From contig OZ249447.1 in the NCBI GenBank assembly GCA_965235115.1, forward strand, positions 10,168,001-10,232,000: a stretch of DNA of 64,000 nucleotides. Reading direction: 5' to 3'. The position numbers and the translations under genes were made by a program. Source of the stretch: Laetmonice hystrix. Lineage: Eukaryota. The notes beneath the pieces are model-generated. The model was not told the DNA's origin and ran no database searches. It saw only the letters and a program-made list of their open reading frames with translations. This document shows, in pieces, positions 1 to 64,000 of the stretch. Within the stretch, counting starts at the first letter, position 1; every line of letters begins with the position of its first letter.

Positions 1-752
1 CCGTTTGTACCATTACCTCTACTGGTTAGATTGAACTCGAGGTTGCTGAGTGCCGTTTGTACCATTACCTCTACTGGTTAGATTGAACTCGAGGTTGCAG
101 AGTGCCGTTTGTACCTACTGGTTAGATTGAACTCGAGGTTGCGGAGTGCCCTTGTACGTACTGGTTAGATTGAACTCGAGGTTGCAGAGTACCGTTGTAC
201 CATTACCTCTACTGGTTAGATTGAACTCGGGGTTGCTGAGTGCCGTTTGTACCATTACCTCTACTGGTTAGATTGAACTCGAGGTTGCAGAGTGCCGTTT
301 GTACCTACTGGTTAGATTGAACTCGAGGTTGCGGAGTGCCCTTGTACCTACTGGTTAGATTGAACTCGAGGTTGCAGAGTGCCGTTTGTACCATTACCTC
401 TACTGGTTAGATTGAACTCGAGGTTGCAGAGTGCTGTTTGTACCATTACCTCTACTGGTTAGATTGAACTCGAGGTTGCAGAGTACCGTTGTACCATTAC
501 CTCTACTGGTTAGATTGATTGGTTGCGGAGTGCCCTTGTACCTACTGGTTAGATTGAACTCGAGGTTGCGGAGTGCCCTTGTACCTACTGGATAGATTGA
601 ACTCGAGGTTGCAGAGTGCCCTTGTACCTACTGGTTAGATTGAACTCGAGGTTGCGGAGTGCCCTTGTACCTACTGGTTAGATTGAACTCGAGGTTGCGG
701 AGTGCCCTTGTACCTACTGGTTAGATTGAACTCGAGGTTGCAGAGTGCCGTT
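1..752. repeat. Tandem minisatellite, 43/44-bp and 52/53-bp variant monomers (truncated by window start)
   Basis: About 16 copies of CTACTGGTTAGATTGAACTCGAGGTTGC(A/G)GAGTGCC..., with or without a CATTACCT module. The GTTGCTGAG variant recurs 190 bp apart, indicating a higher-order unit. Confidence 0.95.
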
Positions 753-1737
753 ATAATGTAGAGACACCACGCGCCTCTCAAACATAAACACGTCAGAGAA
801 CTACAGAAGGAGGACGATACATCCACAAGGTTGACGTTGACCATGTGTGTCCGATGACAGGACCGAGTTAGCGGTCATTGACCGGACCGACTCCGGCCGG
901 CTCAGGGTAGGACCACACCGGTGATCTGGTCGGAGGTGGACCCTCCTATCGCCTCCCACCCTCACACCCCTTCACACCCACCCTGACTCACGCCATCTCA
1001 CATCAACCGGACCTCCATCCATAGCGTGGTCATCGGTTTCTGTTCACAGATACTCTCAGCTGTTCGAGCAGAAACAGGCCCGGCTCATGTCATCTTGACA
1101 CTCCATGATAAGCCCAAACAGACCACTGCAGCTACTCAACTTCAAATACAAATCCTAAACATTACGTCAGCGGCCAAAGATCCCCTCCACGTTTACCTCA
1201 GCGTTAATAAAAGTTGCACTCAACTGAACTTAACGAGAAATTTTATCAAACAAAAATATATGTGTTGAATGCTTAAAACCTGTTAAAGTTTGAATAAATT
1301 ATATACAATACACAGAATAACATATATACATATACTTCATTGTAATCTGGTAACAAGTAAAAAGTCTATCTCTCTGGCGGCCGGGACTAGAACCTGCCCA
1401 CTGTATCTCGGTGTGAAGCAATTAAGGGGTTTCATATATCAGTGTGAATAAAAAGTATTTTTAAAAAAGAAAAAAAAAACACCCACTACTGATCAATCTA
1501 TACGACGTCAACCGGTTGACATGCACCACTTCAGTCGACAGTCGGTGTGATGATGACTGACAGAGGAACAGTCACGACATGTCGACATTAGCAGGACCAC
1601 CAGTCGCATCCCTCCTTGGCTCTGTCCCCAAGTCAAAACCTGTCGTTATCAGTGGGTGGGGTGGGGAAGGGGTCGTCACTCCCAGCCAGCCTCGATCGGT
1701 CTGCACCGATCATTATACCTCACCTTGAGAGCCGTAT

Positions 1738-1751
1738 GAGAGAGAGAGAGA

Positions 1752-1811
<60 letters not shown>

Positions 1812-1813
1812 GA
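1738..1813. repeat. (GA)n microsatellite
   Basis: Direct reading; it produces the spurious ERERE/SLSLS ORFs. Confidence 0.95.
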
Positions 1814-1961
1814 GATTTTGTAACACAACTGTGTTTGTAAGCATATGTTCGATTCTATATTCTATACATAATGATAAATGGGATATCTGATCGGACAGGG
1901 ATATAATTACGTCTCCCCCCAGCTGGGGGAGACGTTTTGTTTTGCACGCTGTTTCTGACCG

Positions 1962-2016
<55 letters not shown>

Positions 2017-3094
2017 TTATTTTCCTCTTTTTGGAATAACTCGGCCACTGTTAGAGAGGGAGTTATCAAATTTGAAATGGCCCGACAGAACCTTCTGAAA
2101 AATCTTTGTTTCTACTTATAGTGCCATTTGACCTTTGACCTCTTCTGTGGCACGAATGTGCCAACTTGTGCTGTGATCACGATAACGCGAGAAAAATAGC
2201 CTGAATCGATCCAAAATTGGTATGTCGGCCTTCTTTCATCCGGGGCTTGGACAAGTTCGAAAACCAGTTTGGTTGACCCAGAACTTTCAAGATGGCGGCT
2301 GATCTAAAAAAAATGGCACGTGCCATTTTTTTGCCAAAGCCATAACTCGGAAAATACTGGCTGGAATAACATCAAATTTGGTCAGCAGGGTCATCTATGC
2401 GCCAAATTTAGATTTCCCGGAGGACACGTTCCTGTGACCCCAGATGACCTCTGTGTGACCTTCAACATTTTCGAAGTGGTTGGGCGCTTACTTGACGTCA
2501 GCTCAAAAACTACCGGGGCTAGAAAGGCCTAATTTGGGGAAAAGACAACTGTGGATATTTTCTCGGGATTTTGCTATTTTTAGCACTTCATGACCTTTGA
2601 CCTCAGTACCGTGCCAACCTTAGAGAAGCCTTTTATATATCCCAAACCCCTGACCGTATCTTTATGAAACTTGGTGGAGAAGAATCTCCAGGTCTTTGCC
2701 TACAACCGCTACATTAAGTGTTTTTCTCTACAGTTAATAGTTTCCGACTTATGCGTCTTACACAGCGCGTAAACAACTTGTTTCTGATTGGCTGTATGCT
2801 AATGAGTATCCAGAACTAGCGTGGGAAAAAAAATTCGCCAGCGGGCCCGCTCCCAGTCACTGGCCTGTGCGCCTGTTCTCAGCCGTTGTCCCTGGCAACT
2901 CCCGCCAATCCCCAGTCAGGCGTCCTTCTCAACCGTGGTAACTCCCCACCAAACCCCTACACGGGCCGGCCGCCCGTCCCCCACCTATGGAATACCGGCG
3001 ACGACATGCGAGATGAGAGACAGTGTGTTTGGGTTAGGGTAAAGGTTAGGCCTACGGTTAGTGTTAGTTTTCACTTTAGCCCCAAAATTATTGT

Positions 3095-3680
3095 CATCAG
3101 TATTTTCAATTAGCAGTAACTTGGAAATAGAGCCAGATAGGCCCATAGTTACTATTGAAGACAGATAGGAAGTCATTATGGCCTTTAAAATGACACAATT
3201 TTTAATTAGGTCACGTGACCCTACGTGACTCTATGACATCATCGGTATTTTCAATTAGCAATAACTTGGAAACAGAGCCAGATAGGCCCATAGTTACTAT
3301 TGTAGACAGATAGGAAGTCATATATGGCCTTTCAAATGACACCATTTTTAATTAGGTCATGTGACCATATATGGCTGTATGACGTCATCAGTGTTTTCAG
3401 CTGGCAGTAACTTGGAAAAAGAGCCAGATAGGCCCATACGTACTAGTGATACCCATAGGAAGTCATATATGGCCTTTCAAATGACACCATTTTTAGTTAG
3501 GTCACGTGACCCTACGTTGCCCTATGACGTCATTGGTATTTTAAGATGGCTGTAACTTAGAAACAGAGCCAGATGGGGCCATGGTTCCTATTAAACTCAT
3601 ATGGAAAATCATATATGAGTTTCCAATTTACGTCAATTTAAATGCTGTCACGTGACCCCATCTGGCTTAATGACCCTTTT
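3095..3680. repeat. 145-bp satellite, ~4 diverged copies (inside HINE)
   Basis: TATTTTCAATTAGC-type anchors at 3101, 3246, 3392 and 3537. Monomers carry GGTCACGTGACC or a variant of it. Confidence 0.9.
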
Positions 3681-3689
3681 TAGGTAATT

Positions 3690-4622
3690 TTCAACCAAAG
3701 ATCAGTGATATCTCGAAAACGGTTAAAGATATCAATGTCTGGGTTTCACCTTTGGGTTTAGCATAAAAAACTTGACCCATCCTCAGCGAATTTGAAAAAT
3801 CCAAGATGGCGGCCAAGTTGACCTAATTTCCAATTTCAGCACCATTGGATTGGGTAATAGGTCCACTATCTCTGACACCGAGATGGCTCCCCTAAATTCG
3901 ATAGTTTCCATCTTATGGCCCCTCAAAGTTGGCCCTTTTAGGTTATTTTCAACCAAACATCAGTGATACCTCGAAAACGGTTAAAGATATCAACGTCTGG
4001 TTTTCACCATTGGGTTTGGGATGAAAACCTTGAGCCATTTTCCCTGAATTTGAAAAATCCAAGATGGCGGCCAAGTTGACCTAATTTCCGATTTTAACAC
4101 CATTGGATTGGGTAATAGGTCAGCTGTCTCTGACACCGAGATGGCTCCCCTAAAATCAATAGTTTCCAAGTTATGGCTCTTCAAAGTTGGCCCTTTTAGG
4201 TCATTTTCAACCAAAAATCAGTGATATCTCTAAAACGGTTAAAGATATCAACGTCTGGTTTTCACCATTGGGGTTAGGATGGAACACTTGACCCATTTAA
4301 ACTGAATTTGAAAAATCCAAGATGGCGGCCAAGTTGACCTAATTTCCGATTTTAAAACCATTGGATTGGGTAATGGGTCAGCTGTCTCTGACACCGAGAT
4401 GGCTCCCCTAAAATCAATAGTTTCCAAATTATGGCTCTTCAAAGTTGGCCCTTTTAGGTCATTTTCAACCCAAAATCAGTGATATCTCTAAAACGGTTAA
4501 AGATATCAACGTCTGGTTTTCACCATTGGGGTTAGGATGGAAAACTTGACCCATTTGAACAGAATTTGAAAAATCCAAGATGGCGGCCAAGTTGACCTAA
4601 TTTCCGATTTTAACACCATTGA
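3690..4622. repeat. 258-bp satellite, ~3.6 copies (inside HINE)
   Basis: CCAAGATGGCGGCC at 3801, 4059, 4317 and 4575 (period 258). Confidence 0.92.
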
Positions 4623-4899
4623 CTGGTGAATGGGATACCTGTGCCCTGGGCACCTCGCAACTAGTTAATCTTTTCTTTCGCATAGAAAATCTGCCATAGC
4701 TATATCATTGCTTTTGCAACACACTACTTTCATACTAATTAGTCTTCTCTCAAAAATTATATGATGTCATTACTTTAAAAAAGGGGAGACGTCCTGTTCG
4801 GACTGAACAATTTCTAGTTAGGCCTAGTATAAGTAATGGAATTTAGTTTTCATCATGGCTGCCCCCACCCGTTGAAAAAGCTGGTTCGGCCCCAGCAGG

Positions 4900-5321
4900 C
4901 CAGACTACTGACAGACGTGATGTACCAGGGGCAGCATGCAGAGGGAACGATTGGCGCGGAGTTAGCATTGTCAGATGTGTACATTCAGGTCTGGAGACGG
5001 GAGTCCGTGCCACAGACTACTGACAGACGTGATGTACCAGGGGCAGCAGATGGAACGATTGGCGCGGAGTTAGCATTGTCAGATGTGTACATTCAGGTCT
5101 GTAGACGGGAGTCCGTGCCACAGACTACTGACAGACGTGATGTACCAGGGGCAGCAGATGGAACGATTGGCGTGGAGTTAGCATTGTGTACATTCAGGTC
5201 TGTAGACGGGAGTCCATACCACAGACTACTGACAGACGTGATGTACCAGGGGCAGCAGATGGAACGATTGGCGTGGAGTTAGCATTGTGTACATTCAGGT
5301 CTGTAGACGGGAGTCCGTACC
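4900..5321. repeat. ~100-112-bp tandem repeat, 4 copies
   Basis: CAGACTACTGACAGACG at 4901, 5013, 5121 and 5222. Confidence 0.92.
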
Positions 5322-6333
5322 ACGACCTCTGTTTACACTCACCCACTAGTCCTATCATCACGTGTTATCACCGGCAGGTCAATGGTCGCCGAGACGTAAC
5401 CCAGACTGCGCGCGCCACCTGCCCCTGGCGGCGGGCGCGCACACTAAACAAACCCTGCCAGACGCCAGCGTCTGACGTAATGATCTGCCCAAGGAACGCC
5501 AGCTGAATCTCACGACGGCTATTTGATACCTCCCATTCATACTCAGGGGTGATCTCTAATCTGAATGATGTTTAAAAAGATGGAATTCCTTTGTCTTGGT
5601 GAGGTTAACATTGACATGACCTGCATCACGTCATTACGTCATTATGTTGATTACTGATATCCCGGATGGAGAGAGTATGCCTAGATCTATAGACTTTATC
5701 AGACAGTTTTGAGATGATCCCTAACGTCATTCCTGTCTCAATAGAACGATCTGTGTTTAAGATAACCTTAGATCAGTATATATATTGACGGCAGCCGTTC
5801 AACTGATGATGAAAATATACGAATAAACGTGTTCTATGGTGGCCACTCAACCTACAGGGACGCCATCTGTGACCGGGGAGGGCATGCGACAACTTGTTCG
5901 CTCGTCTCAAAGTTGTTACCATAGTAACGTTACCATGGGGATGTTACCATGAGGATCCACCTATTACCCCCCCCCCCCGACCCCCAGCTACTGGTGACGT
6001 TATGAGGCGGGGGGGGGGGGGGGCTGAAGGACCCCGCCCCCTCTCCGGCCATCAATGTTATTGATGACGGCTATCAGACCAAATGACGACCAACACTCGC
6101 AAGGAGGCGGCCACTTACACGTCTGGCCGCTAATATATCATAATCTTTAAGTCTTCCTGACTAGGATTAACAGTGGCAGCTGGATTAAGATTGTAAGATA
6201 ATAGAGTCGGGAGGGGGTGGGGGTACCGTAGATAGCCGCCGGAAGAACTGAATTACGGCTCAGCTGTTGGTGATTAAAGGTTTTTTGTTGGTATGGCCAA
6301 GTCCGTTGGACTGACCTTTCAGCTGTCCAAACG

Positions 6334-6523
6334 AAGTCTGTGGGGAATACTTAGGTAAAACGTAGGCGGACACTGATATAGACACACTTTGTGGCACACG
6401 GTCACTTTTAAAGTATCTGATTAATGTACAAGAAAGTCCGTGGGGAAGACATTCTTAGTTAAAACGTAGGCGGATACTGATATGTACTCTTTGTGGCACA
6501 CGGTCCCTTTTAAAGTATCCGAT
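6334..6523. repeat. Diverged ~100-bp tandem duplication
   Basis: Two copies of AAGTCYGTGGGGAA...AAAACGTAGGCGGA...CTTTGTGGCACACGGTC...TTTTAAAGTATC. Confidence 0.85.
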
Positions 6524-9520
6524 TCATTCTACAATATACATGTATCTCTAATATTTCCTTGATCTCTCTCGCTTCCGTCATTGATCTTGTATTGTTGAAA
6601 AAAGTTGTTCTACTGGTCTCCACTGAAAAACGGCCTGTATCCGATGTGTATGCACCAGTCTAAATAAAAGATCTTTAAAAAAAATAGTTTTAAAGCGTTT
6701 CCAATATCCTTTCACTATTTCCTGCACACAATTTATTATGATCCATATAATGTGGGGATATCGAACACATCCGGTCCGGTGGATTGTTTAAAGGTATAAA
6801 CCTCAGGCTCGTGGTTAAAGGGTCTATTCGGGCCACGTTACACTTTTTTTCTTACAGGGAAAGAAAAACAAAAGACAAAATAGTGAACTTTGCTTAGTCG
6901 ACTAGATCCGATCATCTTTCCGCCTGAAGATCTGGCGTCTGAGACACGGGTAATGACTCACTGGTAGTCATCATTTGGAAATATGTCACAGATCGACTGA
7001 TTGAACGGGAACGGGAGATATTACATCCCTTTGGAAGAGTCATGTCGCACTTTTCTCAGCCTTGCACCCTCCCGGCTCCAAGTGAACACTCTGTGGCTCA
7101 TCATACTGCCAGTGCTTGACCATCAGCACGTGTATCCAGACTACGACCGAACGTGGCCACAGGTTTTTTCCTTCAACATCAAGTTCATGGAAGACAGCCC
7201 TGAGTCTATCCAACGAGACTTCGTGGGTCTATCTTAGCGGCACTTCCACATGTTGCCATCTCCTAATACTAACAATTTTCACGGCATCGACACCGAATCT
7301 TAAATCTTTTTAGCCCTTTCTTCTCAAAATATCCCAAATTTACATGGGTCGCTATGGTTCTGAGCACCTTAAGTAGGCCCCTACCAGTTGTTCGTTATCT
7401 TCGCTGCTAATGATTAAATAACGATGAAACAATTCTCTACTTAACATCTATGACATCATAACATCTATGTCCAAGTCCATGCCTATCAGCTATCAAACGT
7501 ACGGTACCATTTTTTTCCCCAATTTAAGAGAAGCCCTTGACCTGTGCCCTGCCTAACGTGACCTGGCGGCCGACTGTGCCCGCAGCAGCTGCCGTTTGGT
7601 GGCCTGGCCAGTGTCGCCCACTCCCAGCGATGATACGTACACTAAACAAACCCCAGTCGATCTGTCTCAACTTCATCTCTCCCCAAACCTCGGCCAGATA
7701 TCCCCGCTCGGTCGGCACTCCACAAAGTCTCAATCTCCGTGTTTTTCAAACTGGTCCACATACTTCTTAGATTATGCCGCGCTTGTGTTTCGCCTTGCCA
7801 ATTTCCAGTGGGAGGAGCTGAAGATTAAAAAGCGTCCTGATTGGCTAATATTACCCTTCAACCGCCAGGCAGCCGTTTGTAGCCATCTTGTCTGTCAGAA
7901 CTTGTAACGGGGAAGTTTGGAGGCGGATAGGCAAACACCACATTCAACGGGCAGACAGTTTTTCCGCTGAGGTATCAGTTTAATAAGTCTTTAACCTTGA
8001 TAAATTAAAGTAAATAAATCATCCGGCGATTTTTGACCACACATGGTAGTCATTATAATCCCAAATCTAGTCGTTTGTTTCTCGTAAGATGACAAAACAT
8101 GAGCTGTCACTAAAACTCCTCAAGCGTCTAGATCAGTTGATTAGAAACTGAACTTTTTACGAGCGCGGGTGCTTGTGGAGCATTTTATATACAAGCGGGA
8201 CAGTCAAGGCAATCTTGAGACCACTGTACTTCTAATAATCTGCACAGATGTCTTCATTGCTTACACTGTTTGAAAAACAAGAAGCAAGAACCGCCACTAG
8301 AATCTAAACCTCTGGGTGTAAATGTCAGTGATGTCCTAAAGTTGTAAGAGTGAGTGGTATCCCGTACTGAGGGTTAATGACCCCTGTCTGCCCGTATTGA
8401 CCTGTGTGTGGGAGGGACGGGAGGGGGCGTACTATACGTCTGGCTGAGAGAGTTCGGTACAGGTAGGACGCTATTGAAGGTCAGAGGTTGACGACTTGGC
8501 ACGCCCTATGTCCGGCATCCCCTGGTCCGACCCCCAGTTCCCCGCCTCAGCCTGGCCCCTGAACCTACACCGCCCTGGATCGCCATGAGTGCGGCATGGA
8601 GGGTTGCCAGGAATACTGCCTGGAAGACATTTCCAGGAATCTTCATTACGACCATCTCTTGGCATGGCGGGGGTGATGAGTCTGTGATGGACCGTTTGGC
8701 TCCTCAACAAGACCACCCCGGAGAGCGGTAACCTGGCTACTACAACCTCAGGGCCATGTTCAAATCAGGCCAAACTCCCTTCTTCCGAGCTAACAGTTTA
8801 TACAGGCACCGGTAGATATTCTGAGTTAGGGGACCAGAAACAACTCTAGGTCCCTGAGATGTGAGAGTATCCAGGCGGGAATATCGGCCCCAATAGGGGG
8901 GTGGCAAGACGCGTACGGATAAAGTATTTCTTCATGACTGTAAATGTCACAAACAGAATGACTGCTTGCTTAAACAAGTCTCTTTGTTTGACTTGTGTCC
9001 CGTATACTATTGTAGTGGTATAGAGTGGGATATGCACTACAACAGCGTATACTGAACGATGTCACGATTGTCCTTTTCATACATTGTACCTATGACCATA
9101 GAGGTCATATCATATCGTGCAATTAACATCGCCTTGTGGTGGATAGTTGAGAAAATATGTCCAATTATTTAGGGGGAACTTGCTGTTGTTGAGTATGAAT
9201 TCAAAAGGATCCTAATCATTCTCATTAAGACCAGCATATCAAGTAACATACTTTTCCGAGACAGCCTCTTCAGTCAATGTTATATTCCTTATCGATTGTT
9301 TGCCTTTAGCCTACATGTCGGTTTCCATACATACGGTGTATTATATATAGCCTTACGTTTGTTTCATCTGGCATATATATCTGCTAGGTATAGGGAATTC
9401 TATCTCTGTCACAGGCTAGCCTAGATGTGATCCCAGATCTGTTATTGACCTAAACCTAATAATTGTAACCTAAGGTCGTTGCCATTGCCAACACCAAACC
9501 CGCCAGCAAGGATATCACAA

Positions 9521-10387
9521 TATATCGGGTGGATAAAAAAAACGCCCCGAACTTTAAACTTCAATATTTCAAAAAGTAATGATTGTAATTCAATGATTTT
9601 TTTCTTAATACCACTTCATGATGTTGTCTCTTAGTTGTTATTGTTACAAGTCAATAGCTTGGATAATATTTCCGTGGCGCTAAAAACAAAAATCATTGTA
9701 CAAAAGCGCAATGCCGGCCTAAAGCGAGTTGTAGTCGCACCCAGAGTCCCTGGCCTCACACTAGAGTAGGTGGTCAATCGGTCCCCCGTTTTCACTTCAT
9801 ACTGCTCTCAGTCTCTTTTTCCATGAACCAATGCACTTCCTGATCTCTGATAGGGAAATATCTTCCCAACATTGGGAAGTATGCAACGTTCTGAATGTGT
9901 TGTTAAACGTGATAATGATACGATTTCCCTTGAACTTCTAGTTACAGACGATATATCGTCTTAATGTTGCAGTTTCTCTGTAGGGTTTGGCACATTAAAC
10001 ATCTGTTTTTCTCTAGAAGTACTAGGAATAGCACATAATTTATTATATCTAGTGGTCCACAACATTATACATATTGTAAAACATGCAAAAACTAAATATT
10101 GAAAATGTTTTTTACCCAAGGTACAACGCGGTGCATCAAACAGGTGTCAAATTGGACACCTGGCAGCTGCATGATTTTTGACCTAATTCCGGCATTGCGT
10201 TTTTAGACACTGATTTTTGTTTTTAACGCCACAGGATTAATATCAAAACTATTTAGCTGAAACTTTAACATACCAGAGATAATATCATGAAGTGATATTA
10301 AGAGAAATTTTATTGAATTATAATGCATAGTTTTTGAAATATTAAAGTTTAAACTTCGGGGCGTTTTTTTTTTATCCACCCGATATA
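9521..10387 (-). mobile_element. Internally deleted Tc1/mariner-superfamily DNA transposon with long (~200 bp) TIRs
   Basis: TATATCGGGTGGATAAAAAAAACGCCCCGAA at 9521 is the reverse complement of 10356-10387. Diverged inverted similarity continues to GCGCAATGCCGG/CCGGCATTGCG. The ends carry TA, and a transposase C-terminal relic lies inside. Confidence 0.85.
9761..9880 (-). pseudogene. Tc1/mariner transposase C-terminal relic
   Basis: Manual translation TSQCWEDISLSEIRKCIGSWKKRLRAV*SENGGPIDHLL* matches the typical Tc1 C-terminus (W..I....I...I.S...RL.AVI...GG...). It has one premature TGA. Confidence 0.75.
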
Positions 10388-12929
10388 ACTTCAGCACAGC
10401 TCTAAATCTAGGAGTAAGCGTGTACCACAGATCACAGGATCTGTGTGTATAGTACATTGATGAATTCTTCATGTCACCGTGTATTATAGTATTGTTTGGC
10501 AGCCTTCCTGATGAAAACTTACACTAGACGGCCATGAACTACATGGCTACATGGCTACATGTACGGTATTATCACACAGCCTCAAGTTCCCCACGTCGCG
10601 CCAATTCTTGGAATGAAGCAGCTATACGCTGAACCTGAGAGTCTACGCAAAGGTTGCCTCTGACTTCCAAAATATGTTATATTAAATGTATGCATTCTTA
10701 TATAAACCACCCACCTGGTTGTTGGTTATGTTTAGTTCCGATATCCCTTTTCAAATATCTATCTCATTTCATAACTCGGGAAATGCAATGAGTTCAATAC
10801 AGCAAACGGTTTGTTTTTCTTACGCCTATCGATCCAATTTCTGAGTACTGAATTTACGGCGGAGAAGGTGCAGAAGATAAGACAAGACCAACTCCCTCAC
10901 CCGTCGGAAAAACTTTCCATCAATATCATGCACATGTAAAGAAACACAGAACTTTAATATATATCCTTGAAAAATAAACCGTTGAATAGCTGTCATAAAA
11001 TACCTACAAGAGCAGGAAGCAACGCTCTCTCTCTCGCCCTCTCTCTCTCTAACTTTATCTACCTCTGCACCCCCTCCCCACCCACCCTTCCACCCCCTCA
11101 CCCACCCACCCTTCCACCCAGCCCCCTCCCCTCCCGTCTCTCTAGCCATGCAGGTGGTGATCACAGACCAGAGCCGCTCAAGAACCGTCAAGACAGTCAG
11201 GGAGAATTCTGACGGATGCATACGCCAACGTAAAGTACCCCTGTATAATATGGCCTGGCAATAAAGAACTATGCAACTGGTGCAGAACAAGACATAGCAA
11301 CCATCTGACAGTTGACAAATTAAACTCGTGTCAACTTGAGCTGAGCAATGACGAGCCTATCAACACCTCGCTACCGTCTCGTCCAATAAGCAGAAGTAAT
11401 TAGTTGTCCCCCCTCCCCCTCCAGCCGACTGCCCGCCCACAGCTGGCGGTGGGGGGGGGGGGGGCGGGGGGGAAAACACGGCCAAGGCGTGGCTCAACCA
11501 TTTGACGGGGCGTGTTGTTTAAAAACTACCAGACTGCCGACAACATAGCGAGGATATTTCTGGTCCTCATATAGCAAACTGGTGCAGACAGGAGGGTTGG
11601 TGTGAATGTGGTCCAATGTATAAACGGTTCCTCCTCCATGTGAGATAGAGCTGACTATATACTATATGGAATGGTGAATGTATCTCATCTAAAATAATGT
11701 TATTCTTCACACGGTGATTAAATACGGAAACTGAGCAGATTTTGGGTAGTGATTCATCTTCAGACCTTTTCCTCTGACAACACATATATTATCAATGAGA
11801 ATAATTATTTCTATGTAGCCCTTTTAGCTTTTTAATCGAGGATACACGTGAGCATTGGACTGACAGGTATCTCCATTGGCTATAAGTGTGGCCAGGTGTG
11901 TTCTCCAGATACTTTTTAATGTTGTTTTTATCCACATCAAAATGTCAGTCTCCACCCCCGACATTAAGACCCAGTGGTGTGAATACCAGGAGTCTAGTTT
12001 TAATCAAGGAAGGAAGGCTGGGTATTTGGGACACGCTATCATTATCACAGCCCAGGTATGGTGTCTATTCACTCCGGTATCCCTGGTACCCGTCTCACAT
12101 CATACCTCACTCCCACCGTCCTCCTGCATCTCTCAACTCTCCCCGCAGTGTCCTCGATCTATCCTTTCACCTTCCGGCAGTAGCGGACCCAGGATAATGT
12201 TAATGGAATGAGGCGCATGGATTCACAGATAATTCAATTCAATATAATACACAAACCGTACGCAAGAACATAATTGGTCTCGAGATTAACCCAATCCATG
12301 GATTCACGCCTATTCCCAGTTGTCAGAAAGTCAGAATTTTCTAGCCTTTTCTCCTTTTTAGAGAGTGGCCCTTATAATTTCGCTGGCATTAGAATTCAGT
12401 TAAACATGACTACCAAACGTACCCAACCCTACTATTAAATCAAGGTTAGATAGTAAGTTAAGCCATTCTTGGGATTAACTTCCCAAAATGTTCTTGCATA
12501 CGGCCCTTAAATAGATCATACCAAGGATTATGTGGCACGTACGGTGCTGCAGATTTTTATAAGGATTTGTATATACGGCTCACGAGCAGCCAACTGAGGC
12601 ATTCCCCGGAAACCGGAGAACCCGGAAAAAACACTCTCTGTATGCCACCTGGGGAGAATATACCCTAGCTTAAGTAGCAGGGAAACTGTGACATAATTAT
12701 ATCTCAGGCAAATCCCAAGAAAAGTCCGCGTATTCGTTTCTTCAGTTTGAGAATACCTCGCTTGCATATGTCTGTTTTTGTTTTGTTTGTTTGTCCCTTC
12801 ACCTAACTTGGACTCCGAGAAGGTCAGACAGCGAGGCTATCCTCATCCATTTGTTTGTCTCCCCATCTGTCCCGCCTCGAGGCAAGGTTTAAACAAGGCA
12901 ACAATTCTACGGGATGTTTCAGAGGCAAT

Positions 12930-13272
12930 CGCTCCATCCTCTGCTCTCATCCCATGCACACTGTGGATGGGGAAGGTGACTGCTAACATGACAGAGTCGC
13001 TCCATCCTCGGCTCTCACCCCATGCACACTGTGGATGGGGAAGGTGACTGCTAACATGACAGAGTCGCTCCATCCTCGGCTCTGACCCCATGCACACTGT
13101 GGATGGGGAAGGTGACTGCTAACATGACAGAGTCGCTCCATCCTCTGCTCTGACCCCATGCACACTGTGGATGGGGAAGGTGACTGCTAACATGACAGAG
13201 TCGCTCCATCCTCGGCTCTCACCCCATGCACACTGTGGATGGGGAAGGCGACTGCTAACATGACGGAGTCGG
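12930..13272. repeat. 68-bp minisatellite, ~5 copies
   Basis: CATGCACACTGTGGATGGGGAAGG at 12953, 13021, 13089, 13157 and ~13225. Confidence 0.95.
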
Positions 13273-14954
13273 TGCCAGTTTATCCCTCTCTCCCCGGATT
13301 TCTCACCCACTAACATGCACAATCAATCCCCTAACTCCCCTTTCCGTGTCCCCATCCCGACTGGTAACCTACAGATGACTAACACGGCCGTGTCTGGCCC
13401 AAACGGCCCCACATCACTGAGACATCTATCTCTCTTGCAGGTGCACATCAGTTATATGGCCTTGTCTGTCCCTTTCTGTATGTTCTGTTCAGTTCGGGGT
13501 TTTTTTTGCGGAAAATCTCCATCCTATTGGTTTTAGAAGTTCTTTGCCGGCTCGACATCCCCTGTAATTTGTCCCACAAAAAAGAGCCTTGCAGGGGGCA
13601 AGGTCCGTGACAGATCAAAGCGAGTAAAGTACAATATTTATAGAGTGAATGTTGGAACCCGAAGGCAGTGCTGACGGACTGCTAACTGCTGGACTCAGTG
13701 TAGCCAGACTGACTGGACGAAATACGAACCCCACAGTTAGATCAGACATTCATCTCACAAACGGCTGGTAGAAGAATGCCAGCCCTGTAAGTGTGAATCT
13801 TCGTCAAGGACATGAGACGTAACAGTAATCATCTCGGGACGCGAGGGGGGGGGGCAGGGAGCCGAAAATGCAATTTGCGCACTCCCCTTCATATCTAGGC
13901 CTACTTCCTGATGCATAAAAAGATAATCTTCAAAATATAAGACTGACACTGGGAAGGAAAGGTGGACTGACAAACTTACACAGTTAATTGTAATACTTTC
14001 ACAATGAATACGGAACAATCCATTTTTTACAAACAATGCCTGGCAATTCTCTTACATACTCTGGACTTATCATGTCACGTCCAAATCCTTTCTCAAGCAG
14101 TGAAGTTGAACGATTGACGTCAACACTACAATGAAACCAAAGAGTGCAAAACTGAAAAAAAAACTTCCACCACACTAACACTCACACCAAGTAATCACAT
14201 CATAGACCAGTCCTGCATGGGCGGCAGCCGGCGGCCACATCCGGCCCCATGTGATCTGGTTATTGGCACCTCAGCCAGCAGGACATTTCAAACAAATGAA
14301 GACTAAAAACCTTTCGCTGTTGCCACTGATCGGTAGAGATGCCCCGCCGCGGCCTCCACCATAGCCTGTCGGTTCCGCTCCCAAAATGCCATATTCACGC
14401 TGACGGCAGCCAATCAGCGCTCTATATCAAACCGGTATGCGGGACTGACATTTATTTAGCTGCCGAATGAACAATTTACAACTGTCACACCTCGCTTCAA
14501 TAGCACGCGGTATGTGATCAATCCGGCCTGCTTGGCTTGACGTCCAGTTCAATCTGCCGTCTCTTTCATCCATGTAATATGTCCACTGACGCTTATTTCG
14601 ACCATGTGCAACTTTGTAACAATCAAAAGTATAGAGTCGTAGCATTCTCCACCCAGGAAAAAACTTATATAATCCCCTGCTACACCATCCCACAGGTGAT
14701 CCAAAATTAAAGTAAAGAAAACTATATTAATCAAAAGATGGAGCTTGATAAAATAAGATGAAGAGAGCAAAGCTTCCGGTAGCAGTGTGCTGGTAGAGAG
14801 TACACTATCCACGCCATTTTTAGGCAGTCATTTTGCTCAATCGTTGGGGGGATTTGGGAGGAAATCCATGTTGATGACCTCTTCATGGACCCGGTATAAA
14901 GGGACGGGAAAAAACTAACTAGTCCTTTCATCAATACTGTCATCAGTACGGAGA

Positions 14955-15010
14955 AAGAGGGCGAGAGAGAGAAAAAGAGAGAAGAGATAGAGACAGAAAG
15001 AGTGAGAGAG

Positions 15011-15042
<32 letters not shown>

Positions 15043-15064
15043 TGACTGACAGACAGACAGACAG
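14955..15064. repeat. (GA)n/(GACA)n compound microsatellite
   Basis: Direct reading. Confidence 0.9.
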
Positions 15065-15481
15065 CTCAAGTATTTTAAAGAACAAGAAAACTATTACAAG
15101 AACACATGGACAGCAAGAGGAACGACTGATGTGTTTATTCTGAAGACTCCCAGCAGAAGTTTAGATCGAAGACATCTGCGGAACACATGAGACAAGCCAC
15201 TGAAACAGGACCCTGAATGCCGACTGTGACACTAGGAGACTTGTCCACCGTTAAAATCATTGAAATGAATTATTGCCAGATTAATCTGACGCACATGAAA
15301 CTGCCTCATAATCAGGTTTCACTTTTATTCAATTAAAAAAAGTTTCTCCAATCTGGCCTACATAAAAAAACAACTTCGCGCTTTCTTTTTTAGTGAAAAA
15401 TTTCGTTTGTAAGTTTTAAATGTAACGAATCATGATTCGATAATGTTTTACCATGTCACTCAAATGATAACAGTCATGACA

Positions 15482-15615
15482 CCCCCCCCCCCCCCCCCAT
15501 AAAAAAAGAAAAAGCAGAAGCAGGAGCAGAAGCAGAAGAAGAAGAAGAAGAAGAAGAAGAAGAAGAAGAAGAAGAAGAAGAAGAAGAAGAAGAAGAAGAA
15601 GAAGAAGAAGAAGAA
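15482..15615. repeat. Poly-C run followed by (GAA)n trinucleotide microsatellite
   Basis: Direct reading. Confidence 0.92.
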
Positions 15616-18020
15616 TCTTTTATGTGATCACAGTCAGTCACTCTTACCAATTATAAGTATGGTGTTTACGTTGTGGGACAAATAAGGATGTCAAGAGAAG
15701 ATCAATCTACTCGTATTTTGTCAAAACATTGCCATGAGACCGTATGAGGTTTTCAAGACTCACAGTTTTTTAAAGATTAGATCTATGCGTGTTTGATATT
15801 TGCCAGATTGACATGTTGTGAGAGTCAGACGCCCTAGTGACTGGTGCTGCCTCTGGCGGTGAGGTATGAGCCCTGGCGCCGTCACACGGACGTTTACGTC
15901 AGCTGGGTTACATCAGGTAACATGACGCACCTAGTCATGTGGGCCAGACTGAGGATCGAGCTGGCTTCTCCCATCATCATGGGGCGTCTACTCCTTCCCT
16001 TTCACTCACTCACAGCCTGCTAGTGCTATCACTGTACATAAATGCGAAAGGAAAAGTCATAAAGAGCACGCCTCATTGAAAGCATAAAATCACTATAAAT
16101 TTGAATTAAGATAAATTTATTTCAAAACAGTAAAAGACAGTCTGCCACTGATAATAAACTCCTTCCAACTGGTTTTGATTCCTAAGTATAGTTACAATGT
16201 GGTGAAAAATTACCTTAAAAAAGGCTTCTTTTTATATGTTTTTCCTAGCAGAATCTGAAGTGGTAAATGTTATGAACAACACTAACTGTGGTCCCTCAGT
16301 CAACATCTGGATGTCATATGTATCTATGATGTTGTAGTTAAGAAATAAAATATTGAATACTAGCCCCCGAACGACTCATCCCCATTACTAACCTTAGAAT
16401 CTCTGGTTTATAGTCAATAAAAAACTAAACCAAATAAACATGTGTGAACAAAATCCATTTCTGGTGCAAGCACAACATTGTTAACATCTGCATGGCGACA
16501 CAAAAAGTCCATGTTTCGCGCGCACCCTTACATCGTGCGCCATGTGGTCCACATCCACCGACACCCCCAAACTCACACCTCCGTCAATATTTACCTCCAT
16601 GTGGCATATACCAGAATCTCACTCCTTGCCCTGTTGCCTCCCCAGTACAGACATGTACCCCACATAACACACGTGTTGATAATGCCTACTTTCAAACAAC
16701 GGGCCACCAATGTCGCCAGATAATTCTAATCTGGCCACCACCATCAAAAAGCTCAACAATATGGCTCTAAAAGAAAGAATTATATTTTCCATTAAAAAAA
16801 CTACATTTTACTGAAATGAAGCGTGAATACTGCTTCCCAGTGGTCTTATTTCTATGTGCTTATTAATCTGTTTTAATTTGGGTGGATTCGGTTCTGATTA
16901 AATAAGGACCGAGATCAGAAAGATTACAAGGAAATGTTGAAAAAATAATTGTTTAATTTGTCACATGGGAGTCGCCGGTGGGCACAAGGTACGGAGGGAC
17001 ATCTCAAGTCAAAGAGACCCGTTTCTTTTCTCAATCAATCTCTTTAACATCATTTCTGATCGGAGATCATTTTCCTGACGTAGAATCAAAAAAATACGTT
17101 AGTGCCCCATTTCACCTCTTGCCTTTGTACTACCCGTCATTTTTGTGTTTTTCAGATTTCCACCAGGGTATGTTATCAGTGTTGAGTCTAGTTATTGATA
17201 TACTTTATCACCACAAATTCTTTTTACCGTGCTATACCGTATATATTCACGTCCAAATGTGGGGCGTATTATAATTGCCCAATACTGCTCCACATGGCGT
17301 TTTGTGATTCCAAAATCATCAGTTTAAGATGTGTAATATTTAAATAGCCTTTCTTAAGTAACATTCATCATATTGATACAGACTGTTTAATGTATAATTA
17401 CGCATTTCCATAGTTTTCAACAGTTGTTGTGTCCCTGTAGACCTATAGGCCTACCGAGAGATTCCAAACAAGGGGACTACTTTTGGTGTTAGATCTATAT
17501 ATACGGCACGATTCACTGGAAACGCACTATTTTTTAAAATTCTGACCTCAATTTACGACATTCTTCCTCGGCAATTAGTTCCTTGCGGCTGTCCGGGTAT
17601 GTGTAGGGGAGGCGGAGTGCAGCTGCCGTTTGACGTCAGATGACGGCCCTATTATCGCCCAGCCCACGTCAAACCTTGAGTTTGGAGTTGGTGGACACAG
17701 ATGGTCGATGGTTACATTGGCCCCAGGCTGCCGACCGGCCTGGCAGGTGGGCGACTAGGCTGCCAGCCGTTCTCCAGGTCTGCAAGCCTGTTTACCTGCT
17801 GCTCCAGGGGCTCACCTGACCAATCAGTATATATGATTGGTCATACCTTTGGTCACCCTCGGGCGTCATCCGCGTAGGCTACGTAACTGAGGCACGTGCA
17901 GATTTCTGGCAGGGCATCAGGCTGGGTACATCCCTATAGATAGTAAAATTAGGATGAGGGCTTGGGGCTAGGGGCAGGGCTAATAGGGCATGTTCCGGGG
18001 AGGTCGGGGCCCGGGATCAG

Positions 18021-18203
18021 ATGTGGATCTTTAGTTCCATTCTCCAGAAACATGCGGATCTTTAGTTCCATCCTCCAGAAACATGTGGATCTTTAGTTCC
18101 ATCCTCCAGAAACATGTGGATCTTTAGCTCCATCCTCCAGAAACATGTGGATCTTTAGTTCCATCCTCCAGAAACATGTGGATCTTTAGTTCCATCTTCC
18201 AGA
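18021..18203. repeat. 31-bp minisatellite, ~6 copies
   Basis: GATCTTTAGTTCCATCCTCCAGAAACATGTG repeated. Confidence 0.95.
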
Positions 18204-19174
18204 ATATCGTTAAAATATTTGCATGGAAACGCCCTCCCCGCCCATGATGGGCTGCAATGTCAATATCGGGTATAATTGTGTTCGGTATTTAAAGAACTCG
18301 TGCCGTATTTGTAGTTGGGAGAATGCTCCCGATCGAAGTCATCATCAGAGCTGGGGTTGCGGATGAGGCAGAACCTGAAGTCAGGGTGTTTAGCTGCCCC
18401 CGGGCGGGCTTCCCTCGACACTGGCAGGCGCCTGGCGTTCATCCACCCCCTCCCACCCCAACCCCCCAGGGGGCACAATCTGCTAATAGGGTAATGATCC
18501 CCACCCCGGGGCCTTGGCTCAATCCCAGCTTGGCGCTCCTATTGCACCATTCAGACCCACACGCGCTCCAATGCCAGGAGCTCCAATAACAACATCTTGC
18601 CTCACGCCACCCTAATTACATCCAAGGGAAGTTAACATTTTCAAGGAGGGACTAAAGACCTTGTGAAGACTAACTGGTTAAATCTCGGGTTTCTGTTGAT
18701 AAATTACGAACTTTTGGTGACAGCTAGTAACTGGGCAGTGGCTGTGTGCGGCCACCTGCAGGAGACTTGTCACCAATTAGGACACAGCCAGTACTAGGGC
18801 AGACCAGGGATTACCTCTAACAAGCTCAGGAGCTCTCTAAGGTCATCAAGGTCACAGCAGTGACATCAGAGTCCGCCATGATACATGAGGATACCTCTGA
18901 TGCCCCATTTGACGGAATCCCTTCTATAATGACCTCGGCTATCAATTTACTTGGCCTTCAATATCTCCCCCGCCCCCAACTCCGCGTTTGCCACCTGCAA
19001 GTTTATTTTCAGAAACGTTCAAATTGTGTGGTGGTGTCGCTTGGGATCGCGCAGTGAAATAGGGAGACCAGACGGAATAGCTCTGAATCTTTGACGGTTA
19101 TCATTTCAATACGTTTCAATACGGGAGAAGATTACTTTGCTTTCTTCCTTAAGTATTGAGTATATCCTTGAATA

Positions 19175-19392
19175 NNNNNNNNNNNNNNNNNNNNNNNNNN
19201 NNNNNNNNNNNNNNNNNNNNNNNNNNNNNNNNNNNNNNNNNNNNNNNNNNNNNNNNNNNNNNNNNNNNNNNNNNNNNNNNNNNNNNNNNNNNNNNNNNNN
19301 NNNNNNNNNNNNNNNNNNNNNNNNNNNNNNNNNNNNNNNNNNNNNNNNNNNNNNNNNNNNNNNNNNNNNNNNNNNNNNNNNNNNNNNNNNNN
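19175..19392. other. Assembly gap (218 N)
   Basis: Run of N. Confidence 1.
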
Positions 19393-20423
19393 CCAGTCCA
19401 ATCTGATGTGACTGGGACTGTAAATGATGAGATAAATTTCCAGGAACCAGTTCATGAACTCCTCCAACTCTCCCCGGGTCTGGAGTCCCATATAACAGTT
19501 CGTCGTGCATCCAGTCACCCCCACCTCCCCCCCCCCCCCCCACACACACATCAAACGGCCGTAACTTGTGGGAGGCAATTCCAGTGTGTCACCTCGCGAT
19601 ATTTTACGACTTATTGTGATGGTGGTAGTCTCAGTCCGCGGTAAAAACGTTGGTTCATCTGGTCCCTGACCACATTAACCTATTATCCGTGAGAACGATT
19701 TCTTTCCTATCGATCAACACTTACTGGCCCGATTTACTTGGGACAAAAAGGATGTCTATAGCACCGCCACATGCAGAAACGGCTCGCCCCAACCAGTATA
19801 ACAAAATGTTGTAGATAATAGGCCACCTTTTGGTTATAAAAGACAATGTCAAGTACGTGTTACTTGACAAATTACTACAATCCCTCCCGTGTCAATACAG
19901 GGGAAAATGTTGATTCTTTGTTTATAATGTTATGCTGCGCCGCCGCTTAACTTAATACTAGAATAAAGCCTAGAATTAGTCAAAGATACTAGATAGGTCC
20001 GCTTTCCACTCCTTGTCCTCTCCGTGGCAATCCGTCTGTGCCGGTGAAAACCTACCATTCACGTATGCGACGCATTGCGCTTGCCACACGCAGATCGCCC
20101 CCACTTTTTTTATGCAGTTCAATTGAAGTTGACAGATTTAGGTGAAACCTACATGGAGGCGTCGCCCTCTATAGAAATCTCTCTCTATAGAAAGTGATCG
20201 CGTGAAGCGAAAGACCGTCATCTTCCGGCACCTGTGACCATACGGCGAGATCGCGGAAACCGCAAGCCGCATCGCAGGAAAATCGCATCGCGGATACCTG
20301 CATTTACGCGATGCGTCTAGAATGTAGAAACTATCCATCTCATCCTATACCTGCCACAAAGCTGGCCTGTACAGGGAGACCAGTGTTTCTCCCGGTCTAA
20401 CTCATATATATAATTTGGCCCCA

Positions 20424-20491
20424 CCAATCAGCGTTGGTTGACTTCCGGTCCGAGCGCAGACAGGCTAGTAATTTGGACCGCCGCCATCATT
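20424..20491. promoter_or_regulatory. Promoter-like motif cluster (CCAAT, ETS, YY1-like)
   Basis: CCAATCA at 20424, ACTTCCGGT at 20441 and CCGCCATCATT at 20481, within 70 bp. No associated exon was recognised. Confidence 0.3.
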
Positions 20492-20765
20492 GTAGACTTC
20501 ACACCATTTTTTGGCTTGCTACCCGATACCTTGACAGGAAGCCTTATACAACTGGCAGCAACTGAATATGGAAGCCTTTTGACAATCACGACAAATTATA
20601 CCTCCGCTGTGGATGTTTTAGGCGTAACTTGGGCCGAGTCAATCCCGCTACAGAGAGTTATCAAAGTCACGTAGACAATATCTAGTTCCAACGCTTATAT
20701 CGGTTACAGAACTTGTTTTCTTCAGGTGCAACCGCAGAGGCGCTTTGCGTGGTTTGTTTCAATAT

Positions 20766-20923
20766 CAGTGGGGGATCCAGGATTTTAATAAATGGGCACC
20801 TAAATTTTTTCTAGTCTGATTGTGACTACGTATACTAATGCATCCTCACCAAAAACAAAAACAAAAAAACGAAGGAAAATCTAAGGGGGGCCGGGCCCCC
20901 CTGGGCCCCCTGATCCCCCACTG
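20766..20923. mobile_element. Short MITE with 12-bp TIR
   Basis: CAGTGGGGGATC at 20766 and GATCCCCCACTG ending at 20923, with a G/C-rich subterminal stretch. No TSD recognised. Confidence 0.65.
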
Positions 20924-22204
20924 ACATGTGATGCTCACGAAAAGACACCTAAATCTAATTGTGGTAACAACATAAATTGGTGATTTTTTCCCGTAAATTT
21001 CATATTCCAAATGCAGCACAACTATATGGTCACACCATAGATGGTACATCAACGTTACAGTAACTGACAGAATTGAACCGGTTTCTTCGTGATATCCCCT
21101 AAAATTACATGTACAGTCTGCAAACAACATTCCCTCTAAAATCCTCCCAAAGTGTCACAGCACCCCCCCCCCCCCCCGGGAAAATCCACATTTTTCTTAA
21201 TTAGATCCTTACTTTATTACGTTGACATTATAATGAGTATATACGCCTACGCCTGTAGTAGCCAAGCTTTGTACGGGCTCTCGAAAACTTTGAGTTTCGT
21301 ACGTAAATCAGATTTTATCTAGCCGGCTGTTCATTGCCTAGTAAGGACAGGCACCCAAGCTATACCAGTTGTGAAGGGAGAGCCCCCCCCCCCCCCCGTT
21401 ACACGCCAATCCTTGCGGTTAGTCACTGTCGCTCGGTTGGATCCAATGAAGCCGACCTGGCCACCTGAAACCCTTACAACTCGGCACTGTCTACACCAAT
21501 CACAGTCGAGCCATGCGCCGTGTATGGTGGAGAACCGCGGATTGTCACTTGGTGCTCGTTACGGGCGTAGTCAGAGCAGCTAGGGTTATATCACAAGGCA
21601 CATCGTTTTGGAGACCAACTATCAGGAAATTGGTTAGAGTCATTTTTTCTCTTTTCTCTCTCCCTTCTTTTTCTCATCTTTTCTTCTCAGTGGGCTCCTA
21701 AAGCTACAATTTAATGGAGTGACACTTTTGGGATAAGAGGCTATGAGTTGCCTTCAGAGGGTTGTGGCCCTAACAGGGATAGATAGCGAGGCATCGCAGA
21801 TTGTATGCCAGCGTTTCAAATGGGGACGTCACGACGTCGTGTCTGGGGTACAGCTCTTCTTCCTGCGCCTCCTCCTGCTCCTGCTCCTGCTCCTTCGAAA
21901 TGACGCCATGCACTTAGCTGTAAATTCTGTTCAATTCTAAAGGACTCATTGTGACGTCATTGGCGCCGCTTTTAAAGGTGAGGCAGCCATCCGACATGTT
22001 GAATTTTGGTAACTCGTATATTTCTTACCAAATGAGTTCGTTTGTGAAAACAGGGGAAAAGCATTAAAGTAACAGAATGTATGTCTAGGTCGAATGTACT
22101 TTAAATATTACCAAAACCACCACCCCTCCACCTAAACCCATGTCAAGTTAATCCATGCCACATAACTTTCCACGACCTGAAGTAAAGATCTCCCCTTCAA
22201 TAGA

Positions 22205-22752
22205 GCTTACCACTGGACCATTCTTACCCCTGCCCGTGCCGTACAAGACCGATGTCAGGATCCCAGCTTACCACTGGACCATTCTTACCCCTCCCCGTGC
22301 CGTACAAGACCGATGTCAGGATCCCAGCTTACCACTGGACCATTCTTACCCCTCCCCGTGCCGTACAAGACCGATGTCAGGATCCCAGCTTACCACTGGA
22401 CCATTCTTACCCCTCCCCGTGCCGTACAAGACCGATGTCAGGATCCCAGCTTACCACTGGACCATTCTTACCCCTCCCCGTGCCGTACAAGACCGATGTC
22501 AGGATCCCAGCTTACCACTGGACCATTCTTACCCCTGCCCGTGCCGTACAAGACCGATGTCAGGATCCCAGCTTACCACTGGACCATTCTTACCCCTCCC
22601 CGTGCCGTACAAGACCGATGTCAGGATCCCAGCTTACCACTGGACCATTCTTACCCCTGCCCGTGCCGTACAAGACCGATGTCAGGATCCCAGCTTACCA
22701 CTGGACCATTCTTACCCCTCCCCGTACCGTACAAGACCGATGTCAGGATCCC
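22205..22752. repeat. 61-bp minisatellite, 9 copies
   Basis: AGCTTACCACTGGACCATTCTTACCCCTCCCCGTGCCGTACAAGACCGATGTCAGGATCCC repeated. It has no + strand stops and so produces three overlapping repetitive ORFs. Confidence 0.96.
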
Positions 22753-23404
22753 AATTAAAGACCACCGGACAACGGAAGAGTCGGGTTGGGCCATCAGATC
22801 CACGGATGAACCACGTGACTACAGGGTGCCTCCTAGTGTCAGTGGTCGACACGAAACAGGCCGTCCGCCGCGTGCTTTCATCGTGGGAAGAAAGTAGCTG
22901 TAATTAGTGATGGAACCAGGACAGGTACACTGATTACCACTCCAAAACCCCTTCGGTAGGCACCCCCATCTCTCCACCCCGTTCCCGAATGTCAGCGTTT
23001 GTTTGAGGAGAGAGGTGGGGGCAATTACATTGAATAAACTACCCCACGATCAACCCCCATCCCTTGACTGCTAACAGGTTAATGGCCCGACTACAAGGGG
23101 TAAAGAACACACCCTGAATACGTAGTGACGTATGGGGCAGGTATACCATTGGATACCACTGTACTTAAGGGGTAATTAGGGAAATAGAGAATCTGCCTTT
23201 CTTTATCAGTGAAGTGGATTTTCTTGTATCCCCAGCGGGCAAAGTCTGCTCCGAAGATTCATCACCTAAAACTATGGGCTGTTTAATGGTCACTATACAA
23301 GCCATCTATTGAAGGCGCCCATACTGAAAGACAGCGGAAGGATGGACTAGAGGCTAACTCCGCAGTAACTGTGTCAGCCTCCTCTCACAGGCCGCCAGGG
23401 GAGT

Positions 23405-23564
23405 ACTTCCGGTTCACGCTGACCACGTGCCGTCAGACGTATTAAGATGACGTCACTACCGCCGCGTTCAATCATGCTGGCATCTGGTCACATGTTGAGT
23501 TTGAAACGCGCTCGAGCGAGTCATCAAGCTCACCCTGTATGATCCTTGGAGTGTAAAGATGGCG
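23405..23564. promoter_or_regulatory. Housekeeping-promoter-like motif cluster
   Basis: ETS ACTTCCGGT at 23405, E-box CACGTG at 23424, CRE TGACGTCA at 23448 and YY1-like AAGATGGCG at 23556, in CpG-rich context. Confidence 0.35.
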
Positions 23565-24994
23565 TTTGGAACAGTAATTAGATCTTCACTCTGGGTTTCT
23601 CCTGAGAACGTATGGTTTAAAGATACATGTATAACTGAATATTACCATCTGTTCTGCAACCGTCTGTCTGAGCACATGTTAGGTGTTGGAGGTCAGGCGA
23701 GGAAGATGGTCAACATGTCCTTACGATTAACATGTGAATGCTTTCGTAAAATCATATGTAGCCCCGTCAAGGAAAACATAAATTGCGTTCACTTCGGAAG
23801 ATGTGTGAAAGGGAGAAGGTTCATTGCCCTGCTTAACCACCAAAGCCTGTTTTTTAAAGAGGCGAGTGTGGCGTGGGGGTTTGAGGCAGTCATCTTAGGA
23901 CCGGTGTTCTATTCCATCGAGATGTTAAAAAAATCGACTTCGGAACATTTATCCAGTTAACTGGGTTTATCCTGATGCCCGTGCATATAGTGCAGATTGC
24001 GTTTATACATCGACCCTTAATAAAAACAGGCATGTAGATAACAAGACCTGCTGCTAATTTATTTTTGAATGTCCGATGAAGCAAACATATTGTACCAAGA
24101 TGCATGGGGGGGGGGGGCGGAAAAAAGTCGTCAGTGAAGGTCTCTAACTGTGACGTTACGACAAGCGTGGCCGTCGGCTGTGACCGAATCGAGAGGTGTT
24201 GGCACTCGCTGTTACCGTGTGGGATTTTTTCTTCTCTTTTTTTTTCGCCCCCCCCCCCTCATCACTCTCGGCATTATATTACCGCGGCTTCCCCGCAGGC
24301 CAAATCACCCCTACATAAACCTCTTGTTTATACAACTCTTTAATTTGTGTGTGTAGCCATTCCTTCCATCTGTTGCTATGGCAACACATCAGGCTAGACA
24401 CAGGTGACCCATTTGCGGGATGCAGCCAGAAACATAGAACAATTACATTTCAGGATGTGACAGTTTGGCAGAGGTTCTTCCGAGAGAGGGAGAGTTCAGC
24501 TTGCTAACTTTTACTACAAGGATCTAAGTTGTCCTGAATACAGACAGCCTCACTACAAACAAGGTTTTGAGCTTTTCTTTCTATCATGGATTTTGACTGA
24601 TCAATATATCAAATGCTACGATGTTACCTGAAAGCTCTGGTGGCGCTCCCCAGCCCGCCACAGCCACAACCCCCTGCCATCCATTCCAGTCACTCCCACG
24701 AGACCAATGGGGAAACCAACTCGAAACTCCTTATCCGTGAAATACCAACCCTTGCCTGGTATCAACGTTTCAGCGTTCCGGTAATCTTTCACCTGTCTAT
24801 GCGGATCGCGTGTCTGCACACCTGACCATCTGTTGAGAGGGTTTAGAGGTGTACGACCCGTGGGACCCAGGATTAGGGCAACAGGCGCCGTCAGACGGGT
24901 CCCGTCGTTACCACGCCAACGGTTCAGTGATCATACGGACAGCAACAGGTGATGCAGATCTGTGGGTATAGCAGCTCTGGCAATGGAATGATCG

Positions 24995-25775
24995 GGTGCG
25001 GGGGCGGCCAGCCCAGCTCTGAGAGTGGGCTGAGAGTGGGTGCGGGGGCGGCCAGCCCAGCTCTGAGAGTGGGCTGAGAGTGGGTGCGGGGGGGGGGCAG
25101 CCCAGCTCTGAGAGTGGGCTGAGAGTGGGTGCGGGGGGGGGGCGGCCAGCCCAGCTCTGACAGTGGGCTGAGAGTGGGTGCGGGGGGGGGGGGGGAGCCC
25201 AGCTCTGAGAGTGGGCTGAGAGTGGGTGCGGGGGCGGCCAGCCCAGCTCTGGGAGTGGGCTGAGAGTGGGTGCGGGGGGGCAGCCCAGCTCTGAGAGTGG
25301 GCTGAGAGTGGGGCGGGGGCGGCCAGCCCAGCTCTGAGAGTGGACTGAGAGTGGGTGCGGGGGGGGGGGGGCAGCCCAGCTCTGAGAGTGGGCTGAGAGT
25401 GGGTGCGGGGGGGGGGGAGCCCAGCTCTGGGAGTGGGCTGAGAGTGGGTGCGGGGGGGGGGGAGCCCAGCTCTGGGAGTGGGCTGAGAGTGGGTGCGGGG
25501 GGGGGGGCAGCCCAGCTCTGAGAGTGGACTGAGAGTGGGTGCGGGGGGGGGGGGGCAGCCCAGCTCTGGGAGTGGGCTGAGAGTGGGTGCGGGGGGGGGG
25601 GACAGCCCAGCTCTGAGAGTGGACTGAGAGTGGGTGCGGGGGGGGGGGCAGCCCAGCTCTGGGAGTGGGCTGAGAGTGGGTGCGGGGGGGGGGGGGCAGC
25701 CCAGCTATGGGAGTGGGCTGAGAGTGGGTGCGGGGGCGGCCAGCCCAGCTCTGGGAGTGGGCTTGGGTGCGGGGA
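24995..25775. repeat. G-rich ~40-45-bp minisatellite with variable poly-G tract
   Basis: CAGCCCAGCTCTG(A/G)GAGTGG(G/A)CTGAGAGTGGGTGCG(G)n, about 19 copies. Confidence 0.95.
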
Positions 25776-25802
25776 GGGGGCCAGCCAGGGCCGATTTATA
25801 AC

Positions 25803-25904
25803 ATGGAAGACAGCATGGAAGATGACATGGAGGATAAAGATAACATGGAAGATAAAGATAATATGGAAGATAAAGATATAGCTAATATGGAAGATAAAGA
25901 TTGA
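25803..25904 (+). CDS. Possible short acidic repeat ORF or terminal exon (MEDSMEDDMEDKDNMEDKDNMEDKDIANMEDKD*)
   Basis: Repeat units are 12-24 nt (all multiples of 3), and several substitutions are synonymous. It is very short and may be non-coding. Confidence 0.2.
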   Translation: MEDSMEDDMEDKDNMEDKDNMEDKDIANMEDKD

Positions 25905-27765
25905 TACCATGGAAGGGACGGGTTCTGTAGAACTGACAGTCGTAAGGACCCTAGTGAATCAGACGGGACTTTATACACTTCTTTAGTGATCAAAGCTAAA
26001 ACTATGACTAAACTATAAAATCGACAATTAAACTTAATCAATGACATGCAAAGACATCACATCAGCTGAAAGAATGTCAGCGCGACACTCCTGCTGGGGA
26101 GGCATGCAGCCTTTATTTTCAGAAGATTTCTCTCGAAACTCTACGATGTCCACACATGTGTTCAGGCAAGCATTTAGGCACTGAATGGAGACGAATCTAA
26201 ACGGGAAACAAATATTGTCCCATTGTCACTTTCTATCCCCATTTTAAGACTCGCATAGACAAAGAGAACCTGTGTAACAGAGAAGATTGATAGAGAAGGA
26301 ACCCTCTCAAATCGGTTTGTTTATTCCCATGTTGGCATGTTCTGACTCTGTACAACATTATAATATATAATGAATACACGAATACATTGGACAGGTAAAA
26401 TAAGAATAAAGTGGGCTATATAAATGATAACACGAATACAGCTTCACCGTGATGTTAGTGATGCATTGTCTATTCACATTCAATAGATTTGAACAGTCCA
26501 TTATTCACTGATTCGATGGCTATAGTCTTGCAAAATGAATGTTGTTTGCTACTTGCACAAGAACCCATCTTGAAGATGTATAGCTAGCGTAGCTTTCAAT
26601 CGAGATTCTTATCTGGACTTTAAACTGTCCCTACAAGTGTAGTGTAATGGCGATTATAATGATATGCCAGGGACAAATTACCACAGTTTGCTATCTGAGT
26701 TTGTAATGTCATTCTCTGTTCCTCTAGTAAATCTAAGATACATGTTAACGATCTAAGCTATGGTCAAACGTATTCGGAATGACACAAAGAACAACCAATA
26801 GTATTGTGTATGTAAAGGAGGGATATATTTCTAGAGGAGACCCTGACAATATTCTGCCGTTATCTTCGCCAGGGGACCCCCTCAGCCGGCCCACTACTTA
26901 ATTGTGTGCTATCTGCGGGTCCAACATAGCCTCCTTATCAAATCTTATCGGATGTGGCGCAGACACTGCCAGCAGACAGCGCGGCCACCTCTTTTTGTGA
27001 CTGACCACAAAGGAGAGACCCTGTCAGGCACAATAATCACATAAATCTCAATCACTGCCACAATTTCGTTCTCCTTTCATATCCATTCTGTGATTGTGTG
27101 CACCAGCCCTCCCAATCCAAAGCCGCCGTTCGCCACCAGTGGACCACAGCAAGGGATACCCCGACTTCATTTATTTTCCATTCATAATAAGAATAAGGTG
27201 GACAAATATCTTCAGCTCTGTTTGCAAGCACAGAATGAAAGGAAAATGGGTGAGTGGGTCTGTGCATGTGTTTAGGGGGGGACGGTGTCTAGCATTGAAC
27301 GTACATTATCTTTTTTAGGCATGGATATCCTCATTCTGTGAGCAGGATGAACTCGGAATCTGGTATTCGCCGCGCCGGTGTGGTATATAAAGTGGACCGC
27401 ACTTGAACATGTACCCTATTCCCAACAGGGGTGCATTATTATTCTCACATCGGCATAACACTCGGATACTTTTGTGTATTGTCTGTTTGGGGCCGGTAAA
27501 TAGATAGGATTCAATACGTCCTGCTACCAATATTAATTCTAGAAACACCCTGAGAGCAACTTGTCATCCTCGTTCTGTCATGGAACTAGACATTCGGGCA
27601 GAGCCGACCATCAAATCCAAGAGAAGGAATGACTTTTTTCTGATTGAACATGGATGGCGGCCGGAGCAGGAAATGGAGCTCTTAGTTTGCTAACATGTCG
27701 AGCTGAAATAAGCAATGATCTCTAGCAAACACTATGGGCAGGGATCGTCGGGGGCTCTCATCGAT

Positions 27766-27979
27766 ACCAAGCTCTGGTTGTCACTTGGTCTAGTTATAAC
27801 CACAGTACCCATGGGGACGCCAAGCTCTGGGTGTCACTTGGTCTAGTTATAACCACAGTACCCATGGGGACGCCAAGCTCTGGGTGTCACTTGGTCTAGT
27901 TATAACCACAGTACCCATGGGGACGCCAAGCTCTGGGTGTCACTTGGTCTAGTTATAACCACAGTACCCATGGGGACGC
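27766..27979. repeat. 53-bp minisatellite, 4 copies
   Basis: CCAAGCTCTGGGTGTCACTTGGTCTAGTTATAACCACAGTACCCATGGGGACG repeated. Confidence 0.95.
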
Positions 27980-30787
27980 GGCAGACAATATGTCCCCTTT
28001 ACTTTGCAATATTCTAACCTTGCTGTCGCCGTAAAGATTGCCTTAGTTGCCGACTAACACACTCCTTCACCTATACTTACGACACCATACGAGAATGGTA
28101 AAACTTCACGCACTGCTCCAGTGATGGACCTAAATTTCCAAAGACTTACAAAACGTGAAGACCTATCCTAAATACGAAGCTTCCAAGGTCAATCTTAATT
28201 TAATTCGCGGATGCATCTATATGCTATATACAGACTTAACGCTGGATTACGCACCTACCCAACCCATCTTCTCAAATCTTGGGCTCCGCCTCTGCGGCCG
28301 GGCTCCGTGGGCCTCCTGACGTTACCTCAGCTCATGCCTCTGTAAGCGGAGCAGGGACCCAGGTGGAGAGTGACACAGAATGGTTCCAGTTGTACGTAAC
28401 CTTGTCACAGCAGGTCAGGGTACCAGTCAATTGACGTGACCTAGTTCTGGTCCGGTTTATCGTTCCTCCATGCTGATTGGTTGATTGTCGACTCAACTCA
28501 CCCCCACGTGGTCCCCCGCGAGATCTCGCCACGGCTACAGATCGTGGCCTGTGGATCCAGCACGTGCATAAACACGTGCGCTGTGAGCCAGATCAGCTGG
28601 ATCACAGCTGGACGTGTTACCAGCCCAAACACACCGACAGGAGGACAGCTGTCAACATGTCAACCCGCTGGAGGAATTCTAAACCCTTCCACTATAAAGT
28701 ATAGAGTTACAGGTACAGGCAGAAATACTGAGGGGGTTTGGAAGGTCTGGATCCTGCTTTGGGGGCCCATGATTCTTCACTCATTTTATACTTGGACATG
28801 TGACCCTCTCAGTGCTAACTCCCTCTACCACCTTTCCATGCACTTTCCTGGATCCTGCTAAGTAAATAAGCCTATTGTCCTTGTTACATTGTTGTTCTAC
28901 GAATAAAGACCTATCTCCATTTCCTAGCTGTGTAAGGTTGTCTCCCAAGGACAAAGTTAAAACCATGTTGATATTAACTCTTATATACAGACGACATATC
29001 ATCATTTATCCTGGGTCGGTTACACCTAGCAAACACAGAGCAGAGAAATATAACGTCCATTATCAGTTATTGTCCGCATCCTGCCTATGAATAAACTCCG
29101 TGCCACTCTACCCATTCAATCCCCACCCTGAGTCTGTCAGTAAACTGAACCCTTGTTGGGGTCTCCATGCCATCACTAATGGCAAGTTTCTGACCTCTGA
29201 TGTGAGTGTACGCTTTGAGGGACAAGTCAATAGGAAGGACGGTATCACCATTACAGGCTTAGGGTGAAGGATAGTGATATTTTGTTACAACCAGAGATAG
29301 CGACAAGGATAAAACGGGGAACACACCTGACGCGAATCTACACGATGCGACGCGATTATGAAAACCTCTTAATGGGTTTCAGCGAGTGTGAACACACCTC
29401 AAACTCCAGCGACGTGCACGTCACGGGGTAATGATTCCCCCATGATAACTTCCCCACATTTTGGGCAAGGGTCCGAGTTAAGGTCAGGGATAGGGATATG
29501 GATAGGATAGGAATATGTTTTGGGAGGTGTAGGGACCAGGGTTAGGGTTAGGAATAAGGTCAGGGCTATGGATCTTTCGATCACATTTCGTGGGGTTTAT
29601 GTTATCGCGAGCGATGTACGGGTCACAGTATCAAAGGGTCTCTCTCAGGTAACCGGCAGTCCGGGGGGGGGGGGGGCGCCATAATGTCCTGATTACCATA
29701 CCTCGAGGATGAAACATGATGACTCAACGACTGACCCCAGACAACATACCCCACCGAGCCGTATCTCTTGTGGCATAACCAGAATGTTTCTTGTAACTAC
29801 AACAAGGGAACATGTCATAAATAACTACACAAGTCTTCTTAGCATTACCATCACCATACAGACCATATCTACTACCGAATGGCCCTTTCTAAACTTTCCT
29901 CGTAATTTGGGGAAGCCCCACTGCAAACATTAACTTTTTTCTACATTTTGTTCTAGCCAGGACGTACCTCGGTGATATTGCCTCCGTAATACTGTAGTCC
30001 GCACCTGTGGTCCATACATCACGAGTACAGGGAAAAAATAAATAGTGTTCTCCCCAAATAATTAGGACTATTTTTCTTTCTCACACATGGCGATTTTGGC
30101 AGGTATGCAAGAACTTACATTCACTTACGATTGGCAATCACATTTCGCACACTGGATACGTGTCCTAACTCAACTCCAATGTCATTCGATCACAGCTTCG
30201 AGGAGCAATCCCTTAGGGGGGTCGCAACCCCTCACGGCTGGCCACACCTGTTAGGTCAATACCCTGTGACCTCTGACGGGGCCCAAACAACCTACCCTGG
30301 ACTCCCCTCCTATACATCTCACTGCCGGGCCACTTATATTCTTAGCAACCGCCATGTTCGCAAGACGCGTCCAACAGACAAAGCCATGAAAAGAGAGTTT
30401 GATACGACATTACCTTGACGTTGGATCAGGGCCCCTGGTAATAAGTTTACCGAAGTGTCATCGCAACTCCTGCTCCTTCTATGATCAATCTCCAAGAGGA
30501 CGTCTCCACAGGGAAACATAAAGAAAACTTTCCCTTCCTAATTTGTTATATTAATCGCCACCTGGAATGATTTTTTTATGAAGGAACATTTTACCTGCGC
30601 CAGTCCGATCACATGAAGTACGAGTTCAGCGCTCCAGACTGACGCCTCAACCTACTACGTGCACAGTCTGATAGACTTCACATGGCAGCGGGTCGGACTT
30701 CCAATATACCATTCAAATGGAACTGCCATGTCAGACTGCTGCCACCCTCGACGACAGAGAGGTCTCCTCCTGCTACCAGTCTAACAG

Positions 30788-30868
30788 CAGAGAGTTTACT
30801 CCAGGGGGTTTTCCTACAGGAGGTCTGTAGAGAGTTTACTCCAGGGGGTGTTCCTACAGGAGGTCTGT
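30788..30868. repeat. ~40-bp tandem duplication
   Basis: AGAGAGTTTACTCCAGGGGGT(T/G)TTCCTACAGGAGGTCTGT twice. Confidence 0.9.
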
Positions 30869-31064
30869 GTGAGAACAGGGGTCGGTCTGTGTGTATACGG
30901 GTCTCAGCAAGCTATTGCAGACAGACATGGTTTCCGACTCACACGTTATAATTCACCAAATACCGTCCCCATCCCAACCCCAAACACAACAATCACTTCA
31001 ACTTCAGGCCATCACCTCTATGGGTCAAACACAATGGTTCTACAGGGGCGAACACAGCTATGTT

Positions 31065-31335
31065 TCCCTATTGCCGGAAAACAGTCCAGAAAATCCGACT
31101 TAGGCCTATGTATTGCCTTGAAAACCGTCCAGATACAATTGAAAACAGTCCAGAAAATCCGACTTAGGCCTAAGTATTGCCTTGAAAACCGTCCAGAACC
31201 CCTTGAAAACAGTCCAGAAAGTCCCACTTGAGCCTAAGTATTGCCTTGAAAACCGTCCAGAAACCCTTGAAAACAGTCCAGAAAATCCGGCTTAGGAAGT
31301 ATTGCCTTGAAAACCGTCCAAAAAACCTTGAAAGT
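31065..31335. repeat. ~70-bp composite repeat with internal ~21-bp TTGAAAAC(C/A)GTCCAGAA subunits
   Basis: About 4 diverged copies. Confidence 0.85.
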
Positions 31336-32584
31336 GCCCAGATCTCGACCTTCATCCAGAAAGCATGCCATCAGTTGAAGGTCAGAACAGCCATGTTTAA
31401 GCAAGAGATGATTCCAATTATTATGAAGTCAGGGCCATGACATCCACACTCAGTATACGAGCGCTGTGTGTTGTCTTATCTCTCTAATAGATGCTTGGAG
31501 AATTGAGACCGAGAGTGACATGAAACTTCACTCAACATCAGCGCCTGCACTGTTGGAAGACGACTCCCATGAGAGTCATACCACGGGAGTGATGAGACAC
31601 CGCTCAGTTGGAATCACTAATGTCCTTTATGACATCAGATATAATGGAAGCTTGACTTGATCTACTTGCACCGATCAGCGCTAAAATATTACAGTATAAT
31701 AATTATATGGACCAAAGGAAGGCAGCCTTGTACGGACCAATTCGTACCTCTATTTCAAGAGAAAGCCATTTCCTTATCAAACTCATTCTCTGTGAACTCC
31801 CCCTTCCCCCCTGAAATCTTGTTTCCCTGTATACGGATCAAGGGGTCGGAGCACCCAGTGTGATGGTACAGTTTATCTCTGATCCTTTCGTCATACTGAA
31901 CCAAAGATTCAACCTGATCACCAGCACAAGAACAGATTGTTCTTGAATCTGAAGGCGGTGCAGCTATGCAGGCTATGCAGGTCCGCAGGCTATGCAGGCT
32001 TTCTTGGCCCTCAGACCAACAGTCAAAACAAAACTGAACAAATTGAGCCTGAGAGCTCAAAGAAATCCGTGGTGATTGAAATGGTCAAGAAGCAAACCGG
32101 CGTGTCTTGTGGTCGGTTTGGGAGTTGTTCCTGTTGACAGTGGGTATGGTGGATGAGGAGGGGGCGTTGACCTGGGACTAAGTTTGGGGTAAAATGTGAT
32201 CAGCTGCCATCCCGATGAAAGACCCCGCCCCAGGGCCTGGAGGGCAGCTACATCAGGTCACATCGGGCTTGGACATCTTGCCTGCCTCCTGTGGCCTGTG
32301 TAAATTCCTCAGGGGCCCCGGCCCCTTTCTCTTACTTTTTTAGAGCAGGTTAAAGTGACAAGGCTATAATTCAGGATGATGGGTTGCCACGGTAATACCA
32401 TAATAATCCGTTTTTTAATTCATATTTTTTACTTTTTTATTTTTATCAAATTGACAGTCCCGGATAAACAAAAACATGCTGAATTTGATGCGGGATTTAC
32501 TACCAAACAGTTCAGTCTGCATGGCTGCGGTTTAACTATGTCATCGGTTTACGATCTGTGCAACCTGTGCCTGAGTACGTACAA

Positions 32585-32710
32585 TCTGAGAAACCATTCA
32601 ACTAGCAACCTAACCATCCATCCAACCAGCCAACCAACCATCCAACAAACCAACCATCCATCCAGCAGCCAACCATCCAACCAGCCAGCCATCCAGCCAA
32701 CCAACCAGCC
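32585..32710. repeat. Degenerate (CCAN)n tetranucleotide microsatellite
   Basis: Mix of CCAT/CCAA/CCAG units. Confidence 0.85.
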
Positions 32711-33957
32711 AGGTTTCCAGGCCCACCGCCAGCTGAAAGCCATCAGCCTCACGGATGAAGACATCCGATGACGTCCGAATGAAAGGCCCACGTGGCCGCC
32801 GTCGCCATGAGGCGGCCCCCAGCTGGCTCGATGACGGCACGGACCGGTTGGCGGATGGCACCCAGCCCGTGCCCAGCAGTGCCGAGTGACCAGACACAGG
32901 ACGGGAGGTGGGCGGTGAGCAGCGGGCGGCCGGTGTGGGGCGCCACAACCCAGACACGTGCCTCCAGCCTCACCATCACCAACATCAGACTGCGCAGGCG
33001 CAGACAACCAGCTCTATGGAAACACTTTCGCCTGTCTCCAGGTCGGCTGGGCACTAGGAACTTGTTGAATCTTCTTGCTTTCTCATTGCGGAAATTAACG
33101 GGAATCAGAGCATACAACAGCAGGTGGAAACGATCTATAGTCATCGGGTTCAGTTGAGTACGGTACATCATCCCCATATGAGGGATGTTATGGTGTCAAC
33201 GTTTCCAGAAAATAATGAAAAATATTGACAAAATGCATAGAACAAAGCACGTGTCGACATACAAACGGTACTTTACCATGAACACACAGGGACAGTGATG
33301 TATTTGCACAACACATCCCAGCTCCAAAAAGTGGGTGAGGGCTATACTGTTTAAAGCAAGGGGCATTGCTCCCTGCCCTCTGTTCTGAGTTTACTGACGG
33401 ATGTAGAGTTGTTGCCTACATTAGTGTGTATACACTTAGAGCCATGTGTGGGTGGTCTGTGAGATTGTTACTCAACCCTGACTGACTCCATTCTCCGAGT
33501 CCACAAACATGCTCCCCACATGAGACTTTCCTGACCTGACAAAGTGTTGACATGACCTCAGGGCGATTAATGTTTGTATCTTTCCAACCATCCTCTCCCC
33601 CTCCCACGCTATACACTGTACATCCCCAGTTACCGTACGCCTGCCTCCCAGAGAAACATATCGTCAGTAAAGTATTTAGAAAGACTTTAAGTAACTTTGT
33701 TAACTTTAACTTTGTCAGAACCTTGAATGCTCTCAAATTTCTTGTGGCCTTTACAGCGAATTTTATGATCCCAGATATTCAGACCTTATTGGGGAAGATT
33801 TTCAAATATATCCAGTTATAATAAAGTACGCAATACTTATATCAATCAATTAGATCAATATAATAAGTATAAATACGGATGGAAATGACCCCGTTTAAGC
33901 AGCCTGCAATATAGAGCCTTTCTATCTTACAATAGTAGAGTTGCCGACAGTGCTTAA

Positions 33958-34890
33958 ACCCACCAACACTCACCCACTAAATCACCTCAGTGACCAACCC
34001 ACCAAAACTCACCCACTAAATCACCTCAGTGACGAACCCACCAACACTCACCCACTAAATCACCTCAGTGACAAACCCACCAACACTCACCCACTAAATC
34101 ACCTCAGTGACAAACCCACCAACACTCACCCACTAAATCACCTCAGTGACAAACCCACCAACACTCACCCACTAAATCACCTCATTGACAAACCCACCAA
34201 CACTCACCCACTAAATCACCTCAGTGACAAACCCACCAACACTCACCCACTAAATCACCTCAGTGACCAACCCACCAACACTCACCCACTAAATCACCTC
34301 AGTGACAAACCCACCAACACTCACCCACTAAATCACCTCAGTGACCAACCCATCAACACTCACCCACTAAATCACCTCAGTGACAAACCCACCAACACTC
34401 ACCCACTAAATCACCTCAGTGACCAACCCACCAACACTCACCCACTAAATCACCTCAGTGACAAACCCACCAACACTCACCCACTAAATCACCTCAGTGA
34501 CAAACCCACCAACACTCACCCACTAAATCACCTCAGTGACCAACCCACCAACACTCACCCACTAAATCACCTCAGTGACAAACCCACCAACACTCACCCA
34601 CTAAATCACCTCATTGACAAACCCACCAACACTCACCCACTAAATCACCTCAGTGACAAACCCACCAACACTCACCCACTAAATCACCTCAGTGACAAAC
34701 CCACCAACACTCACCCACTAAATCACCTCATTGACAAACCCACCAACACTCACCCACTAAATCACCTCAGTGACAAACCCACCAACACTCACCCACTAAA
34801 TCACCTCAGTGACAAACCCACCAACACTCACCCACTAAATCACCTCAGTGACCAACCCACCAACACTCACCCACTAAATCACCTCAGTGA
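33958..34890. repeat. 39-bp minisatellite, ~24 copies
   Basis: CCCACCAACACTCACCCACTAAATCACCTCAGTGACAAA repeated; it gives a spurious 330-aa ORF. Confidence 0.97.
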
Positions 34891-35145
34891 TCATCCAATG
34901 TATGGTATTTGTTTCACGACCAACAGGAAGTGAGGTAGGAGCTGAGTATCCGGATATACACGCAGCCAACTTAGAGGAAGTCCCTTTCCTGCTGGGAGTG
35001 ATCATTTTCACAGATGGTCACCCAAGCCCACAGCGCCAGTGTTATTTACTGATTCAACATCAGTCTGGGCCTGGTAAAATATGTTGTAGTGGGATCCAGG
35101 CGGGTGTCCAGCCATATGACAGTCATCAATGACGGATCACCCAGC

Positions 35146-35240
35146 TTTAGTTCATCACTAGACTCAGTCATCCCTATCCTCATCTTTAGTTCATCACTAG
35201 ACTCACTCATCGTTATCCTCATCTTTAGTTCATCACTACG
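35146..35240. repeat. 39-bp tandem repeat, ~2.4 copies
   Basis: TTTAGTTCATCACTAGACTCA...ATCCTCATC repeated. Confidence 0.85.
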
Positions 35241-36375
35241 CCCAGTCTACACAACATTTAGCCTACGGAGTGCAATCACCGAAAGATAATAATCTGATAG
35301 GAACACCACATGGATACGTGGATACATGGATACACATAATCCTTTCTCCACATGAGTGTAGATCTATTACGAGTTAGGAAGTATTTCAACGAGTTTCCGA
35401 TTAAATTACACGGAACCACCATTTCCAGAAATAGGAAAGGCCATCCAGGAAAAATTACAGAGTGAAATTCCACCATTAGATCTAAACAAAAATATCGCAT
35501 GGTCGTCGCAAGGACAAGTACCTTAGTGGGCATAGGCTTTTTAAGACACTGCTGTACGGTTTCTGGAGGCAACAGTGAACCTTCATGGTCACTGCCAGGA
35601 ACACCTACAGACACGACAGGTATACGTGAGACTGTCTGGGCTAGCGCTACACGTAACGCCACCTGACACCTCAATTATCGCTCAGTGTACGTCTTTCAGG
35701 CGGTAGACTGCTGCTCTCAACTGTGTCCTGCGTACAATTCGTTTTTTCGAGCAGGAACAAGCCGCCGAATGGCTGCGGCTCCACTAAATGAGCGATAATG
35801 AGTTTTATGATAAGAGCTAGGGTTAGCATTAACATCTTTTATTGCTCCTTTTCTGACTTGGGCCGCTTTGGCTTCCGGCCTAGACTCCGGTCTCTAGCTA
35901 ATCTTTGTCTGTATCTATACTGCATCCGTTCTCGTCCAGTGTTTGCCACAGGAATCACATTTCTTGTACGAATCTGATATTTAATAATGTGAGTGATTAA
36001 TTTCAGGTAGTTTAAAAAGTGAACATCATAAAAACCATACAATAATAATAAAATTTATAATAACACATTTATTACAAGTTCCTAATACATTTATTACACG
36101 TTCTTTGCTATAGGTGGGTTTAACCAGTGTCTCTATGGAAGTAGGCCTACACGTGTGTGCTTGTATCCGGATATAGAGTGTAGGTACAACCTTATATGTC
36201 CTGAATATTTGTAAATAAAAATCAGCGGATTTAATATTGAATCTATCGTCGAGATATCTGGCCCTCGTGAAACATCGCTTTAGAAGGGGTCGGTATTCGG
36301 TTTTTCTGTAACACTAGAGGGAACGCTAAAAGTGGCAACATGCCACTTGTTGGGGCCCGGTTCACTAAAGCTGTA

Positions 36376-36542
36376 TCCTCACTGGACGCGTGCGACGCGA
36401 GCGGCGCGCGCGTTTTTTTATGGAAATGAATGGAGCGCGTCACAAAAAATGTCGCGCGCGGCTAGTGCAGATGGTTCCATTCATTTCGATTACTTCTAAA
36501 ATAAACGCGCGCGTCGCTCGCGTCGCACGCGTCCAGTGAGGA
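36376..36542. mobile_element. CpG-rich MITE with ~40-bp TIRs (PIF/Harbinger-like family is a guess)
   Basis: TCCTCACTGGACGCGTGCGACGCGAGCGGCGCGCGCGTTT pairs with AAACGCGCGCGTCGCTCGCGTCGCACGCGTCCAGTGAGGA. Internal GAAATGAATGGA/TCCATTCATTTC is also inverted. Confidence 0.75.
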
Positions 36543-36689
36543 GAGAGCGTCAGCCGGCAACGTCGCGCGTCATAAATGTCGCCCCATGCGGCCAACGTTA
36601 AAGCAATGGGTGACGTCGCCAGAACGGACGACAGTTGACCTTATGTGGGGTGGCGACGTATCATTTGGCGACATCGCCGGCTTAGTGCA

Positions 36690-36925
36690 GAGGTCACTCA
36701 TCGTGTATATCTGTACCAGAGGTCGCTCAATCTTTCAATATGTCGCAAAAAGTTGCTAAGTCTGTCAATCTGTCGCCAGAGGTCGCTCACTGGATAGATC
36801 TGTCGCCAGAGGTCGCTCACTGCGTAGATGTATCGCCAGAGGTCGCTCACTGCGTAGATCTGTCGCCAGAGGTCGCTCACTGGATAGATCTGTGGCCAGA
36901 GAGTAGATATGTCACCAGATGTCGC
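36690..36925. repeat. 30-bp minisatellite, ~7 diverged copies
   Basis: GATCTGTCGCCAGAGGTCGCTCACTG(G/C)(A/G)TA repeated. Confidence 0.9.
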
Positions 36926-38422
36926 TAATCGTATCATTCAGTGACCAAGACGGCTTCCACATGAAGTTTACATGAGTAGTTTCCACACCTTGCGGAGGTT
37001 ACGCTCCACTAAGTGCCTCTCAAATTCATTATACTATTCTTGATAAACAGATAGACGATACAGTTCGATTCAGTGTGAAAAACTTTGTTCCACTGTGACA
37101 GGAACTCGTCATCCCGACGGGGGAAGGGAAGAATGCGCAGCATGAAATCCGTACGCCAACTCGAGGTTCAGAAGTAGTCCATGGTAAGGAAGAGAGACCT
37201 CGGTAACCAGGGTAACGTCACTACCAGGGTCGGGAAGAAATCCCAGCGAGATGAAGGTGTTATTTGGGAGGTCTGTCCCCCGAACAACCACAACATACCA
37301 CCCAGCGCGAATGGCCTCTGATCTCCTTGGACCCTAACCATGAAGGGATCAACGCCTCCTCCCGTGTTTTCACCTCTCCTAATCCACGTCTAATGCTCGC
37401 ACCAAAATGTTTTATCATTTGGTCTTCATTTCAGATCAAGCTTGGATCCATCAAGATTAAGGTGTGAAATAAAAGCCACCTGTATGTCTAATCTCATCTC
37501 AAGGTGCGGCTTTGCTGACCCTTGGGGGCCGGGCGGTGTGGTGTAAGTGTGTGTGTGTCGTTCTGGGCCTGTCGGATACCTCTATCCCTGCCATAGATCC
37601 TAACCGGAGGGCTGAGGTGGGGTGGGGTGGGGGTCGAGGGGGTCGAGGGGGTGAGGCACGCGGCATGACGGGCACTCTGACAGCGGGAATGCCTCTGATC
37701 CACGTCCTCGGGGCTTCCCGCTGAAAACACCCGCCACGTGTGGGACAACCCCACCCGTCCTTCTACCCCGTCTATTCACCCCATCCCATTCACCCTCACC
37801 CCTCACCCCCTCACCCACCCTTTACCTTGAGCACATCTCCCGCTGGTACCTCACATTTTTCTGAGGCCATTGTAATTGGTACATATCCTATAGGGTAACC
37901 AGCCAACCCTTAGATCCCCACTTACGTCTAACCCCGAGGGATCTAAACCTTCGGCAAGTCCTGACACCGACCGTCCTACGTGCTTCCTGAGGGTTAACTG
38001 TTAAACGACCATCACTCGACCTCGTCACGTGACACGTCACGTGACACGTCATGTGGTACGGTTGTACCATACTGGCAAGCGAATGCTGTTCAGGAATGGC
38101 TGTTTTCTATTTTTTTTATTTTTATTTTTGGACTGTAATGCTTGCATCCTTTTGATGCTCCATGTGACAATAAGCGAGTAGTATGCTTAGACAGTTAGGC
38201 ATGTCGGTTAACTGACCAAGTTTAAACCTTAGCTGTACCGTGTGGAATATCTAAAATCCCACAGAGGTGTTGTAGATTATCGCACACGGCTCTACCCGTT
38301 ACGTCGTGATGATCTGATGAATCGTTGCCGTGTTATTAAACATGCAATATGTGATCACACGCCTGCCGGAGATTGTAAAGATGTCAATCTCGTACCACGA
38401 CACTCTATCAGATCTCTAGCAA

Positions 38423-39195
38423 TGATTTCATAAGATACTTGATGATGAGCTGCAACCACCGTACACCTCGACCTGTCGACCGTCTATGTCTTCAACCCGA
38501 TACTGTCGCTCCAATACAACGATTTCATAAGATACTTGGTGATGAGCTGCAACCACCGTACACCTCGACTTGTCGACCGTCTATGTCTTCAACCCGATAC
38601 TGTCGCTCCAATACAACGATTTCATAAGATACTTGGTGATGAGCTGCAACCACCGTACACCTCGACCTGTCGACCGTCTATGTCTTCAACCCGATACTGT
38701 CGCTCCAATACAACGATTTCATAAGATACTTGGTGATGAGCTGCTACCACCGTACACCTCGACTTGTCGACCGTCTATGTCTTCAACCCGATACTGTCGC
38801 TCCAATACAACGATTTCATAAGATACTTGATGATGAGCTGCAACCACCGTACACCTCGACTTGTCGACCGTCTATGTCTTCAACCCGATACTGTCGCTCC
38901 AATACAACGATTTCATAAGATACTTGATGATGAGCTGCAACCACCGTACACCTCGACCTGTCGACCGTCTATGTCTTCAACCCGATACTGTCGCTCCAAT
39001 ACAACGATTTCATAAGATACTTGGTGATGAGCTGCAACCACCGTACACCTCGACTTGTCGACCGTCTATGTCTTCAACCCGATACTGTCGCTCCAATACA
39101 ACGATTTCATAAGATACTTGATGATGAGCTGCAACCATCGTACACCTCGACTTGTCGACCGTCTATTACTTCAACCCGATACTGTCGCTGCAATA
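38423..39195. repeat. 97-bp tandem repeat, 8 copies
   Basis: GATTTCATAAGATACTTG(A/G)TGATGAGCTGCAACCACCGTACACC... with period 97. Confidence 0.96.
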
Positions 39196-39669
39196 CGGCC
39201 GGAAGTATCTAATGCAGTCAGTCCTCGTACTTATAATACTTATACTTTAACCTCCGAACACATTTCTTTTAACCTTTTCTACCATTCTCTATTTAAAATG
39301 GTCAGTAATCCATGTTTCACTGCCAGAACACATTTTGAATGCGCACCAAGCTGTTCGGTTCAGCGAGGTTCGCCTCGATATCTGTACAATAAATACATGG
39401 CAGCTGACTGCACTGACAGCTGTCAGTGGTTGCAATGAATGTTGACTTCCAGTACCAGTAGGAAGCTACCGTCACTGACGCTGGTGAAAGACCAAAGAAA
39501 CTTGCGAGTTGAATCTCCGCTTGCCTGTGAAAGTTGATATGTAAATTCCCTTTGATTGACAAGGAACAGGAAGAGTTATCTGCTCCAAGATTGACACCAG
39601 CAGCTGAGGTTTATCTCCGTTAAAAAATATACGTGTTTAATTAAAGCAGCAGACGTGAGGAGACTGGCT

Positions 39670-39843
39670 TCACTTGGCGACGGAAGGTATCTTAAATAGT
39701 CTGTAGATGTTGGGTCTAGATGAGCAGAACTGGCTGGCCACCATGACCTGCTTAGGTATGATGTAGACCTTGTAAAGAAGAGTCCTCAGGGTCCAGGGTA
39801 CATGGTCTTGTTTCCTAACTCTGGTGATTCCCCCGAGAATAAC
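39670..39843 (-). pseudogene. Probable degenerate non-LTR retrotransposon (CR1/L2-like) ORF2 C-terminal fragment
   Basis: Manual translation VILGGITRVRKQDHVPWTLRTLLYKVYIIPKQVMVASQF... resembles the ILG.I.R......TL..LYK..I.P..Y.S motif downstream of LINE RT domains. Confidence 0.4.
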
Positions 39844-40026
39844 TTATAGTGAGTCTTTTTCAGCTCCTTAGCCATGGGAACTGGGTTTGCTAGGAGAGGA
39901 TCAGACTGGCGGGGTTTCCATCAGTGCACGTGGTAACCTTTAGTTGCCGGCGACCACCACGTGCTGTTTTGGAAGAGTTGGCCGGCCGGCCTCAGTGTGA
40001 TCCTGGCAGACACAGACCAGCTTGGC

Positions 40027-40040
40027 CCGCTAGGTGGCGC
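40027..40040 (+). promoter_or_regulatory. CTCF consensus site
   Basis: CCGCTAGGTGGCGC fits the CTCF core CC(A/G)(C/G)(C/T)AG(A/G)(G/T)GGCGC. Confidence 0.45.
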
Positions 40041-40461
40041 CCAGGTGTGGCGTAGTCACGTGACCCCTAACGGCCGCGCCTTGCGGTACCGTCAGACTTC
40101 CACCACCAGCACAACTGACAGGTCAGAGAACAACATCCGAGTTGACAGACGTCCGCGTAAAGCCAGTCTCAGATTACTGCAATGTATTGGTCTCACCCTC
40201 ATCCAAATACAGAATGGTTTCTGGTATATATCGCCAAGATTTAATGGGTGTCCGTGGCGCCGCCTATGAAAGACGATGGCCTAGATCTGCTCCATTGAAT
40301 TCTGTCCAACATCTGTGTCTTAGGTTATAGCTCATTAGCTGATGTAACTCAGCCACGACACGTTTGAAGATTAAGTCCTTGCTTGCAAGACCCACCCCAA
40401 AGTTTAGCCACTATTTCATGGGACTATTTTATGGGACTGTATAACGTCTCCATGCCCGTTT

Positions 40462-40727
40462 TAACACTGCAGGCCGTCCAGCACGTCTGAACACTGCAGG
40501 TCGTACGTCTGAACACTGCAGGTCGTCCAGCACGTCTGAACACTGCAGGTCGTACGTCTGAACACTGCAGGTCGTACGCCTGAACACTGCAGGTCGTTCA
40601 GCACGTCTGAACACTGCAGGTCGTACGTCTGAACACTGCAGGTCGTACGCCTGAACACTGCAGGTCGTTCAGCACGTCTGAACACGGCAGGTCGTACGTC
40701 TGAACACTGCAGGTCGTCCAGCACGCT
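40462..40727. repeat. 22/27-bp variant minisatellite
   Basis: GTCTGAACACTGCAGGTCGT followed by either AC or (C/T)CAGCAC. Confidence 0.93.
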
Positions 40728-42765
40728 ATACCTTGACTCCTCTCAACCCCACGCTTAAATTACGGTCCACACCTGCTCTCAAGTGGTCCCTCCGACTTTA
40801 TCCATCTCCAGCACCTCGCTGCAACACTCCAATACTACGCACACACTCCCATACTACGCACACACCACGCCCTCTACACTCACCAATACCCCTGGATGCC
40901 ACATGTCTACACGTCAACCTGACACGGGTCTGTAATATGAAATGGTCCCGTTTTAAGGACTCTCTATTAGCCACCGTTGATGAGGTCCTTTACTTTGGGT
41001 AGGAGGTGAGCACTGCCTAGGTCATGTAACAAGTTAGGTAGGTGATTTAGTAATCAAAGACTCCGAGTGACTTCTAAGTGCCACTTACTTGTGTAAAGGT
41101 AGATTTCCACATGATGCAGGGTCTCTCTTGCATTCACAATATGCTCCCGGGGTTCTCTCGAAAACCTGAAAGAAGAAAAAAACCATACCTGATTCATATT
41201 CGCCGTCCATTATGTAGGAAAGAGATGTGAGCATTAAAATCTATGGGCGGATCCAGTAACATTTTGTAGAAGGGTCTAACCATCGGGCAAAAACATATGA
41301 TTAGGCCAAGGCCAAAAAGGTTGAGTATACGAGGGCCACTTCCGAAAGTCCCTGTATATTTATAATAAATGACGTTACACCCATGTATCATTCTGATCTG
41401 AAGCAAAGATGTAAATGTTTGATCACCCCCGTAAGCACCCCCCCCCCCCCCCGCCGTGAGCGCGCGCTCGGCCGTATGACCGCATGAGTCGGCCGGTTGG
41501 TAGACCACGTGTTCGCCACGTGTTGAGAGGGTTTACAACATGTCCGAGTGACCAAGATAGGTACCGACAGGCATCGTTATGAATTCTCGCAGGCCACTCA
41601 TGTTCTCCCACTACATGGCCAACACGGCCCAGGATTAAATAACCCTAACCTTTGACCTGTACGCCACCCCCAGGCGCTGAAGCGATCCTGCTTGATTTAT
41701 GCCAGGGTATTTGGTCTATTAAATGTCCCGCGAGAAAAAGTGTCCCATCTCTTCTCATTACAACTTCTTTCTGTTCATATATTGTCATGTAGAATTCCGC
41801 ATGTCCTGAACCCACTTTGATGTTAAATAACTATTCTTACACGGCAATATGATGGTCGGAACCAACACACACGTATCATTCAAATTCTGCCAGATTACCC
41901 CTTGTCACCAATGAACTTCTAAACTCAGACTTCCAAGATTGGAGAGGTTGTTCGTCTCCATCAAGTGTCATTTAATAAAGATGGAGTTCCCTCTATCTTT
42001 TACGGATACTAAAGATAAATGGGTATATAAAAAATTGAAAATGAATTTAGAAAGAAATGGGCGAGTCACCGCTTCAAAACTGGAGTTTAATCCAGGCTTG
42101 CCAGGTGCTACACATCTTCATGTACTGGCGTGTACACAACGTCATTCTGCCCAGGTTAATAGCCATAATAGAAACTTATTTTTTCTCCTTACTACTAAGG
42201 TTACTTGCAGAATTAAAATTCTCCAAGGTAAGATTTCTGCTACTTCATCAGGTTAAACTGAGAGAGAAGAATAAAATGTTACTGATCCCACTGACCGAAA
42301 CGGCACCTGGTCACCTGAGCTGGCCGCACGGGCGGAGCCATTGGTCTTGTAGCTCCCCTGGCGGCCGGCTGGGTAACTACAGATCGATGGGATAAAGACA
42401 CAGCCGTCATAATGGACCCCACCCCTGTGTGTCAGTGACACTGCGCCGGGGGCGGGACGGCTAATGGTGGGATGGACACTGGACCTATAGTTTCCCGCCC
42501 TGACCCTCGACATCTCTATCCTGTGAGTAAATCGTCTCCTCACCACCTGGTCAGTTCCCAGTGCGTGTGGTCAGCTCCTGTCCGAGTGGACAGTATACCC
42601 AGTCAATCTGTATACTGGTTCAATCGGGTAGGATCGGCATATGGCTTACAGTATATGGACCGACCTTTGGCTATAAAATGCAGTGGTTGTCTATATGAAG
42701 CAGTAATTGCTTTAAAATACAGGGGGCATCATGATGTACCGGCCTTTGGCTTCAAAAGTTAATAC

Positions 42766-43812
42766 AGTGGGCATCAGGATGGGCCGGTCTCTATATGACT
42801 TCTAAATACAGTGGGCATCAGGATGGGCCGGTCTCTATATGACTTCTAAATACAGTGGGCATCAGGATAGGCCGGTCTCTATATGACTTCTAAATACGAC
42901 AGTGGGCATCAGGATGGACTGATCTATGACTTCTAAATACAGTGGGCATCAGGATGGGCCGGTCTCTATATGACTTCTAAATACAGTGGGCATCAGGATA
43001 GGCCGGTCTCTATATGACTTCTAAATACGACAGTGGGCATCAGGATGGACTGATCTATGACTTCTAAATACAGTGGGCATCAGGATGGGCCGGTCTCTAT
43101 ATGACTTCTAAATACGACAGTGGGCATCAGGATGGACCGATCTATGACTTCTAAATACAGTGGGCATCAGGATGGACCGGTCTATCACTTCTAAATACAG
43201 TGGGCATCAGGATGGACCGATCCATGACTTCTAAATACAACAGTGGGCATCAGGATGGGCCGGTCTCTATATGACTTCTAAATACAACAGTGGGCATCAG
43301 GATGGGCCGGTTTCTATATGACTTCTAAATACGACAGTGGGCATCAGGATGGACCGATCTATGACCTCTAAATACAACAGTGGGCATCAGGATGGACCGG
43401 TCTATCACTTCTAAATACAGTGGGCATCAGGATGGACCGATCCATGACTTCTAAATACAACAGTGGGCATCAGGATGGGCCGGTCTCTATATGACTTCTA
43501 AATACAACAGTGGGCATCAGGATGGGCCGGTCTCTATATGACTTCTAAATACGACAGTGGGCATCAGGATAGACCGATCTATGACTTCTAAATACAGTGG
43601 GCATCAGGATGGGCCGGTCTCTATATGACTTCTAAATATGACAGTGGGCATCAGGATGGACCGACCTATGACTTCTAAATACAGTGGGCATCAGGATGGG
43701 CCGGTCTCTATATGACTTCTAAATACGACAGTGGGCATCAGGATGGGCCGGTCTATGACTTCTAAATACAGTGGGCATCAGGATGAACCGATCTATGGCT
43801 TCAGAATACAGT
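42766..43812. repeat. 40-47-bp variant minisatellite with higher-order blocks, ~24 copies
   Basis: CAGTGGGCATCAGGATGG...ATGACTTCTAAATA with optional CGA/CAA and TCTA modules. Rare variants recur at 131-bp and 220-bp spacing. Confidence 0.95.
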
Positions 43813-45264
43813 GGCGATCAGGACGCACCGGTCAATGGCTTCGGAATGCAGTGGGCGTCAGGACTGACCAGCATACAGACTCTGAACCAACGACAATGTA
43901 TGGAAAAGATGGATGCGATGACATGTTTTGATTACGGGCGAGTTTTCTTGCCCATGAAGATTCTTCTACTGTCCGACTGAGGGACAGAATCAAAATCATC
44001 TTCCACCCAGACGATGGTGCTGACTGAAGATATTGCGGGACCAAGGTTGTCCACGTTAACCTGCACTTGTTCAGTGACCCCAGTCCACCCCCCGTTCCCA
44101 CCCCTCTACCACCCCCTTCACACCCCCATATCCACCCCGAACCTCCCCACCCCGCCCCTCGAGTATCTCACACTTGGATGGTCTGGAGTCAGTCTGTCGG
44201 ATCTGCTTGGACGGCTCATAATGCTGTCAGATGGCCCTAACATATGGCACCAACATATGGCCCAAACATATGGCACTTATCTACATGCTACATGAATGCT
44301 CCGAAGGAATCTGTTCCTAATGTGTCGGACACGGATTCACGCTACACTATAAATTGCCCACGGACTATCCTTCCACGCAGTGTGATATAGCTGGTCCACT
44401 TGGAATATAAGAAGTAAGAGACTGAACATGAAATGGGCCGCGCTTACTTTCAAAACATAAACGCGTTTACTTACCAGAAATACTGAGGAGCATTATCCGT
44501 TTATCATATATCTGCTCAAAATCTAGCAGAGGCGGGTGTGGGCTAAATCCTTGAAAAGTTTATACATACACGGTCAACCGTGAAAGCCACAAAATCATAA
44601 CCTGATTAACAGGACCAAGGTTTCATGCCGTTTTCCACGAAGCGCAAAGAAAAAATTCTTGCCCAGAAATCAATATTCTTCAATTGTCTCTCGTCCCCAT
44701 CAATCCATAGATGTTTGCCTTTCATTGCCATTTTTGTGTATGTTCATTAACTTCCTTCGGCTCCCGCCGATTCTCGTCAGTGGAATTCATTGTTAGGTTT
44801 TCTACCAATTCACTATGTGAAATATGATATGGTACACGTTATCCTAGCCGTCTTGGTGATAACTGGCGAGGTGGCATTCTGCCGCAATGGCCATCACAGC
44901 TTTTTATATCATCTTGGATAACTCCATTATGCCTTTTTACTTCTGCTATTGTCTCAGCTGCAACAGTTAATTTGTTTCCAATTATGTTTTTGTAATTTGA
45001 TAAACTACCTAAATAAGAATGCTGTAATACTTAGTATTTGCCCACTCGGCAGTCTGGGATAATTTCAAATGATCACTCCTTGGTATCCGATCGACATGGT
45101 AATTGAGATTGGGATTTTCCCAACAAACTTGGTTCAGGTTTGTAAATATAACTAATTGATTCTATTAAAAAGTGTGTGAAACAATTCCCAAGAAGCTATT
45201 TCCCCTCATTCCTATCCCAGAATTTACAAGAATGATTCGATTTATGTGGATAACACTGCCCTTT

Positions 45265-45535
45265 CAGTGGCGGATTTAAGGGGGGGCGGGTTAATGGGGT
45301 TGCAGCCCCCCCCCCCCGCTACGAAGTAATTTTTTTTCCTGCTTGAAAGGTTCACACAAAACATATACAACCCCCCCCCCCCCCGGTTGGCGCAAACCGG
45401 GATTCATCCTGCCTTTATAGTTATCATCTGGGCTTTGGGTCGAAAATTGGCCGATCATATTGATCGGCCCGAAAAGCCCGAAAAGCCCGAAAAGCCCGAA
45501 AAGTGCGAAAAGCCCGAAAAGAGAATCCACGGCTG
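45265..45535. mobile_element. MITE-like element, similar in style to 20766-20923, with internal 9-bp GCCCGAAAA repeats
   Basis: CAGTGGCGGATT at 45265 and an imperfect (9/12) inverted copy AATCCACGGCTG ending at 45535; internal poly-C tracts. Confidence 0.45.
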
Positions 45536-45987
45536 TAGGAGGGATAAACATTACAACCGACTAGTTTTTTGTAGTTATTTTGACTGCAACTGTTGAAAAA
45601 AAACTTTGTACGACTAGAACAATCAGATTTAACATATTTTGGTAAAATGGAGAAGGCTTGGTCGGATAATGTTACGATATACGCGTATGTACGACACAAC
45701 AACAGTAAAACTTGTGGAATGTAATATCTGTATTGTAGCATTACAATCAACATTATAGCAACATGGGCGGGTTTCTTAATCTCCAAACGATCACATATTA
45801 TGAGCTCGATGTCTGTCAATCAATGAATCAATTAATTGTCAATCAATGTCAAGCATGTTGGCACAAGCTAAATATACATTATACTAACAACACTAACAGA
45901 GCAGAGCAGAGCAGAGCTGTCCATGCTGGCAGTTTGACTGCCAATTCGAATTAACCACTAATGTGCGTCCAAAACGTCTCATACGTC

Positions 45988-46275
45988 TTAGACGATGTAC
46001 GTTTCATATAGGATATGATATTGAGGTCCAATAATCACAGCAGTTGTCGGGTTCCCCGTTATAGGTCGGCAAGAATCGCTGTCACCCGCGCATCCAGAAA
46101 TCTGCCCCTTCTTCCGACGGAATTCCTCGGTGACGGATACAGGAAGAAAGCGCAGCGTGCGGCACCCCTCCTCCTTTCTCTGTCCCAATCTATACCTTTG
46201 GTAAATGTCATGACTCCAGACCATAGTTTCAAGGAATGAGCTGTTGTGTGGCGTCAACTGTCCGGTGAAAGGTCT
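45988..46275 (-). pseudogene. In-frame post-stop extension resembling a degenerate TGF-beta-family ligand domain
   Basis: 95 open codons directly after the TAA: ...QRKEEGCRTLRFLPVSV...SGCAGDSDSCRPITGNPTTAVII...ILYETYIV*. These echo the CR...F.V, C.G.C, CC.P...P and ...MIV..CGC motifs, but only 3 Cys remain. Confidence 0.35.
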
Positions 46276-47007
46276 TTACTTGACTAAACACGGGTGGACG
46301 ATGAGTTTGGGAATGAAGACGTCACCATCGGCGTCATACCATGCGTTGATTCTGAACGTACACGCCCAGCTGTTCTCGGAACGCTTCGAGTGACGTATCG
46401 TCTCCAGGACGTCTATGAGAGAAACTTTCAGGTGGCCGCTCGGTGTTTCCCTATACTCGGACACCAGCTCCGCCTTGGTGACGTTAGCACCGGCGTTATT
46501 CTCCGATATCCACGGAGTCAGGTCATACGTGAACTGAACAATGTCGTCGCTTGGAGGCAGGAACCTGATCAGGTGAGCCTCGCATGGATCCCTCTGGTAG
46601 GGCTTTAGACCGGTGAGCACCAACCAACGGTTACTGGCGGGAGGTGCCGGGAGGACTGACCTGGAGAACACCGGTTGGTGAGATCGCCTGCCCCGCCCGG
46701 CTTCGCTGGAGGACGTCTCCTCCTGCGTCTGTTGACGGGGGCTATCCTGGAGGAGAAGACGGAGCAGAGGTTCTCCTTGTGCGACCCCCTGGTCCTGGAG
46801 GAGAGCAGGTCTGAAGAAGGGCGTTGCGGCGACCGCCATGGCGTCGGCGCGGTCCCGGGAGGAGCTCGCCGTTTGTGCCGGGGCCGGAGAACCGGACCGC
46901 CCGGATAACTGCCCGGAGGACTGGCGTAGAGGAATCACACATGTTGCCGCGAGTAGACCCGCCAGTGTGACCAGAGCAATGAAGAGAAACATGAGGAAAC
47001 TGAACAT
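46276..47007 (-). CDS. Intronless secreted precursor, 243 aa, with a TGF-beta propeptide-like domain
   Basis: First ATG is at 47007 (the track starts at an upstream TTG). Hydrophobic signal peptide MFSFLMFLFIALVTLAGLLAA and a furin-type RGRR|S site. The motifs YQRDP..AHLIRFL, QFTYDLT, NVTKAEL (N-glyc sequon), IDVLETIR and PKLIVH align by eye with TGF-beta prodomains (e.g. Nodal YRDP..ADIIRSL..FAFDF..WAEL). Coding-like GC content and an upstream TATA box. Confidence 0.7.
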   Translation of the reverse strand: MFSFLMFLFIALVTLAGLLAATCVIPLRQSSGQLSGRSGSPAPAQTASSSRDRADAMAVAATPFFRPALLQDQGVAQGEPLLRLLLQDSPRQQTQEETSSSEAGRGRRSHQPVFSRSVLPAPPASNRWLVLTGLKPYQRDPCEAHLIRFLPPSDDIVQFTYDLTPWISENNAGANVTKAELVSEYRETPSGHLKVSLIDVLETIRHSKRSENSWACTFRINAWYDADGDVFIPKLIVHPCLVK

Positions 47008-47078
47008 CTTCAAGAACGTCGTCGCTATCAATCAGCTTCAACTCGACCGTGTGCCGACCAGTCCCCTCCCTTCTCACC

Positions 47079-47085
47079 TTATATA
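47079..47085 (-). promoter_or_regulatory. TATA box of the secreted-protein gene
   Basis: TATATAA on the minus strand, ~72 nt upstream of the ATG. Confidence 0.55.
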
Positions 47086-47529
47086 CCAAACACGATCCCA
47101 CCGTCTTTATCGATATATACTTTATTAAACAAAAGTACTGCGGCAAAAGGACGCGCCGCCTTTCTCAGGAAACCTGCCTTTTGAGGTGTAACCGTCCTTC
47201 TGTAACATGAACAAAGACGTTACCAAAGATGGAATGTATAGGTCGTATTATCATTGTTTCGGTTTCAAAATTCACCTTCCGGTGTGTGACAATATCTTGG
47301 CGGATATTGGAATCAATATCTTGGCGGATATTGAAATCTATTCCGTTCTATTTTTAATTGTTCGAGCAACACGTGATCGGTCCATCGACGTCACCATCTT
47401 CCGCTGTAAAAGTTTTAGCCTAAATCCAGCTCTTCGAGTTAGTTTTCTGAACAAAGTTATACTTAAATATAGAATAATGATATACTTCTTTTTGATTAAG
47501 TTTCTTTTTTTACAGCATACCTCGAGCTA

Positions 47530-47763
47530 CGATGATCTGAGCTGAGCTGAGCAGAGCAGAGCAGAGCAGAGCTGAATGGAGCTGAGCTGAACTGAGCAGA
47601 GCTGAGCTGAATAAAACTGAGCTGACCTGAGCTAAGTAGAGCTGAGCAGTTCTGGTCACGTGAGATCAGGTTGAGCTAGTTGTGGATTTTATATATGGGC
47701 TGGGTCTGCTAACGAAAAAAGACCTCGGTTGTTCCAGCTCAACTCAGTTCAGCTCAGATCACG
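47530..47763. mobile_element. TA-flanked MITE built from (GAGCT/GAGCA)n pentamers
   Basis: TA|CGATGATCTGAGCTGAGCTGAG ... CTCAGTTCAGCTCAGATCACG|TA, i.e. imperfect TIRs and a TA duplication. Confidence 0.6.
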
Positions 47764-48489
47764 TATGTTAAGGGGTGGCAAAGTAATTAAAACAACAGGC
47801 CCAGATGTCGTATGGGATCAGTTGCCGTATTTGGGGGTTATCTGTTTGGGGTTACCTATTTGGAGTTACCTATAGTATGACTAGAGTCGCTGCGGTTCTC
47901 ACCAATGTAGCTGCCGCCAGGTATGACAAATTCCCAACCGATCACCCTCAATCTCAACCTCTACTGACACCACCAGATTGTGCTTAGATAAAATCTCTGA
48001 AGTCTATGCGTGTCAGAAACGACATTTCGAAACATATCAGAATCATTATGTAAAGTGCAATATTAGCACACTATAGAGAGTGCTGCCGCAAAGTAACGCT
48101 GGCAATTTGACTGCCAACCCACCGGCCGTGTCCATGAGGCGACTGAGAACATTCGCATCTTGCAAGCAATAGTTGCCGCTCAACTGTGCAAGCTTTACAC
48201 ATCCATGTTATTGGCCCCACAGGTAGGCACGTTACAGTCGGGCTATGCTAGCAACCATAATGACAACACAAACACCCGACTTCCATCTGCACGCGGGAGA
48301 AAAATCAGGAGGGGGAAATTGCACACAAATTAGATAGCAGACAAAGCGGAGCTTGGCCGTCCGCTCGCTCTGCTTCAGCAGGTTCTCCAGTAAGTACACT
48401 GACTGGCGGGTACCAGAAGGAAGGCTTCATCAAGGCCTCCCACATGGCCTCCAGCACAATCAGATTCTTACAGCATTGTTATTACATCG

Positions 48490-49375
48490 GGAAACCTGCT
48501 CTAGGTACCGCTACCACACCAGGGACCTGCTCTAGGTACCGCTACCACACCAGGGACCTGCTCTAGGTATACCGCTACCACACCAGGGACGAAGGACCTG
48601 CTCTAGGTACCGCTACCATACCAGGGACCTGCTCTAGGTACCGCTACCACACCAGGGACGAAGGACCTGCTCTAGGTACCGCTACCACACCAGGGACGAA
48701 GGACCTGCTCTAGGTACCGCTACCACACCAGGGACCTGCTCTAGGTACCGCTACCACACCAGGGACGAAGGACCTGCTCTAGGTACCGCTACCACACCAG
48801 GGACCTGCTCTAGGTACCGCTACCATACCAGGGACCTGCTCTAGGTACCGCTACCATACCAGGGACCTGCTCTAGGTACCGCTACCACACCAGGGACCTG
48901 CTCTAGGTACCGCTACCACACCAGGGACGAAGGACCTGCTCTAGGTACCGCTACCATACCAGGGACCTGCTCTAGGTACCGCTACCACACCAGGGACCTG
49001 CTCTAGGTACCGCTACCACACCAGGGACGAAGGACCTGCTCTAGGTACCGCTACCACACCAGGGACCTTCTCTAGGTACCGCTACCATACCAGGGACGAG
49101 GGACCTGCTCTAGGTACCGCTACCATACCAGGGACCTTCTCTACCGCTCTAGGTACCGCTACCACACCAGGGACGAAGGACCTGCTCTAGGTACCGCTAC
49201 CATACCAGGGACCTGCTCTAGGTACCGCTACCATACCAGGGACCTTCTCTACCGCTCTAGGTACTGCTACCATACCAGGGACCTGCTCCAGGTACCGCTA
49301 CCATACCAGGGACAAGAACTGCTCTAGGTACCGCGACCATACCAGGGACCTGCTCTAGGTACCGCTACCATACCG
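48490..49375. repeat. 31/38-bp variant minisatellite, ~27 copies
   Basis: GGACCTGCTCTAGGTACCGCTACCA(C/T)ACCAG with or without a GGACGAA module. Confidence 0.96.
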
Positions 49376-52300
49376 GCCAGACCAGTCAGGCTGGACCAGT
49401 CTGTGTGAGGGGATGAGGGAGTTAAGGAGGTGTGCGGGAGTGGTTTGACCTCACCCTGACCCGACAAGGGGTGAGGGTAGAGGGTACCGGAGGAGAGACA
49501 ACAATCACTCTACGGAAGGGTGTAAGGACATCGTGTTTTCACTGGTCCCATTTCGGTTATAATGAGCCCCGGACCCTGGGAACATCTGGGGGAGGGCAAT
49601 CACGACCAGTAACAACCATCTGACCAGGAGCTTCCTGATGGGGTGGTTGGCGGAACCTTTATATTTACTGAATCACACACCGGTCAGGTAGGCATGCCTA
49701 CACACGGGTACATTAGAGACAATATAATGTCACTGTGTTCAGGGAAAGGATTTCAATCTCAACTAATATTAGTAAACCATTATTGTTCCAGGAGATTTTG
49801 TTGCACATTAAAATGGACTCAGAGACATAAGACTGGAATGATATACTTGTGTGGATTCCTCTCTCTGTATCGGATATATAAAGAGTATGAGGTAAATGAA
49901 GCGTTTTTCTTCGCTCGGATCATGGTGACCGCTGGTTCCAGGAGGTCCGGTCATAAGGTCAAGGCCATCTCGGTTTGATCTGCGCCTGGATATACAGTCT
50001 AACATCTCCGAGAGGGTCACACTCGGGTTTTCTTCTCATTGATTTACGGCCAATATCCGTACTTGACCACGCTGACCAGCCGGGGTCCTAATGTCTTTGG
50101 TTTGAACCTTGCTGACCTGTCGGGCCGAGAGGGTTGGGGTGGGGTTAAACCTTAGACCCTTCGCCATCCAACCACCCACTCAGGCGCCACACCCTATTCT
50201 AAGAGAGTGTGAAATATGGGGACTTGCAGTGCTTGGTATGAGGGAGTAGAATTAAAATGGTTCAGATAGAGGCGTGTGTTATGGGTAGGGGTTAGGGGGT
50301 GAAGGAGTAGACACTTGAAAGGATGACGTACTGAGACTATTGCCCTCCATGGTCTCAGACCAAGAGTTGAGCCCCTCACTCTACCATCGGGTTGTCTTGG
50401 AGCCAGACCCCCCCCCCCCCCGCCCCCAAAGTTATCGACTTGCCTACTACCATCACCAAACAGTCCAGGATATTGACTGAATGACCCAAGTCCAGGCCCC
50501 TATACCCAGACTCGCCATCTAGGGGAGCTCATTCGCTGGGCGGGGCCAGTTTTGAGAAAGAATTGTACCCGCCCCTGTGGTGATGGGCCTGCCCATTTTC
50601 TACAACGACAATTAATGCATTTTCTTGCCATAGTATTTAATCCTAGCAGGTTATCGTCTTGTCTGCCACCATCACACAAGGAATGGTTCTACCTCAACTT
50701 TATATTTGTCCTCTTAACTCCAAGACACTGAATTCTTTCATACGTGAGTTTATAACGATATGTAGATAGAAACATTAAGTTTAACCGCACTTTTTATGGG
50801 CCAACTTCAACTTATCAATTGCCATATGAATCACACAAAAGAACTATGAATATTCAAATTCAATCGCCAGTTTGCCTCAACCGGTACTTCGACAGTTTCC
50901 TTTGGTAGTGCTATATATTAGTTATTCTCTTATGCATGCAGGTTTCCCTCAGAATTTATAGTATGTATATGTATGTGACAGCTTCCTATCTACACGAGAG
51001 ATATCATTTAAAAACAAGGCAGTTTCTGAAGATACATACGTCATCAACAGGCACACAATCTTTGACATTCTCTTTCCTTCCGGTCTCAAACAAAACAATC
51101 TCCTCCACATTCTCCTCATTTATTATTCTGATATTTCATCAAACTCGACCGACAAGGAAATCTACAAACATATACAACGTTTTTATAATATATTCTAGAC
51201 TTGCATTACCATATTCATCGCTGATGTTTGGATGGAAGTTTTAGTACTGAGAGTGAATTTGAACGGCCGGTATTCAACGTCTCTCCACTTAGTTCCCAGC
51301 AAGAATGAAGATCACTCCAGTCAGAGATATCCAGGGCTCTCAATATTTGTAAGATCGTGGGGGAGTATCCTTCTCACAGGGTACATGCCCCCTTCAGTCA
51401 ACGTCAACTTGCTGTCAGGTCCCTTTCAATATGAACACGAGGTGCCCGATATAGCATGCAGGTTAGAAGGGGACATTGTACTATTGTATTCTCTAGTTTG
51501 AAACAACCAGCAACCATGCCGCCTTCCCCCAATAGTAAACTCCCCACGCCATTGGCAGTTAAAGATTATGGTGATATGGTATATAAGAGACAACAACCCT
51601 ATAGCAGGGCGTTCTTTCCCTTGTAGTGACGTCATATGTTCAGCGTCTCTGTGTGATTACAGCGTCCCGAACCCAAGATCTGGGGCTCAGAACCCAGAAT
51701 GGCTGCCTCTATAAACCAGCCCCCTCCCCACCCAACCACTCTGTCTTGTTGTTGCTGATGAAGCATGGTAACAAGTTGCTTGTCTGCCTGATGAAGTCCC
51801 TGTTGTCATGTCCGGATTACACATTGCCTCTTTGATCTCACTAACGTGGCTCCCTCTTAATTACACCTCGTGTAATCTGGCCGGCCGAGAACTGCACCAA
51901 CAAATGCAACAGTTCAAGTGACAATGAAGATAAATACAATTTTTCCGATTGGCGACATTGATTCTTTACTTTAATCCTCCAAGGAGAACTATTGAACACA
52001 GCCCCGTTTTCCTTTGAAGATCTGTTGAGATTAAACAGCAGACAAATAGCCGAATGTTGCAGACTACGTGGTGCCCAAATAAAGTTAGGAGTGAAGTGGT
52101 CAAAGCTGTTCAAGTCATGCGATTCGTCGTTTCACATTTAATATGGAACTCTCTTAATTAATCTACATACATGTAGGTCACAAGGTACATCCAAACCACT
52201 CTGAACTGTAAACTTGAAGACAGTATATTCTTTGAAAACAAGATCCACTGGCATTTACCTGTCTCACTTTGAGTCGGATGAACCTTAAAACGTTAAGATT

Positions 52301-53148
52301 TTAGACGCATTTGCCCCTTACATGACTTCGGTTACACACAGACGACATGTCAATAGGATTTCCGTGAAACCGTCCCTGAAAAGTGCCTCTTTGCTGATGT
52401 TGATTGGCTGAGACGTGGAGGGCTTGGGTTTAGAAGCCACAGTTCTCTAGATCAGTTATAATTACGGCTCCGTACGTGACAGGGACGCCTTAAGCCGATG
52501 ATGGATGCCGTCCCATCAAAGTAACGTGAAAGCCGAAAACTGGCTGCGTGTAGAGGGCAGCACTGCAGCCATCAATACCAATCAGTGTGGGATCAGTGGG
52601 GAAGTGGACTCAACAGTTAGATGGACTCACTGAGTCGGCCTCACCCACCACTCCCAACCTAGCTCTCTCTCTACTCCATCCCAGTCTCCTACTTCTAATC
52701 CGTAAAGCCTGGGTGCCCAGTCTTAACCGTTTCTGCTTCATTTATGACAGTCACGCCAACCCCTTTATGTCGGACATGTTTGTCGATGGAAATATGGTTA
52801 GGTGGATTAGGGAGGGGGTCCGGGGGCCGGGGGTATGACCCCCAGGCAGTACCGGCTGGACGTAATGACATCAGGCCTGATCTGTAGCGCCCCTAGCGGT
52901 GGTCACTAAGAGCAGCGCGGCATGCACGTAAACAGATTTGACACTGTGACCTTCCGGCCACCAGGCGGAGCCACCAGCGGCGGTGTAGAATGTTAAACCG
53001 ACAGGTCACAGACCGGTATATCATGGTATTCGTATGAAAAGTTCCTTTAGGGCCTGATGATTAAATACTAACTTATCCATGTGCCTCTCCATGTGATCAC
53101 TGAGCGTTCGTGCGGCAGGATCAGGGGCATCACGTGGTTCATTAACCC

Positions 53149-53162
53149 GCACCAGAGGGCGC
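53149..53162 (+). promoter_or_regulatory. CTCF-like site
   Basis: GCACCAGAGGGCGC, one mismatch to the core consensus. Confidence 0.35.
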
Positions 53163-56100
53163 TAAGAACGGGAAGAGTTTATCAATGAACGCCAGTCCAA
53201 TGATGACCAGAACTCCGTCTGGCTGGACAATTATACGATTCCGTTCAAGATCTGACGATGATAATTCAGATCGTGTGATAAATGGGATGGCTAGATGAGT
53301 TTTATTTAGATTATAAAGCCCTACTTCGGTTAATATAACCCCTGGACAAATTCTTCAATCTCTTCAATAAACTTTTTTTCCAGTGACCTACAGGTGAACG
53401 GTATGTTAATATTTATCGTGCGAGCCTTCAGTATAACAACGTGTGTTGAACACTACCGTCTCGTATTATTCTATTTGGACCATTAACAGGCCGACCCCGG
53501 GAATTCCCTAGCCTCGCCTGTTTTACGGTAACCCAAACCTAATAGCACATGTTCATGGCCATCAGCGAATGTTGAATCTTGTAGCACAGGGTTCCCATGT
53601 CACACGGTCTCCATGTAAACATTGCTGACTTGCAAACACTCCTGGAAATCCTCACCTTCTGAAACGTCCTTCAATGACATTCACCTCTCCATTTCTGGGT
53701 CAGAGTTGCATATGAGGTGAACATCCACTAATGGGAGGACGGTATAATATGCTGCGTGTTTCTCTCCAAGGTATAAGCTTCTGAATATAATAAAATAAAA
53801 TGTTCAATATCATGTCCATTACGGAGATATTGCAGTAACGTGATAACCCATGGGTCCCTGCCAATACAACGTCGCACTTGTACAGCATAGTTCCCTGGAC
53901 ACACTTAATCATCTTTGCGATGTTGGCCCTAGAAGCTTCAAATTGATGGTTTATTTTTATCCTAGTTATATTATATCGTTTTCATTGAGAGATTGTTAAC
54001 AGAAAGTTTATGAGTTTTTGCTTATTCGCCACTCAACCTTATATAGTCAAGAATATTTGATTAAGATTACGAAAACAACTGACTCACTGGAACTTGATGC
54101 CGGGAAAATACGACCCTTCAAACACAATGCATGTTCTATCTACAGCTTCTATATCCAAGAACATAATTATATCATGTGGTAAATTCAGCAATAATTTATG
54201 TTCATTTGCCTATCTCAAACGCCCACTCAAAATGTTGGATTGAAATATGTCCAGGCATGACCTTATCTTAATGGGTGCCAAATCCCTATAACTATTGTAA
54301 CTTCCAAGGAGTCCCTGATGTCCGATAACCTGACCATAATGACTCCCGTGTAAAGAAACGAAGGAGAGCCTGTAAAATGAAGAGGTATCCGCAGAGACTG
54401 TCCTCAAACCCTGCTACTGGTGTGCCGGTCCCAGTGTAGTCCTATCCGCCCAACCATCTTCTCCCGGAATGCGTGTAATCTACTTCTAGACTCTGTCCTT
54501 CTCCTCCTTGTCTTGGAGACCCAAGATTTACGGGCCTTGTGTGTGTTGCTAACCACTTCCTAAGTCCAATTTGTCAGCTAGTATCTGAGGCTAGACACTG
54601 ACAAGATTTGTTGTTGGACAGGCTGTAGGGGGTGCACTGGAGTAATAGTACCGAACCAGTGAGTGCCTATAACAGTATAGAGACAACAGCCCGACCTGCG
54701 CCATCTGTTATTGTCGGTAGACAGTCTGGCTCAGTCTCATGGTGGGATTATCTATAATGTTCTCCTAAATACAACCATAATCGGGGTCTTTACCCTTGTA
54801 GTGATATAGGGCTAAGGGAAATGTTGGGATTGTAAAGTGTTATGAGTGTCCAACAGCTAGGAGTAGCATTGGCACCGGAACGGGGGGCAAGGGGGGGGGG
54901 GGCAAGGCTCAACCTGAAGGGGCTTATCTTTCTGCCCGCTTGATGCGACCCCTTGTGGACGTTTCCCCCGTGTGTGATATCATCCGCCGCCTGTGGGTAG
55001 GGGACAATCGCTTCTCTGAAGGAGATCGCACCACCACGCTATGGACCTGAGTCTGGAGACGATATTTTCACAAGGAATGTAAAATCTGGATGGACACAGC
55101 GGAAGTTCTGTAACTGTATTAAGGGATAATTCGGTCAGGTTCCAGCGCTGGTTCATGTCGTAAGACAACAATGACTGGTCTGTAAATCCTGCTACTATTA
55201 TAAATCTTATTAACCACATTCATCCCTAATGACCTGTTAGTGACTCTCACTTAGCAGTTGCCTGCTTAAGACCCCATCACGCCCCTAGTCTGCTATACCG
55301 AGGGTCACCTAATGTGACATAACATTGGGCACTGGGGCTGCAAAAGAGCCGAATAATGTGTCCCTCTGGCGGTCAGTGAAGGGAAGGAGCAGAGCGAGCT
55401 CCAGAGAGCTGGATTATGGCCACCATTCAGACTCCCAACCCACTAATGCACCGTGAAAGCAACGAGCCATTGGAGCAATCCGCCCCACTTCCGCCGCGGC
55501 CACTCCCCCTTGAAATACCTGTCCATTTAGCAATCTGGCTGAACCTCTGAGGCACCGACAAGACGCCCAACTCTTGCTTCATCACCATGGTAACAAATCC
55601 ACAAAATTTGGTTCTAAGAGCTAACAATATCCCACTGTTCCTAGCCCCAAACTTAACACAAACCCCTACTCCAGTTGGCCAGACCTCAGCACAAATCTCA
55701 TCCCAGATTTCTTGCCATGTCGCCAAGCATCACCCCTACCCCAAACTTCGTGGTAATGGCGCCATGGGGAAATAACCCAATTTATAGTGTGGGTCGCCGT
55801 GCTGGTCAGCTTCATACACTTGAGGTGACCCGGCCTGTGGTCAACCGGTACCTGCTGAGTGCTCCACAAGGTGGACTGTATGCATCCTTTGTCTTTATCA
55901 CTGTAATGGGAGAGTCCACACAGTCAGTCTAAATTAAAACCGACGTCTTTAATGATATCTTCAGCAACAAAAATAAATTTGCGCTGTCTGTGTAAGCATT
56001 ACAATTAATCTGAGAAGTTTCAATTTTCACTTTGACACTCTGTATTTTCTGACGGTTCTGATAAAATGGCATGGCGTGATACTTAATACAAACGATTAAT

Positions 56101-56934
56101 ATTAAGACATGTATTAATGTATGGATTTCAACATCACCATCTTCAAGCGGGAGTAATTTAAATTTGCACATTCACTGCACAGATAAAGTAACTATAATGC
56201 AGGTAGTTTTAGAATAATTATACTTCTAAAGTTTTACTACATGTCTTTGGATTGGTTTCTTTGATCAGTGATTCAGACAATTTTATCGCACATTAACAAC
56301 CATGCCTTTCTAGAATGTATTAACCTTCTAAAGGGAAGTATAGGCTCAGAGCTGAAATTACCAGTTCAAACCTTCGGTTGCCTGCATTTTCTTCTCTCTG
56401 GTCCTATAACTTTAAACGGGAAACACATATAATGAACACTCCCGTTTAACGGGAGACACAGATAATGAACACTCCCGTGTGGGTTTTCTATTACTTTCTT
56501 GGTTTTTACATAGATGCAGACACGTGTTATTCATAGAAATTTAGTGTTTAATGACTACCTGACCCCACTAGTGTACATTATTTGTTGCAGAAATATTAAA
56601 AAGTGCACTTATTCTTGAGTACTTCTATTCGAATGAAATTCGTGCAGACATTTTCCTGAGAGGACAATCTTTTGGTGCCAGTTGGTGCAACAGGTAAGAA
56701 ATCATAATCATTGTCTCGGTGAAATTCACTTTTTTTATCGTCGACACGTGTGATGTTGGATTCTGGGAGCTACAGAATCTACTCGAGAATACATGTATGT
56801 AGTTTCAAAGGCAGTATAGTCTGGTTGGTGGTGATGTGATTAACCGGGTTCACCGCTCCACCACCCCGGCCACTGTTTGAGGAGAGTCAGTGATCACCAC
56901 ACGTTGACAGCAGGCGGGCAGACCGCTCCGTGGC

Positions 56935-57011
56935 CGTTGCATAAATTCCCGCTCGCTAAAATTGCCATTGAAATTCAATGGCAATTTTAGTGAACGGGAA
57001 TTTACGCAACG
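56935..57011. mobile_element. 77-bp near-perfect palindrome (foldback/collapsed MITE-like)
   Basis: 38-bp arms with 3 transition mismatches around a single A at 56973. Confidence 0.6.
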
Positions 57012-57182
57012 TCCTAGCGGTAGTGGCGGTGGTGGTGGTGGTGAGGGCGAGTCGGGACGCTGGACCTTATCGGACACAGTCCCTATCGGGGGCGGTCGTC
57101 CGACCTCCGGGCCGCCCCTCTGACAGTGTCCGACCCCACCTCCCGCCGGTTTGGCAGGATCAAATCACTACCCTAACTTTTC

Positions 57183-57480
57183 GCTCTAGAGTGATATCAT
57201 CCTAGGATCACAACACTATGGACTGCTCTAGTCCTAGGTTCAGAACACTCTAGAGTGATTTAGTCCTAGGTTCAGAACACTCTAGGGTGATTTTGTCCTA
57301 GGTTTAGAACACTCTAGGGTGATTTTGTCCTAGGTTCAGAACACTCTAGGGTGATTTTGTCCTAGGTTCAGAACACTGTAGAGTGATTTCATCCTAGGTT
57401 CAGAACACTGTAGAGTGATTTTGTCCTAGGTTCAGAACACTCTAGGGTGATTTTATCCTATAGGTTCAGAGCACTCTTGG
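57183..57480. repeat. 32-bp minisatellite, ~9 copies
   Basis: TCCTAGGTTCAGAACACTCTAGGGTGATTTTG repeated. Confidence 0.93.
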
Positions 57481-58304
57481 GGTAAATCACAGCACCACTA
57501 ACCAGCTTTGAAACTGTATTTCCGAGTAGGGGAAGGTTTATATGTCACCTTTGATACCTTTTCACTGAATAGCAAGATGTAAATCAATCATGGTGACGTC
57601 TCACTAAATGCGGCTTAAACAATCAAAGATTAACTATGACACATATCTGCACCGTTTCTCCATCCTCACACATTCGGCAGTGCCATAATAGAACCAAATT
57701 TTACCAATATTATGCACCCACCACCCACAACACCCACCCACAACACCCACTCACCCACACACTCTCCCTCAAGGCCGCACCGTGTCCCCCAGTTGAAGCC
57801 CATTACGTTCCGGGTCCATATGGACCCTCGTGCCTCCTCCAGTACCCCACCAGCCCTATTTACTTTCCATGAAGTTGACGGTGGGCTCTTGTGTTTCGCC
57901 AACATGTTAATATGATGATCATCTCGCCCCCTTACTCCAATGGTGACTCATCTATACGACAGCCTACAGATCCCAGCTCAAGCTCTCTCTCTCTCTCTGC
58001 CAGCACGTCCATTTCTCAGACTCTAATAGAATAAAGTCAGAGCTAGCCTCCTCAAGCCAATCAACTGCCTCTGACCTATATTGTGGGGTAAGCCCACAAT
58101 GACAGATGTCTCATGCGATGTGGCCATTACTTCTGCTTGCAGGATCTCAACGCTTGATAAATATTCATTATGCCATATGGCCCCGAATCATTCCATGGAC
58201 AGTCCATATATACACTCTACAAATCTGAGAGTCCTGCTGCATCACAAAGCAGGACTTGAAAATGGAGGGGACATTCCACTTCAGGACTTCTCGGGTTCTG
58301 GATG

Positions 58305-59130
58305 GTGCAGTACAAGTGAATGACCCTAACTCACAGTATTCCATATACTACTCTCTGAGTGAGGGGCCTGCACATTGGGTGCTGCATGCAGTACAAGTAC
58401 ACCGCCCTAACTCACAGTATTCCATATACAATGTACTATACTCTCTGAGTGAGGGGCCTGCACATTGGGTGCTGCAGTACAAGTACACCGCCCTAACTCA
58501 CAGTATTCCATATACAATGTACTATACTCTCTGAGTGAGGGGCCTGCACATTGGGTGCTGCATGCAGTACAAGTACACCGCCCTAACTCACAGTATTCCA
58601 TATACAATGTACTATACTCTCTGAGTGAGGGGCCTGCATATTGGGTGCTGCATGCAGTACAAGTACACCGCCCTAACTCACAGTATTCCATACTCTGAGT
58701 GAGGGGCCTGCACATTGGGTGCTGCAGTACAAGTACACCGCCCTAACTCACAGTGTTCCATACTCTGAGTGAGGGGCCTGCACATTGGGTGCTGCATGCA
58801 GTACAAGTTGGCCTACACCGCCCTATTATAACTCACAGCTGCAGTATTCCATATACTACCCTCTGAGTGAGGGGCCTGCACATTGGGTGCTGCAGTACAA
58901 GTTGGCCTACACCGCCCTATTATAACTCACAGTATTCCATATACTACTCTCTGAGTGAGGGGCCTGCACATTGGGTGCTGCATGCAGTACAAGTACACCG
59001 CCCTAACTCACAGTATTCCATACTCTGAGTGAGGGGCCTGCACATTGGGTGCTGCATGCAGTACAAGTTGGCCTACGCCGCCCTATTATAACTCACAGTA
59101 TTCCATATACTACTCATACTAGTGAAGGGC
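58305..59130. repeat. ~70-90-bp modular tandem repeat, ~10 copies
   Basis: CTCTGAGTGAGGGGCCTGCACATTGGGTGCTG(CATG)CAGTACAAG...CCGCCCTA...ACTCACAGTATTCCATA with optional modules. Confidence 0.93.
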
Positions 59131-60594
59131 CTGCACAGCCAGGACCCTGAACTAATGGCTGACGGTTCACCCGAGGGGTATGTGTCCTCAAGCTCGGCAA
59201 TGTCCACTACTGAAGTTAATGGGTAATGTACGAACAAAAACATCAACCAGCACACACTCTTGTTTTCAATAGTGGATTTGTATAGTTAGACGTTGGTCAA
59301 GTGAGGTGGCACATGAATATAATTTATCAGAGAATTTTCCACTCCAACACCGACAGCAACCAACTCCTCCGTTTTACGAATAATATTAGGAACTAGAAGT
59401 AATTAAATCCTGTCTGTCTGTTTGTCTGTCTGTCTATTCGGCTTCCTGCCTTAAGATCGTCCAATGTAATAACCCGAACGTGATACTGCCATATACTTCT
59501 TTCTGTCATGATTTTATCAGTGAAAGAAATAACGTCTTTTAGAATTGCCACCCCGCAGACAGTGAAGGTTACAGAGTGTAAAGGTAAAGTTTTCCCATCG
59601 CAAGTTATCGCCCGCGTTCATTTCAACCGTTCTCAGATAGCACGTGTCGTAAAGGGATCCGCCCACATAATGCCAATACTTTGTACATCGCTAAACTATG
59701 GTAGTTATATTAACAGTTACTGTTAAAATTCTTCTAAAGGCGACAATTATCAACTCTATAACTATACCTTGGGGATCTGCATGCAGCAGGGTGGGGAGCA
59801 GGAGTCCGCGAAAATTTAACAAATGGTTGATTTTCAGCCTAAAACCTTGAGTCCAAAGGCATTTGTTTCCTCAAGCAAGTTTAAACACGTAGGTTGGGAA
59901 CTTTTGTTTGGCGATGACTCAACCCCAGGGTTTGAAATCTGGGGGTTGTTGCTGTGTGAAAGGGCTCAATTTTCAGTGTATTCTGTCAGGATCCTGTCTG
60001 AGCCCCACATTCTGTCCACAATCTAACCAAATCTCTGGCCGTCCCTCCGTGTTTGCATTTTTCAGCTGTTTAACCCCGGTCCACACTTCAGCCGCGCAGG
60101 CCCTGTCATTTCCAGGGCCCTGAGCTGGAGGCGCCATCCCGCCTCCCACCAACTGTGTCATGTAACGTGGTCACTCGGCTCCACATGAAAAGACCGGCAA
60201 AATACAAGTAGCTAAAAGTGGTCAAATTAGGCAGCCACTGTGGGTATGGAGTCTTGACGGACCTCTATTATCCGACTATTCTCCAGGCCGAGTCTCTCCC
60301 GGGGGAAAATCACCCTAGCAAAACGGCACCATCCTGGCGGCCAGCTTCTGAACTTGATTTCTGATGTCAAGCTATTGACCAACACGGTGCCCTTGAAATG
60401 CGATCTAAGAACCTTTTAATACGCAGTAAAAAGTCTCTGCTGTGGTGGGGTCTCTTATATTGCACTCATGGGTTCATAATTATATTGTATGATTTAAATC
60501 TTAAATGTCCGTCAGTACTGAGACTCGGACACATCCCCCGACTCATCCCCCCCATTCAGTCCGTTCACACTGTCACTTGGCACTATCGTCAAGT

Positions 60595-61005
60595 GTAAGC
60601 ATCAACACACATGCCAGATCTACGACTGCAGGATCTACACGTATAGGAATCAACACACATGCATGCAGATACATGAATGCAGGATCTACACAGAGGAATC
60701 AACACCCATGCCAGATCTACGACTGCAGGATCTACACGTATAGGAATCAACACATGCCAGATGTACCAATGCAGGATTTACGTATAGGAATCAACACCTA
60801 TGCCAGGTCTATGACTGCAGAATCTACAATGCAGGATATACACGTATAGGAATCCACACCCATGCCAGATGTGTGAATGCAGGATCGACACAGAGGAATC
60901 ATCACCCATGCCAGGTCTGTGAATGCAGGATCTACACGTATAGAAATCAACACACATGACAGATCTACGAATGCAAGATATCCACATAGGAATCAACACC
61001 CATGC
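60595..61005. repeat. Degenerate ~45-50-bp tandem repeat
   Basis: Recurrent GCAGGATCTACACGTATAGGAATCAACAC...CATGCCAG. Confidence 0.85.
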
Positions 61006-63546
61006 TCTGTGAATCAAAACGCCCCACTCTCCAAAAGCCTGTCACAACCCAGCTTGCTGCAGGGGAGTTCATTCGAATACGGTGTGCGTAAGGAATATTT
61101 GCCCAACAAATTGCTAACTTAATCACTTTCTTCCAATGTTTTCAGATCACCTTATACTGCTCTGTTTCATCCGTGCCTCCCTAAATATTGTCACTCTTGC
61201 TCCATAAACAGCCCACTGTATACCGTACGATTCTGAACCACATGTGAATGATAGCTTAATTGGTTCGGTAATGTTTTTTGTATATCCTAAAGAAAGTTTC
61301 TCTCATCCCTTTCCGTATTTCGGATATGTATTACAGATTAAAGCAGTGGCGACCATACACTCTTTTACTGGGGACTTAATTGAATCGGAAAAGAAATGCC
61401 ATCCAATCTGCAACTTGTACGAATTGGAGAAATCTTAAAGAAGTGCATTTCTTTGTTTGTGATACAATTGCCAGAGAATGTGATCAGATGGCAGCCCATG
61501 TCACCAATACAAAATAGTATCTTTTAGAAGTATATCCCACTGTGTATAGCCATAAAAGGTTCAGAATCACTGAATGTACATACTACTCGCCCTCCGGCCT
61601 GTAGACCTATACCTTGTGGTAAATCTATGTGGAGGGAATCACTTGCCGCTATGATACGGACGATATAAGCGAATATCAATCATTTGTCACGACATATCTT
61701 TTTTCTCTATATGTCACTCCAGGGCCACTAAGGAGACTTAGCTTAATTTACTGCGGACCTGCTTTGCTCGAATCGTAGAGCGTGGTTTCACTCACTGCAC
61801 CATATCAATGTCTGGGATATTGCGGCAGTTCCGGCTAATCTGGTTACTTAGTGGCTGTAACAGAGAGTCAGTTTCAAACTGCTCCGCCAACATTTCTATA
61901 GGATCTATACTACCACATTATATTTTCCCCTCGTGTTTACTATATCACAGCCTCATGGCATGGAAATATTCATTTAAAAAATTAACATGCTAAACAAATG
62001 CCATTCCATGTTTTTTAATTGAGATTTTGAAGGCATGTTCATTAATGACGTAATAAGTAAATGAATTACGCATTGCACATCCATGCCTCTCATGCGCACG
62101 AGACTTGATAATGAAATTCCATCATATTGACAATACGCATGCTCCGGCATGAAGAGGTGATCATATTCCAATTGTGGTTGGCTGCTCCTCATCTCAACGT
62201 GTCCGGGGCCCAGCTGCCGACCGAGACGCCCCCTACCGAGGACGCTGAGGCCGCATACATTGACGTGGTTACACTGCATGCTGGGCCAATGGAAACCGTC
62301 ATTATATTGAAATGTTACTGGCGAGAGCCCCGTATGGTGAAAACTAATGTACATAGTGATAACGTCAAGTCATAGTCACTTCACTTTAATAGTAGCATAT
62401 CTTCATGGAGAACGTCGTACAACGTGGAAAAAATGCTGTTGATAGCACAGCCTAAAAAAGGTATAGCTAATAGTTCGACGCCAGTCAGGGACATTATACT
62501 TTTTCTTCCCTTGATCTTGAGAGGATTTTCATGACTTGGATTTAATTCACAAGTTCGAGTGCATTCAGTCCCTTTCAATGCTGCAAAAGATTTCTTTGCA
62601 CCGTAAAAGGTAAAAGGTAAAAGTTTGCATTTTCTTAAAACTAGCAATGCAAGTTTAAATCCGAATCATCATTTACTCAGGGTTAATCCATCGTTATACA
62701 TGTGTATCATAGATACATGTGTATCATAGATACATGTGTATCATATAGAACAATTTCCCATGCATGGCTTTGTTGATCAAACGTTGCAACAAACAGACTT
62801 TTTTATCTTTTATTAATCTATACTCTTTGCACTTTGGGGTTAAAGTATCACGTTTCTTAAAAGATTAAATGTGCAATATCAAAGATAATTTTGGAAGATT
62901 CCTTACATCTTAGCTAGTGGATACCCAGTCGCTCAACAATGGCAGCTGATTACGTATAGGAGTTTCGTTTGCTAAGAAATAACAACTCCATCCGTTTTCG
63001 TTGTGTTCCGTGGCGGTCGCTACCCCATTATACGTGCCCAAAACATAAAGTTATCATACCTCGGGATGAGTTTATTGTATCCATTATTTGTGACTGCTAG
63101 ACGATGATGTCCTCCCTCCCCACGCCCCCTGCTGCGTCCCAGCCACCCACCGCTTACTGACTACTAATGACTACAACAAGATGAATGGTAATCGACTGTG
63201 ACATTGGGTAATCACCACCTGTAGCGAGGGAAGTATATGTTAATGTAACTGCACACGGAGAAATCACACAGAAGTAAAGAGATACACGCCACTCTTTGCG
63301 TGTGTTGTGATACTCCATATAGAGAGACATTTTTGTATTTGAGGAAAGAACTATAGGAAGGTGCTTGTAAGCAATGTATTTACTCGTATCCAACAAGTCG
63401 GCCGCTTACAGTGTCACTTGCAATGGTATATTCCCAACCCCTCCTATTAATCATATCGTAATACCCTTTCAGGTGCTCCACCCTTCCCACACACACTAAT
63501 GACGGCGACACTCAGCGACCGTTCTGTGAACGAATTCACCCCAAGT

Positions 63547-64000
63547 ACAGACGTAACAAGCTGGTCCCTCACAAATAATCAAGATGTCTTAGGTAGGCTG
63601 ACATACTGCACGGTACGTGTCAGCCGGTACTGTGCTAACCCACCGTGAACGGACAGATCAACCTGTCACCATATCATACCTGTAGACGTAACAAGCTGGT
63701 CCCTCACAAATAATCAAGATGTCTTAGGTAGGCTGACATACTGCACGGTACGTGTCAGCCGGTACTGTGCTAACCCACCGTGAACGGACAGATCAACCTG
63801 TCACCATATCATACCTGTAGACGTAACAAGCTGGTCCCTCACAAATAATCAAGATGTCTTAGGTAGGCTGACATACTGCACGGTACGTGTCAGCCGGTAC
63901 TGTGCTAACCCACCGTGAACGGACAGATCAACCTGTCACCATATCATACCTGTAGACGTAACAAGCTGGTCCCTCACAAATAATCAAGATGTCTTAGGTA
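63547..64000. repeat. 135-bp tandem repeat, >3 near-identical copies (truncated by window end)
   Basis: AGACGTAACAAGCTGG at 63549, 63684, 63819 and 63954. Confidence 0.96.

What the first reader, a model, noticed from the sequence alone, without database searches (positions are those of the whole stretch)
45988..47007. TGF-beta-prodomain-like gene whose stop codon is followed in frame by a fossil ligand-like domain
Seen in sequence: the 243-aa ORF ends PKLIVHPCLVK-TAA, and the track ORF 45988-46257 is in the same frame, giving 95 open codons after the stop. Established knowledge: TGF-beta precursors are signal peptide + prodomain + cystine-knot ligand. Inference from by-eye comparison with Nodal: CRTLRFLPVS ~ CRKVKFQVD, SGCAGDS ~ YRCEGEC, SCRPITGNPTTAVII ~ CCAPVKTKPLSMLYV, and ILYETYIV* ~ LLDHHKDMIV(EECGC). 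Four or more knot cysteines, the wrist helix and a furin site before the ligand are missing. The locus may therefore encode a prodomain-only secreted protein, possibly a ligand antagonist or chaperone, with the decayed ligand left in the 3' UTR. It could also be a recent pseudogene.
Basis: partly seen in the sequence, partly recalled or inferred. Interest (0 to 1): 0.8.

Follow-up and report, generated by a model that had tools for sequence, protein, structure and literature searches.

The report
Orphan secreted-protein gene; ligand fossil unsupported
This is probably a species-restricted gene for a small secreted protein whose tail faintly resembles the pro-piece of TGF-beta growth factors, but the "fossil growth-factor domain" proposed after its stop codon cannot be told from chance.

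Summary
The sequence facts hold. On the minus strand, a 243-codon ORF (47007 to 46276) ends ...PKLIVHPCLVK-TAA, and 95 in-frame codons stay open down to a TAA at 45990-45988.

The ORF looks like a real single-copy gene:
- It has a signal peptide and a TATATAAG box 78 nt upstream.
- GC is 59% against 41-44% in the flanks, with clear codon periodicity.
- It is less polymorphic than its flanks.

No homologue was found in two very large protein searches, and no RNA data exist.

TGF-beta prodomain likeness gets weak but repeatable support. A profile of this genome's own prodomains scores the ORF best of 3168 six-frame tiles of the window (p about 0.002 by shuffling). Protein-language-model neighbours are TGFb_propeptide clusters (0.90-0.91). 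Against this, Pfam, a BMP2/4 profile and pairwise BLAST find nothing, hhalign aligns only 9 columns, and the AlphaFold models are unusable.

The "fossil ligand" is not supported:
- Every test gives p of 0.08 or worse.
- A random tile elsewhere in the window scores higher.
- A second haplotype carries a 2-bp deletion that ends the frame after 27 codons.

An open frame of that length is about a 1% chance event. Interest is low to moderate.

The parts
47078..47085 (-). TATATAAG, a TATA-box-like octamer 78 nt upstream of the ATG. No upstream ATG lies between it and the start. Caveat: the same bases also read AAG|GTGAGA, a splice-donor-like string.
   Evidence: read directly from the sequence. The promoter role is inferred, not shown.
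46276..47007 (-). 243-codon ORF plus its TAA stop (46276-46278). Single copy in the 627-Mb genome.
   Evidence: ORF. (single copy at protein and DNA level). GC 59.4% against flanks of 41-44%, GC by codon position 0.605/0.49/0.687, and a dinucleotide shuffle keeps the frame open in 0.2% of trials; codon-usage log-odds of the C-terminal half is +0.11 per codon, like known exons at 0.10-0.17.
46945..47007 (-). Signal-peptide-like N-terminus (residues 1-21, MFSFLMFLFIALVTLAGLLAA).
   Evidence: AlphaFold models a helix at residues 2-22 with pLDDT 92-93. Secretion is inferred.
46633..46941 (-). Low-complexity, probably disordered linker (residues 23-125). It holds LLRLLL (81-86) and a furin-type site, RGRR (105-108; 46684-46695).
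   Evidence: pLDDT is 25-47. Codon log-odds here are equivocal (-0.06). Cleavage is inferred from the R-X-K/R-R consensus, which is established knowledge.
46279..46632 (-). Beta-strand-rich C-terminal domain (residues 126-243). It carries the weak TGF-beta-prodomain-like signal: HLIRF (145-149), an NVT sequon followed by KAELVS (175-183), and a dibasic RHSKR (205-209).
   Evidence: Own-genome prodomain HMM. hhalign aligns NVTKAELVS to TLTAAELRL. Atlas hits on residues 105-243. Strand pattern from low-confidence models.
45988..46275 (-). Post-stop open frame in the same frame: 95 codons plus TAA at 45988-45990. This is the proposed 'fossil ligand'. Best read as untranslated or non-coding sequence.
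   Evidence: open run about a 1% event; GC by codon position is flat at 0.495/0.474/0.537. Searches show no ligand signal.
46191..46192 (.). Polymorphic 2-bp (TA) deletion in contigs of runs X1 and X2. It turns the post-stop frame into ...DIYQR-TAG after 27 codons.
   Evidence: table 4; translation of the deleted form; sequence context GGTATAGA.
45884..45905 (.). (CAGAG)n microsatellite just downstream of the unit. It varies in length between haplotypes. The same motif, in the same orientation, lies upstream at 47514-47663.
   Evidence: (indels at 45884-45895).

Best explanation
The locus is a single-exon, single-copy, lineage-restricted gene for a secreted protein. The protein has three parts: a signal peptide; a disordered linker with a furin-type RGRR site; and a beta-rich C-terminal domain of about 120 residues. 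That last domain is most likely a very divergent relative of the 'arm' of TGF-beta-family prodomains.

Translation ends at a genuine TAA. The 95 open codons behind it are untranslated sequence that is open by chance, not a demonstrable ligand relic.

Inferred mechanism, not shown: the protein is secreted, cut at RGRR by a proprotein convertase, and its prodomain-like domain binds TGF-beta/BMP/activin-type ligand dimers in trans. Free prodomains of myostatin, GDF11 and TGF-beta do this, and the protein would then act as a latency factor or antagonist.

Shown: ORF integrity, coding-like composition, single-copy status, lower polymorphism than the flanks, and a weak family-specific profile signal.

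Inferred: transcription, secretion, cleavage, fold and ligand binding.
For: - ORF and start context. TATATAAG lies 78 nt upstream with no upstream ATG.
- Coding-like composition: GC 59% against 41-44%; GC at codon positions 0.605/0.49/0.687; 0.2% of dinucleotide shuffles stay open.
- Codon log-odds of the C-terminal half are +0.11, like seven known exons of this genome.
- Single copy.
- Polymorphism: 2 SNPs and no indel in the 732-bp ORF, against 4 SNPs plus a 2-bp deletion in the 288 bp after the stop.
- Prodomain signal: own-genome prodomain HMM gives 5.7-5.8 bits, with 0 of 1000 full shuffles and 9 of 5000 local shuffles as good. Leave-one-out p is 0.001-0.011. Sixty-three non-coding decoy ORFs reach at most 5.0 bits.
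- The locus is the best of 3168 six-frame tiles of the window.
- hhalign P = 0.017 on NVTKAELVS.
- Atlas neighbours are TGFb_propeptide clusters at 0.90-0.91, for both the whole protein and residues 105-243.
- Against a ligand relic: and the frameshift haplotype.
Against: - No homologue in 5.8 billion proteins (word-seeded search) or in 1.84 billion cluster representatives (phmmer). A related species in the same databases holds orthologues of two TGF-beta genes at 76% and 84% identity.
- No RNA run holds the locus, so expression is unknown.
- Pfam PF00688 gives no hit. A BMP2/4-only prodomain profile and pairwise BLAST give nothing.
- The atlas 'recognition' value of 1646 is in the range of shuffled proteins, and only 159-162 of 256 features are shared. 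The tool itself rates this as weak evidence.
- AlphaFold models have pLDDT 38-41, so no fold test was possible.
- No AATAAA or ATTAAA occurs on the coding strand for 4.2 kb after the stop.
- The TATA-like box also reads as a splice-donor-like AAG|GTGAGA.
- The N-terminal half has equivocal codon statistics.
- The SNP contrast rests on very few sites: Fisher p = 0.14 for the ORF against all flanks.
Confidence: 0.42

Rival explanations
1. Not a functional gene. The ORF is a chance or very young (de novo) open frame in a local GC-rich island within a minisatellite-rich gene desert. The signal-peptide-like start, the TATA-like box and the faint prodomain signal are coincidences.
For: No homologue anywhere and no RNA evidence. 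The surroundings have no recognisable genes and many minisatellites. GC-rich sequence is poor in stops: a 134-codon ORF in another frame and 96-104-codon ORFs on the other strand overlap it. At the window's rate of long intervals, a 627-Mb genome should hold many chance ORFs of this length. There is no canonical poly(A) signal for 4.2 kb. Atlas recognition is in the shuffled range.
Against: Strong three-base periodicity and codon usage like real exons in the C-terminal half. Only 0.2% of dinucleotide shuffles of the ORF stay open. The other five intervals of 243 or more codons in the window appear to be frames of tandem-repeat arrays. Signal peptide and a consensus TATA octamer sit at the right distance. 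SNP density is lower than in the flanks and there is no indel. Family-specific profile signal is rank 1 of 3168.
Confidence: 0.25
2. A real orphan secreted-protein gene whose resemblance to TGF-beta prodomains is spurious. It would be a taxon-restricted secreted protein or a peptide precursor cut at RGRR and RHSKR, unrelated to TGF-beta signalling.
For: Pfam, the BMP2/4 profile, BLAST and PDB phmmer all find nothing. hhalign matches only 9 columns. The HMM signal is below 7 bits. The language-model score is in a range that 4-10% of shuffled proteins reach, by the tool's own figures. No TGF-beta gene lies anywhere on this chromosome-scale contig.
Against: Two different kinds of method, a profile HMM and language-model features, point to the same family out of thousands. 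The HMM signal survives local shuffling, leave-one-out and natural-sequence decoys.
Confidence: 0.18
3. One reading: a former TGF-beta precursor gene that gained a stop, now makes a prodomain-only protein, and keeps its decayed cystine-knot ligand as an in-frame fossil in the 3' UTR.
For: The 95 in-frame open codons are about a 1% event. GC after the stop (50%) is intermediate between the ORF and the flanks. BLASTP of residues 2-22 against the wrist-helix region of paralogue L005 gives E = 0.008 for that single comparison. In this genome the prodomain arm and the ligand normally share one exon.
Against: The two best alignments put the ligand in mutually incompatible registers. After allowing for multiple comparisons nothing is significant: p = 0.085, 0.10, 0.08, 0.23 and 0.31. 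A random plus-strand tile at 59403-59762 scores 8.3 bits against the same ligand HMM, while the locus scores 2.2 bits or less and ranks 76th or worse. The frame has only 3 Cys in 95 residues, which is the random expectation, and no codon periodicity. The atlas gives no usable hit. All four SNPs are non-synonymous in that frame, and a 2-bp deletion haplotype ends it after 27 codons. A relic old enough to have lost all detectable similarity should also have collected stops.
Confidence: 0.1
4. The TAA lies inside an intron. The bases CAA|GTAAAG at the stop act as a splice donor, and the protein continues in an unrecognised downstream exon. Alternatively, the ORF is the first exon of a larger gene.
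For: GTAAAG overlaps the stop. There is no poly(A) signal for 4.2 kb. TGF-beta genes of this genome are multi-exon.
Against: The donor lacks both the -1 G and the +5 G of the consensus (sequence; consensus from established knowledge). No PF00019 match lies on this contig. No cystine-knot-like open frame was seen on the minus strand between 25000 and 46300, and ligand-HMM tiles there are at noise level.
Confidence: 0.05

Closest known systems
TGF-beta family propeptide (Pfam PF00688; the 'arm' domain of LAP and of pro-BMP, pro-activin and pro-myostatin)
   Same: It sits after a signal peptide and a flexible N-terminal segment and is beta-strand-rich. It has a strand followed by an N-glycosylation sequon and then an AEL-type strand: NVTKAELVS here, against NMS...LTAAELRL in this genome's BMP2/4-like gene. 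It gives a weak positive score against a profile of this genome's own prodomains. Language-model neighbours are PF00688 clusters.
   Different: It fails the Pfam model outright. It is much shorter than a usual arm. No cystine-knot ligand follows. It is intronless, whereas the paralogues are split. No TGF-beta gene lies on the same chromosome-scale contig.
Prodomain-only relatives in databases: atlas clusters 'protein anachronism' (PF00688 in 56% of members, no PF00019 listed) and 'TGF-beta propeptide domain-containing protein' (PF00688 in 87%)
   Same: These are secreted proteins that carry a TGF-beta-propeptide-like domain without a recognised ligand domain. They are the nearest clusters by language-model features, at 0.90-0.91.
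   Different: Those clusters are arthropod proteins of 350-370 residues that do match Pfam. This ORF has 243 residues, does not match Pfam, and shares no detectable sequence with them. The link rests on an embedding score only. I found no open paper describing Anachronism as a propeptide-domain protein.
Lefty-type and other divergent TGF-beta members (atlas cluster 'LFTY2 factor (Fragment)')
   Same: This is one of the three nearest clusters (0.90; 162 of 256 features) and is similar in length at 247 residues.
   Different: Lefty proteins keep a cystine-knot ligand. Here none is detectable in the ORF or behind the stop.
Taxonomically restricted ('orphan') secreted-protein genes of marine invertebrates
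   Same: Single exon, signal peptide, disordered GC-rich N-terminal part, no homologue outside the lineage, and a location in repeat-rich DNA.
   Different: It has a structured-looking C-terminal domain with a faint family signal, which a purely de novo ORF would not be expected to show.

Membership tests
TGF-beta superfamily precursor | N-terminal signal peptide | tested here: met
   Hydrophobic residues 1-21 directly after the ATG, modelled as a helix with pLDDT 92-93. No dedicated signal-peptide predictor was available.
TGF-beta superfamily precursor | Prodomain that matches the TGFb_propeptide profile (PF00688) | tested here: not met
   hmmscan at E<=10 gives no family. The six-frame genome scan with PF00688 at E<=1 gives 17 hits, none on this contig.
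TGF-beta superfamily precursor | Prodomain 'arm' similarity by more sensitive or custom profiles | tested here: inconclusive
   Own-genome HMM gives 5.7-6.5 bits, p about 0.002, rank 1 of 3168 tiles. hhalign gives P = 0.017 over 9 columns, probability 2.6%. The atlas gives 0.90-0.91. The BMP2/4 profile gives no signal.
TGF-beta superfamily precursor | Prodomain-arm beta-sandwich fold | tested here: inconclusive
   Two AlphaFold2 single-sequence runs gave mean pLDDT of 40.8 and 38.0. That is too low for a fold search, and no homologues exist to build an alignment.
TGF-beta superfamily precursor | R-X-X-R convertase site immediately before a C-terminal ligand | tested here: not met
   RGRR (residues 105-108) lies before the prodomain-like domain, not after it. 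RHSKR (205-209) lacks Arg at P4. No basic site precedes the first Cys of the post-stop frame (GQRKEEGC).
TGF-beta superfamily precursor | C-terminal cystine-knot ligand (PF00019; six or seven spaced Cys: CxGxC, CC, CxC) | tested here: not met
   Pfam gives none for either piece. There is no PF00019 match on the contig. The ligand HMM gives 1.0 bit after the stop, 0.7 bit for the join with X, and -0.1 bit for the ORF tail, all within shuffles. Only 3 Cys occur in the 95 post-stop codons, with no CxGxC, CC or CxC.
Prodomain-only TGF-beta-like secreted proteins (Anachronism-type architecture) | PF00688-type domain present and ligand domain absent in a secreted protein | tested here: inconclusive
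   Absence of a ligand is met. Presence of a true PF00688-type domain is not established (see rows above).
Processed pseudogene or decayed copy of a TGF-beta gene | Detectable DNA or protein similarity to a parent gene, with frame disruptions | tested here: not met
   The ORF has no other match in the genome at protein or DNA level. The 243-codon frame is intact in the reference and in the sample's contigs.

The most novel reading that the evidence does not exclude
The ORF is a functional, lineage-specific descendant of a TGF-beta family gene that has lost its ligand. It survives as a free, secreted prodomain 'arm' that traps or chaperones TGF-beta/BMP/activin ligands in trans. It has diverged so fast that only a trace of the family signature remains. 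The ligand-relic part of the idea is not required for this reading and is unlikely.
Probability: 0.25. Interest if true: 0.55.

Novelty: new member of a known kind. Interest (0 to 1): 0.27.

Why it matters
If the prodomain reading is right, this would be a natural case of a TGF-beta prodomain set free from its ligand. Free prodomains of myostatin, GDF11 and TGF-beta are known to hold ligands latent. A gene-encoded, ligand-less prodomain in a worm would therefore be a candidate extracellular regulator of BMP or activin signalling. It would also illustrate how a signalling gene can be recycled into its own antagonist.

As things stand, the evidence supports only an orphan secreted-protein gene with a faint family trace. 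The eye-catching part, a fossil ligand behind the stop, does not survive testing. That outcome is a useful caution about motif matching by eye: a random tile elsewhere in the window matched the ligand profile better than the proposed fossil.

Tried and rejected
1. Pfam on both halves at E<=10: nothing.
2. Word-seeded search of 5.8 billion proteins and exhaustive phmmer of 1.84 billion representatives: no hit. Exact look-ups: the protein is not on record.
3. AlphaFold2 on the whole ORF and on residues 108-243, single sequence: pLDDT 40.8 and 38.0. I therefore ran no fold search, which would be meaningless on such models.
4. RNA evidence: two run searches found only three DNA runs of one sample. 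Laying them gave haplotype differences but no transcript information.
5. My own alternative register for a ligand spanning the stop had three parts:
   - the first ligand Cys at ORF residue 216 and the TAA at the second Cys of CxGxC;
   - TPHNSSFLETMV as the wrist helix and CRTLRFLPVSV as CC-P..L.P.S;
   - GCAG as the terminal CGC.
   It looked attractive by eye. It scored 0.7 bit with X at the stop, and 210 of 2000 shuffles did as well, so I rejected it.
6. The BLASTP wrist-helix hit to paralogue L005 (E = 0.008 for one comparison) and the L009 register are incompatible with each other. Neither survives correction for nine paralogues.
7. PDB phmmer: post-stop residues 6-37 match an HGF kringle at E = 0.09. 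Pfam does not confirm it, so I treat it as noise. The ORF's only PDB hits are a low-complexity match to ATP-citrate synthase at E of 2.7 or worse.
8. A BMP2/4-only prodomain and ligand profile built from 64 full-length proteins gave no signal.
9. Search for a real ligand exon downstream: no PF00019 match on the contig, no cystine-knot-like open frame at 25000-46300 on the minus strand, and tiles at noise level.
10. Synteny route to the related species: no conserved gene lies within 10 kb to serve as an anchor.
11. Rfam on the whole window: no RNA family.
12. Transposon check: the locus is single copy and no terminal repeats flank it apart from (CAGAG)n microsatellites.
13. Literature: no open paper found on 'prodomain-only' TGF-beta proteins or on Anachronism as a propeptide-domain protein.
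Full report
**What is there**

The feature lies on the minus strand. An ATG at 47007 (context GAAGATGT) opens a 243-codon frame that ends ...PKLIVHPCLVK with TAA at 46278-46276. The same frame then stays open for 95 more codons, down to TAA at 45990-45988.

The window is G000 contig 13, 10,168,001-10,232,000, in a 627-Mb animal genome. Notes from earlier agents call the animal a worm with giant cuticle collagens (not checked here). The nearest named BMP2/4 hits are lophotrochozoan and other invertebrate proteins.

**Is the ORF a gene?**

Evidence for a real gene:
- The ORF is a GC island: 59.4% GC against 41-44% on either side.
- It has marked codon periodicity. GC at codon positions 1/2/3 is 0.605/0.49/0.687. 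Seven known TGF-beta exons of this genome show 0.553/0.451/0.579.
- Only 0.2% of dinucleotide shuffles of the ORF stay open.
- A codon log-odds score trained on those seven exons gives +0.11 per codon for the C-terminal half. The exons themselves give 0.10-0.17, and all other frames are negative. The N-terminal, low-complexity half is equivocal at -0.06.
- Residues 1-21 form a classic hydrophobic signal sequence.
- TATATAAG sits 78 nt upstream, with no intervening ATG.
- The locus is single copy at protein and DNA level.
- Contigs of three DNA runs from one sample carry 2 SNPs (D229A and a synonymous S125) and no indel in the 732-bp ORF. The 288 bp after the stop carry 4 SNPs plus a 2-bp deletion. 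The numbers are small.

Evidence against:
- No RNA run holds the locus.
- There is no homologue in a 5.8-billion-protein word-seeded search or in an exhaustive phmmer of 1.84 billion representatives.
- A related species in the same databases has orthologues of two TGF-beta genes at 76% and 84% identity, yet nothing like this ORF.
- The neighbourhood is a minisatellite-rich desert with no recognisable genes.
- No AATAAA or ATTAAA occurs on the coding strand for 4.2 kb after the stop.
- The TATA-like octamer also reads as a donor-like AAG|GTGAGA.

I put a real gene at roughly two in three.

**Is it prodomain-like?**

Standard tools say no:
- Pfam gives no family at E<=10.
- PF00688 scanned over the genome finds 17 exon hits, none on this contig.
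- PDB phmmer finds only a low-complexity match.
- Both AlphaFold2 single-sequence models are unusable, at pLDDT 40.8 and 38.0.

Two more sensitive and methodologically different tests agree on a faint signal.

(a) Profile HMM. I built an HMM from the prodomain parts of the last exons of eight TGF-beta paralogues of this genome.
- It scores ORF residues 101-243 at 5.7-5.8 bits.
- None of 1000 full shuffles and 9 of 5000 local (12-residue block) shuffles do as well.
- The reversed sequence scores 1.4 bits, and 63 non-coding decoy ORFs from the window reach at most 5.0 bits.
- The signal persists when any one paralogue is left out (p = 0.001-0.011).
- When all six frames of the 64-kb window are tiled, the top tile of 3168 is 46360-46719 on the minus strand, at 6.5 bits.
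- The aligned core is HLIRFLPPSD ... NVTKAELVS ... IDVLE. That is the strand, sequon and AEL-strand pattern seen in this genome's BMP2/4-like gene as RRFYFNMS...LTAAELRLY.
- hhalign agrees, but on only 9 columns (P = 0.017; 0 of 200 shuffles as good).

(b) Protein-language-model search. The nearest clusters for the whole protein, and for residues 105-243 alone, are TGFb_propeptide clusters at 0.90-0.91: 'TGF-beta propeptide domain-containing protein', 'LFTY2 fragment' and 'protein anachronism'. The tool itself warns that recognition (1646) and shared features (155-162 of 256) are in the weak range.

A BMP2/4-only profile of 64 full-length proteins sees nothing. I rate true homology to the prodomain arm at about even odds, given that the gene is real.

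**Is there a fossil ligand after the stop?**

I tested this in every way available, always treating the pieces apart or joining them with X at the stop.
- Pfam PF00019: nothing.
- Own-genome ligand HMM against the 95 residues: 1.0 bit, with 85 of 1000 shuffles as good.
- ORF tail plus X plus post-stop frame: 0.7 bit, with 210 of 2000 as good.
- Semi-global BLOSUM62 alignment to nine paralogous ligands: summed score p = 0.08, best pair p = 0.23.
- hhalign: 62 of 200 shuffles as good.
- Language-model search: no usable hit.
- Tiling: no frame at the locus ranks better than 76th of 3168. A random plus-strand tile at 59403-59762 aligns to 66 columns of the ligand HMM at 8.3 bits, including an 'iaP...CxGx' look-alike. 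This shows how easily such matches arise.

The two best-looking pairwise alignments are mutually incompatible in register. The other is a 'wrist-helix' match of post-stop residues 2-22 to L005. I also built a third colinear register by eye that put the TAA on the second Cys of CxGxC, and it failed the same test.

Other properties of the frame point the same way:
- It has 3 Cys in 95 residues, which is the random expectation.
- It has flat codon-position GC.
- All four SNPs are non-synonymous in that frame.
- In contigs of runs X1 and X2, a TA deletion at 46191-46192 creates a TAG after 27 codons, before any of the claimed motifs.

The open run itself is a 0.7-1.4% event. That is notable, but it was selected after the fact. 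I put the fossil-ligand reading at about 10%.

**Other readings**

The TAA overlaps a GTAAAG that could be a donor, but it lacks both the -1 G and the +5 G. No ligand-like exon lies downstream within the window. No Rfam family and no transposon signature explain the locus.

**How it most likely works (inferred)**

The protein is secreted and cut by a convertase at RGRR (residues 105-108). That would release a C-terminal domain of about 135 residues with one N-glycan site (N175) and three Cys. If this domain is a prodomain arm, the simplest function is binding TGF-beta-family ligand dimers in trans, as free prodomains of myostatin, GDF11 and TGF-beta do (established knowledge). None of this is shown.

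**Comparison and novelty**

The protein fails the defining Pfam tests for both halves of a TGF-beta precursor, so I do not file it as a family member. It may work like a prodomain-only protein, an architecture already present in databases: the Anachronism-type clusters carry PF00688 without a listed PF00019.

The safest description is a taxon-restricted secreted-protein gene with a faint prodomain trace. The striking element of the original finding is not supported. Interest is low to moderate.

Noticed in passing
window 45884-45905 and 47514-47663: The 1.6-kb unit (TATA-like box, ORF, post-stop frame) is bracketed by (CAGAG)n-type pentanucleotide microsatellites in the same orientation. The downstream one varies in length between haplotypes. 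This could mark an old insertion or rearrangement, but the unit is single copy.
   Followed up: partly
window 45330-45390: A short element here has summed contig depth of about 1500-5000, against about 40-60 for its surroundings, and many contigs break there. It is a highly repeated (SINE- or satellite-like) sequence about 900 bp downstream of the stop.
   Followed up: no
window 1-64000 (e.g. 22204-22753, 25000-25763, 33956-34890, 38420-39196, 42709-43864, 48494-49374): The window is unusually rich in minisatellite arrays with periods of 31-258 bp. Several of them create long spurious ORFs of 250-330 codons. Apart from the ORF studied, no conserved protein-coding gene was recognised.
   Followed up: partly
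G000 contig 3, 36040481-36040699 (minus strand): A PF00688 (TGF-beta propeptide) match at E = 9.9e-7 with three in-frame TAA codons, and no PF00019 match listed nearby. This is a better candidate for a decayed TGF-beta prodomain than the locus studied.
   Followed up: no
window 46165-46260 (post-stop residues 6-37): Weak similarity to the kringle signature of hepatocyte growth factor (PH.HSFL...NYCRNP.GEEG; PDB phmmer E = 0.09). Pfam does not confirm it, so it is probably chance.
   Followed up: partly
window 59403-59762 (plus strand): This is the best match in the whole window to this genome's TGF-beta ligand profile (8.3 bits, 66 columns). It is at the level expected by chance for 3168 tiles and served as a natural negative control.
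   Followed up: partly
window 19175-19392: A run of 218 N (assembly gap or masked stretch). It was left untouched.
   Followed up: no
L009 (G000 contig 2, about 6281830-6282132) and L010 (contig 21, about 11358839-11359150): Two divergent TGF-beta paralogues with unusual prodomains and odd ligand spacing. L010 has an extra Cys in the pre-helix loop and an ASC in place of the CC motif.
   Followed up: no
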